Source of the DNA: a virus
Taxonomy: Duplodnaviria; Heunggongvirae; Uroviricota; Caudoviricetes
DNA length: 21,197 nucleotides
IMG/VR virus record: IMGVR_UViG_2713896790_000003
Reading direction: 5' to 3' (one strand)
Shown here: one piece after another, positions 1 through 21,197 of the stretch
Numbering within the stretch: the first letter of the stretch is position 1
Layout: every line of letters starts with the position of its first letter
The notes under the pieces: model-generated
Databases searched by the model: none
Seen by the model: the letters and a program-made list of their open reading frames with translations, nothing else
What the model was told of the DNA's origin: nothing
Position numbers and translations under genes: made by a program

Positions 1-1770
1 CGTCAGCGCATTCAGCCCCAGTGTCAGACTGTCTTTTATGACCTGGAATGCCGGGCCAGCCACTCCATTCAGTTTCGGAGTAACCGTGGCACTGCCGGCG
101 GTGAACACCAGCTCCAGCGTCTGCCAGTCGTTACTGTAATTCCCGAACTCGCCCAACTTTGTGTTTCCGGCTTTCTTGTGATGCATCAGATTCAGTTTGC
201 CGTCTGTGGTCTGGGTGAAGAACGACATCAGGAACGGGTTACCAGTCCCGGTCATCGCCACGACGTCAGGTAACGCTACATCGGTATACAGATAAATTCC
301 CAGACCGAACTGGTTGTTGGTCAGTGCGCCTGACAGTCGAAACTTACAGCTCAGTCTGCCACCCCGTGTCAGCAGGGAGACTGCGTCATCCACCGGGCGC
401 GTCAGGGACCAGGCTTTATTGCTCTGCTTGGTGATCTTAAATACACCATCTGACAACTGAATTCCGCCATTCTTAATGCTCCAGCCCTGCGCAGCAGCGT
501 CTCCGGCTGTCGGCAACAGGGAGATTGTGCGTATGGATGCATCTTCAGACGGCCCCAATGGCGTGTCGCCGCCGGGCGAGGGTTTGATTTCCGGTGCCTT
601 ACCACTAATGAAGGCTAAGGTGCGACCGGCTACGTTCAGAATAGCAGTTGCCATACGATCGGGAATAATGCCACGACGCGCCCATGAGCTGAAATGCGTC
701 GGGCGATTTGATGATACCCAGTTTTTGTTCGTTCGGGATGCCGAACCGTAATAACCAGACCCGGCAATATCAGGATCTTCTGACGGGTTGTTTGTCGGTG
801 TATTAACTCCGCTACCATCGGTCATAAAGGGAACAAAATAAATCTGCTGGGATTCTTTACCTTTATATGCACCATATACCACTTCATATTGCGTACCGTG
901 TTCTTGTTTCCACGCGTATGTCGTGTCGCCACAAATCCAGGGGACTGATGCCGGACTTCCACCGTGACACTGCGCTGCCAGCCCGGCAAGGTCAGCACGG
1001 AACTGCTGTACCATTGCAAGAAATGCTGCTGGCTGCTGGGCGTAACTGGCATTCGTCATATCGAATTCCCCCTGCATCCAGCATATCGCCAGCAAAACGT
1101 TTTTCGGGTTTTTCTGCAATGCTGCCTTCGTGCGGAAAAGCAGATCCTGATATAACGGCTTACCCACTCCCCAGCGAGCCGAATCCTGACTGGCTCCCGT
1201 GGACTCGCTGAATGTCCCCTCCGTGCCCTGGGTGAATGCCGAACCACCACGACAGCATGGTACCAGCAGGATCCCCGCATTATTAGGGATATACGGAAGC
1301 AGTTTTTTGGCAATATGTAAGCCCTGTCCGACACAGCCGTACTGCCCTTTGCTCAGGTCAGCCCGGGGATGGTTAATCGTACTCATATCCTGAACATCAT
1401 GCAGACAATGGTCAGCAGGAATGATGTCGTTAAATACGCATACTTCACCACCGGGAGTCACTGTGTTACGACGGGCCAGTTGCTTAATGCGCGGATGGGG
1501 CGCATCGTATGAATCCGGAAGCGGAAGCCCTTCACCGTAAGCCATGGCATTGGATTGCCCGGCCAGTACGATGACGTAGTACCACTCCGGCTCAGTTGCA
1601 CCACTGACGACCACATCACCTTCTGCTGCAATCGCCTGCATCAGGGTATAAGGGGTTATGGCCACCGGACTACCAAACGGCTGCCAGCCCTCCTTCAGTT
1701 TTTGTGTCAGTCGTTTCGCAAGGTCTGACGGCGATGCCGCCCTGACCACGTCATAGTGTTTAAATGCCAT
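1..1770 (-). CDS. Partial prophage sialate O-acetylesterase-like protein (NanS-p / YjhS-like); 3' end runs off the window
   Basis: Minus-strand frame open from ATG at 1770-1768 to position 1, checked codon by codon (590 aa, no stop). N-terminus MAFKHYDVVRAAS..., a GQSNAM motif typical of SASA/DUF303 esterases. Position downstream of the Q-tRNA block matches where 933W-type phages carry this gene. Not in the ORF track because it has no stop in the window. Confidence 0.7.
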   Translation of the reverse strand, partial: MAFKHYDVVRAASPSDLAKRLTQKLKEGWQPFGSPVAITPYTLMQAIAAEGDVVVSGATEPEWYYVIVLAGQSNAMAYGEGLPLPDSYDAPHPRIKQLARRNTVTPGGEVCVFNDIIPADHCLHDVQDMSTINHPRADLSKGQYGCVGQGLHIAKKLLPYIPNNAGILLVPCCRGGSAFTQGTEGTFSESTGASQDSARWGVGKPLYQDLLFRTKAALQKNPKNVLLAICWMQGEFDMTNASYAQQPAAFLAMVQQFRADLAGLAAQCHGGSPASVPWICGDTTYAWKQEHGTQYEVVYGAYKGKESQQIYFVPFMTDGSGVNTPTNNPSEDPDIAGSGYYGSASRTNKNWVSSNRPTHFSSWARRGIIPDRMATAILNVAGRTLAFISGKAPEIKPSPGGDTPLGPSEDASIRTISLLPTAGDAAAQGWSIKNGGIQLSDGVFKITKQSNKAWSLTRPVDDAVSLLTRGGRLSCKFRLSGALTNNQFGLGIYLYTDVALPDVVAMTGTGNPFLMSFFTQTTDGKLNLMHHKKAGNTKLGEFGNYSNDWQTLELVFTAGSATVTPKLNGVAGPAFQVIKDSLTLGLNALT

Positions 1771-1962
1771 GAATCCTCCCGGGCGGGATAATGTTGTGAG
1801 TCAGATAAGGAGCAGGCTGAAGTCCGGAAGTTACAGGACAATGGCAGAAGGGAGACTACAGCCCGCAATTCGAAAAAGACCGCGCAGTTGCGCAGAGTGA
1901 TTACTATGGGGTATTATTCGCCAGCTGAAATATTACTTCACGTTTTATTGTTTATTCCTTGC

Positions 1963-1992
1963 CGCCCGCGTCTCCCAGCGCGGGCTTTTTTT
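1963..1992 (+). terminator. Putative rho-independent terminator, plus-strand orientation
   Basis: GC hairpin cccgcg-tctcccag-cgcggg followed by cttttttt on the plus strand; the minus-strand reading lacks a T-run. Confidence 0.4.
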
Positions 1993-2002
1993 GTCCATAA
2001 GA

Positions 2003-2236
2003 AAGCCCCTCCGGAGAGGGGCTAAAGCCGCGTATCTGTATCATCATGCACATGGTGCCGGGTGCCTCCCGGTGAGTTCAGTCCGGTGCCACTAAACCCG
2101 CGTCATTCTCGTTTTGATAATCAGAGATTATACCGTCACCAGTCGCCCCTCCGCTCAGGGGGATTCACCATGCGAAATTTTTTTAACAAATGCCCAGTCT
2201 GACAGGCAACTGTCAACTTACTGAATTGTGAGCAAC
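2003..2236. repeat. Copy 1 of a duplicated ~230-bp element at the stx-equivalent locus
   Basis: Shares with copy 2 the blocks aaagcccctccggagaggggct (8-bp stem hairpin), catggtgccgggtgcctcccggtga.ttcagt, cccctccgc.cagggggattcaccatgc, ttttaacaaa, tgtcaac and ctgaattgtgag in the same order. Confidence 0.7.
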
Positions 2237-2488
2237 ATAGCATTTAACGGGGAACCTGTTTTCTGCAGTAAAAAGGCCCACCGGAGCGGATGGGCCTGGA
2301 AGGATAGCGGTCATGTGATGCCGGTTTCCCGGTAACTCAGCACCGGTATCTGAGTCAACGTTTTCTCTACTGGGTCATTTCCGATACGCCCTGCCTGCTG
2401 ACAGGCTTTCATCACATCTGAAAATATAGCACCCTGACTGATACTGTAGTACCTAAGGTTCCAGAAACTGTGATGTATCCGGCACAGA

Positions 2489-2700
2489 AAAGCCCCTCCG
2501 GAGAGGGGCTGGAGAGTGGCGCTATGTGCCATTGCATGGTGCCGGGTGCCTCCCGGTGAATTCAGTACCAGCACCTGAATCCGCGATTATCCCATATACC
2601 TACTCGCTGATTGCCCCTCCGCACAGGGGGATTCACCATGCCAGTTTCTTTTAACAAACTCCCCGCAAACCAGACAACAGTCAACCGCCTGAATTGTGAG
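2489..2700. repeat. Copy 2 of the duplicated ~230-bp element, abutting the 3' side of the Arg(TCT) tRNA
   Basis: Same ordered sequence blocks as copy 1; roughly 75-85 percent identity by eye. On the minus strand the hairpin is followed by ttttct, so it may act as a terminator. Confidence 0.7.
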
Positions 2701-2745
2701 ACATTTAAAAAAAAGCCCGCAAAAGCGAGCCAGGGAAAATAAGTG

Positions 2746-2822
2746 TGGCGCGTTGTACTGGATTCGAACCAGTGACCGATTGCTTAGAAGGCAATTGCTC
2801 TGTCCGGCTGAGCTAACAACGC
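2746..2822 (-). tRNA. argO: tRNA-Arg (anticodon TCT)
   Basis: Minus-strand sequence GCGTTGTTAGCTCAGCCGGACAGAGCAATTGCCTTCTAAGCAATCGGTCACTGGTTCGAATCCAGTACAACGCGCCA folds as a canonical cloverleaf: acceptor GCGTTGT/ACAACGC, D-stem GCTC/GAGC, anticodon loop CTTCTAA, T-arm ACTGG-TTCGAAT-CCAGT, encoded CCA. Gene name by analogy with the 933W tRNA trio. Confidence 0.85.
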
Positions 2823-2835
2823 AGGATACAGATAA

Positions 2836-2912
2836 TGGACCGCCTTCGGGGACCCGAACTCCGCGCAACCAGCTTCGAAGGCTGGCGCTCTTTCCTGATG
2901 AGCTAATGGCGG
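2836..2912 (-). tRNA. argN: tRNA-Arg-like (anticodon TCG), atypical and possibly degenerate
   Basis: Minus-strand CCGCCATTAGCTCATCAGGAAAGAGCGCCAGCCTTCGAAGCTGGTTGCGCGGAGTTCGGGTCCCCGAAGGCGGTCCA: good D-arm and anticodon arm (CCAGC-CTTCGAA-GCTGG), but an A-A mismatch in the acceptor stem, an A-C mismatch in the T-stem and T-loop TTCGGGT lacking the usual A58. Exact 5' end uncertain by 1 nt. Confidence 0.55.
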
Positions 2913-2919
2913 TATGTGA

Positions 2920-2995
2920 TGGTGGCCCTTGCTGGATTTGAACCAGCGACCTGGCGATTATGAGTCGCTCGCTCTCACCACTGAGCTAAAGGGCC
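2920..2995 (-). tRNA. ileZ: tRNA-Ile2-like (anticodon CAT, lysidine type) or tRNA-Met
   Basis: Minus-strand GGCCCTTTAGCTCAGTGGTGAGAGCGAGCGACTCATAATCGCCAGGTCGCTGGTTCAAATCCAGCAAGGGCCACCA: canonical cloverleaf, anticodon loop CTCATAA, T-loop TTCAAAT, encoded CCA; closely resembles the E. coli ileX-type sequence as I recall it. Confidence 0.85.
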
Positions 2996-3044
2996 GGGAG
3001 CAGAATAATAATGGTGCGTAATTAATTCTGCAATCTCATCCGTT

Positions 3045-4094
3045 TCAAACGATTAAATCCTGAACTTCCCTGACTGTCTGCTCAAAACGTCCGGTCTCCA
3101 GTTCAACGCCAATCGCACGACGCCCGAGCGCCAGTGCCGCTTTTACCGTTGAACCTGAGCCCATAAAAAAATCTGCAACCAGGTCACCCGGACGACTGCT
3201 TGCGCTGATTATCTGCTGCAGCATTTCTGCCGGTTTTTCGCACGGATGTTTCCCGGGATAGAACTGCACCGGTTTATGTGTCCACACATCCGTGTACGGC
3301 ACCTGCGCCGTCACACCAAAATACCGCCGCAGATGCTTATATTCACTCTGCAGCTCCACATACTGCCGGTTCAGTGACGTATACGTATCCACCAGCTGGT
3401 GGTGGGGCTTTTCCAGTTCACCGCGCTGATGTTTCTCTTCTGCCACCCGGGCAAACAGCGACTGTAATTTCAGATAATCGCTTTCGTTCGGTAGCTGCCA
3501 CTGACTGGCACTGAACCAGTGCGACACCATGTTTTTCTTTCCTGTGGCATCTGCAATCTGTTTTGCCGTTATCCCCAGGGCCGCGCGCGCATCACGAAAG
3601 TAAGAAATCAGCGGGGCCATCACATGCTGTTTCAGTGCACTGCCCTTCGCCGCATACCCGGCATCTTTCGGACGATACGGCCCCTGATAATGTTCCGCGA
3701 ACAGAATGCGCTCTGTGGCGGGGAAATACGCCCGCAGGCTTTCCTTGTTGCATCCGTTCCAGCGTCCGGACGGCTTCGCCCAGATAATATGGTTCAGCAC
3801 ACTGAAGCGTTCACGCATCATGATTTCGATATCAGATGCCAGGCGATGACCACAGAACAGGTAAAGACTTCCGGCAGGTTTCAGCACCCGCCAGAACTGC
3901 GCCAGACACTGGTCCAGCCACTTCAGGTAATCATCGTCGCCCTTCCACTGGTTATCCCAGCCTTCAGGCTTCACTTTAAAGTACGGCGGGTCCGTGACTA
4001 TCAGGTCAACAGAATTTTCGGGTAACGACCGGATAAATTCCAGGCAGTCGGCGTTGATTAACTCACAACTGGATATTTTTACAGTATTAAGCAT
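3045..4094 (-). CDS. Orphan DNA methyltransferase (beta-class, N6-adenine or N4-cytosine)
   Basis: 349-aa ORF, ATG start; catalytic motif DPPY (IVTDPPYF) near the N-terminus and SAM-binding FFMGSGST near the C-terminus, the order typical of beta-class amino-methyltransferases. No adjacent restriction endonuclease gene. Confidence 0.85.
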   Translation of the reverse strand: MLNTVKISSCELINADCLEFIRSLPENSVDLIVTDPPYFKVKPEGWDNQWKGDDDYLKWLDQCLAQFWRVLKPAGSLYLFCGHRLASDIEIMMRERFSVLNHIIWAKPSGRWNGCNKESLRAYFPATERILFAEHYQGPYRPKDAGYAAKGSALKQHVMAPLISYFRDARAALGITAKQIADATGKKNMVSHWFSASQWQLPNESDYLKLQSLFARVAEEKHQRGELEKPHHQLVDTYTSLNRQYVELQSEYKHLRRYFGVTAQVPYTDVWTHKPVQFYPGKHPCEKPAEMLQQIISASSRPGDLVADFFMGSGSTVKAALALGRRAIGVELETGRFEQTVREVQDLIV

Positions 4095-4228
4095 GGATCA
4101 TTAAGCCTGTCTCTGATAGGCTCATTCTGCTTTTGCGCAAAGCAGTGGGCCTGAGGTTTGCTTGTGAACCCAACGCATGAGCAGATGGCTGGTGGGTGCC
4201 CCTAACACCCACCAGCCGCCCATTTACC

Positions 4229-4258
4229 ACAAATAAAAAAGCCTTCACTGCGGAAGGC
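4229..4258 (-). terminator. Rho-independent terminator (minus-strand)
   Basis: Hairpin gccttc-actgcg-gaaggc (4241-4258) with the plus-strand A-run 4232-4240 giving a U-run after the hairpin on the minus strand; overlaps the stop codon of the small ORF. Confidence 0.55.
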
Positions 4259-4442
4259 GTCTGTAACAACCGAACTGATAGTCTGCCAGACCCGCCATAA
4301 CCAGCTGGGTCAGTATTAACTGGCAGCGTTCGCGTGAAAGGTAAGTATTCTGCGCTATCTCCCCGACTGTCGCCGGTTCGGTAACGCTTAATTCATTAAA
4401 CACTACTCTGGCGGTTTCTGTCATATCCTGCTGTTTTAGCAT
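4245..4442 (-). CDS. Hypothetical small protein (65 aa) between two terminators downstream of Q
   Basis: ORF trimmed to internal ATG (MLKQQDMTETARVVF...) because the longer 94-aa frame would run over the upstream hairpin; purine-rich sequence before the ATG. May be leader sequence rather than a gene. Confidence 0.3.
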   Translation of the reverse strand: MLKQQDMTETARVVFNELSVTEPATVGEIAQNTYLSRERCQLILTQLVMAGLADYQFGCYRRLPQ

Positions 4443-4574
4443 GTCTTTTTCCCTTTCCCGGTTAACGTGACACACCAATAACTCTTGTCGAAAAAGCCAG
4501 CAAGCTGAAAGACAGGTATTCACCGCCACCAGCGCGTTTACTGTACTGACGCGATTTCAGTCATAAAAAACCCG

Positions 4575-4600
4575 CCAGGCGGCGGGGTGTAAAAAATCTT
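4575..4600 (-). terminator. Putative terminator or attenuator just downstream of the candidate late promoter (tR'-like)
   Basis: Hairpin ccccgccgcctggcggg followed on the minus strand by ttttttat. Confidence 0.4.
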
Positions 4601-4635
4601 CTAACGTCAGGCATAAAACGCCCATCGTTAGAGCA

Positions 4636-4663
4636 AATTTACCACAGATTCGGGAAAAATCAA
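4636..4663 (-). promoter_or_regulatory. Candidate late promoter (PR'-like) immediately after the Q-like gene
   Basis: Minus-strand TTGATT (4663-4658), 16-bp spacer, TAAATT (4641-4636). Placement after Q follows lambdoid architecture; the assignment is an inference. Confidence 0.3.
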
Positions 4664-4668
4664 CAACA

Positions 4669-5490
4669 CTATCGCGTTACCCTCTTTAACTGCCGCTCCG
4701 CCCATGCCTCTTCAATGTCAAACCGAACCACCAACGTATCGTAAAAGCGTTTCACTGATTTTTTCCACGTATCAAGCGTGATAGCACTCGTCACTTTGCA
4801 TATGGCATTAAATGCCTCCGTTGATGGTAGTCTTTCACAGCCACGACCACCACAACGCTGGCAGTCTCTGATAACAGGCATACCACGTTTTACCGACTCT
4901 TCACGATGAATGGCGACACCACGCCCACGGCAATCCTTACAGGCGGTGGAAACCTCACCCTTTCCGCCACACTCCGGACAGGCAACTTTTACCACCTCCC
5001 TGACTTTTTTCCATTCTTCCCAGTAAGACGGATACACACCTTTCGTACACTTTGCCCATACCGGCGGCTTACCATCCGGATACTGGATCTTGTTTGTAAA
5101 AACCTCGCTTTCAATAAATTTTTTTCCGTGACAGCAGGAGCACTGTTTTTTGCTCGCCGCGCTACGGGCATAATCTTCAAACGCATACGAAGCCATAATA
5201 CGCATCACTGCCGGTTTTATTTCTGCCGGGAGTTTTCTTAACGCCGCCACGCGATCACACCGCCTGAGTGCATATTCTGTCAGCAATTCTGTTGCCCGCT
5301 CTCTGTCATTCATACTAATGCCCATTTTCCCAAGGAACGCAGAAAACCCCATCTCAGCCCGATTCTGTGTCATGCCCTGCGCGGCCATCACATCAGTGAT
5401 ACTCAGCGCATCTTTCGACGTTGAGGCCGATGCATCAGTCAGGCCGGGGGATTTTGGGGAGTAGTATTTCGGTAAATCTTCCAGTTTCAT
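4669..5490 (-). CDS. Q-like late antiterminator candidate with DnaJ-type zinc-finger repeats
   Basis: 273-aa ORF with ATGA overlap to rusA; sits between rusA and the late promoter/tRNA region; three to four CxxCxGxG-type motifs (CPECGGKG, CKDCRGRG, CQRCGGRG). Family assignment rests on position plus Cys motifs, not on recognised sequence identity. Confidence 0.55.
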   Translation of the reverse strand: MKLEDLPKYYSPKSPGLTDASASTSKDALSITDVMAAQGMTQNRAEMGFSAFLGKMGISMNDRERATELLTEYALRRCDRVAALRKLPAEIKPAVMRIMASYAFEDYARSAASKKQCSCCHGKKFIESEVFTNKIQYPDGKPPVWAKCTKGVYPSYWEEWKKVREVVKVACPECGGKGEVSTACKDCRGRGVAIHREESVKRGMPVIRDCQRCGGRGCERLPSTEAFNAICKVTSAITLDTWKKSVKRFYDTLVVRFDIEEAWAERQLKRVTR

Positions 5491-5861
5491 TTTTTGACCT
5501 GCCCTTCAAGCATTATGGGGTAAATCTTCACCCCCAGACGTCCACCAGATACTGGCTGACCACGAACGATATTGATTTCATCAAACTGCTCATCGTCCAT
5601 TAACACTCCCGCATGCGTCAGCGCATCCAGCGGTGCTTTCAGGATATTGTCCAGGTCGCGACGACGCTTATCCGGTGGCTCTGCAATCACCTTTATCGCC
5701 AGCCTTCCGGACAGGCTTAATTTCAGCCGCTGCTGGCGAACAATAAGCGCCACAGCCCGGCGATAACGCTTTCCCTCCTCCGAGATAAAATATGTGCTGC
5801 CACGGCGTCGCCAGTAAGTGTTCACCGTCGGCGGGTAAGGTAAAACCAAATCTATGAGCAT
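5487..5861 (-). CDS. rusA: Holliday junction resolvase RusA
   Basis: 124-aa ORF MLIDLVLPYPPTVNTYWRRRG...RRRDLDNILKAPLDALTHAGVLMDDEQ, matching the conserved RusA pattern (PPxxN.Y, RRDLDN, DALT). Confidence 0.85.
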   Translation of the reverse strand: MLIDLVLPYPPTVNTYWRRRGSTYFISEEGKRYRRAVALIVRQQRLKLSLSGRLAIKVIAEPPDKRRRDLDNILKAPLDALTHAGVLMDDEQFDEINIVRGQPVSGGRLGVKIYPIMLEGQVKK

Positions 5862-5873
5862 CAGTCACCTCTT

Positions 5874-6920
5874 TTACCCAAGCACGCCAGTTGCAAAGGC
5901 GTGATCAAGAAAACGAAAAATTAAATCAACCTGAGAACCATGCTTTTCTTCGAACGCCAGCGGATCCGCATGAAGCTCGTTGTGATGCTCCCGACACAGC
6001 GGTAGCGTGAAAATATCGTGAGATTTTGTCCCCATTCCGCCCTGACCATGACCAATCAGGTGATGGGGATCGTCGGCTGGCTTACCACAACACGCACACG
6101 GCTGTGTCTTCACCCAGCGTGTGTATTTCTCGTTAACCCAGCGGCGACGTTTAGGTCGTTTCATGAAAGATTCCGGAGACTCAGGATCAACGGCAATGCT
6201 GACCACCGTCTCTTCCTGTGGCGGGTTTTGCTGGTGGGCGTGAGGCAGCGGCGCAAGATTTTTTGTGCGCTGCTTCAGTATGCTGGTGGCGGTCTGCTCT
6301 CCCGGTACGATGTCGCTTTCACGGTACATTGAGCGGATTTTTTCCGCACGCAACCCCAGCGAACGACGTAATACCGCTTCCGGTAGCGCGTCCGCCACCT
6401 GATTGCGGACCGCCCACCAGGATAATTCAGCCAGCGATAATTCCCGTTCCTGCGAGCCATTCATTGCATGGCGTATGACGTCAATCATCCATGCAGACAG
6501 GTTTTGGTGAGCAAGTTGCCCGAGTGATTCGGAGGTCTGGTCGCGCAGCTGGTTGTCGCAGTGCCAGCACAACACCATTGCGCCGGTACCATAACGGTGA
6601 ATGACGGTTTCACTGTGGTGATAATCGCCGTGTGGCCACTGGCAGGATTTAACATGGCGCAGTAACCAATCAGACAATGCGCCAGCGCCACCAGCAGCAC
6701 GAATCACTCGTTCGTCGCTGAAAAATGGCAGTAATGATTTATCCTCCGCCAGCGGCTGGCGAACGGCAGGAACGACCCCGGACGGCAGATTACGCATGCT
6801 TTTCGGTTCCGGCTCCACCAGTACCCGGGTATTGTGGAATACCGGCATGGATTCACGGCCCAGCTTAACGATCACCAGCCCGAGTTCCGGTACCAGAACA
6901 GGTCGAAGTAATACCCGCAC
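5874..6920 (-). CDS. DUF968-like prophage protein (YdfU-like) with C-terminal Cys/His cluster
   Basis: 348-aa ORF (GTG start; an internal ATG at 6848 is an alternative). C-terminus CACCGKPADDPHHLIGHGQGGMGTKSHDIFTLPLCREHHNELH resembles an HNH/zinc-binding motif. Same size and position as Qin YdfU as I recall it. Confidence 0.65.
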   Translation of the reverse strand: MRVLLRPVLVPELGLVIVKLGRESMPVFHNTRVLVEPEPKSMRNLPSGVVPAVRQPLAEDKSLLPFFSDERVIRAAGGAGALSDWLLRHVKSCQWPHGDYHHSETVIHRYGTGAMVLCWHCDNQLRDQTSESLGQLAHQNLSAWMIDVIRHAMNGSQERELSLAELSWWAVRNQVADALPEAVLRRSLGLRAEKIRSMYRESDIVPGEQTATSILKQRTKNLAPLPHAHQQNPPQEETVVSIAVDPESPESFMKRPKRRRWVNEKYTRWVKTQPCACCGKPADDPHHLIGHGQGGMGTKSHDIFTLPLCREHHNELHADPLAFEEKHGSQVDLIFRFLDHAFATGVLG

Positions 6921-6921
6921 G

Positions 6922-7195
6922 TTACCTCCAGATGCGTTGCTGGAATGTGCGGGACGGACGCGGTGGGCGTTCGGAATAAGGGAGTCTGACGTAGATTATC
7001 CAGTGACGATAATCGAGGGTGAGGGCTTTCCTAAACTCATATCCACGTCTGCGGTAGTTATGAATCAGCCATTCGGCCTGTTCTTCAGTACAGGGATCGT
7101 GCTGATACCAGTCATATTTGAATGCGTGAGAACGCCACCCGTGCCTGCTGGCAAAGGCAGAATCAGAATTGCGAAATTTGAAATTATGCGCCATT
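6922..7195 (-). CDS. Hypothetical small protein (90 aa), in the position rem occupies in Qin
   Basis: ORF MAHNFKFRNSDSAFASRHGW...; GGAG 6 nt before the chosen ATG; stop is 1 nt from the DUF968 start. Confidence 0.5.
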
Positions 7196-7253
7196 GTCAT
7201 CTCCAATGGCGCTGCAGGTTGCCAGTTGTTCAGGCTGGCTCACGTATTATAAC

Positions 7254-7475
7254 TTATTCCCGAACTACCTTGAAACCGAGTCTTTCCAAGTATTCAATGA
7301 ATGCCTCAACAGATAACACTACATGATCATCAGGAATTAACGCTGTGTAGGTAATACCCCCATTCTCAACGCGCACAGCATAGAGGCCATCTTCACTAAA
7401 AATTTCACGTAATTCTTCGATTTTCATCAACAGAATCCTTCCAGATAAATAGCACTCCCCCTGTTCGGGGTCCAT
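7254..7475 (-). CDS. Hypothetical small protein (73 aa, or 57 aa from ATG at 7427)
   Basis: Open frame with two candidate ATG starts; co-directional with the operon. No recognisable domain. Confidence 0.4.
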   Translation of the reverse strand: MDPEQGECYLSGRILLMKIEELREIFSEDGLYAVRVENGGITYTALIPDDHVVLSVEAFIEYLERLGFKVVRE

Positions 7476-7548
7476 CCCTCTTCTCCCTGCGCGCTACTTA
7501 AGTATTTTTGATTCTATTCTGGCACCGTCCAAAACTTCAAACACGTTG

Positions 7549-7579
7549 AAAATAAAAACAAAAAACCCGCCGAAGCGGG
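7549..7579 (-). terminator. Rho-independent terminator ending the two-gene cassette
   Basis: Hairpin cccgccgaagcggg (7566-7579) followed on the minus strand by ttttttgttttt; lies 6 nt past the stop of the HTH-peptidase gene. Confidence 0.7.
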
Positions 7580-7584
7580 TATAC

Positions 7585-8688
7585 TCAAACAATCTGGAAA
7601 ATATTTCTTGGATTTGTAATAGGTCTGTTGATGGAGAACAACTCACGAATTAAATCTTGGCTCAAGCCAGTTTTCATAAGAATTCTTAGCCAGGTTGCAT
7701 CATCCAGCATTTCAATCGCCTCGGCCAGCATGCCGGGTTCTTCAGGGCGCAAAAGTTCATCACCAGGTTCAACTCTCGTATACCCTCTGGAATTAAGATG
7801 CATATAGCCAGTTCTTGCCTGTTCCTGGGTCAATAAGCCTAATGCGCTGGCTCGATAAATACACATTTTAAGGCTGATTTTCCATCTAAGTTTAAATTCA
7901 ACCAGAGCATTCCAGTCGAATTGCTTACCTCGTATTCGTGGAAATTCTTTAATGAAAGATAACCTGGGAACTAATAAGGCGCTCGAAAAGTGATCGGCTT
8001 GTGATTCCGTAAGTTTATCACCTGTCGTTATGCCCTCATGCATTACTAAATGCCCTAATTCATGACCTAAATCAGAGCGAAATCTACATATGCTTTTTTT
8101 AACATTGTTCCTGATGATAACAGGCCTGTTATTGTGAACAGTAAAAGCATCAACACGATCATCGACTCCCGTAACATGCGCAACGATTACCCCTAAACTC
8201 TCCGCCAATTTAACCATTGATGATATAGGGCCAAGACCTAAATTCCAGGCACGGCGACAATCTTCTGCCACTCGCTCAATATCATTCGGAGTAAGTAATT
8301 CAGCCCCTGGGTGCTCCGGTATGTTAACGTCAGGAAATTCGATTTCACCTTCAACAGCAGAAATTATAATATTAAGAATCTCAGCCCTGGCCAATACACT
8401 ATTAGTCAGCGTTTGAGTCCTGGACTTCTTACTCCGAAAATGGCAGACATCACTTTCCAGAGCGTATTTTCGTTCAGTAAAAAGAAAACTGGACTTAATC
8501 ATAAGCGCTGAAGATATTAACTCAAGACATTGCTCCGATGGCCTGCACCCCTTCTCCAGTTTGCTAACGAATTGCTTTGTCTTGCCAATTTTTTCGGCTA
8601 ACTCTTCACAAGAAAGCCCAACAGCCATTCTCGCTAGTTTGAGCTTATCACCCCGATACTCAGTGAAGTTATTCACCTGATGTTCCAT
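7585..8688 (-). CDS. Fused XRE-family HTH / ImmA-IrrE (M78-type) zinc metallopeptidase
   Basis: 367-aa ORF from ATG at 8688 (track start is a GTG one codon upstream). N-terminal HTH LSCEELAEKIGKTKQFVSKLEKG; central HEXXH motif in SDLGHELGHLVMHEG; about 100 extra C-terminal residues. Overlaps the upstream gene by 20 nt. Confidence 0.85.
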   Translation of the reverse strand: MEHQVNNFTEYRGDKLKLARMAVGLSCEELAEKIGKTKQFVSKLEKGCRPSEQCLELISSALMIKSSFLFTERKYALESDVCHFRSKKSRTQTLTNSVLARAEILNIIISAVEGEIEFPDVNIPEHPGAELLTPNDIERVAEDCRRAWNLGLGPISSMVKLAESLGVIVAHVTGVDDRVDAFTVHNNRPVIIRNNVKKSICRFRSDLGHELGHLVMHEGITTGDKLTESQADHFSSALLVPRLSFIKEFPRIRGKQFDWNALVEFKLRWKISLKMCIYRASALGLLTQEQARTGYMHLNSRGYTRVEPGDELLRPEEPGMLAEAIEMLDDATWLRILMKTGLSQDLIRELFSINRPITNPRNIFQIV

Positions 8689-9319
8689 CACTGCTCACAT
8701 CCAAATCTTTATCCTTCGTACGCCGACGAAGAGGCACCTTATTAATCTCCGCTTCGTCAGGGAGTGTGTTATAATCAAGAGGCATAAGCGGCATCGATGC
8801 TGTAGATTGATGAGAAACTATACTAATCTGAGCACCATAAGTATTAAATCCAACAAGAGCTACCTCCCAACGAGGCAGTGTGGACTCTAATTCACCATCG
8901 CCCTCTTCGGATAAAAAAGGCTCAGCTATGACTCGCCATGTAATATCTTGCTCAGCCTCAACATCACCAAACAATGAGAGCTGCTCATACTCTACTTTAT
9001 TTCGACGCAGACGATGTTTCTTTTTGGGGTTATTAATGCAATCTTTGGTAAATTGTAGCGGAACTTTATTTAAAGCAACTACATAGTCCAACCCCTTGGA
9101 AATCATCTCAAGGCCAGGAATTGCATCTTCATTTTGAATAAGATGATTTCTGACCCAATCATAAGCCCTTACACCTTCAGACCAGTTGCTGTCTAATGCG
9201 TGCTTATGATAGTACAGCTGCTCAAGTACGTTAGCGATCTCCGCCAACAAGTGGCGAACATAGTTTTCAGCAAGATAAGGTTGAAATTCCCAACAAGGAG
9301 CTAACTGATTTTCATTCAT
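8669..9319 (-). CDS. Hypothetical protein (216 aa), first gene of the cassette, no recognisable domain
   Basis: ATG-initiated ORF MNENQLAPCWEFQPYLAENYVRHLL...; acidic, no HTH, no transmembrane segment, no catalytic motif I can identify; weak Shine-Dalgarno. Confidence 0.7.
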   Translation of the reverse strand: MNENQLAPCWEFQPYLAENYVRHLLAEIANVLEQLYYHKHALDSNWSEGVRAYDWVRNHLIQNEDAIPGLEMISKGLDYVVALNKVPLQFTKDCINNPKKKHRLRRNKVEYEQLSLFGDVEAEQDITWRVIAEPFLSEEGDGELESTLPRWEVALVGFNTYGAQISIVSHQSTASMPLMPLDYNTLPDEAEINKVPLRRRTKDKDLDVSSDGTSGE

Positions 9320-9354
9320 TTCAAGTTTCGCTTTTTTTAGAATTCGTAAACCAC

Positions 9355-9383
9355 ATATTTTCGCATTTTTCTATTTTTGTCAA
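9355..9383 (-). promoter_or_regulatory. Putative promoter of the two-gene cassette
   Basis: Perfect -35 TTGACA (9383-9378) on the minus strand, about 60 bp upstream of the 216-aa ATG; the -10 is only moderate (AAATAT or GAAAAT). Confidence 0.35.
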
Positions 9384-9390
9384 CCAGACT

Positions 9391-9416
9391 AATGCAAAAA
9401 CCCGCCGAAGCGGGTT
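9391..9416 (-). terminator. Rho-independent terminator downstream of hokD, insulating the cassette
   Basis: Hairpin cccgccgaagcggg (9401-9414) followed on the minus strand by tttttgcatt; same stem-loop sequence as the terminator at 7566-7579. Confidence 0.6.
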
Positions 9417-9484
9417 AAGTGCGGGTGCGTTGAGGATGCCTGGCACATCAGAGGTGGCGGGAGATTACTCCCCCGCCGGGTCTC

Positions 9485-9640
9485 TTACTCCTCAGGTTCG
9501 TAAGCTGTGAAGACAGCGACCTCCGTCTGGCCGGTTCGGATTCGTACCTCGCAGAGGTCTTTCCTCGTTACCAGTGCCGTCACNATGACGGTTAAACAGA
9601 TGACGATCAGGGCGATTANCATCGCCTTTTGCTGCTTCAT
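9485..9640 (-). CDS. hokD: Hok/Gef-family type I membrane toxin, HokD (RelF)-like
   Basis: 51 codons MKQQKAMxIALIVICLTVxVTALVTRKDLCEVRIRTGQTEVAVFTAYEPEE with RBS AAGGAGAAG; matches E. coli HokD as I recall it. Two codons contain ambiguous bases (n at 9584 and 9599). The 70-aa track ORF is an in-frame upstream extension. Confidence 0.8.
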   Translation of the reverse strand: MKQQKAMXIALIVICLTVXVTALVTRKDLCEVRIRTGQTEVAVFTAYEPEE

Positions 9641-9841
9641 AGCCTGCTTCTCCTTGCCTTTCGGCACGTAAGAGGCTAACCTACGTGTGTAGAGCATAGA
9701 TATGGCCTCAGATTAATGTTAAGCGTCTTGCCGGACGCGTAATGTTAACTGGGGCTTTTCTCTATCTGCCTTTTGGTGTTCATGCCTGAGACAGATAGCC
9801 TCAAGCACCCGCTGCAATTCTACTTAACTCTCCTTTTCCCG

Positions 9842-9925
9842 CAAACCGTTTTTATCCCCAGCGGCAAATCGAATACACCACCAGCGCCACCGCCATCGCA
9901 ATTCCTACCGTTGTTAATGCTTCAG
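9842..9925 (-). CDS. Possible small hydrophobic peptide (27 aa)
   Basis: [27 protein letters not shown]; its ATG overlaps the stop of the upstream 114-aa gene (ATGA). Below the ORF-track size cutoff. Confidence 0.3.
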
Positions 9926-9931
9926 GCCAGG

Positions 9932-10276
9932 TCATCGTAAAATATCCTCCACGCTTATCAGTCCGTTCCGCTCCAGATAACTCATCGCCTTATCCGGTAA
10001 TTTGCAGTCTGGCTTCGCTTTCCTCAGTTGCCAGGTTAACTGCTTTACCAGCATGGTTAACTCATCGACCAGACGCTGATATCCCACTGGTTTGTATTCA
10101 TGCAATTTACCGGCTGGCTCTGCTGCCAGCGATACCAGTGCGATTTCCAGAACAGCAATATCCATCTTATATGTGCGGATGATGTCATGGTCGATTGTGC
10201 CCGGTATGCACAGTCTCTGTGCTTCAATAGTCTCCTCTGCGTGAGCTATTAACTGCTCTCTGGTAAAAGTCGTCAT
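9932..10276 (-). CDS. Hypothetical protein (114 aa)
   Basis: ATG start overlapping the stop of the upstream 55-aa gene (ATGA); N-terminus [12 protein letters not shown] resembles that of the neighbouring 55-aa ORF. Confidence 0.55.
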
Positions 10277-10440
10277 GCCGTAGCCCCTTCTTGATATTTT
10301 TCAAACCAGAACACAACCGGCTCTGCTTCCAGCGATGCCAGCGCAATCCGTGCCAGTTCCATTTGTTCACCACGGGTAAGCCCGTTTTCAAGCGGGTTTT
10401 TAATGAACAATTCAATACGTTCTTTGGTAATAGTGGTCAT
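10273..10440 (-). CDS. Hypothetical small protein (55 aa)
   Basis: [20 protein letters not shown]...; strong RBS TAAGGAGT 5 nt upstream of the ATG; below the ORF-track cutoff. Confidence 0.5.
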
Positions 10441-10450
10441 GTGTTACTCC

Positions 10451-10714
10451 TTAACCCGCAGTGCTTTCAACTGATGAGGGGAACAAAATCTTTTCATCAA
10501 ACCCTGCATTCATATCATGGACAGCAACACACCAATCCATTGACGAACGATTATCAAGAGCCTCCATGATTTCATCCATGCGGCGCAGGTCATACAGGTA
10601 AATGCTTTTATCGCCAATGGTGTAAAAACCAATTTTTTTCGGTGATGGACAGCGATCAAGAACGTCCTGTAATTCGTTCAACCATGCCTGTTCTTTTTTT
10701 GTCAAAGTTGCCAT
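10451..10714 (-). CDS. Hypothetical protein (87 aa)
   Basis: Trimmed to ATG at 10714 (MATLTKKEQAWLNELQ...) with RBS AGGAAAA; the longer track ORF would overlap the upstream gene. Confidence 0.5.
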   Translation of the reverse strand: MATLTKKEQAWLNELQDVLDRCPSPKKIGFYTIGDKSIYLYDLRRMDEIMEALDNRSSMDWCVAVHDMNAGFDEKILFPSSVESTAG

Positions 10715-10715
10715 A

Positions 10716-10934
10716 TCAGTTTTCCTTATACGGATTAATTTTATTGTGCAGTGTGTTGAACGGAGCCCATACCACGTCGTTATACAATTCAATAACTGGC
10801 TCAATTATTTTTCCGATTCCCCATACCAGAATTAACGGGGATATCGGTATCATCAACACGATAAACAGAATGAGAAACAAAAATTCTGTCGCTCTACTTT
10901 TTCGCGGATATTCTTTTCTGAATAATGTAGGCAC
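10716..10934 (-). CDS. Hypothetical small membrane protein (72 aa)
   Basis: GTG start preceded by AAAGGAGAG; hydrophobic stretch FLFLILFIVLMIPISPLILVWGIG. Confidence 0.5.
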   Translation of the reverse strand: MPTLFRKEYPRKSRATEFLFLILFIVLMIPISPLILVWGIGKIIEPVIELYNDVVWAPFNTLHNKINPYKEN

Positions 10935-10935
10935 A

Positions 10936-11151
10936 TCACTCTCCTTTGTTGCTCCTCAAAATTTTATGCCCTGGCGCAAAAGCACGCGTTTTGTCGGCAC
11001 TTATTCGCCACCCATCTTTACGTGCCTCTTTTGCACAGCCAGCCCATGACGTACCGATATACTCACCAAAATCTGGCGACTGATATTTGCCATCCGTACA
11101 CTGGCGGCAATCACAATAGAGATGCATGGTATAACTTGCGGCAATACCCAT
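10936..11151 (-). CDS. Hypothetical Cys-rich small protein (71 aa)
   Basis: ATG start with strong RBS AAAGGAGG; motif CDCRQC...C suggests metal binding. Confidence 0.5.
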   Translation of the reverse strand: MGIAASYTMHLYCDCRQCTDGKYQSPDFGEYIGTSWAGCAKEARKDGWRISADKTRAFAPGHKILRSNKGE

Positions 11152-11511
11152 TCAGCCTCCTTTGATGCCCGTGTTTACAACCAGGCAGGCCTCCTTGAGT
11201 ACCCAGTCAATAGCGTCTTTCCATGCTCCGGTTTCAACTGGCGGATCCTCACGCCGTACCTGTTCATAAAAGCGCACAGCTTTAACCAGTCCTTCTGATG
11301 TCACCGAAGCTGGCGGGGCCGTGAATAACGCCTGAATTTCATAGTTTGGTCTGTCGTTACAATCCTCTTTTGTCGGGACATATTTCCAGTCACCAACCCA
11401 CTGCTTCCCCTGAAAGTCTGTAACGCCTTTTTTCACGTAGCGATATCGCCATGCCACTGGTTTTGCCTGCCCTACCTTTTCATGCCCTTCCTGATAATTA
11501 ATCTCGCTCAT
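11152..11511 (-). CDS. Hypothetical protein (119 aa)
   Basis: ATG start overlapping the stop of the upstream 58-aa ORF (ATGA). Confidence 0.55.
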   Translation of the reverse strand: MSEINYQEGHEKVGQAKPVAWRYRYVKKGVTDFQGKQWVGDWKYVPTKEDCNDRPNYEIQALFTAPPASVTSEGLVKAVRFYEQVRREDPPVETGAWKDAIDWVLKEACLVVNTGIKGG

Positions 11512-11684
11512 TCATCGCCCCACTCATCACAATATGCTTCGACCGGTGTTTTCCCTGCTTCATAATCATCACGCCATGCTTCAGCATCAGCGGCACTTCC
11601 ACCGCGTAACTCTGCATAATCCATTAACAGTTCATGCCATTCTTCAAAACTGGCGTTATATTTAGTTGAACCAAAATCAGCCAT
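11511..11684 (-). CDS. Hypothetical small acidic protein (58 aa)
   Basis: MADFGSTKYNASFEEWHELLMDYAELRGG...; coupled at both ends to neighbouring ORFs; below the ORF-track cutoff. Confidence 0.4.
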
Positions 11685-11859
11685 TTTGTTCTTCCTCTTC
11701 GTCTTTTATTTCGTGGTATGAGTAATTGCAGTAGTTAAAGAAAATATCTTTAGCTTCATCCTGTATTTCATCTGGTGTTGCATCATCATCCACTTCGAAT
11801 TCATCCTCGAAATCTCCACCGGCTATTCCCGTTTCAATAATTATTTTGAATTTTCGCAT
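11677..11859 (-). CDS. Hypothetical small acidic protein (60 aa)
   Basis: ATG-initiated ORF, highly acidic (DFEDEFEVDDD...EEEEQNG); 8-nt overlap with the downstream ORF. Confidence 0.45.
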   Translation of the reverse strand: MRKFKIIIETGIAGGDFEDEFEVDDDATPDEIQDEAKDIFFNYCNYSYHEIKDEEEEQNG

Positions 11860-11954
11860 TTCACTACCGCCCTTTCGGACGGCCTCCTGATGTTCTGAGG
11901 GTGCAGAAATCCCTCCGGTTAAGGATTTGATTTTATTTACAGTGCTAAATTTAA

Positions 11955-12311
11955 TTATTCAGTTCTGGATTTTGTCGCCCTGCATATCCGCGCTTTCGCG
12001 TTACGCTCAATCTGAATTAACTTTTCTATATTTTTCCGCCTTTCCTGTTCCTCCTGGCGCAATAGCCTTACATCATCTGCCAGTCTGGTTTCTCTTTTCG
12101 CCACAGAGAGCATCCAGTCAAACGGCTCCACAACTGCACCGCAGATTTTACAGCGGACCTGACGCTCTTTTTCGTCAACCCGAACAGAGGCGTGATGACA
12201 ATATGGTCTTTCCGATGGCTCATAAAGAAAATTAACCTGATTACGAGGGTCATCCTCTTTTACCGGAAATAAAACGATATTGCTTAACTCATCCTCTGGT
12301 TTTATTTCCAT
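11955..12311 (-). CDS. Hypothetical protein (118 aa) with possible zinc-ribbon
   Basis: ATG start; CHH...CKIC motif; 23-nt overlap with the upstream gene. Confidence 0.5.
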   Translation of the reverse strand: MEIKPEDELSNIVLFPVKEDDPRNQVNFLYEPSERPYCHHASVRVDEKERQVRCKICGAVVEPFDWMLSVAKRETRLADDVRLLRQEEQERRKNIEKLIQIERNAKARICRATKSRTE

Positions 12312-12750
12312 GCTCCTCTCCTTTGATGCGAATGCCAGCGACGCGTAATGCGTGTTCTAAGTCAATCAGGTAAAGCCAACTGCCATTTTCTTTAGGTATC
12401 ATGACATGTCGCTCATCTGCATTTATCGGGTGTCCATATCGAAGGTCGTAGCGAGTCGGTAATTGAACTTCCCGCGCTTCCAGTTCAGCAATACGCTTGC
12501 TCCCATCAGAGATAACGCCTTCGTAATACTCACGCTGCTCTTTGAGTTGTGATTTTGCTTCTTCCAGTCCATCCAGCAAATCAGCGATAATATCCGCTTC
12601 CCGATGACGGATGTGACGCTTAAACGCAGCAAGAGCCGCATCACAATCCCGTTCAGCATTTGGGCTGTCCGGGATAGCCTGATACCACGCCAGCGTCGAC
12701 TGATAGTTTTGTGCTGCCTCACGAAGCGCCTCATAGTTAACCTCTCTCAT
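12289..12750 (-). CDS. Hypothetical protein (153 aa)
   Basis: ATG start overlapping the DUF4406 stop (ATGA). Confidence 0.55.
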   Translation of the reverse strand: MREVNYEALREAAQNYQSTLAWYQAIPDSPNAERDCDAALAAFKRHIRHREADIIADLLDGLEEAKSQLKEQREYYEGVISDGSKRIAELEAREVQLPTRYDLRYGHPINADERHVMIPKENGSWLYLIDLEHALRVAGIRIKGEEHGNKTRG

Positions 12751-13043
12751 TGAGCCACCTCCTGATAAATCACTGCATGCCCCAGTTTCTCCGCCAGTGC
12801 CAGCTCTGCCTTAGCGCCCGCTGACCGCTGCCAGCCATTCAGCATGTAAATCGCATCCACACAACGAATCATTGCCATGCAAATATCCATGTAGTGCGGC
12901 TGTGTCAGCCCGTCCGGAAGTACTGCCGGGTTTAAGACGGTATGCCCTTCCCGTTTCAGTTCCTCTTCCGCCTTGTGAAACGCCTCACGGTTGAAATTTT
13001 CATATCCCGTCATTGGACCGGCAATATAAACTCTGACCCTCAC
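12747..13043 (-). CDS. DUF4406-like protein (nucleoside 2-deoxyribosyltransferase-like fold)
   Basis: 99 aa from a GTG start preceded by AGGAGG; VRVYIAGPMTG...NREAF...GHTVLNPA...W..SAGAKAELALAEKLG matches the DUF4406 pattern as I recall it. Confidence 0.65.
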   Translation of the reverse strand: MRVRVYIAGPMTGYENFNREAFHKAEEELKREGHTVLNPAVLPDGLTQPHYMDICMAMIRCVDAIYMLNGWQRSAGAKAELALAEKLGHAVIYQEVAQ

Positions 13044-13432
13044 TCCATCACCTCCTGAAAGTTTCCCCGATAGAACGCCAGCACACGCTGCATAACTTCG
13101 CTCTGGCGGCACTCACGACAAATTATGTTCTGCCGTCTGTTGTAACGACGTATTTCTCCGTCAGGTAACTTTCGAATCAGTGTCGGGTCAGCAGCCTTCT
13201 CCGGTGTCTTACGCCATACGCGATACGCCTGCTCTGATGGAAATACCCCGCAACCAGAGAGCCAGACATCACCACTGGCCGCAAGCGCACCAGATAAACG
13301 ACGAATAGCGGTCTTACTGACACCCGTTTTATCTGCCAGTTGTCGAAAAGTTTCTCGTCCGCTCAGGCGCACGAATTCCACAATGCGCGCCTTCACTTCT
13401 TCCCGCTCTTCTGGTGTAAATACTTTTGCCAT
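13040..13432 (-). CDS. Hypothetical HTH-containing protein (130 aa)
   Basis: ATG at 13432 preceded by GGAGG (the track start at 13447 is TTG); HTH-like LADKTGVSKTAIRRL; C-terminal CRECRQ. Confidence 0.5.
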   Translation of the reverse strand: MAKVFTPEEREEVKARIVEFVRLSGRETFRQLADKTGVSKTAIRRLSGALAASGDVWLSGCGVFPSEQAYRVWRKTPEKAADPTLIRKLPDGEIRRYNRRQNIICRECRQSEVMQRVLAFYRGNFQEVME

Positions 13433-13447
13433 AAGCGCCTCCGGCAA

Positions 13448-14218
13448 TCACTTTTCCGATACAACACGGCGGGAAGAATCAGTAATCTGTCGAACAATAT
13501 CCCGGTGCTTGTTCACCTCCCGCAGCGCGGCGCAGACTCGCTCCCACTTCTGAACATCACTTTTCGCCCTGCGCAGCGCCAGGTTTGCCCTGCGAAGGGA
13601 CGGAAAAATCAGCTCATCTGCTTGCGTTTCGGTAAACGATGGCAACGGCTGCACAATGTCCGCCACAGTTTCTGTTTTAATTTCTTCCTGTGTTGCGGCT
13701 TCCCGGACTGGTAACGCAGCACCTGCTGGCTGAGGAAAGGCCTTACCATCACTTTCCGTTACCAGCGCGGCTTTCGGCTCTGCTGGTAAATTATCGCCCG
13801 GCATGCAGTAACGAAATTTATCGTTCTGATTAACGCGTGCCAGCCGCCCCGTTGCGGTTACCACCGCCAGCGTGGAGGCAACCTTGCGAGTACTGACGCC
13901 GAACTTACCCGCCAGTTCCTCACACGTTTTAGCACCATCCTGACCGATAAACTCAATCATCATGTCTGCGGTAACTTTTTGTTCGACCTCCCCGGTCAGC
14001 ATATCCTGTGCTTCAGATTTTACTGGCCGCTCTTCGGTTACCCGGGATTCACCTTCGCCAGCCAGAAACCAGGTGTGACCAGTTTTATCAACGACGCCAT
14101 TTCTTTTGAGTTCCCACAGCTCGTTGAGAACCTCTTCACGACTGATATCAAGTCGCGCGGCCAGTTCTACCGATGTGGCTTTTCCCATTGCTTTCAGTGC
14201 GTCAAATACGGTTTCCAT
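13448..14218 (-). CDS. Hypothetical protein (257 aa) with two winged-helix-like segments
   Basis: ATG at 14218 preceded by GGAGG (track start is TTG); two similar segments ([17 protein letters not shown] and [17 protein letters not shown]). Confidence 0.55.
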
Positions 14219-14251
14219 TAAAATTTCCTCCGACAAAATCGTTTCTCAGAT

Positions 14252-14917
14252 TCAAATAAAACCAGCTGCCTTCCGGCGTTCGTATTCCTGTTTCAGCCGT
14301 TCAATTGGCGTTGGCCCTTGCGGGTGTTTCGCCCCTTCCAGTTGTCGTCGCACTGGCGGAACACTCATCCCGTTACCAACATGCTTTGCCCATTTCGTCA
14401 GTTGCCGTTCCGCAAGTCGTTTTAACTCACCCTGCGTCATCTGGCGCTCAATCCCTCTGGTACGCATTTCGAGGCAGATGTGGTACAGCACAGGCTGAGG
14501 CCACGGATATTTGTCGCTTCCGTCATATCGCCAGGATTCATCACGCCAGCGGCGGTACTCCTCCATCACAGCATCCACCGTCAGGCCAAATGGATTGGCC
14601 CCGCTTTCTGAAATCAGCGCCACAAACTCAGCCAGGTCCGGAGGCCATGTTTCACCCGCCCGGCAGCGGTCCATGCACTGGCGGCAGACCTGTCGGATTT
14701 GCTGCTCAGTCATCGCGCCAATCTGTGCAATCCAGAGCTTCGAAGGTGCGGCCCCGTTCTTCTGGGTCCAGCGGTTCGAATAAACCTCCCCCATGAGTTC
14801 CCACAGCTTCCAGACCGTTTCCGTCGCTGATAAATCCGTTTTCACGTTCCCACTGCTCACGTGCTGCCCGAATTTCCTGAACTGCCCGTGATGCGGTGCC
14901 ACCTGGTGCTGCTGCAT
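14252..14917 (-). CDS. Lambda P-like replication protein (helicase loader); start uncertain
   Basis: C-terminal two-thirds align by eye with lambda P (YPWPQPVLYHICLEMR... against YPWKSNAHYWLVTNLYQ..., FVAL against FVAW). Frame is open back to ATG 14917 (RBS AAGGGGG), overlapping the O-like 3' end by 212 nt; alternative starts at 14794 and 14713. Confidence 0.6.
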   Translation of the reverse strand: MQQHQVAPHHGQFRKFGQHVSSGNVKTDLSATETVWKLWELMGEVYSNRWTQKNGAAPSKLWIAQIGAMTEQQIRQVCRQCMDRCRAGETWPPDLAEFVALISESGANPFGLTVDAVMEEYRRWRDESWRYDGSDKYPWPQPVLYHICLEMRTRGIERQMTQGELKRLAERQLTKWAKHVGNGMSVPPVRRQLEGAKHPQGPTPIERLKQEYERRKAAGFI

Positions 14918-15752
14918 GGTTTACCCCCTTGCTGACTGGCTTAACCTGCGCCCTGACGTGATTTACGTGACGGGCGAATTTCTGCTCCCACTGAACCTGC
15001 GTGAAAACTTTCCCCTCCGCTGCCCAGTAGTCCCGGAAAGCGGCAAGTTCAGCAGGTGTAAATTCCGGCTCCGGCAAAGCCATCCCCCACAACGCAGCCC
15101 GTCGTCGAAAATCCGGCGACGGATGCCAGTCATCGACCATCGGAAATTTCCCGATGGGTTCGCTCAGTCCATCCAGGGATGCAGGTTCTGCTGCCTGCAA
15201 CGGCGTACCACTCGACTCACTGGTCGGAGCACTCTCGCGCACGTGCGCGTTATGTGTGGGGTTTAATTCTTTATCTGTATCTTTATCTGTCGTGACTCGT
15301 CGTGACATGTCGTGACATATGCGTGACTCGTCGTGACACCCCTCATTCTGTTTTCGTAATTTTTCCCTCTCGCGCTGCGCTCTCTTGCGCTCTGCCGGGG
15401 ATTTCGCGGTTTGTGAAACGTTGCCATTGTCCTCTTTCAGTACCTGGCGTTTTTCCCATCCGGTGATTAAATCTCCATCAAGTACCCGCCCCTGCATTGC
15501 CTGTAAAATTGAATCAATTACTTCTTCCGTCACATCAAGCGCACTTGCTAAATCTTCCGTCGTGACATCAATGTGACCACGTAGTGACACGCCGTGACAT
15601 GTCGTGACATTTCGTGACGCGCTCACCAGAAGGTGGATATACACTGCCATCACTGTTGCAATTGGCTGCCCTGACACCCTGGCAATTGTTCGCCACTTAG
15701 GGTCATTTGGCATGTCATGCCATAATCTGAGCCAGGCGTTAGCCATACTCAC
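14706..15752 (-). CDS. Replisome organiser (lambda O-like) replication initiator
   Basis: 348-aa ORF; N-terminus MANAWLRLWHDMPNDPKWRTIAR resembles the replisome-organiser N-terminal domain; lies between a cII-position gene and the P-like gene; contains iteron arrays. Confidence 0.65.
   Translation of the reverse strand: MSMANAWLRLWHDMPNDPKWRTIARVSGQPIATVMAVYIHLLVSASRNVTTCHGVSLRGHIDVTTEDLASALDVTEEVIDSILQAMQGRVLDGDLITGWEKRQVLKEDNGNVSQTAKSPAERKRAQREREKLRKQNEGCHDESRICHDMSRRVTTDKDTDKELNPTHNAHVRESAPTSESSGTPLQAAEPASLDGLSEPIGKFPMVDDWHPSPDFRRRAALWGMALPEPEFTPAELAAFRDYWAAEGKVFTQVQWEQKFARHVNHVRAQVKPVSKGVNHAAAPGGTASRAVQEIRAAREQWERENGFISDGNGLEAVGTHGGGLFEPLDPEERGRTFEALDCTDWRDD
15291..15340. repeat. Iteron array 1 (putative origin), five ~10-bp direct repeats of consensus GTCGTGACAT
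   Basis: cgtgac recurs at 15291, 15301, 15311, 15322 and 15332; flanked by the AT-rich tract tttaattctttatctgtatctttatctgt (15262-15290); inside the O-like gene. Confidence 0.55.
15563..15620. repeat. Iteron array 2, six ~10-bp direct repeats of the same GTGAC-core motif
   Basis: gtgac recurs at 15563, 15574, 15584, 15594, 15604 and 15614, within the N-terminal coding part of the O-like gene. Confidence 0.5.
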
Positions 15753-15817
15753 CTCTTCTGATACCGAATCTTTTTACTCACAAATTGCCGGAAGTGATCC
15801 GGTATGAATATTGCGAG

Positions 15818-16243
15818 TCAATGCACAGCCACAATATTTCCTGCAGGGCCACCACGATTCATCTGGTTGAAACCAGCGATCGCCACTGCGACAAAATCAT
15901 CAGCGTCTCTCACCAGTCGTTCCCGCGTCTCCACCAGCTCCCGAAAATAAGCTGAACTGTGGCTGCGCATTCGGGCCACCAGCAGAGGCGGCATTGCTTT
16001 TTCGATCGCTGGTAACAACGCCTGAATTTTTTTAACCGCATCAGGAGTGTCTTTCTCCACCCAGCGGAAAATTTTCTGGGTATTGCGAGCCAGGGCTTCC
16101 GGATGGCTGTCGTCATATAATTCCGGGAACGTCATACCAAGCTCAAAATAAGCCCGGGTTATTTCAGCTGCCGGAACTTTTTCACCGTCCGGATGCGCCC
16201 AGGCATTCATCGCCATGCGGATGTGCTCATGCCTGATTTTCAT
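15818..16243 (-). CDS. YdaT-like protein in the cII position
   Basis: 141-aa ORF MKIRHEHIRMAMNAW...IVAVH; resembles Rac YdaT as I recall it and sits directly after the Cro-like gene with a 17-nt overlap. Confidence 0.5.
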   Translation of the reverse strand: MKIRHEHIRMAMNAWAHPDGEKVPAAEITRAYFELGMTFPELYDDSHPEALARNTQKIFRWVEKDTPDAVKKIQALLPAIEKAMPPLLVARMRSHSSAYFRELVETRERLVRDADDFVAVAIAGFNQMNRGGPAGNIVAVH

Positions 16244-16502
16244 GAATCAACTCCGATGCATTTGGTGTGTTAGCCTTGAATCCAACAGGTAAGCCGTCGG
16301 TTGGATTCGGGTAAATATCAGGCCGGAGTTCATGAGGTGTAACCTCGAAATTCGTTACTTCAGCAACACGTAATGCTTTTTCAGGGCTGAATCTTTCATA
16401 GCCCCCCAGCACTCGACTTACATGCACCTGAGATAAACCCGTTAGCTTCCCAAACTGTAGCTGGGTGATATGTTTCTCTTTTAAATAGTCTCTTAAGTTC
16501 AT
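16227..16502 (-). CDS. Cro-like / DicC-like HTH regulator
   Basis: 91 aa from ATG at 16502 (the track start at 16508 is TTG); HTH LQFGKLTGLSQVHVSRVLGG; divergent from the repressor gene. Confidence 0.55.
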   Translation of the reverse strand: MNLRDYLKEKHITQLQFGKLTGLSQVHVSRVLGGYERFSPEKALRVAEVTNFEVTPHELRPDIYPNPTDGLPVGFKANTPNASELIHENQA

Positions 16503-16508
16503 AGCCAA

Positions 16509-16609
16509 CCTTCTACGTTATGCCTCGAGCAAATATTAGCCCCGCTAATTTTAAAGATCAATAGCCAGACTATCTTTGATAATATTGGTAAAACAAATAA
16601 ACTCTATGT
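16509..16609. promoter_or_regulatory. Divergent promoter/operator region between the Cro-like and repressor genes
   Basis: AT-rich 100-bp intergenic region with inverted repeats (ttagc-ccc-gctaa at 16536-16548; atcaa...ttgat near 16558-16585). Confidence 0.5.
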
Positions 16610-17071
16610 ATGAAAAAAACACGCGAAGTGATTGCAACTCCAGAAGCGAGCAAGAATTTAAAAGCCGCATGGAATGCAAGAAAAAAAGAGCTGAAGCTGA
16701 CTCAAGAGCTGGCGGCTGAGTTGTTGGGATTCGAATCTCAAGGCACCGTTAGCCAGTATCTGAACGGCAAGATACCGGTAAATACCGACGCTGCGCTAAA
16801 ATTTGCGGCTCTGTTAAAGGTAAAACCAGAGGACATTCGAGAAGACCTTAAAGACTTAATGAATTATGTAAGATCATCAGATACTTATGATGATAACTTT
16901 TCAGGCAAAGGATGGAGGCTGGTCAATGAAGAACAGGCAGAGTTACTTAACCTCTTCGAGATTCTACCTGCGTCAGAAAAAGCCAAACTCCTTAACCAGC
17001 TACGTGGACTAAACAAGCTCTACGAGGAAGCCTTCGAGAACATGCTGGCACTAAAGAAACGTAACCAGTAG
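16610..17071 (+). CDS. dicA: DicA-like prophage repressor, no LexA-type autocleavage domain
   Basis: 153 aa; HTH LTQELAAELLGFESQGTVSQYLNG; C-terminus ...LFEILPASEKAKLLNQLRGLNKLYEEAFENMLALKKRNQ parallels the DicA C-terminus as I recall it; no Ala-Gly / Ser-Lys peptidase segment. Confidence 0.7.
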   Translation: MKKTREVIATPEASKNLKAAWNARKKELKLTQELAAELLGFESQGTVSQYLNGKIPVNTDAALKFAALLKVKPEDIREDLKDLMNYVRSSDTYDDNFSGKGWRLVNEEQAELLNLFEILPASEKAKLLNQLRGLNKLYEEAFENMLALKKRNQ

Positions 17072-17096
17072 CCACCGCTCACTACCCCATCCACAA

Positions 17097-17128
17097 CAAA
17101 AAAACCGACGTCTTAGTCGGTTTTTTTG
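17097..17128 (+). terminator. Rho-independent terminator after the repressor gene (bidirectional in form)
   Basis: Stem accgac / gtcggt (17104-17109 and 17116-17121) flanked by an A-run upstream and T-run downstream. Confidence 0.65.
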
Positions 17129-17224
17129 TGCCATAACTTCTGCAAATCAGCTGTATAACTAATATTTTTCCCTTGAAAAAACATTTACATAGTTACCAAA
17201 TCAAAAATATCATACGCCATACTG

Positions 17225-17253
17225 TTGACTTAAAATATCCGCGTTACTAATAT
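17225..17253 (+). promoter_or_regulatory. Candidate sigma-70 promoter for the dicB-type operon
   Basis: TTGACT (17225-17230), 17-bp spacer, TAATAT (17248-17253); about 70 bp upstream of the YdfA-like ATG. Confidence 0.5.
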
Positions 17254-17324
17254 TTCTATCAAGAACAGCACGGCGCTGTAGGTTTTAGTTCCGCCACCCG
17301 GCGTTAAGGGGAAATGAGGTCAGC

Positions 17325-17464
17325 ATGGATACTATCGAGCTTGGCAACAACGAATCTCTGGTGTACGGCGTGTTTCCCAACCAGGACGGCACATTCACCG
17401 CGATGACGTATACCAAAAGCAAAACGTTTAAAACCGAAAATGGTGCCCGTCGCTGGCTGGAAAG
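17325..17464 (+). CDS. YdfA-like small protein, truncated by the assembly gap
   Basis: MDTIELGNNESLVYGVFPNQDGTFTAMTYTKSKTFKTENGARRWLE with RBS AAGGGGAAATGAGG; resembles Qin YdfA as I recall it; the 3' end falls in the N-run. Confidence 0.5.
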
Positions 17465-17514
17465 NNNNNNNNNNNNNNNNNNNNNNNNNNNNNNNNNNNN
17501 NNNNNNNNNNNNNN
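17465..17514. other. Assembly gap (50 N)
   Basis: Run of n characters; true length and frame across it are unknown. Confidence 0.95.
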
Positions 17515-17710
17515 CATCGCGCCAGACTATACCGATGATGAACTTTATGAGTGGATGCGCCAGAAAATTAATGCAGTGCAGGATCTGAAATGGGCCAATG
17601 AAGCCAGGACTAAGCAGGCTGAAAATCTGTCCGCTCTGGAGCAGGATATCACCAGGCTGGAAAAAGCAGCGGCATTAAGCATTGCCAGAATGGTTACATA
17701 CCCACGTTAA
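17515..17710 (+). CDS. 3' fragment of a small protein whose start lies in the gap
   Basis: Open frame ...DDELYEWMRQKINAVQDLKWANEARTKQAENLSALEQDITRLEKAAALSIARMVTYPR, stop TAA at 17708-17710; differs from the frame the ORF track carried across the N-run. Confidence 0.4.
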
Positions 17711-17732
17711 TAGCTAACCAACGAGGCTAATA

Positions 17733-18134
17733 ATGGAATTTAAAGATTTACCAATGCCATTCCAGGAAATGGCAGCGAATGTGGTTCGCTCTCAACTGGC
17801 GACTCTTGACCTGAGTACTGTAGAAAAGGAAACCATCGATACTATATCCGGTAACGTGCGTCGTGCCTTTATAGGTCTGTATGAAGAGAAGCGCCTATTC
17901 GGCGGACAGAATTCGCCTGAAAACAAGAATCAAGCAAATGATGAGAAGCTGAAACACATTATCGCCTTACTTTTGGAAGACGCAAAACGTCTACAGCAAC
18001 TGGAACCAAATGCAGGCACAGTGGCCCGCATTTGGATTGCCATGAAATCACTCAAATGTGAAAGCAGTGATTATTTCAAAACAACAATTAAAACTACTCA
18101 ACTTTCGGGAGAGCTACTGAAGAAATTGCCATAA
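17733..18134 (+). CDS. Hypothetical protein (133 aa)
   Basis: ATG with GAGG about 8 nt upstream; co-directional with the dicB-type operon. Confidence 0.5.
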   Translation: MEFKDLPMPFQEMAANVVRSQLATLDLSTVEKETIDTISGNVRRAFIGLYEEKRLFGGQNSPENKNQANDEKLKHIIALLLEDAKRLQQLEPNAGTVARIWIAMKSLKCESSDYFKTTIKTTQLSGELLKKLP

Positions 18135-18372
18135 GAGCATGGTCTTTCTCTTGTTCTGCAAGATGAGCATTAATACCTGGTATGGTTTTTTCAAATTTAT
18201 CTATCTGTTGAATAACAACTTCGCGGTATACGTTTGTTTTTGTACCACCAAGCGCAGCCGTTAATGCAGAAAGCATATTTAGTATCATATCAGTGCGATA
18301 TGAAAGAATCCTGATAGCTTCATCTTGTTTTTCAATAATAGATTGCAGGGCCTCAATTTGCTTTTTATCCAT
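18094..18372 (-). CDS. Hypothetical protein (92 aa), convergent with and overlapping the 133-aa gene
   Basis: ATG at 18372 (MDKKQIEALQSIIEKQ...) with strong RBS GGAGG 6 nt upstream; the track start at 18411 is a GTG extension. Confidence 0.5.
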   Translation of the reverse strand: MDKKQIEALQSIIEKQDEAIRILSYRTDMILNMLSALTAALGGTKTNVYREVVIQQIDKFEKTIPGINAHLAEQEKDHALMAISSVALPKVE

Positions 18373-18703
18373 TTCACCCTCCTGAGGGTTGGTAATTAAG
18401 GAGTTCTCCACGGGTCAGGTGGAGTGCGTGCGCCGGACACGGGTGAGCATCCGGCACTGACAGTTTACTGAAAGGATATGTCCCTGAAAAGTCAGGGCAT
18501 AACGCGAAAGCGCACGGCGAAATTGGTCTCTCTGTACGGTGTCGTTAAATTTAGTTCGACCGTGCGCTTCCGGTTGTGGCAATCCGCGAAATGGCGCGGC
18601 GGTAAGTATGGCGGGGTTATTCCTTCCCCGCTGAGGACACCGGGTTGTCAGGTTGACCATACGCTTAAGTGACAACTCCGCTGCAACGCCCTCTGTTATC
18701 AAT

Positions 18704-18761
18704 TTTCTGGTGACTTTTGGCGGTATCAGTTCTACTCCGTGACTGCTCTGCCGCCCTTTTT
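18704..18761 (+). ncRNA. dicF: DicF small regulatory RNA (ftsZ-targeting) with 3' terminator
   Basis: tttctggtgacttttggcggtatcagttctactccgtgactgctctgccgcccttttt is near-identical to E. coli K-12 DicF as I recall it (three or so substitutions), ending in a U-run. Confidence 0.8.
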
Positions 18762-19050
18762 AAAGTGAATTTTGTGATGCGGTGAATGCGGCTCAGCGCA
18801 CGCGGAACAGTTAAAACAAGCGGTCTTTTACGGGCGTAACGGGAATGCTCTGTATCCGACGTTAATTGTTAACTGGTTAACGTCACCTGGAGGCACCAGG
18901 CACCGCATCAACAAAGTTCACTTCGGTGATGAAAGGTAGAGAAAATGTTGAATGTAGCTATTGAAAACCAGAACGGGTGGAATTATAGTGCACCTGCACC
19001 TCATAAAACGGGTGCCGGGCGTGGAAACCCGAAATCATTCACGGCGCATA

Positions 19051-19072
19051 ACCGCGCTCAGGCGGTTTTTTT
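19051..19072 (+). terminator. Putative rho-independent terminator between dicF and the Rha-like gene
   Basis: Stem accgc / gcggt with loop gctcag, followed by ttttttt. Confidence 0.5.
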
Positions 19073-19241
19073 ATGCGTTAAGCACAGCCACATTCGCATT
19101 ATGGTGGGGCGTGCAGGGCAGCCGCAAGGCTGGCCGGGTTCCGTGATGACCGGTATTTCCACCCCTGTACGTCTCACCACCCTTATGGTCGTGGAAAACC
19201 TCGGTGGTGAGTTAATCAAATTCATCGCGGAGGCTGCCATC

Positions 19242-19799
19242 ATGGCTACTATCCTTACCCTTTCTCACCCTGACGTAACCATCGAAAATGGTCGCGCTGT
19301 CACTACGTCTGTTGCGATCGCCGAGTTCTTTGGCAAACGCCACGAACGAGTGTTGGATAAAATTCGCAATCTGGACTGTTCAGCAAAATTCACTGAGCAC
19401 AATTTTGTGTCAAGCGAATACACCGACTCAACCGGGCGCAAACTCCCAATGTACCAAATCACCAAAAACGGCTTCGTTTTCCTGGTGATGGGCTTCACTG
19501 GCAAAAAAGCCGCTGCATTTAAAGAGGCATACATTGCTGAGTTCGACCGCATGGAAGCAGAACTGCGCCAGAATAACGCCCCGTCTCCCGACAAAATGAT
19601 TCACGGGGACGGACGCACCCTGGTTATCCGTCTCGACGAACACGGCAATATCAAATTCACTGAAACCGTTCCTGACGGCGCAATGGTCTGCACCCTGGAT
19701 ACCTTCCGGTTTTATCTGGAGAAACAAGGATGGACTCTTGTAAACCGGAGCGCAATTAAAAATATGACTGTGGAGCAATTGCTAAAAATTCATTGTTGA
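19242..19799 (+). CDS. Rha-family phage regulatory protein
   Basis: 185 aa from ATG at 19242 with RBS GGAGG; N-terminal TTSVAIAEFFGKRHERVLDKIRNL is the Rha signature. The track ORF extends in frame to 18945, but that extension crosses the terminator-like hairpin. Confidence 0.7.
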   Translation: MATILTLSHPDVTIENGRAVTTSVAIAEFFGKRHERVLDKIRNLDCSAKFTEHNFVSSEYTDSTGRKLPMYQITKNGFVFLVMGFTGKKAAAFKEAYIAEFDRMEAELRQNNAPSPDKMIHGDGRTLVIRLDEHGNIKFTETVPDGAMVCTLDTFRFYLEKQGWTLVNRSAIKNMTVEQLLKIHC

Positions 19800-19809
19800 G
19801 GACGCGATA

Positions 19810-19998
19810 ATGGAAACGTCACTACCAAACGTTAATACGTCTGACGGGTGCTTTAATATTGGTGTTCTGCTCAGTAACAGGGATTTCACCGAGGATGCAA
19901 TCAATATGAGAAAATATGAACCCTACCTGCTGAATGACAATTCCATACTCTCCAGAATTGCCCTTCTTAAACTCGGTATTTTCGGAGAGTGGCGATGA
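19810..19998 (+). CDS. dicB: DicB-like cell-division inhibitor (divergent homolog)
   Basis: 62 aa METSLPNVNTSDGCFNIGVLLSNRDFTEDAINMRK... against K-12 DicB MKTLLPNVNTSEGCFEIGVTISNPVFTEDAINKRK... (from memory): N-terminal ~35 aa conserved, C-terminal half differs. RBS GAGGA. Confidence 0.8.
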   Translation: METSLPNVNTSDGCFNIGVLLSNRDFTEDAINMRKYEPYLLNDNSILSRIALLKLGIFGEWR

Positions 19999-20198
19999 AC
20001 ACATTATTCGTACTCATTCTGACTGTACATCTCAATACTGGTGAGTCGCTTGATGCAATCACCGGCATGTACAACTCAATGAAAGAATGCATGGCTGCCG
20101 CAGCGGAACAGAAAATTCCCGGCAACTGTTATCCGGTCGATAAAGTTATTCACATGGACAATAACGAAATCCCGGCAGGATTAAAAACAGCGCCGTAA
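19995..20198 (+). CDS. Small protein in the YdfD position (67 aa)
   Basis: ATG overlapping the dicB stop (ATGA); hydrophobic N-terminus MNTLFVLILTVHL. Confidence 0.5.
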   Translation: MNTLFVLILTVHLNTGESLDAITGMYNSMKECMAAAAEQKIPGNCYPVDKVIHMDNNEIPAGLKTAP

Positions 20199-20277
20199 TT
20201 AATATCCAGTTTCATTTTTATATGCCAGCAATGGCAGGGATTTGTTCACCCTTAAATCTGTAATGAGGTAAAACAAA

Positions 20278-21197
20278 ATGAGTAAAGTCTTTATTTGCGC
20301 CGCCATTCCGGACGAACAGGCAATAAAGGAAGAAGGTGCCGTCGCTGTAGCCACTGCCATTGAAGCCGGTGATGAACGTCGCGCCCGCGCAAAATTTCAC
20401 TGGCAATTCCTGGAACATTATCCGGCTGCTCAGGACTGCGCTTATAAATTTCTTGTCTGCGAGGATAAACCCGGTATACCCCGCCCTGCCCTCGATTCCT
20501 GGGATGCTGAATATATGCAGGAAAACCGCTGGGATGAGGAATCTGCTTCCTTTGTCCCGGTTGAGACTGAATCAGATCCGATGAACGTCACTTTTGACAA
20601 GCTGGCCCCTGAAGTACAGAACGCTGTCATGGTTAAGTTCGACACATGTGAAAACATCACCGTTGATATGGTTATTAGCGCACAGGAATTGTTGCAGGAA
20701 GACATGGCAACATTCGACGGACATATCGTTGAAGCGTTGATGAAAATGCCAGAAGTTAACGCCATGTATCCGGAGCTTAAGCTGCATGCCATCGGGTGGG
20801 TTAAGCATAAATGTAAGCCTGGTGCCAAATGGCCCGAAATTCAGGCAGAGATGCGCATCTGGAAAAAACGTCGCGAAGGTGAACGCAAGGAAACCGGAAA
20901 ATACACGTCTGTTGTTGATCTCGCCCGCGCCAGAGCCAATCAACAGTACACTGAAAATTCAACAGGAAAAATCAGCCCGGTCATTGCTGCCATTCATCGC
21001 GAATACAAGCAGACATGGAAAACACTGGATGACGAACTGGCCTACGCTCTCTGGCCTAGTGATGTGGATGCCGGAAACATTGACGGCAGCATCCATCGCT
21101 GGGCAAAAAAAGAAGTTATCGACAACGACCGCGAAGACTGGAAGCGTATCTCGGCATCAATGCGCAAACAGCCTGATGCCCTTCGCTACGACCGCCA
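20278..21197 (+). CDS. Partial YdfE-position hypothetical protein; 3' end beyond the window
   Basis: Frame open from ATG 20278 (MSKVFICAAIPDEQAIKEEG...) to the window end (306 codons, checked); not in the ORF track because it has no stop. Confidence 0.55.
   Translation, partial: MSKVFICAAIPDEQAIKEEGAVAVATAIEAGDERRARAKFHWQFLEHYPAAQDCAYKFLVCEDKPGIPRPALDSWDAEYMQENRWDEESASFVPVETESDPMNVTFDKLAPEVQNAVMVKFDTCENITVDMVISAQELLQEDMATFDGHIVEALMKMPEVNAMYPELKLHAIGWVKHKCKPGAKWPEIQAEMRIWKKRREGERKETGKYTSVVDLARARANQQYTENSTGKISPVIAAIHREYKQTWKTLDDELAYALWPSDVDAGNIDGSIHRWAKKEVIDNDREDWKRISASMRKQPDALRYDR

Follow-up and report, generated by a model that had tools for sequence, protein, structure and literature searches.

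What occupies the space between the tRNA cluster and the esterase gene in a lambdoid prophage that carries no Shiga toxin genes? The question was addressed in a window of 21,197 nt (the whole stretch of DNA analyzed; IMG/VR record IMGVR_UViG_2713896790_000003). An initial annotation had described the space as a toxin-free stx-equivalent locus holding two diverged copies of a structured element, which were read as possible promoter/terminator modules, small-RNA genes or recombination scars. The gap is most probably (probability roughly 0.8) an sRNA cluster in the late-operon 'moron' region of a stx-negative lambdoid prophage, consisting of three tandem genes and one convergent gene.

Position of the gap and of the stx site

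The minus-strand order given in the initial annotation (Q, methylase, tRNAs, a gap of ∼1 kb, esterase) was confirmed by Pfam and tRNA calls. The Q antiterminator (4669-5490, PF03589) is followed by a DNA methylase (3045-4094, PF01555) and by an ileZ-argN-argO-type tRNA cluster (2746-2995), identified with ARAGORN and Rfam and comprising tRNA-Ile2/Met(CAT) at 2920-2995, tRNA-Arg(TCG) at 2836-2912 and tRNA-Arg(TCT) at 2746-2822, all on the minus strand. The tRNA order is identical in 933W and in Sakai Sp4 and Sp5. The sRNA array lies downstream of the cluster, within a gap of 975 bp that ends at the gene of a NanS-p-type sialate O-acetylesterase (Pfam DUF1737, SASA, DUF6645); this gene starts at 1770 on the minus strand and runs off the window (1-1770). 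The esterase start was located 145-850 nt beyond the last sRNA unit in 57 of 80 related viral loci.

The gap contains four ORFs (42-87 aa), none of which gave a match in a Pfam search, in keeping with the earlier view that it holds no credible ORF. The single PGAP feature in the gap is a pseudo-fragment. Terminator-like hairpins were enriched in 1600-4700, with 14 found against 3.3 ± 1.6 in shuffles. The terminator scan assigned 2701-2745 (minus strand) to the 3′ flank of the argO-like tRNA and its intrinsic terminator (stem 2731-2714, T-run to ∼2706). Two features were absent from the initial annotation: a third, divergent unit (2441-2263) and, on the plus strand, a convergent sRNA gene that ends at 1992. 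The ∼1-kb "empty" gap of this prophage type would thus hold four sRNA genes that are omitted or mis-called as pseudo-CDSs by standard pipelines.

The stx-flanking regions were compared. A tblastn search of the window with Stx2A and Stx2B found nothing (best E 0.25). Homology to 933W breaks after the T-run of the argO terminator and resumes 42 nt past the stxB stop codon, at CACAATTCAG, and the 933W counterpart of segment 2701-2745 is the 'terminator upstream of the stx genes'. In the window, the two flanks known from 933W meet at ∼2701-2706, so that "toxin-free stx-equivalent locus" was a correct description and the stx cassette aligns as an insertion upstream of the sRNA genes. As judged from these alignments, the empty stx site follows the argO terminator and precedes the first sRNA gene, at window ∼2701-2706.

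The proposal that the element fills the slot in place of the toxin did not hold, because in 933W and Sp5 the element coexists with stx2AB. In 933W, STnc100 spans +75 to +280 past the stxB2 stop codon and is followed by the convergent gene AsxR and then the esterase; in Sp5 the element likewise follows stx2B at a distance of 75 nt. Among relatives without stx, phi296 and Sakai Sp4 have the element once each. The sRNAs are neighbors of stx and not substitutes for it, and the locus is mostly ordinary. The STnc100/EcOnc27 gene thus belongs to the phage backbone rather than to the toxin cassette, and the stx insertion point is pinned to a few bases. Variants in the EcOnc27/sRNA103 region have been reported as predictors of HUS (PMC12711010).

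Three tandem units on the minus strand

The duplication of a ∼230-bp element was found to be real. The two copies lie on the minus strand at 2232-1997 and 2700-2484, as modules of ∼220-235 nt, and a BLAST search of the slot against itself returned them with E values of 3e-15 and 1e-13. Global alignment gave 175 identical positions in 244 columns (72%). Identity in the repeat search was 80% between 2145-2232 and 2613-2700 and 97% between 2051-2082 and 2535-2566. The copies are offset by 468 bp at their 5′ ends and 487 bp at their 3′ ends because of indels, and the latter value agrees with the spacing of ∼486 bp noted previously. Both hairpins that had been described as shared, one with an 8-bp stem and a second GC hairpin, were recovered in each copy: AAAGCCCCTCCGGAGAGGGGCT is identical at 2002-2023 and 2489-2510, and the GC hairpins are at 2145-2162 and 2613-2630. 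A third conserved hairpin is at 2058-2072 and 2542-2556. By segment, the scaffold is 81-89% identical, the internal loop 38% and the pre-terminator linker 53%; internal loop and linker are the variable segments of the modules. The hexamer CUCACA, a PasD target motif, opens each module (at 2232 and 2700), a 6-mer being too short to interpret.

Membership of STnc100 (RF02076) was assigned at the Rfam gathering score of 47 bits over the full model. A covariance-model scan identified both copies as full-length STnc100, and a model of our own (R1) recognized them too. Copy 1 (1997-2232, minus strand) matched RF02076 over 2202-1993 with 165.4 bits (E 1e-38, model positions 1-206) and scored 191 bits with R1. 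Its leader (2232-2174) contains TTGACA at 2216-2211 and TGTTAAAAA at 2188-2180; the putative 5′ end of the closing helix is G2173. A linker (2050-2024) and a terminator (2023-2004) precede a short U-tail. The stretch 2232-1771, which includes copy 1, is 91% identical to and colinear with the stx-negative phage phi296, and the element that follows stxB in 933W/Sp5 has 85% identity to 2231-2051. Copy 2 (2484-2700, minus strand) matched RF02076 over 2670-2480 with 136.3 bits (E 4e-31, model positions 1-206) and scored 200 bits with R1. TTGACT (2684-2679) and an extended -10-like motif, TGTTAAAAG (2656-2648), lie in its leader (2700-2642), and the closing helix putatively starts at G2641. The scaffold extends to 2535 and is followed by a linker (2534-2511), a terminator (2510-2491) and a U-tail. 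Copy 2 is 99.6% identical to the sole STnc100 of Sakai prophage Sp4.

An RNAalifold consensus of nine copies gave a closing helix around three hairpins, followed by a linker and a terminator hairpin. The scaffold of ∼110 nt comprises the 8-bp closing helix, the three hairpins and the invariant unpaired motifs GAAU and GCGGA. Among 75 distinct phage copies, 98.3% of alignment cells were paired and double changes were present in 25 of 34 pairs; for 103 distinct copies from many Enterobacterales genera the values were 94.6% and 30 of 34, all of these counts being made on model-fitted alignments and so biased toward structure. As controls for the 75 phage copies, slid alignments were 41-55% paired and none of 500 shuffles reached the observed values. 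In other genera, many homologues cover the scaffold alone (model positions 31-140) and have no terminator. One core-only copy of this kind, also without a terminator, adjoins DicF in the window (18747-18931).

The initial interpretation was to be dropped if the repeats were ordinary intergenic sequence, occurring once in related phages and lacking conserved structure and transcript. The element is indeed single in the relatives, whereas its structure and the transcripts of its family are well supported. The reading as small-RNA genes was correct, given the full-length STnc100 matches and the Northern blots and Hfq-CRAC published for the family (PMC4104026, PMC7873438).

A third unit lies between the copies, at 2263-2441 on the minus strand, and was assigned to the STnc100/PasD superfamily. 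Its score with Rfam STnc100 was 30.1 bits, below the gathering score of 47, which places it outside the family by that criterion; with R1 it scored 41.4 bits (E 1e-7) and aligned across the whole model. An extended -10, TGCTATATT, is near consensus at 2431-2423. The closing helix is formed by AUGUGAUG (2417-2410) and CAUCACAU and encloses three hairpins, after which come the linker ACCGCUAUCCUUCC, a terminator (2297-2274) and a UUUUU tail. The minimum-free-energy fold has the same architecture as copies 1 and 2. In hairpin 1, alleles of this unit differ by one compensatory change and two compatible ones. RNAalifold applied to five middle-type sequences, which vary little, returned an energy-driven consensus that did not reproduce the family architecture. 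The unit is present in 672 of 5426 complete E. coli genomes. Its identity is 51% to PasD and 57-60% to STnc100. Assignment as PasD itself was rejected on the 51% identity to the PasD2 region and the missing PasD seed. On these comparisons the middle unit is a separate divergent paralogue.

The closest described RNA is STnc100/EcOnc27 of Sakai Sp5, named sRNA103 in EDL933/86-24, which copies 1 and 2 resemble in structure, prophage position and the arrangement with a convergent partner. The present locus differs from it in having two full members and a divergent third in tandem instead of one, and no stx upstream. Linker and internal-loop sequences also differ, so the targets are probably different. 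PasD1 and PasD2 (EPEC E2348/69; EcOnc13) have the same scaffold architecture and scored 41 bits with Rfam STnc100 and 46 bits with R1. Like the array, PasD2 is directly upstream of an esterase gene, and it provides the superfamily's only mapped 5′ end. The identity of the units to PasD was nonetheless just ∼51-55% (55% for copy 1 and 51% for the middle unit, against the PasD2 region), the PasD seed UGUGAG was found in none of the three linkers, and a BLAST search of the slot against the PasD2 locus aligned the esterase start alone. PasD1 and PasD2 are Hfq-dependent sRNAs, abundant in Hfq RIL-seq, whose seed lies in the linker immediately before the terminator (PMC8550237), and the link between PasD and STnc100 has been described (bioRxiv 10.64898/2026.05.13.724894).

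Transcript ends and the convergent gene

A minus-strand promoter scan returned no consensus promoter for any of the three units, and the -10 hexamers of the STnc100 units, TAAAAA and TAAAAG, are without the consensus final T. Across genera an A/T-rich -10-like block is located 8-16 nt upstream of the closing helix, often with a recognizable -35 element or TG, and the promoter motif TTGTTAAAA was invariant in nine copies. In PasD2, RNA-seq places the 5′ end at the G that opens the closing helix, 7-8 nt after a TTGACT-18-TAAAAA promoter. At the 3′ side, copy 1 ends in UUUCUU and copy 2 in UUUUCU, U-tails shorter than strong binding by Hfq or efficient termination would call for.

EcOnc27 was recovered in Hfq-CRAC, and Northern blots showed it as RNAs of ∼235/247 nt, of which the 247-nt form was destabilised without hfq (PMC4104026 Table S2). 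The published Northern probe falls within the 933W STnc100 match. Probe sequences were used for this comparison because the Sakai coordinates of Tree et al. are offset from NC_002695.2 by ∼135 nt at Sp5 and by 0 at Sp4. RNAs of 235/247 nt would have to begin close to the module's 5′ boundary (window 2232 and 2700), whereas PasD2 and the -10-like motif point to a start ∼60 nt further downstream. The RNAs of the array may be longer than the PasD2-based start suggests, or may be processed from read-through transcripts.

The convergent gene, of EcOnc08/21/42 type, was assigned to 1884-1992 on the plus strand from the terminator scan and a probe match. Its terminator (1964-1985, T-run to 1992) faces that of copy 1 at a distance of ∼11 nt, and the gene takes the place held by AsxR in 933W. 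The reverse complement of the EcOnc08/21/42 Northern probe aligned to plus-strand 1884-1918 with 5 mismatches in 35, and is exact in Sakai Sp4. A candidate from Hfq RIL-seq in EPEC, E2348C_1409.E2348C_1408.IGR, is almost the same in sequence as positions 1939-1992. Where the gene begins is uncertain: it may start at ∼1924 (TTGCGC-18-TATTAT), at ∼1799 or, should the RNA have the length of ∼271 nt seen in Sakai, at ∼1720. With a start at 1799 or 1720 the RNA would be antisense to the esterase 5′ UTR or start codon.

An AsxR/AgvB-type anti-sRNA was considered for this gene and rejected, position alone being in common. Rfam scanning of 1500-4700 for AsxR (RF02703) and AgvB (RF02702) gave no match at E ≤ 1, while 933W scores 88 bits. 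AgvB, AsxR and EcOnc03 have a common conserved 3′ region of ∼42 nt, AGUAUCUCAUGC..UUGCCCGAACCCAYUCGGGC; the corresponding region here differs (CCUUGCCGCCCGCGUCUCCCAGCGCGGGC). An OmrA-B match to plus-strand 1904-1992 (25 bits against a gathering score of 40) was treated as chance.

Convergent sRNA dyads at the lambdoid 'moron' site were described by Tree et al. (2014), namely AsxR/EcOnc27, AgvB/EcOnc06 and an Sp4 pair of which EcOnc08/21/42 is one member. The present genes are likewise downstream of Q/PR′ and the tRNAs and upstream of the esterase, with facing terminators at 2023-2004 (minus) and 1964-1985 (plus), and homology to the Sakai Sp4 dyad region is 90-99.6%. They differ from those dyads in that the forward side has grown to three genes and the reverse gene is not of AsxR/AgvB type.

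Adjacent paralogous sRNA genes with conserved and variable parts are also found in OmrA/OmrB, PrrF1/PrrF2 and Qrr1-5. Each of those genes has its own promoter and terminator; they belong to the core genome, their regulators are known and their seeds are shared. In sequence and structure they are unrelated to the present units, in which it is the scaffold that is conserved while the putative seeds differ. The biology of sibling sRNAs has been discussed elsewhere (bioRxiv 10.64898/2026.05.13.724894).

Proposed function, alternatives and origin

The three forward units are alike in having an A/T-rich (extended) -10, a conserved scaffold, a variable single-stranded linker and an intrinsic terminator with U-tail. 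As in the family members characterized by experiment, each unit would be transcribed in the lysogen to give an RNA of ∼150-240 nt, bound by Hfq at its 3′ part. The RNAs would act in trans by base pairing, most likely via the variable linker or internal loop, and with a common scaffold the three units probably have different targets. Transcription from the moron and tRNA promoters runs into the unit terminators; on induction, Q-modified polymerase from PR′ would be expected to read through them, as lambdoid Q biology suggests. Trans base pairing of STnc100 members is suggested by Hfq binding and by PasD. Overexpression of sRNA103, which is EcOnc27, raises fimZ and espA transcripts (PMC7873438, PMC12711010). 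For espA the effect seems to be indirect (PMC5030294), and for pairing with fimZ the support is in silico only (PMC7873438).

It is rather unlikely that the units act mainly in cis, as a terminator stack that, in the lysogen, keeps transcription from the tRNA and moron promoters out of the esterase and lysis genes, is read through by Q-modified RNA polymerase alone and yields stable RNAs as by-products. Such a stack would fit the minus-strand terminator-like hairpins at 2510-2491, 2297-2274 and 2023-2004, the fourth after argO (2731-2714), the facing plus-strand terminator (1964-1985) and the location between PR′/Q and the lysis genes, and the purpose of the dyad arrangement has been called unclear in reviews (PMC7873438). 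A terminator, however, needs only ∼30 nt, whereas a scaffold of ∼110 nt is conserved with covariation in many genera, its unpaired nucleotides are invariant, and many homologues in other genera match over the scaffold only, without the terminator. Terminator and sRNA functions are not mutually exclusive. Also unlikely, and judged slightly more so, is that the RNAs are cut by RNase E from read-through transcripts (tRNA operon, moron or late PR′) in the manner of 3′-UTR-type sRNAs, with the conserved A/T-rich block serving as a processing or Hfq site and not as a promoter. The sizes of EcOnc27 (∼235/247 nt), which put its 5′ end at the module start ∼40-50 nt past the stxB stop codon, are consistent with processing, as are the lack of conservation upstream of the module start between contexts, the imperfect -10-like hexamers and the empty minus-strand promoter scan. 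Transcription from dedicated promoters is favored by the 5′ end of PasD2, 7-8 nt past TTGACT-18-TAAAAA, and the abundance of PasD in uninduced EPEC; by good -35/-10 pairs or TGn-extended -10 elements at a constant distance from the closing helix in unrelated genera; by the RpoD ChIP-exo signal reported at STnc100 promoters in Salmonella LT2 (PMC10794520); and by the near-consensus extended -10 of the middle unit, TGCTATATT.

Also considered, and judged improbable, was that illegitimate or unequal recombination, in the course of cargo exchange at the moron site, left copy 2 and the middle unit behind as debris without function. Alleles are mosaic and the 468-bp block 2700-2233 is missing from phi296 and Sp4, as debris would predict, but closing helix, hairpins, -10-like element and terminator are intact in all three units, the triple arrangement is kept in phages of ∼80% identity and in hundreds of E. 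coli genomes, substitutions in the middle unit preserve structure, and arrays of 2-5 units occur in other genera. Small proteins, such as an 87-aa ORF at 2311-2574 (minus) or ORFs of 42-46 aa on the plus strand, are a most implausible content of the gap. Mechanical ORFs exist, and short hypothetical or pseudo CDSs have been called here by PHANOTATE and PGAP in some records; against this, the ORFs had no Pfam match, the PGAP call is self-flagged as an incomplete pseudogene, alignments of the copies are rich in non-triplet indels, and substitutions track pairing rather than codons.

The whole array is ∼99% identical in E. coli ATCC 11775 and strain 55989, and region 1700-3100 was covered to at least 80% in 340 genomes. 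The triple array is also found in other phages at just ∼80% identity, and prophages across Enterobacterales repeatedly carry 2-5 units in tandem. The phi296 allele is a mosaic, its 5′ half matching copy 1 and its 3′ half copy 2, with breakpoints in conserved scaffold blocks. A recent tandem duplication was rejected because the copies are only 72% identical and each is far closer to an allele of another prophage (99.6% in Sp4, 91% in phi296). Judged from allele comparison, the array is a product of recombination among prophages with different alleles. The suggested "recombination scars" were therefore right as to the mosaic alleles and wrong as to the elements themselves, which are maintained structured genes. 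In a recent survey PasA and PasD copies were dispersed and not tandem. The STnc100/PasD superfamily, as seen here, does include tandem arrays, in which the scaffold is conserved and the linker regions diverge, and these occur in other genera as well as in common E. coli, both commensal and pathogenic, the type strain included. The basic published picture is unchanged; what is new, in a modest way, is the tandem array and the middle paralogue.

A wider reading is offered tentatively and is doubtful at present: the ∼110-nt core could be a general-purpose, protein-recognized scaffold that temperate phages of Enterobacterales equip with interchangeable seeds and build by recombination into tandem arrays of 2-5 genes. 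Speculatively, the protein, from host or phage, might be Hfq, or CsrA through GGA-containing loops. If this were true, the superfamily would be a modular 'seed cassette' system rewiring host post-transcriptional networks, and the three units would form one multi-specificity array. Core-only copies without a terminator, such as that beside DicF, hint at a role beyond that of classical base-pairing sRNAs.

Family identity of the repeated element

The minus-strand late region encodes a Q antiterminator (4669-5490, PF03589), a small ORF, an N6/N4 DNA methylase (3045-4094, PF01555), three tRNAs of ileZ-argN-argO type (2920-2995, 2836-2912 and 2746-2822), a gene-free slot of 975 bp and an esterase (ATG at 1770) with domain matches to DUF1737, SASA and DUF6645. 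Domain and tRNA identification bore out the gene order given in the initial annotation. The identical E. coli chromosome NZ_CM149869 carries the same annotation, with holin, lysozyme and Rz farther downstream. Terminator-like minus-strand hairpins were located past the Q stop (4669) and ahead of the methylase at 4571-4586, 4619-4635 and 4241-4258; the first two are in the tR' position after PR', the expected end of a short StxS/6S-like leader RNA. An Rfam match to the sok antitoxin RNA at 9635-9810 (-, 117 bits) implies that this prophage also carries a toxin-antitoxin locus of hok/sok type.

The duplicated, diverged element that had been reported in the slot is real. Repeat searching gave 80% identity between 2145-2232 and 2613-2700 and 97% between 2051-2082 and 2535-2566, and the 22-mer AAAGCCCCTCCGGAGAGGGGCT is identical at 2002-2023 and 2489-2510. 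The slot aligned to itself by BLAST with E values of ~1e-13 to 1e-15. Global alignment of the two modules, 2232-1997 (copy 1) and 2700-2484 (copy 2), gave 72% identity over 244 columns.

The slot was scanned with Rfam covariance models. Both copies gave full-length matches to STnc100 (RF02076, gathering score 47): copy 1 at 2202-1993 (-) with 165 bits (E 1e-38) and copy 2 at 2670-2480 (-) with 136 bits (E 4e-31). Small-RNA genes, one of the explanations offered initially, was thus the right one. A divergent middle unit between the copies scored 30 bits at 2441-2268, below threshold. The published Northern probe for EcOnc27 falls exactly within the STnc100 match of the Stx2 phage 933W and Sakai prophage Sp5, which identifies STnc100 as EcOnc27 of Tree et al. 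That RNA was found by Hfq-CRAC and Northern blotting as species of ~235/247 nt, the longer being destabilised without hfq (PMC4104026). In at least 8 Sakai prophages the same study found convergent sRNA pairs at the "moron" site, which follows PR'; the pairs are flanked by the moron on one side and a conserved ORF on the other. As cited in PMC7873438, PMC5030294 and PMC12711010, Gruber and Sperandio named this RNA sRNA103, and its overexpression raised fimZ and espA transcripts. A 2026 preprint (bioRxiv 10.64898/2026.05.13.724894) tied STnc100 structurally to the EPEC sRNAs PasD1 and PasD2. The array belongs to an already described family, in an already described setting.

Conserved scaffold and the middle unit

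A consensus structure was derived from an alignment of nine copies. Its parts are a closing helix of 8 bp, in which GCAUGGUG pairs with CACCAUGC; hairpin 1 (CCCCC...GGGG); an internal region that varies; hairpin 2 (8 bp); hairpin 3 (CCGGG-AGGCA-CCCGG); a variable linker; and the terminator hairpin. Identity between copies 1 and 2 is 81-89% in the scaffold segments, 38% in the internal loop and 53% in the linker. A covariance model (R1) was built and run on 80 viral contigs fetched via the hairpin-3 core. The resulting 75 distinct sequences have 98.3% of cells paired, with changes on both sides at 25/34 pairs; slid controls gave 41-55% pairing and no shuffle equalled the observed values. A second scan, using one genome per species and a degenerate core, located the element in many Enterobacterales genera, including Salmonella, Citrobacter, Enterobacter, Klebsiella, Kosakonia, Pantoea and Erwinia. 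In these 103 distinct sequences 94.6% of cells pair and 30/34 pairs covary. Fitting the alignments to the model favours the structure, yet the pairing exceeds that of the controls by a wide margin. The unpaired GAAU and a GCGGA loop are almost invariant, though not imposed by the search pattern.

The middle unit (2441-2263, -) aligned to the whole R1 model with 41 bits (E about 1e-7). Its minimum free energy fold has the family architecture built from other sequences: AUGUGAUG pairs with CAUCACAU to form the closing helix around three inner hairpins, and a short linker leads to a terminator of 9 bp followed by UUUUU. A near-consensus extended -10, TGCTATATT (2431-2423), ends 5 nt upstream of the closing helix's first base. 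Assignment as PasD was ruled out, the identity being 51% and the UGUGAG seed absent. The unit, in forms that fall into three identity classes, was present in 672/5426 complete E. coli genomes. In hairpin 1, one compensatory and two compatible changes separate two of its alleles. Phages PhiR5_2 and vB_EcoS-640R1 have the same three-unit layout at only ~80% overall identity. From its frequency, these structure-preserving changes and the retained layout, the middle unit is read as a maintained paralogue rather than debris.

Relation to stx and origin of the array

In 933W, STnc100 (208 bits) lies +75 to +280 past the stxB2 stop codon, directly followed by the convergent anti-sRNA AsxR (88 bits) and the esterase gene L0105. 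By pairwise comparison, the tRNA-proximal 45 nt of the slot (2745-2701), which include the terminator GGCTCGCTTTTGCGGGC with its T-run, share homology with the sequence described in 933W as the "terminator upstream of the stx genes". Homology then stops and restarts 42 nt past the stxB stop at CACAATTCAG, the module's first base. The stx cassette is therefore an insertion at ~2701-2706 relative to the window, in which no stx was found, and the sRNA module is placed by sequence comparison in the phage backbone. The proposal that a substitute occupies the stx slot was wrong, since 933W has both module and stx.

Two stx-negative relatives have one module each. Over 2745-2706 plus 2232-1771 the 530-bp slot of phi296 is colinear with the window and 91% identical; the Sakai Sp4 slot matches 2755-2489 (copy 2) at 99.6% identity and then 2082-1679 at 90%. 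Relative to both, the window has an extra 468-bp block (2700-2233) comprising copy 2 and the middle unit. Recent duplication was ruled out as the origin of the two copies: each copy is far nearer to alleles in other prophages than to the other, and alleles are mosaic. In phi296 the 5' half of the allele is that of copy 1 and the 3' half that of copy 2; at 3293-3498 of this contig the internal variable region is identical to copy 1 and the linker, AAUGGCACAUAGCGCCACUCUCC, to copy 2, which indicates recombination inside the conserved scaffold. The array arose by recombination among prophages.

Transcripts, the convergent gene and arrays elsewhere

TTGTTAAAA is invariant in 9/9 aligned STnc100 copies. 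It can be read as TGn joined to TAAAAA (or TAAAAG), a putative -10 ending 6 nt upstream of the closing helix's first G. RNA-seq places the 5' end of PasD2 exactly at this G (NC_011601 position 741157), preceded by TTGACT-18-TAAAAA. In other genera an A/T-rich block is equally far from the helix, and a clear -35 or a TG often accompanies it. Together these predict primary 5' ends near 2641, 2417 and 2173 and RNAs of roughly 150-180 nt. However, the EcOnc27 Northern sizes (235/247 nt) point to a 5' end at the boundary of the module, which corresponds to 2700 and 2232 here, so longer or processed species are possible. The modules start with CTCACAATTCAG at 2221-2232 and 2689-2700 (-); CUCACA is a motif enriched in PasD targets (PMC8550237 supplement), and its occurrence here is probably coincidence.

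Once a 135-nt coordinate offset is corrected, the Hfq-CRAC peak of EcOnc27 falls on the final ~80 nt of the RNA, which comprise hairpin 3, linker and terminator. Such a peak is consistent with Hfq binding in the 3' portion and with a putative seed in the linker, as in PasD. Published EcOnc coordinates (Table S2, PMC4104026) differ from NC_002695.2 by ~135 nt at Sp5 (AsxR, EcOnc27) and by 0 at Sp4 (EcOnc08/21); uncorrected, EcOnc27 seems only to "partially overlap" STnc100.

A strong plus-strand terminator (1964-1985, then T7) faces that of copy 1. When reverse-complemented, the Northern probe for EcOnc08/21/42 maps to 1884-1918 (+) with 5/35 mismatches, and matches exactly at the homologous place in Sp4. 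An EPEC sRNA candidate from Hfq RIL-seq, with seed CUUGCG, is nearly identical to positions 1939-1992. This convergent gene has the same place as AsxR in 933W; membership of AsxR/AgvB was ruled out by the Rfam scan. Its RNA would be antisense to the esterase start if ~271 nt long as in Sakai; a shorter RNA starting near 1924 is possible.

Most likely, the three forward units would be independently transcribed, Hfq-dependent sRNAs with a common scaffold and different putative seed segments, alongside one convergent sRNA. The terminators would have a second role as insulators that Q-modified polymerase reads through. The array RNAs are credited with expression, Hfq dependence and a trans-acting function by analogy with homologues; family membership, structure, context and evolutionary origin were shown by the present analysis.

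The full 1700-3100 region was at least 80% covered in 340/5426 complete E. coli genomes, and is ~99% identical in type strain ATCC 11775 and EAEC 55989. Two to four tandem units were present in 10/80 viral loci and stx upstream of a single unit in 6/80. The largest array met in an E. coli-type slot among these 80 has four tandem units (IMG/VR UViG_2861053794_000003, 2265-3380; 130, 103, 86 and 75 bits) between phage tRNAs and the esterase gene. Arrays of three to five STnc100-like units were located in Pantoea, Citrobacter braakii and Superficieibacter (L209 4087-5952, L194 6350-7858, L170 892-1987, L208 3713-5512 and L169 6323-7018), with five units reached, for example, in L209 of Pantoea. 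Many copies in other genera are core domain only; several units in these five arrays cover only model positions 31-140, the core without linker or terminator. A recent Pas survey described PasA and PasD copies as dispersed, not tandem, so tandem arrays in the superfamily are a modest addition to the searchable literature.

sRNA annotation was absent from all annotation records examined for these loci. Pseudo or hypothetical CDSs were called opposite the STnc100 strand at L001 4827-4952 (window 2527-2652, +) and, in phi296, 3097-3527. The recognisable core of a fourth, weak R1 match in the window (18747-18931, +; 33.5 bits, E about 2e-7) contains GGUGAAU and CACCUGGAGGCACCAGGCACC, with GAUGCGGUG/CACCGCAUC as a compensated closing helix; no terminator is present. 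This match overlaps a DicF match (18705-18756) at the 3' end of the latter and lies upstream of isrK (18996-19072) and C4 (19097-19184) matches.

Follow-up and report, generated by a model that had tools for sequence, protein, structure and literature searches.

Our analysis identified a two-gene cassette in the prophage DNA of virus record IMGVR_UViG_2713896790_000003 (21,197 nucleotides, the whole stretch analyzed and hereafter the window) that is best explained as a moron of ~1.83 kb encoding a RosmerTA toxin-antitoxin/abortive-infection system, a reading to which we assign a probability of about 0.8. The sequence comparisons described below make it very probable that the gene pair itself is a RosmerTA-type toxin-antitoxin or defense module. 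RosmerTA is already known, having been named and catalogued since 2022 as a Zn-peptidase antitoxin paired with a toxin without known function, and transformation with a ΔrmrA mutant failed, perhaps because of toxicity (Millman 2022, bioRxiv 10.1101/2022.05.11.491447). The cassette itself is thus ordinary; the new lead is a conserved motif of the clamp-docking type in the toxin. The features of the cassette are as follows.

7561-7580, minus strand: the cassette's own rho-independent terminator, the downstream copy of a 20-nt repeat and the right edge of the insertion
7585-8688, minus strand: rmrA, 367 aa from ATG, putative antitoxin with an XRE-HTH, a Zn-peptidase M78 domain (ImmA/IrrE type), and a C-terminal extension
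7846-8163, minus strand: Peptidase_M78 domain of RmrA (residues 176-281), from the domain search
8050-8064, minus strand: HELGH zinc site of RmrA (residues 209-213), inside Peptidase_M78
8503-8643, minus strand: HTH_3 domain of RmrA (residues 16-62), from the domain search, with SinR and 434-repressor matches in the PDB
8669-9319, minus strand: rmrT, 216 aa, putative toxin component (ORF list, PADLOC RmrT, PHROG 5786)
8969-8983, minus strand: codons for Q113-L-S-L-F117 (QLSLF), a match to the consensus beta-sliding-clamp-binding motif
9326-9386, minus strand: two imperfect 28-nt direct repeats (TGGTTnAC...GCGAAA), 33 nt apart, spanning promoter and leader
9355-9383, minus strand: predicted cassette promoter read from the sequence, with -35 TTGACA (9383-9378), a 17-nt spacer, and -10 AAATAT (9360-9355)
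9396-9415, minus strand: hokD terminator hairpin, which is the upstream copy of this repeat and bounds the insertion on the left

A preliminary description of this DNA had reported two minus-strand ORFs of 216 and 367 aa sharing 20 nt, an N-terminal XRE-type HTH and a HELGH motif in the second protein, hokD as a neighbor, and a cassette richer in AT than its surroundings, all of which held. The ORF list and the RefSeq annotation of E. coli ABU 83972 gave the same two CDS with the same 20-nt overlap (an alternative GTG start for rmrA at 8691 would yield 368 aa), and the domain search placed both HTH_3 and Peptidase_M78 in RmrA. The adjacent hokD is genuine (HOK_GEF, E 2.5e-22) and has a sok RNA beside it. 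The GC content of the cassette was 0.415 versus 0.499 in the remainder of the window, with every other sampled 1815-bp window being higher. Plus-strand ORFs within the cassette were short (59 to 68 aa), and no Rfam families were found inside it.

Support for the RosmerTA assignment came from RmrA, which matched the PADLOC RmrA model PDLC03943 at E 6.2e-105 over 340 residues along with 13 further RmrA models and aligns with the experimentally verified OLC-716 RmrA of E. coli at 29% identity over 301 residues (E 2e-35). The NCBIfam spr1629 model also matched RmrA at E 1.5e-45, below the cut-off of that model. RmrA carries the HEXXH zinc site within an M78 domain that defines ImmA/IrrE (COG2856) proteins, and its XRE-HTH fused to a Zn-peptidase (M78/COG2856) has the architecture and approximate length (about 360 to 400 aa) of RosmerTA antitoxins. 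Sequence matches to solved structures were found for neither protein beyond the HTH. RmrT matched the PADLOC RmrT model PDLC03929 at E 4.6e-25 (residues 7-209 to model positions 5-195 of 198) and was assigned to PHROG 5786, and all 58 representatives of its wider family matched the same PADLOC model. These matches, together with the adjacency of the two genes and the co-conservation of the pair, support the earlier proposal of a toxin held by a fused XRE-HTH/ImmA-like regulator in a toxin-antitoxin or abortive-infection module. That proposal had treated the 216-aa protein as uncharacterized and missed that the system had been named. The proper label is RosmerTA (rmrT/rmrA), where RefSeq lists a "hypothetical protein" and an "HTH domain-containing protein" in 236 complete E. 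coli genomes; as an annotation result, this is of small importance.

RmrT is predicted to be soluble and acidic (pI 4.9) without a transmembrane segment, and neither RmrT nor its 58 relatives matched any Pfam or NCBIfam family, in line with the initial failure to recognize a motif in it. The closest verified system, OLC-716 RosmerTA, likewise has its toxin gene first, followed by a ~370-aa XRE-HTH plus Zn-peptidase antitoxin (bioRxiv 10.1101/2022.05.11.491447), but the cassette toxin falls in a different RmrT family, and the cassette is prophage-borne and read from sequence alone. Homology between the two toxin families was unsupported, with no similarity by BLASTP and an hhalign profile-profile probability of 1.5%. 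Phage defense has been shown for two RosmerTA systems, those of OLC-716 and phage Kita, and the Kita toxin depolarizes membranes. Because the cassette toxin is dissimilar to the verified RmrT and RosmerTA toxins vary in mechanism, neither defense nor mechanism is simply transferable to this cassette.

A candidate target was suggested by residues 110-125 of RmrT (EYE-QLSLF-GDVEAEQD; clamp-motif peptide EYEQLSLFGDVE). Clamp-binding motifs follow Q-phi-x-[L/M]-[F/L] or Q-phi-x-[L/M]-x-[F/L] and tend to lie in flexible regions bordered by acidic residues; QLSLF fits the high-affinity consensus QLxLF (PMC11139829). In the structure models, QLSLF lies with its acidic flanks in a flexible, low-confidence segment between strands 3 and 4, and although this segment is flexible, E110, Q113, and L116 rank with the best-conserved positions of the family. 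A canonical motif occurred at the aligned site in 31 of 58 divergent family members, with the other 27 lacking a strictly canonical motif; elsewhere in the family, we counted only 2 matches over 12,060 residues, and shuffling produced one in 4.6% of sequences. In the verified, unrelated RmrT family, 19 of 21 members keep either QLKLDL or NLDLF at a single aligned site.

The same pocket appears in RipAB (Spr1630/Spr1629) of Streptococcus pneumoniae, a Rosmer-family toxin-antitoxin system with the antitoxin architecture of RmrA, whose toxin RipA acts on the hydrophobic pocket of DnaN and is suppressed by mutations in that pocket (PMC12795458), the site that a QLSLF motif would bind. Unlike the cassette, RipAB is Gram positive and chromosomal, its role is in competence induction, and ClpX dependence has been shown for it; RipA was compared with RmrT by description only. 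Because QLSLF is conserved and RipA targets the clamp pocket, we tentatively propose, at a little below even odds, that RmrT would poison the beta sliding clamp by docking QLSLF into the DnaN pocket. Two considerations weigh against this proposal: the E-x-x-Q-x-x-L spacing falls partly in a predicted helix (108-115) and could be a structural feature, and conservation among homologues is not independent evidence.

Alternatively, RmrT may be a nuclease toxin with a PD-(D/E)xK-like fold that kills by cutting DNA, with QLSLF being either incidental or a tether to the replication fork. The first structure model, built from 14 close sequences, had a pLDDT of 61, and an alignment of 58 sequences raised this to 85. 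Restriction-endonuclease-like folds matched the latter model only weakly, and Foldseek returned no significant match in the PDB. A canonical PD-(D/E)xK site was not found, as the catalytic D...(D/E)xK expected on strands 2 and 3 is missing and positions 78 and 89-92 are variable among family members; conservation of acidic residues is instead seen at D43, E110, and E133. We consider a nuclease unlikely and retain clamp poisoning as the preferred, if tentative, reading of RmrT action.

The cassette (~1.8 kb with its own promoter and terminator) appears from its boundaries to be a self-contained prophage moron. It is positioned exactly at the hokD terminator, between copies of a perfect 20-nt direct repeat, AAAAACCCGCCGAAGCGGGT, at 7561-7580 and 9396-9415 (0 expected by chance in 100 shuffles). 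A terminator scan detected minus-strand sites at 9416-9399 and 7580-7565; hairpins on both sides had been noticed before, while the repeat that they form had been missed. An identical hairpin follows rmrA in a tail-gene context without hokD (locus L008). Qin-like phages contain an empty-site allele, and the empty site of PhiR42_1 has a single terminator copy, supporting the earlier suggestion of a swappable accessory slot. Of the Qin-type toxin-antitoxin neighborhood invoked along with it, relBE is absent from this prophage, although Qin-like PhiR42_1 has it.

The two genes travel as a pair. Among 5,426 complete E. coli genomes, 236 carry the cassette, ABU 83972 and NCTC86 being two of them, and neither gene was ever found singly. 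Wherever an E. coli record contained any of the cassette, at least 80% was present (237 of 237 records), and the sole disrupted E. coli copy has an IS5 insertion in the toxin gene next to an undamaged antitoxin gene. In Serratia, Xenorhabdus, and Enterobacter, this cassette is located in other prophage slots, for four different slots overall. The order of toxin followed by an HTH-M78 gene held in 11 of 11 distinct genomic contexts, drawn from these three genera, E. coli, and metagenome contigs and including those of members only 22 to 29% identical, so that the pair was co-conserved in every neighborhood surveyed. Distant family members adjoin integrase and resolvase genes, and one (locus L014) lies within a defense island directly beside a HigB-like plus HTH-M78 pair. 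A close-alignment locus search among species representatives recovered only E. albertii and Xenorhabdus, and no INPHARED genome contained the cassette or a toxin homologue. Separately, cluster look-ups and plasmid tblastn returned only "hypothetical protein" entries from other taxa. With its defined ends, empty-site allele, and copies in four prophage slots, the cassette is a clean example of a defense moron.

This setting bears on a second possibility, that the pair is mainly an addiction module stabilizing the prophage by postsegregational killing, like hok/sok, with no useful phage protection. The cassette adjoins hokD/sok, and relBE is a neighbor in Qin-like phages. Vmi480/Vmi470 of Vibrio mimicus MGIVmi1 resembles the cassette in having a 198-aa domainless toxin first and then a 362-aa HTH plus Zn-peptidase antitoxin; its toxin is lethal in E. 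coli, and its antitoxin could not be deleted alone (PMC4671572). Vmi480 is exactly as long as the PADLOC RmrT model (198), and its island setting parallels that of the distant toxin relatives next to integrase and resolvase genes, but the comparison is by description and shared family membership is only a lead. The same holds for the toxin of the E101 prophage toxin-antitoxin system, likened to the cassette by description, which makes clpP essential (Rousset et al., bioRxiv 10.1101/2020.05.25.114553). Both modules were first described simply as toxin-antitoxin systems, and the physiological function of RipAB lies in competence and not in defense. However, the OLC-716 and Kita systems defend against phages, and the moron hops between classic prophage accessory slots and appears in a defense island in L014. 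We regard a mainly addictive role as quite unlikely, and addiction and defense are in any case not mutually exclusive.

Control of the RosmerTA unit was examined upstream of rmrT, where the TTGACA -35 that had been described is present and the -10 AAATAT is weak (3 of 6 consensus positions), with the promoter being missed by a consensus scan. The segment from TGGTTGACA to the ATG is kept in five other cassettes whose upstream DNA is unrelated; homology begins at TGGTTGACA, and 6 of 6 cassettes keep the promoter although their contexts are unrelated. The 28-nt repeats are conserved in the other cassettes compared and form a candidate operator for the RmrA HTH, an assignment that is guesswork. 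We did not find a LexA box at the promoter, and perfect CTGT-N8-ACAG sites inside rmrA (8126-8141) and at 7078-7093 were no more frequent than chance, leaving SOS control, and with it the earlier idea of induction by DNA damage, without sequence support.

The HTH and HEXXH COG2856/M78 metallopeptidase of RmrA are shared with ImmR/ImmA (ICEBs1), DdrO/IrrE (Deinococcus), and CapH/CapP (CBASS), but in those systems the two functions reside on different polypeptides and cleavage of the repressor by the peptidase turns on other genes, whereas the cassette has them fused and paired with a toxin. PD-lambda-2 of E. coli is also a defense system with an XRE-peptidase fusion; it differs in comprising three genes, of which one encodes a HigB-like partner and another a further component, and in that the peptidase fusion is itself toxic (Vassallo et al. 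2022, PMC9519451). It is highly improbable that the 367-aa protein is a fused ImmR/ImmA- or CapH/CapP-like DNA-damage switch for other prophage genes with the 216-aa protein as a nontoxic accessory or substrate, since beyond this common architecture and weak PADLOC matches to capP (1.6e-14) and capH (1.5e-4), the RmrA models give a much stronger match (E 6e-105), terminators at both ends and movement among unrelated slots imply no fixed downstream target, the promoter is without a LexA box, and relatives built in this way kill the cell when the second gene is missing.

These results suggest a model for RosmerTA in this prophage in which one sigma-70 promoter would produce a bicistronic rmrT-rmrA mRNA, with the terminator closing the unit. 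Given the 20-nt overlap of the genes, both proteins would be made together. The XRE-HTH of RmrA probably represses the promoter at the 28-nt units, and RmrA would act as the antidote, with its ImmA/IrrE-type zinc peptidase or C-terminal domain keeping RmrT harmless, possibly with assistance from ClpXP. An infecting phage may upset this balance and free RmrT, stopping the cell before the phage cycle ends. Freed RmrT would dock by QLSLF into the hydrophobic pocket of DnaN and block both host and phage DNA replication, and DNA binding or cutting by its restriction-endonuclease-like fold may contribute as well. The proposed logic matches that of SocAB, in which the toxin reportedly binds the clamp pocket and blocks replication and is restrained through ClpXP; SocA is said to be a small adaptor and not an HTH-peptidase fusion. 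SocAB, a type VI system of Caulobacter crescentus (cited in PMC12795458), has no sequence relationship to the cassette.

Because two unrelated RmrT families keep a clamp-type motif at one flexible acidic site and RipA acts on the same pocket, we also raise the possibility, clearly short of even odds, that RosmerTA toxins of Proteobacteria are sliding-clamp poisons guarded by the HTH-peptidase antitoxin, perhaps with ClpXP. If so, RosmerTA would halt phages by shutting down clamp-dependent replication. Such a hypothesis would connect scattered observations, including clpP or clpX turning essential and RipA acting on DnaN, and the motif conserved in two toxin families would give a testable idea of the killing mechanism of these toxins and of the phages affected.

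The gene pair beside hokD is, with a probability that we put at roughly 85% from its sequence, a RosmerTA toxin-antitoxin/defense module. RosmerTA and its relatives comprise a toxic RmrT and its antidote RmrA, and phage infection can be aborted by them. Almost the whole length of the 216-aa protein matched the PADLOC RmrT model PDLC03929 (E = 4.6e-25), and the 367-aa protein matched the RmrA model PDLC03943 (E = 6.2e-105) and 13 more RmrA models; thus, standard defense annotation would name the cassette. RefSeq entries still carry the product names "hypothetical protein" and "helix-turn-helix domain-containing protein", with "ImmA/IrrE family metallo-endopeptidase" appearing in more recent ones. 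We also observed 29% identity (E = 2e-35) between the window RmrA and the verified RmrA of E. coli OLC-716, taken from Table S2 of Millman et al. (bioRxiv 10.1101/2022.05.11.491447), who describe RosmerTA as pairing a Zn-peptidase antitoxin with a toxin and found a ΔrmrA mutant not to be transformable, possibly due to toxicity. The window toxin was unrelated in sequence to the verified OLC-716 RmrT, which still fits RosmerTA because RmrA is a hub antitoxin that pairs with a wide range of toxins (Ernits et al. 2023). All sequence-level hallmarks of RosmerTA were found in the cassette. The preliminary description, which proposed an uncharacterized effector or toxin with a fused regulator-protease, had the right kind of module but missed that RosmerTA is already named and catalogued. 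A switch like ImmR/ImmA or CapH/CapP, which the cassette resembles only in its HTH-peptidase pairing, was rejected because the regulator is fused, the unit is insulated, and its partner is a toxin.

Features of the cassette and its surroundings
8669-9319, minus strand: rmrT, 216 aa (ORF scan)
7585-8688, minus strand: rmrA, 367 aa from ATG (ORF scan)
RmrA residues 16-62: HTH_3 domain (domain search)
RmrA residues 176-281: Peptidase_M78 domain, HELGH at 209-213 (domain search)
RmrT residues 113-117: QLSLF with acidic flanks, EYE-QLSLF-GDVEAEQD
7561-7580 and 9396-9415: perfect 20-nt direct repeat, terminator-like hairpins either side of the gene pair
9383-9378, minus strand: -35 TTGACA, then a 17-nt spacer and -10 AAATAT (read from sequence)
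Cassette leader: two imperfect 28-nt repeats, 33 nt apart
9485-9810: hokD and sok RNA, directly upstream of the cassette (HOK_GEF, E = 2.5e-22; RF01794, 117 bits)

The genes overlap by 20 nt, and RefSeq annotates the same coding sequences in E. coli ABU 83972. The overlapping ORFs, the XRE-type HTH and HELGH of the second protein, the flanking hairpins and the AT-richness of the cassette had all been claimed previously and were borne out here, as was the absence of a recognizable motif in the 216-aa protein, for which Pfam and NCBIfam gave zero matches. The hairpins were called on both sides, and their 20-nt repeat was reproduced by 0 shuffles. GC content was 0.415 in the cassette versus 0.499 in the remaining window, the lowest among same-sized windows. 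As for the promoter claimed earlier, TTGACA was present, but the -10 was weak and a consensus promoter scan left the site uncalled. Across cassettes from unrelated contexts, similarity started exactly at TGGTTGACA and extended to the start codon. This lends support to the promoter and sets the left boundary of the cassette. The 28-nt leader repeats are a plausible candidate operator for the RmrA HTH. No LexA-box-like CTGT-N8-ACAG was found at the cassette promoter; perfect sites lay at 8126-8141 (inside rmrA) and 7078-7093 (left flank), and with at most one mismatch we counted 8 sites versus 6 expected, no excess over chance. Elsewhere, positions 2708-17464 shared 99.2% identity with the ABU 83972 prophage, hokD contained two N bases (9584 and 9619), and a 50-N run at 17465-17514 probably reflects masking or a gap in the assembly. 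Patches at 10250-11000 and 16250-18250 (GC, 0.40 to 0.44) may be more accessory genes.

In PhiR42_1 and other Qin-like phages, which carried relB-relE-hok-rem-ydfU-Q, the sequences that flank the cassette in the window abutted and the terminator occurred once; relative to this empty site, the window therefore contains exactly 1,815 bp of inserted DNA and one extra copy of the 20-nt terminator. In L008, where the cassette is located between the tape-measure gene and minor tail genes and hok is nowhere near, the hairpin after rmrA (about 6750-6780) was the same as in the window, indicating that the terminator belongs to the cassette. Since the hokD and cassette terminators share an identical 20-nt sequence and L008 retains it without hok, the insertion may reflect recombination at the hairpin, not target-site duplication. 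Cassettes occupied several prophage slots: the nin region (E. coli, Xenorhabdus, and Enterobacter), the interval between Q and holin (Serratia), the tail module, and a position after a DUF927 primase gene. These slots, together with the empty-site allele, agree with the swappable accessory slot proposed before. None of the INPHARED phage genomes carried the cassette. NZ_AP026904.1 and CP088590.1, both submitted as E. coli plasmids (237 kb and 175 kb, non-mobilizable), contained it at 99.5% protein identity and may be phage-plasmids or misassigned contigs.

We detected the cassette in 236 of 5,426 complete E. coli genomes, mostly at ≥99% identity. Each E. coli record with any cassette DNA held at least 80% of it, so rmrT and rmrA never occurred singly, and four RmrT members at 22 to 29% identity to the window protein were each followed immediately by an HTH-M78 gene; the pair is thus kept together, which answers the co-conservation question of the suggested neighborhood survey. 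The sole interrupted copy (L017, E. coli FDAARGOS_1249, 1790-3349) carried IS5 within rmrT, which was shortened to a 140-aa ORF, and an intact rmrA, as expected if the toxin alone is safely lost. Close-family patterns matched, among 185,579 species representatives, only one Xenorhabdus genome and the Escherichia albertii type strain NBRC 107761, whose toxin was 100% identical to that of the window. In another context (L014, 1085-8606), a distant RmrT/RmrA pair lay beside a HigB-like and HTH-M78 pair resembling PD-lambda-2, a Fic protein, and Multi_ubiq/ThiF genes, in what looks like a defense island. Distant toxin-family members in L013 and L015 adjoined integrase and resolvase genes, resembling the V. 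mimicus mobilizable genomic island with Vmi480/Vmi470.

When 1.8 billion representatives were searched with a profile, 65 RmrT relatives were returned, nearly all of 195 to 225 aa; all 58 full-length representatives matched the same PADLOC RmrT model as the window protein. Named members came from Enterobacterales, Aeromonas, Vibrio, Photobacterium, Shewanella, Pseudomonas, and Pseudovibrio, with plasmid copies in Alpha- and Betaproteobacteria, and every one was annotated as hypothetical. The window RmrT is predicted to be acidic and soluble without a membrane segment, and is therefore unlike the membrane-depolarizing RmrT of phage Kita (Ernits et al. 2023). Structure prediction was poor with 14 close sequences (pLDDT 61) and improved with 58 (pLDDT 85, pTM 0.75). 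Restriction-endonuclease-like folds matched this model weakly, inositol-monophosphatase folds scored on par, Foldseek against the PDB gave no significant match, and canonical nuclease catalytic positions varied across the family; the nuclease-like fold is therefore a lead rather than an established superfamily membership. The conserved polar residues were D43, R51, Y53, E110, Q113, R129, and E133.

In and just before QLSLF, residues E110, Q113, and L116 were within the dozen most conserved columns. According to a 2024 review, bacterial motifs for the beta sliding clamp (DnaN) read Q-phi-x-[L/M]-[F/L] or Q-phi-x-[L/M]-x-[F/L], with QLxLF and QLxLxF binding tightest, usually acidic flanks, and placement in tails or internal loops (PMC11139829). 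At the aligned site, the 58 representatives had QLSLF, QMTLF, QLTLF, QLPLF, QLSLPL, QLSLAF, QMSLEL, and similar sequences, which switched between lengths of five and six residues and showed small indels, and the tolerated substitutions were those of the motif (Q fixed, third position free, then L/M, last F/L). The motif was strictly canonical in 31 of 58 (high-affinity form in 16), a count among homologues and hence not independent evidence; elsewhere it occurred twice in 12,060 residues, and anywhere in 4.6% of shuffled sequences. This stretch came out disordered in the first structure prediction, and its confidence was lowered in the second. Against a clamp-binding role, it was partly predicted helical, and 27 of 58 members were near-canonical only.

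The verified OLC-716 RmrT contains QLKLDL at residues 143-148, and its 21 aligned relatives had QL-x-L-D-L in Enterobacterales and NLDLF in Vibrio, Shewanella, and Photobacterium at this site: 10 of 21 were canonical, or 19 of 21 when the pattern also admits F at position four and N in place of Q, a change that costs little affinity (PMC11139829). Profile-profile comparison detected no homology between the two RmrT families (probability, 1.5%). In the Rosmer-family RipAB of S. pneumoniae, toxin lethality is suppressed by DnaN substitutions that cluster in its hydrophobic protein-binding pocket and also abolish two-hybrid interaction, and antitoxin action requires ClpX; no motif was named for RipA (PMC12795458). 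An E. coli E101 prophage toxin-antitoxin system of the same architecture renders clpP essential (bioRxiv 10.1101/2020.05.25.114553), and V. mimicus Vmi480 (198 aa) is lethal in E. coli, with its 362-aa HTH-Zn-peptidase antitoxin Vmi470 not deletable alone (PMC4671572). These three toxins are compared here by their published descriptions, and any of them may or may not be members of the window RmrT family.

Together, the motif and these relatives tentatively point to the clamp as the target of RmrT, at somewhat below even odds. In such a model, the RmrA HTH would repress its own promoter, and RmrA would hold RmrT inactive, perhaps via cleavage or hand-off to ClpXP. Phage infection would upset this control, and freed RmrT would fill the clamp pocket and stop clamp-dependent replication of host and phage, with the nuclease-like core possibly adding DNA binding or cutting. 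For a cassette of an already known kind, the remaining interest is modest and rests on this putative clamp-motif lead.

Follow-up and report, generated by a model that had tools for sequence, protein, structure and literature searches.

The closest described relative of the locus analysed here is the hokW/mokW/sokW cassette of Shiga-toxin phage 933W, which has carried that annotation since 1999 (AF125520). E. coli K-12 hokC/mokC/sokC (gef) is a further, chromosomal reference, and the hok/sok loci of plasmid R1 and of IncF plasmids possess tac, fbi, ucb, the mok Shine-Dalgarno (SD) sequence, dcb and Sok, and match the same Rfam model; the canonical mechanism is summarised in PMC9841398. K-12 also encodes hokD (relF) in the Qin prophage, where it is co-transcribed with relBE, as recorded for the relBEF operon (PMC5120126).

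We analysed a 21,197-nt stretch of DNA, which we refer to in full as the window. Positions 9397-9845 most probably hold a complete hok/mok/sok type I toxin-antitoxin (TA) cassette of the hokD/hokW type, which belongs to the early-right (nin-like) part of a Qin-like lambdoid prophage (probability about 0.92, judged from sequence). As a type I TA locus the cassette is canonical and already known, and all sequence elements needed by the canonical R1 model are present and arranged at the locus (Table 1). The earlier note on this DNA had described a toxin gene standing alone and had left its expression and restraint open. We find instead that mok, leader and Sok homology make up a complete cassette with the known hok/mok/sok layout, and that the K-12 operon is the derived one.

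Table 1. Features of the hok/mok/sok cassette and RNA genes elsewhere in the window.
Feature	Coordinates	Strand	Basis or remarks
hok (hokD-type) toxin gene	9485..9640	minus	51 codons plus stop; ORF listing, Pfam, hokD annotation in identical genomes
mok reading frame	9485..9697	minus	70 codons, in frame with hok, common stop codon
mok SD (GAGG)	9706..9709	minus	8 nt upstream of mok ATG
hok mRNA leader	9635..9810	minus	Rfam 'sok antitoxin (CssrC)' RF01794, model positions 1-157 of 157
Full-length hok mRNA (predicted)	9397..9810	minus	about 414 nt, from GGGUGCUUGAGG to the terminator U-tract; both ends predicted
tac (translational activator)	9799..9810	minus	mRNA nt 1-12
ucb (anti-SD) box AAGCCCC	9751..9757	minus	pairs with mok SD (closed form) or tac (open form)
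fbi (fold-back inhibition)	9423..9434	minus	CUCAACGCACCC; complements the mRNA 5' end; just upstream of the terminator
Intrinsic terminator hairpin	9399..9416	minus	AACCCGCTTCGGCGGGTT plus T-run; terminator scan
Putative hok promoter	9817..9845	minus	-35 TTTGCG (9845-9840), 17-nt spacer, -10 TAGAAT (9822-9817)
Sok antisense RNA (predicted)	9689..9762	plus	about 71-77 nt; homology to annotated sokW and sokC
Putative sok promoter	9654..9682	plus	-35 TTGCCT (9654-9659), 17-nt spacer, -10 TAACCT (9677-9682)
STnc100 (two copies)	1993-2202, 2480-2670	minus	Rfam
Three tRNAs	2749-2995	minus	Rfam
DicF	18705-18756	plus	Rfam
isrK	18996-19072	plus	Rfam
C4 antisense RNA	19097-19184	plus	Rfam

The window cassette and that of 933W are 92.7% identical in DNA sequence and share the preceding 27-codon ORF, an in-frame 70-codon mok and the 18 nt by which the Sok hairpin is extended; their tac and fbi sequences are identical. 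They differ downstream of fbi, where they have no terminator in common, and in position: the phage map places the 933W cassette close to its right end, in another gene neighbourhood. HokW differs from the window Hok in a few C-terminal residues. K-12 hokC shows 75.5% DNA identity and likewise has an in-frame mok, but lacks the 18-nt extension, and on its 3' side it is bordered by IS186. The IncF plasmid loci that we examined have mok (annotated as DUF5431) out of frame with hok, whereas mok of the window is in frame, and their Hok proteins are more distant.

The hok ORF translates as MKQQKAMxIALIVICLTVxVTALVTRKDLCEVRIRTGQTEVAVFTAYEPEE (9640-9485, minus strand) and is preceded on the same strand by an SD sequence, AGGAG, at 9654-9650. 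The encoded protein is K-12 HokD; it matched Pfam PF01848 (HOK_GEF) over 42 of 42 profile positions (82.9 bits against a cut-off of 22, E = 1.2e-23) and PHROG 251, 'MokW-like host killing', with E = 2.8e-33. These results bear out the earlier description of a HokD/RelF-like 51-codon ORF with its own ribosome-binding site. Exactly two isolated ambiguous bases occur in the window, at 9584 and 9619. Both had been correctly placed inside the toxin ORF, and 9584 had been correctly numbered, but the second base had been given as 9599. N9619 occupies the first position of codon 8 (NTA, encoding Leu, Val or Ile) and N9584 the third position of codon 19 (ATN, encoding Ile or Met). Neither codon can be read as a stop, and codons 8 and 19 are CTA/ATT in NCTC86 and TTA/ATA in K-12 and 933W, in every case Leu/Ile, so the concern that the integrity of hok was unconfirmed is settled. 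The N bases aside, the 561-bp region is identical to that of many complete genomes, including NCTC86 and ABU 83972. On the alleles compared, sites 9619 and 9584 are synonymous polymorphisms among hokD alleles, and ambiguity arising from several hok copies in one assembly would fit.

Codon 47 of hok (9500-9502, minus strand) is a Tyr codon, TAC, that lies within GCUUACGAA, a TadA-type UACG editing motif. At the aligned codon-47 position, K-12 hokD mRNA is reported to be edited from Tyr to Cys at a level of ~6% (PMC12214031).

Upstream of hok, an Rfam scan of the whole window matched RF01794 to the leader with 117.1 bits (gathering score 59, E = 1.8e-26). The RF01794 model follows the hok-sense strand; position 1 corresponds to the mRNA 5' end, GGGUGCUUGAGG, at 9810; the full-length covariance-model match covers the leader structure, comprising the tac stem, the antisense target hairpin and the SD/dcb hairpin. 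We transferred coordinates from two independently annotated loci, 933W (AF125520) and K-12 hokC, and both gave the same hok start (9640), mok start (9697) and Sok 5' end (9689). By alignment, the ATG at 9697 coincides with the mapped starts of 933W mokW and K-12 mokC, and all three positions align exactly between the window and K-12 hokC. The GAGG mok SD of R1 occupies the same leader position as in the window locus (PMC9841398). On the plus strand, the 933W sokW annotation maps to 9689-9759 and that of K-12 sokC to 9689-9765. The Sok RNA predicted in this way complements the start codon and SD of mok as well as the target hairpin; its predicted fold (-29.7 kcal/mol) leaves 9 nt single-stranded at the 5' end and contains a long hairpin. 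At ~9723-9740, an 18-nt GC-rich insertion, ACGCGTCCGGCAAGACGC, makes the Sok target hairpin longer than in hokC and the IncF plasmid loci; common to 933W hokW, it is the only peculiarity of the window cassette. The region upstream of hok had been read as holding only a 27-aa ORF. That ORF exists, but the mok start and the RF01794 leader lie there too, and the suggestion in the earlier note of a Sok-like antisense RNA and leader fold within 9641-9840 was well placed, as indicated by RF01794, the sokW and sokC alignments and the predicted folds.

For mRNA folding, we replaced the N bases with those of NCTC86. In the minimum-free-energy fold of the 414-nt transcript, nt 1-11 (9810-9800) are paired with nt 377-388 (9434-9423), which is the tac/fbi pairing, and the mok SD is paired with ucb (9757-9751; nt 56-61 with nt 101-106). 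The predicted tac/fbi duplex has an energy of -21.5 kcal/mol, equalled in 15 of 2000 shuffles of the 3' UTR, and, at ucb, AAAGCCCC is invariant across five loci. The alternative partners of tac are fbi, the adjacent segment 9791-9782 (metastable 5' hairpin) and ucb. When the leader was folded by itself, or the mRNA was trimmed at its 3' end, the 5' end (tac) was predicted to pair with nt 19-29 (9791-9782) in a local hairpin, the counterpart of the metastable hairpin of the R1 model; in the Rfam consensus, tac is paired with nt 54-60. Enforcing the tac stem of the Rfam model gave a structure 11.8 kcal/mol worse than the closed form for the full-length RNA and 2.3 kcal/mol worse after removal of fbi. 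In the minimum-free-energy fold of the 3'-trimmed mRNA the mok SD was still paired, and the open, translatable form was not obtained. A switch triggered by processing is compatible with these calculated energies, not predicted by them.

The pairing of the 5' and 3' ends through tac and fbi was also recovered for 933W, an E. fergusonii plasmid, a Klebsiella IncF plasmid and the IncF plasmid of Enterobacteriaceae ENNIH2. The IncF plasmid loci have a 5' end of GGCGC against GGGUGC in the window, with fbi changed to match: the pairing is GGGUGC:GCACCC in the window versus GGCGC:GCGCC in two IncF plasmid loci, a compensatory change. This comparison leaves out two decayed hokD-type plasmid cassettes. 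In one (L005, NZ_CP033632.1), IS421 follows hok immediately and fbi is gone; the other (L006, NZ_CP117639.1) retains only a weak leader remnant (65 bits) without an annotated hok. A Shigella locus (L008) gave no match in the Rfam search.

A generic sigma-70 consensus scan of 9300-10000 listed neither the hok nor the sok promoter, and we therefore infer both from position and homology. The hok promoter went unlisted because its -35 box matches the consensus at 3 of 6 positions; the sok promoter matches at 7 of 12. The hok -10 box sits 6 nt before the mRNA 5' end, and the position of this TAnAAT element is kept across five aligned hok loci. For sok, 7 nt separate the -10 box TAACCT from the Sok 5' end at 9689. 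The scan returned a single promoter-like site in this interval, on the minus strand at 9722-9693, against a chance expectation of 0.7. Folding and an antisense promoter search, both proposed in the earlier note, had different outcomes: the leader and Sok folds were found, but the consensus scan did not list the putative sok promoter.

Alignment to hok/sok and relBEF loci, another check proposed there, recovered the full layout in the hok/sok loci and relBEF homology only from 9654. K-12 hokD shares with the window gene its protein, prophage type and position, and the K-12 relE-hokD region aligns without interruption from 9654 to 9395, at 97.7% identity. Upstream of 9654, which is 14 nt before the hok ATG, the K-12 alignment shows no similarity, and K-12 carries relE there, ending 71 nt upstream of hokD. 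As the earlier note had stated, neither relB nor relE lies directly upstream of hok in the window, and the locus is not a relBEF operon. What K-12 hokD retains is its SD, coding sequence, fbi and terminator; the hok promoter, tac, ucb, the start of mok and the whole sok gene are missing. Because homology ends at 9654, K-12 hokD also lacks the sok promoter, of which one base of the -35 box is left. In K-12, everything upstream of hok position -14 was replaced when relBE integrated, and with these elements lost, K-12 hokD depends on the relB promoter. A statement in PMC6379469 (citing Ramisetty & Santhosh 2016) gives the ancestral hokD ORF as ~70 codons, cut to 51 by relBE integration, and passages in PMC7232551 and PMC12214031 (citing Pedersen & Gerdes 1999) describe K-12 hok loci as inactivated by insertion elements, point mutation or rearrangement. 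The layout without relBE is the common, ancestral one, and the K-12 relBE-hokD arrangement is derived, truncated and rearranged.

The intact layout is present in 2385 of 5426 complete E. coli genomes (at least 80% of the 561-bp query), and the relE-hokD junction in 1164 of the 5426. Beyond these genomes, the intact layout is found in 62 phage records, most of them of Stx phages, and on P1-like plasmids, in whose copies homology starts only at the -10 box (query positions 24-34). The whole window is collinear with the Qin-like prophage of NCTC86, with 99.65% identity over 14.7 kb.

By analogy with the R1 model, a weak constitutive promoter would produce the ~414-nt hok mRNA, which in its full-length form would be stable, untranslated and closed to Sok, with 5' tac paired to 3' fbi and ucb holding the mok SD. 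Slow trimming of the 3' end would take off fbi, the 5' end would refold onto ucb and the mok start would be freed; translation of the 70-codon mok frame would then let Hok be made. Short-lived Sok, transcribed from the opposite strand from ~9689, would cover the mok start region and block translation, and the Sok-mRNA duplex would be marked for RNase III. Once the supply of Sok stopped, the processed mRNA would be translated and Hok would damage the inner membrane. It is by such analogy that we assign transcription, processing, in situ toxicity and a biological role to this cassette. According to a statement in bioRxiv 10.1101/2025.08.07.668861, chromosomal hokA, hokB and hokC were unable to mediate post-segregational killing, so an intact architecture is no proof that the cassette is active. 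The uncertainty concerns the activity of the cassette, not its identity.

That same report on hokA, hokB and hokC is why an appreciable minority of the probability stays with a structurally intact but functionally silent cassette, a passenger relic in a cryptic prophage, transcribed and kept in check, that never kills or stabilises anything. The poor match of the hok and sok promoters to consensus is in keeping with such silence. We nevertheless consider it unlikely: all regulatory elements are preserved, the identical sequence is found in many unrelated strains, and inducible Stx phages as well as P1-like plasmids have this cassette too. The HokD peptide is, moreover, toxic upon expression, its coding sequence being toxic if overexpressed (bioRxiv 10.1101/2025.08.07.668861).

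It is considerably less probable that hok expression comes chiefly from transcripts reading through from the prophage early operon upstream, instead of from the hok promoter, much as K-12 hokD is expressed from the relB promoter. The hok promoter is one that we infer, the 114-aa and 27-aa ORFs precede hok in the same orientation, and in the scan of 9300-10000 no terminator was found to separate them from it. However, a transcript extended at its 5' end would be without the free 5' tac end that the fold needs, and homology of the P1-like plasmid copies starts only at the -10 box, which together make read-through unlikely; in addition, loci with unrelated upstream DNA keep the -10 box and precisely the same 5' end. 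Practically no weight remains for the possibility, raised in the earlier note, that the upstream region is a decayed or truncated relE/relB remnant without antisense RNA. A tblastn search of the whole window with K-12 RelB and RelE gave a best E of 0.88, elsewhere in the window and not near the locus, K-12 homology is absent upstream of 9654, and the region is a full-length hok/sok leader; the Rfam leader match, the K-12 alignment and the tblastn search together rule the remnant out. The preferred reading is the complete hok/mok/sok cassette.

The surroundings of the cassette differ from those in K-12. Across window positions 9655-17286, which hold early and replication genes, K-12 has relB-relE-ydfV-flxA-ydfW-ydfX-dicC-dicA instead, and window positions 7581-9394 have no counterpart in K-12 Qin, which has rem after hokD. 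Directly downstream of the hok terminator we observed a RosmerTA-like defence/TA pair, two overlapping genes on the minus strand (7585-9319): a 216-aa ORF (8669-9319) matched PADLOC RmrT (E = 4.6e-25), and a 368-aa ORF with HTH and Peptidase_M78 domains (7585-8691) matched PADLOC RmrA (E = 6.2e-105). Since block 7581-9394 is absent from K-12 Qin, this prophage spot holds different TA cargo in different strains; the cargo near hok in the nin-like/DUF968-Q spot is RosmerTA in the window and relBE in K-12.

On the other side of the cassette lies the hydrophobic 27-codon ORF (9935-9852, minus strand), whose start overlaps the stop of the upstream 114-aa ORF (ATGA) and whose end is 7 nt before the putative hok -35 box. 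We found the peptide at full length in 91 phage records (55-96% identity), mostly unannotated, and it had no family match in Pfam, NCBIfam or PHROG. As the P1-like plasmid copies are without this ORF, we place it outside the hok cassette. Elsewhere in the window, the matches to STnc100, tRNAs, DicF, isrK and C4 antisense RNA (Table 1) are typical of lambdoid prophages. A run of 50 N at 17465-17514 is probably a scaffold gap; NCTC86 has ~198 bp there, in the ydfA-ydfC region.

A broader proposal, which we regard as doubtful and offer tentatively, is that the nin-like/DUF968-Q spot of Qin-like prophages may be a TA/defence hotspot around a resident hok/sok, with hokD/sokD acting as a prophage-retention or abortive-infection module and the 18-nt extension insulating it from other hok/sok copies. 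The extension might affect the specificity or the termination of Sok, and TadA-type editing of hok codon 47 is a possible extra layer of control on toxicity.

RefSeq annotation of identical genomes lists 'hokD' only and omits mok and Sok, so that a reader working from K-12 could take hokD for an unregulated orphan. The main use of our result is correct annotation: the K-12 relBEF operon is the rearranged exception, and the N bases are no threat to the ORF. The hok cassette beside the RosmerTA-like pair also illustrates how TA and defence cargo clusters in prophages.

Follow-up and report, generated by a model that had tools for sequence, protein, structure and literature searches.

The prophage studied here most probably replicates from an iteron-type origin embedded in its own initiator gene, and by analogy this origin would very likely work like oriλ or SPP1 oriL. 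The window, i.e., the whole 21,197-nt stretch of viral DNA analyzed (IMGVR_UViG_2713896790_000003), is 100% identical over the stretch tested to the ompW-adjacent lambdoid prophage of Escherichia coli 118UI. A sequence-only reading of this DNA had taken two arrays of short repeats inside a replisome organizer gene for the probable prophage origin, and this proposal is now supported by codon constraint at the repeats, by an architecture conserved among relatives, and by the linkage of the repeats to the N-terminal domain of the initiator.

RESULTS

The initiator gene and its neighborhood

The initiator gene occupies the position of λ O, upstream of a gene for a lambda-P-like helicase loader. 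The features referred to in the text are, in window coordinates, the following:

14252..14917, minus strand: ORF of the lambda-P-like helicase loader (Pfam PF06992, E = 5e-16; PHROG 109, "P-like helicase loader")
14706..15746, minus strand: initiator gene (346 aa), with both iteron blocks inside
15236..15249, no strand assigned: GC-rich palindrome CGCGCACGTGCGCG, perfect, 14 bp, just past the AT tract
15262..15288, minus strand: AT-rich tract (~21% GC), immediately past block B when read along the gene
15289..15339, minus strand: iteron block B, five contiguous 10/11-bp units with phased GTGAC cores
15526..15537, plus strand: single inverted iteron, the twelfth copy, with GTCAC on the plus strand at 15529-15533
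15559..15620, minus strand: iteron block A, six contiguous 10/11-bp units with phased GTGAC cores
15818-16243, minus strand: YdaT/cII-position protein, upstream of the initiator
16227-16508, minus strand: Cro-like YdaS-family HTH protein, upstream of the initiator
16610-17071, divergent: cI-like repressor

The initiator gene starts with MANAWLRLWHDMPNDPKW, preceded by a Shine-Dalgarno-like GAGGTGAG. RefSeq places the start of the P-like gene at 14713, but the ORF runs 204 nt further upstream, so as to share 14706-14917 with the 3' end of the initiator gene in another frame, and the Pfam P-domain alignment starts 14 residues upstream of the RefSeq Met. PHROG 15931 (482 positions) is matched by the initiator over positions 1 to 347 and by the P ORF over positions 280 to 482. 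This layout suggests either that the start of the P-like gene is mis-set or that the two genes overlap or are fused in some phages.

The N-domain/iteron module was found in 2215 of 5426 complete E. coli genomes (~40%), O157:H7 strains included, often in several prophages of the same genome and in up to 5 places. Pseudomonas, Aeromonas, Bordetella, Chromobacterium, and others also have it in their temperate phages and prophages. The plasmid collection returned only 8 E. coli records, several of them chromosome-sized, and hence gave no sign of a plasmid replicon.

Two blocks of phased repeats, the first ending at an AT-rich tract

The repeats had been described as eleven copies spaced by about 10 bp in two clusters ~230 bp apart, and the GTGAC positions show this description to be correct in coordinates, number, and consensus. 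On the plus strand, GTGAC starts at 15292, 15302, 15312, 15323, and 15333 in block B and at 15562, 15573, 15584, 15594, 15604, and 15614 in block A, giving steps of 10, 10, 11, and 10 bp, then 229 bp, then 11, 11, 10, 10, and 10 bp, with all 11 copies co-oriented. The consensus is GTCGTGACAT, read as GTCACG on the gene strand. An iteron origin is expected to hold at least three direct repeats in one orientation and at regular spacing, and here 5 plus 6 copies follow one another at 10/11-bp steps. Of the 24 plus-strand GTGAC pentamers of the 21.2-kb window, 11 fall in the two blocks, and up to 6 lie within 60 bp, compared with 3 at most in 300 simulations under a first-order Markov model. CGTGAC occurs 15 times in the window for 8.4 expected, 9 of these in the clusters, while the exact 10-mer GTCGTGACAT has 4 copies in the window, exclusively in the clusters. 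Further GTGAC copies at 18669, 18710, and 18739 were considered as iterons and rejected on account of their unrelated flanks and spacing.

The units of block B read GTCGTGACTC, GTCGTGACAT, GTCGTGACAT, TGCGTGACTC, and GTCGTGACAC on the plus strand (ATGTCACGAC on the gene strand) and code for linker residues 137 to 153 (CHDESRICHDMSRRVTT). Block A codes for residues 43 to 62 (ASRNVTTCHGVSLRGHIDVT), which in the AlphaFold model form the end of the third helix (29-45) and the loop preceding the winged helix. The inverted copy, GATGTGACGGAA on the gene strand, codes for D71 V72 T73, and most loci with GTCAC-type repeats have a GTGAC at this point of the gene (nt 193 or 214). The cores fall in codon phases 3, 1, 2, 3, 2, and 1 in block A and 2, 3, 2, 3, and 1 in block B, and are read as V-T, x-H, or S-R according to phase. 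With a period of 10/11 bp and a core in all three codon phases, the DNA repeat is therefore not a peptide repeat. Short repeated peptide segments, noticed beforehand in the encoded protein, are indeed present (CHDESRICHDMSRRVTT; SRNVTTCHGVSLRGHIDVTT) and arise because the DNA repeat is read in three frames.

The AT-rich tract reads ACAGATAAAGATACAGATAAAGAATTAAA on the gene strand, i.e., (GATAAA/GATACA)n, coding for DKDTDKELN, and contains a tandem pair of TCTTTATCTGT within 15262-15288. An adjacent AT-rich tract is a further mark of an iteron origin, and the first cluster does adjoin one, as previously stated, since these ~21% GC positions abut block B; the tract is thus a candidate DNA-unwinding element. 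The palindrome at 15236-15249 lies on the DnaT-type C-module side of a mosaic joint described below, and Rac-SA53 has an imperfect version of CGCGCACGTGCGCG. In oriλ a palindrome stands beside the AT-rich region, and by this analogy the one found here may be part of the origin.

A scan for promoters and terminators over 14600-17200 gave nothing above chance in the origin, the "terminator-like" matches being simply this palindrome. A DnaA-box-like TATATCCAC, spotted by eye at ~15636-15644, was dropped because the codons of Y36 and I37 vary freely among homologues. A weaker second low-GC patch is seen in the window at 15497-15527, just after the inverted iteron and between the blocks (GC ~35% over 15500-15539).

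Codon choice points to selection on the DNA

Residues S44, V47, T48, R56, G57, H58, V61, T62, H145, S148, and V151 are invariant in the protein alignment, as they would be if the DNA repeats were a by-product of protein-level constraint and had no role as DNA. We give this explanation an exceedingly small probability. The codon length of 3 nt does not divide the repeat period evenly, and one and the same pentamer is translated in three frames. Moreover, among 22 homologues with GTCAC-type repeats, from loci of 33% (Entomomonas) to 69% GC (Pseudothauera), codon entropy averaged 0.23 bit over 13 conserved core residues, as against 1.48 bit over the 55 conserved residues outside the cores (Mann-Whitney p = 1.8e-7), and the same test on 14 CGAACG-type homologues gave 0.29 versus 1.40 bit (p = 6.5e-6); the homologues share descent, so that these statistics, like those on architecture given below, overstate independence, yet inside one set of genes the difference is striking.

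The constraint is visible codon by codon. In block A, S44 is TCA in 21 of 22 homologues, V47 is GTC and T48 is ACG in 22/22, G57 is GGT in 22/22, H58 is CAC in 21/21, and V61 is GTC in 22/22. In block B, H145 is CAC in 19/19, and S148 and V151 are TCA and GTC in 22/22. Within the AT tract, D154 is GAT in 20/20, K155 is AAA in 17/18, and D156 is GAT in 17/19, and these three codons preserve the tract even in loci of 66 to 69% GC. V72 is GTG in all 19 homologues that have Val at this place, whereby the inverted copy is preserved.

Synonymous codons are fixed only at the cores, whereas equally invariant residues off the cores (R7, L8, P13, P16, R19, T20, V32, G86, V88, G96, and others) use 3 to 6 codons each. 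Block B and the AT tract encode an interdomain linker that is disordered in the AlphaFold model, and from one subfamily to the next the peptide is replaced altogether, with 10-bp phasing and positions unchanged. On the strength of the three-frame reading and of the codon test, the protein-only explanation is excluded, and the comparison indicates instead that the repeats and the AT tract are selected as DNA, beyond coding.

An initiator with a predicted winged helix and a DnaT-like domain

The initiator begins with a predicted winged-helix N-domain (~1-100), which is followed by a basic helix (117-134); residues 137 to 190 form a disordered linker, and a DnaT-like ssDNA-binding domain spans ~192-278. 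RefSeq names the protein of the 100%-identical E. coli 118UI prophage "DnaT-like ssDNA-binding domain-containing protein," and databases label it "phage replisome organizer." PHROGs matches point to a replication initiation protein, with modest similarity to 4880 "replisome organizer" (E = 4.5e-5) and 10469 "DnaD-like helicase loader" (E = 4.8e-7).

The C-terminal assignment rests on a PF17948 (DnaT ssDNA-binding domain) score of 64.1 bits for a cutoff of 25 bits over residues 201 to 267, on similarity to PDB entry 6aep (E = 4.9e-7), and on a Foldseek match to 4ou6 (E = 1.2e-5; TM-score 0.78-0.80, normalized by target length). The initiator was rejected as an equivalog of DnaT, primosomal protein I, with 97 bits against the NCBIfam DnaT cutoff of 201. 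Pfam has no domain over residues 1 to 190, and a search with the N-domain at E ≤ 10 returned only a subthreshold match to a Crp-type HTH.

The full-length Foldseek search was swamped by the DnaT domain, and the N-domain was modeled separately. The AlphaFold models show helices 2-14, 16-25, and 29-45, a poorly defined loop 46-62, a winged helix (63-70 and 74-84, with a hairpin at 85-96), the basic helix 117-134, a disordered segment 137-190, and the DnaT-like domain; these AF2 models are of moderate quality (mean pLDDT 67-68), with N-domain helices at 85-95 and with the block-A loop and the linker poorly modeled. The modeled N-domain comes closest to the DnaD N-terminal domain and to RepA_N initiators, to which it may be related.

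Family membership was searched for at the sequence level. Phage_rep_O (λ O) gave no match with the whole protein at E ≤ 0.01 or with the N-domain at E ≤ 10, the RepA_N family of Pfam gave no match with the initiator, and PF09681 (gathering threshold, 23.3 bits) gave none with the N-domain of the window, the related locus L007 reaching 12.7 bits (E = 0.13) over profile positions 1 to 118 of 121. Nor did hhalign detect similarity to G38P (A2 versus G38P, probability 0.06). By these profile comparisons, the initiator is outside the lambda O family and does not demonstrably belong to the G38P family or to RepA_N.

A conserved architecture with changing repeat types

With the N-terminal 165 residues as a query, at least 1007 protein clusters were retrieved, and a genome scan yielded 56 loci in Gamma-, Beta-, and Alphaproteobacteria, Acidobacteria MAGs, and one Gemmataceae MAG. 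An unsupervised scan, recording over the first 650 nt of each gene the 5-mer with the most 9- to 12-nt steps, counted 3 or more such steps in 44 of 53 related loci, with a maximum of 2 in 530 shuffles and with 3 reached by only 1 of 95 flanking segments. The repeats stand in two fixed places (~nt 129-160 and ~nt 360-420), and the second block always ends at the AT tract. At least 2 AGATA[AC][AG] hexamers follow right after the last iteron in 44/53 loci, and this hexamer tract is kept regardless of iteron type or host GC, the loci of 66 to 69% GC included.

The unit itself differs by subfamily (GTCACGC, CGAACGC[A], GTAACGC, or GTGACGC), with ...ACGC common to all. Relatives mostly have 4 copies in block A and 3 to 5 in block B, and by this comparison the 6 + 5 copies of the window are an expansion, part of which is a 21-bp insertion of two units and seven residues (TCHGVSL). 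Phased repeats are scarce or absent in a few low-GC or divergent members (L033, L039, L046, L055, L056, and L061).

Since block A is missing from L043 and displaced in L058 (nt 194-234), and a few members are repeat-poor, block B with the AT tract looks like the core. A somewhat unlikely alternative is one in which only block B and the AT tract would be the origin while block A and the inverted copy would form a separate initiator-bound control element, serving in copy control or handcuffing, as a transcriptional roadblock or autorepression site in the initiator's own gene, or as an enhancer dispensable for firing. In every locus block B borders on the AT tract, the copy number of block A is variable, λ requires in vitro no more than the two iterons beside its AT-rich region (PMC7466680), and G38P of SPP1 also binds a second, distant repeat region (PMC6316719). 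Against this, codon constraint is as strong in block A as in block B, the position of block A is fixed in most loci, and the distal extra iterons of Stx phages are required in vivo (PMC7466680). Such a control element would refine, rather than exclude, the main explanation, that of an intragenic iteron origin.

Residues K121, R122, Q124, and R127 and an 8-residue indel at 108-116 (window ~15363-15425) differ consistently between GTCAC-type and CGAACG/GTAACG-type proteins; class-specific residues sought in the predicted recognition helix 74-84 were not found. The basic helix 117-134 may carry the iteron specificity, in a pattern that is confounded by phylogeny. True covariation of site and protein is hard to separate cleanly from the overlap of coding sequence and site, as the residues that differ between classes are largely encoded by the iterons.

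The repeats travel with the N-terminal domain

DNA comparison places a mosaic joint between the N- and C-modules at ~15268-15288, within the AT tract. The C-terminal half has 92 to 93% DNA identity to Rac-type ydaU, and phages Evi, Tritos, and others match the N-terminal half, both blocks included, at ~88%. The Evi/Tritos-type N-half is fused to a different C-domain, and in the related prophage locus L007 this C-domain type is followed by a DnaC-like ATPase. Pseudomonas phage P7869 has a 4+4 GTCAC layout followed by primase/helicase. Conversely, Rac-type YdaU has a DUF1376 N-domain, without GTCAC repeats and with the AT tract kept. Taken together, these comparisons indicate that the iterons go with the N-domain and that the AT tract is a common hinge. 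Hence DNA-level selection and a link to the cognate initiator, both expected of an iteron origin, are found here in the codon entropy, in the repeat type proper to each N-domain subfamily, and in the C-domain swaps.

In the Rac-SA53 ydaU locus (L008, locus positions 1501-2571, minus strand), TGTTCAA occurs three times plus once inverted at gene nt ~360-465, before the AT tract coding for DKDTD; these copies may act as iterons in the Rac-type origin (oriJ region).

The AT tract is common to initiators with unrelated N- and C-domains and so may also serve as a patch of homology where modules are exchanged. It could be argued that the arrays are binding sites for the initiator or another protein with a role other than initiation, i.e., autoregulation of the early operon, exclusion of related superinfecting phages (or incompatibility with them) through titration of their initiators, or a recombination linker favoring module exchange at the mosaic joint. 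The mosaic joint falls in the AT tract, this tract is common to Rac-type ydaU with its different N-domain, and in many E. coli genomes the module is present more than once (in up to 5 places), so that titration effects are possible. We nevertheless judge a noninitiation role improbable. Iterons abutting a conserved low-GC tract in the linker-coding DNA of an initiator, just upstream of the loader gene, make up the canonical origin layout, and the examined stretches of the window offered no competing candidate. A recombination linker would need neither 10-bp helical phasing nor conservation across phyla, and any such role leaves unexplained why the sites are obligatorily placed next to the AT tract and the loader gene.

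DISCUSSION

The candidate origin of this prophage resembles that of λ in several respects. λ O with oriλ, and likewise P27 and 933W among the Stx phages, carry their origin in the initiator gene, with direct repeats followed by an AT-rich tract, and in λ as in the prophage a P-type loader gene comes immediately downstream and early rightward transcription passes through the origin. oriλ lies within the part of O that encodes the interdomain linker, and block B and the AT tract of the prophage are in linker-coding DNA as well, which is the same solution. λ iterons are 18 to 19 bp long, separated, and endowed with internal dyad symmetry, whereas the prophage has contiguous nonpalindromic units, in two blocks 229 bp apart instead of one, a conserved hexamer-repeat AT tract, and a DnaT-like C-domain. 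The expectation of short helically phased repeats in two blocks, rather than four 18- to 19-bp iterons, is thus borne out by the 10/11-bp units.

oriλ has been located in the middle of O, and the iteron number of Stx-phage O genes differs through in-frame indels, by which the protein gains residues (PMC7466680); the 21-bp indel of the prophage (2 units, 7 aa) parallels these extra iterons and residues. In SPP1, oriL consists of direct repeats together with a DNA-unwinding element rich in AT within the initiator gene, followed by the loader and helicase genes (PMC6316719). In gene 38 of SPP1 a short repeat is seen in three tandem copies spaced by 9 nt, and the second site is ~13 kb away in SPP1 versus 229 bp away, in the same gene, in the prophage. 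The comparison with phages carrying replisome organizers, which the sequence-only reading had recommended, thus holds for the layout of oriL and fails for sequence similarity to G38P (hhalign, 0.06). RepA_N initiators, of which those of plasmids pSK41 and pTZ2162 count along with Vibrio PLE RepA among the nearest known counterparts, have a modular logic in common with the prophage initiator, and Rac YdaU/DnaT has in common with it the DnaT ssDNA-binding C-half and the gene order ydaS-ydaT-initiator-loader. A literature search found no paper on the replication origin of this initiator family, and the iterons of a Pf-5 paper were set aside as belonging to an unrelated island.

We propose a model in which binding, melting, loader recruitment, and the division of labor between the blocks are inferred as follows. 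The early rightward operon (cro-like YdaS, cII-position YdaT, initiator, and P-like loader) would be transcribed through the origin. The N-terminal winged helix, possibly together with basic helix 117-134, would bind the 10-bp GTCACG units and, as these are contiguous and spaced by one helical turn, the bound protomers would align on one face of the DNA in an O-some-like, filament-like oligomer. Block B would stress the adjoining (GATAAA/GATACA)n tract, resulting in its melting, and the DnaT-like domain could hold the single strands and/or dock the P-like loader carrying host DnaB. Block A, with its 6 units and 1 inverted copy 229 bp off, would probably loop in as an auxiliary or regulatory site.

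A more speculative hypothesis concerns the overlap between site and reader. Block A lies within the coding sequence of the putative DNA-binding N-domain, and the invariant residues that it encodes switch wholesale from SRNVT..RGH..VT to SNATERGRT when the iteron is CGAACGC instead of GTCACGC. If the block-A loop or the basic helix contacts the iteron, which we hold to be a long shot, the site and its reader would share nucleotides, and a change of repeat would shift the cis-site and the trans-specificity together. Should this be true, it would provide a built-in route to new, mutually orthogonal origin/initiator pairs, and prophage origins of the same type residing together in one E. coli genome would cross-fire.

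An intragenic iteron origin is an expected kind of element, here in an unstudied and widespread initiator family. It offers a clean case of a DNA site freezing the overlapping protein sequence in three reading frames across phyla, and the subfamilies may be a natural source of orthogonal pairs of iteron and initiator (GTCACGC, CGAACGC, GTAACGC, and GTGACGC). The candidate origin, with a core of ~80 bp and an auxiliary block, gives a handle on prophage replication after induction, and it bears on cross-activation or titration between coresident prophages with the same iterons and on the in situ amplification of flanking chromosomal genes.
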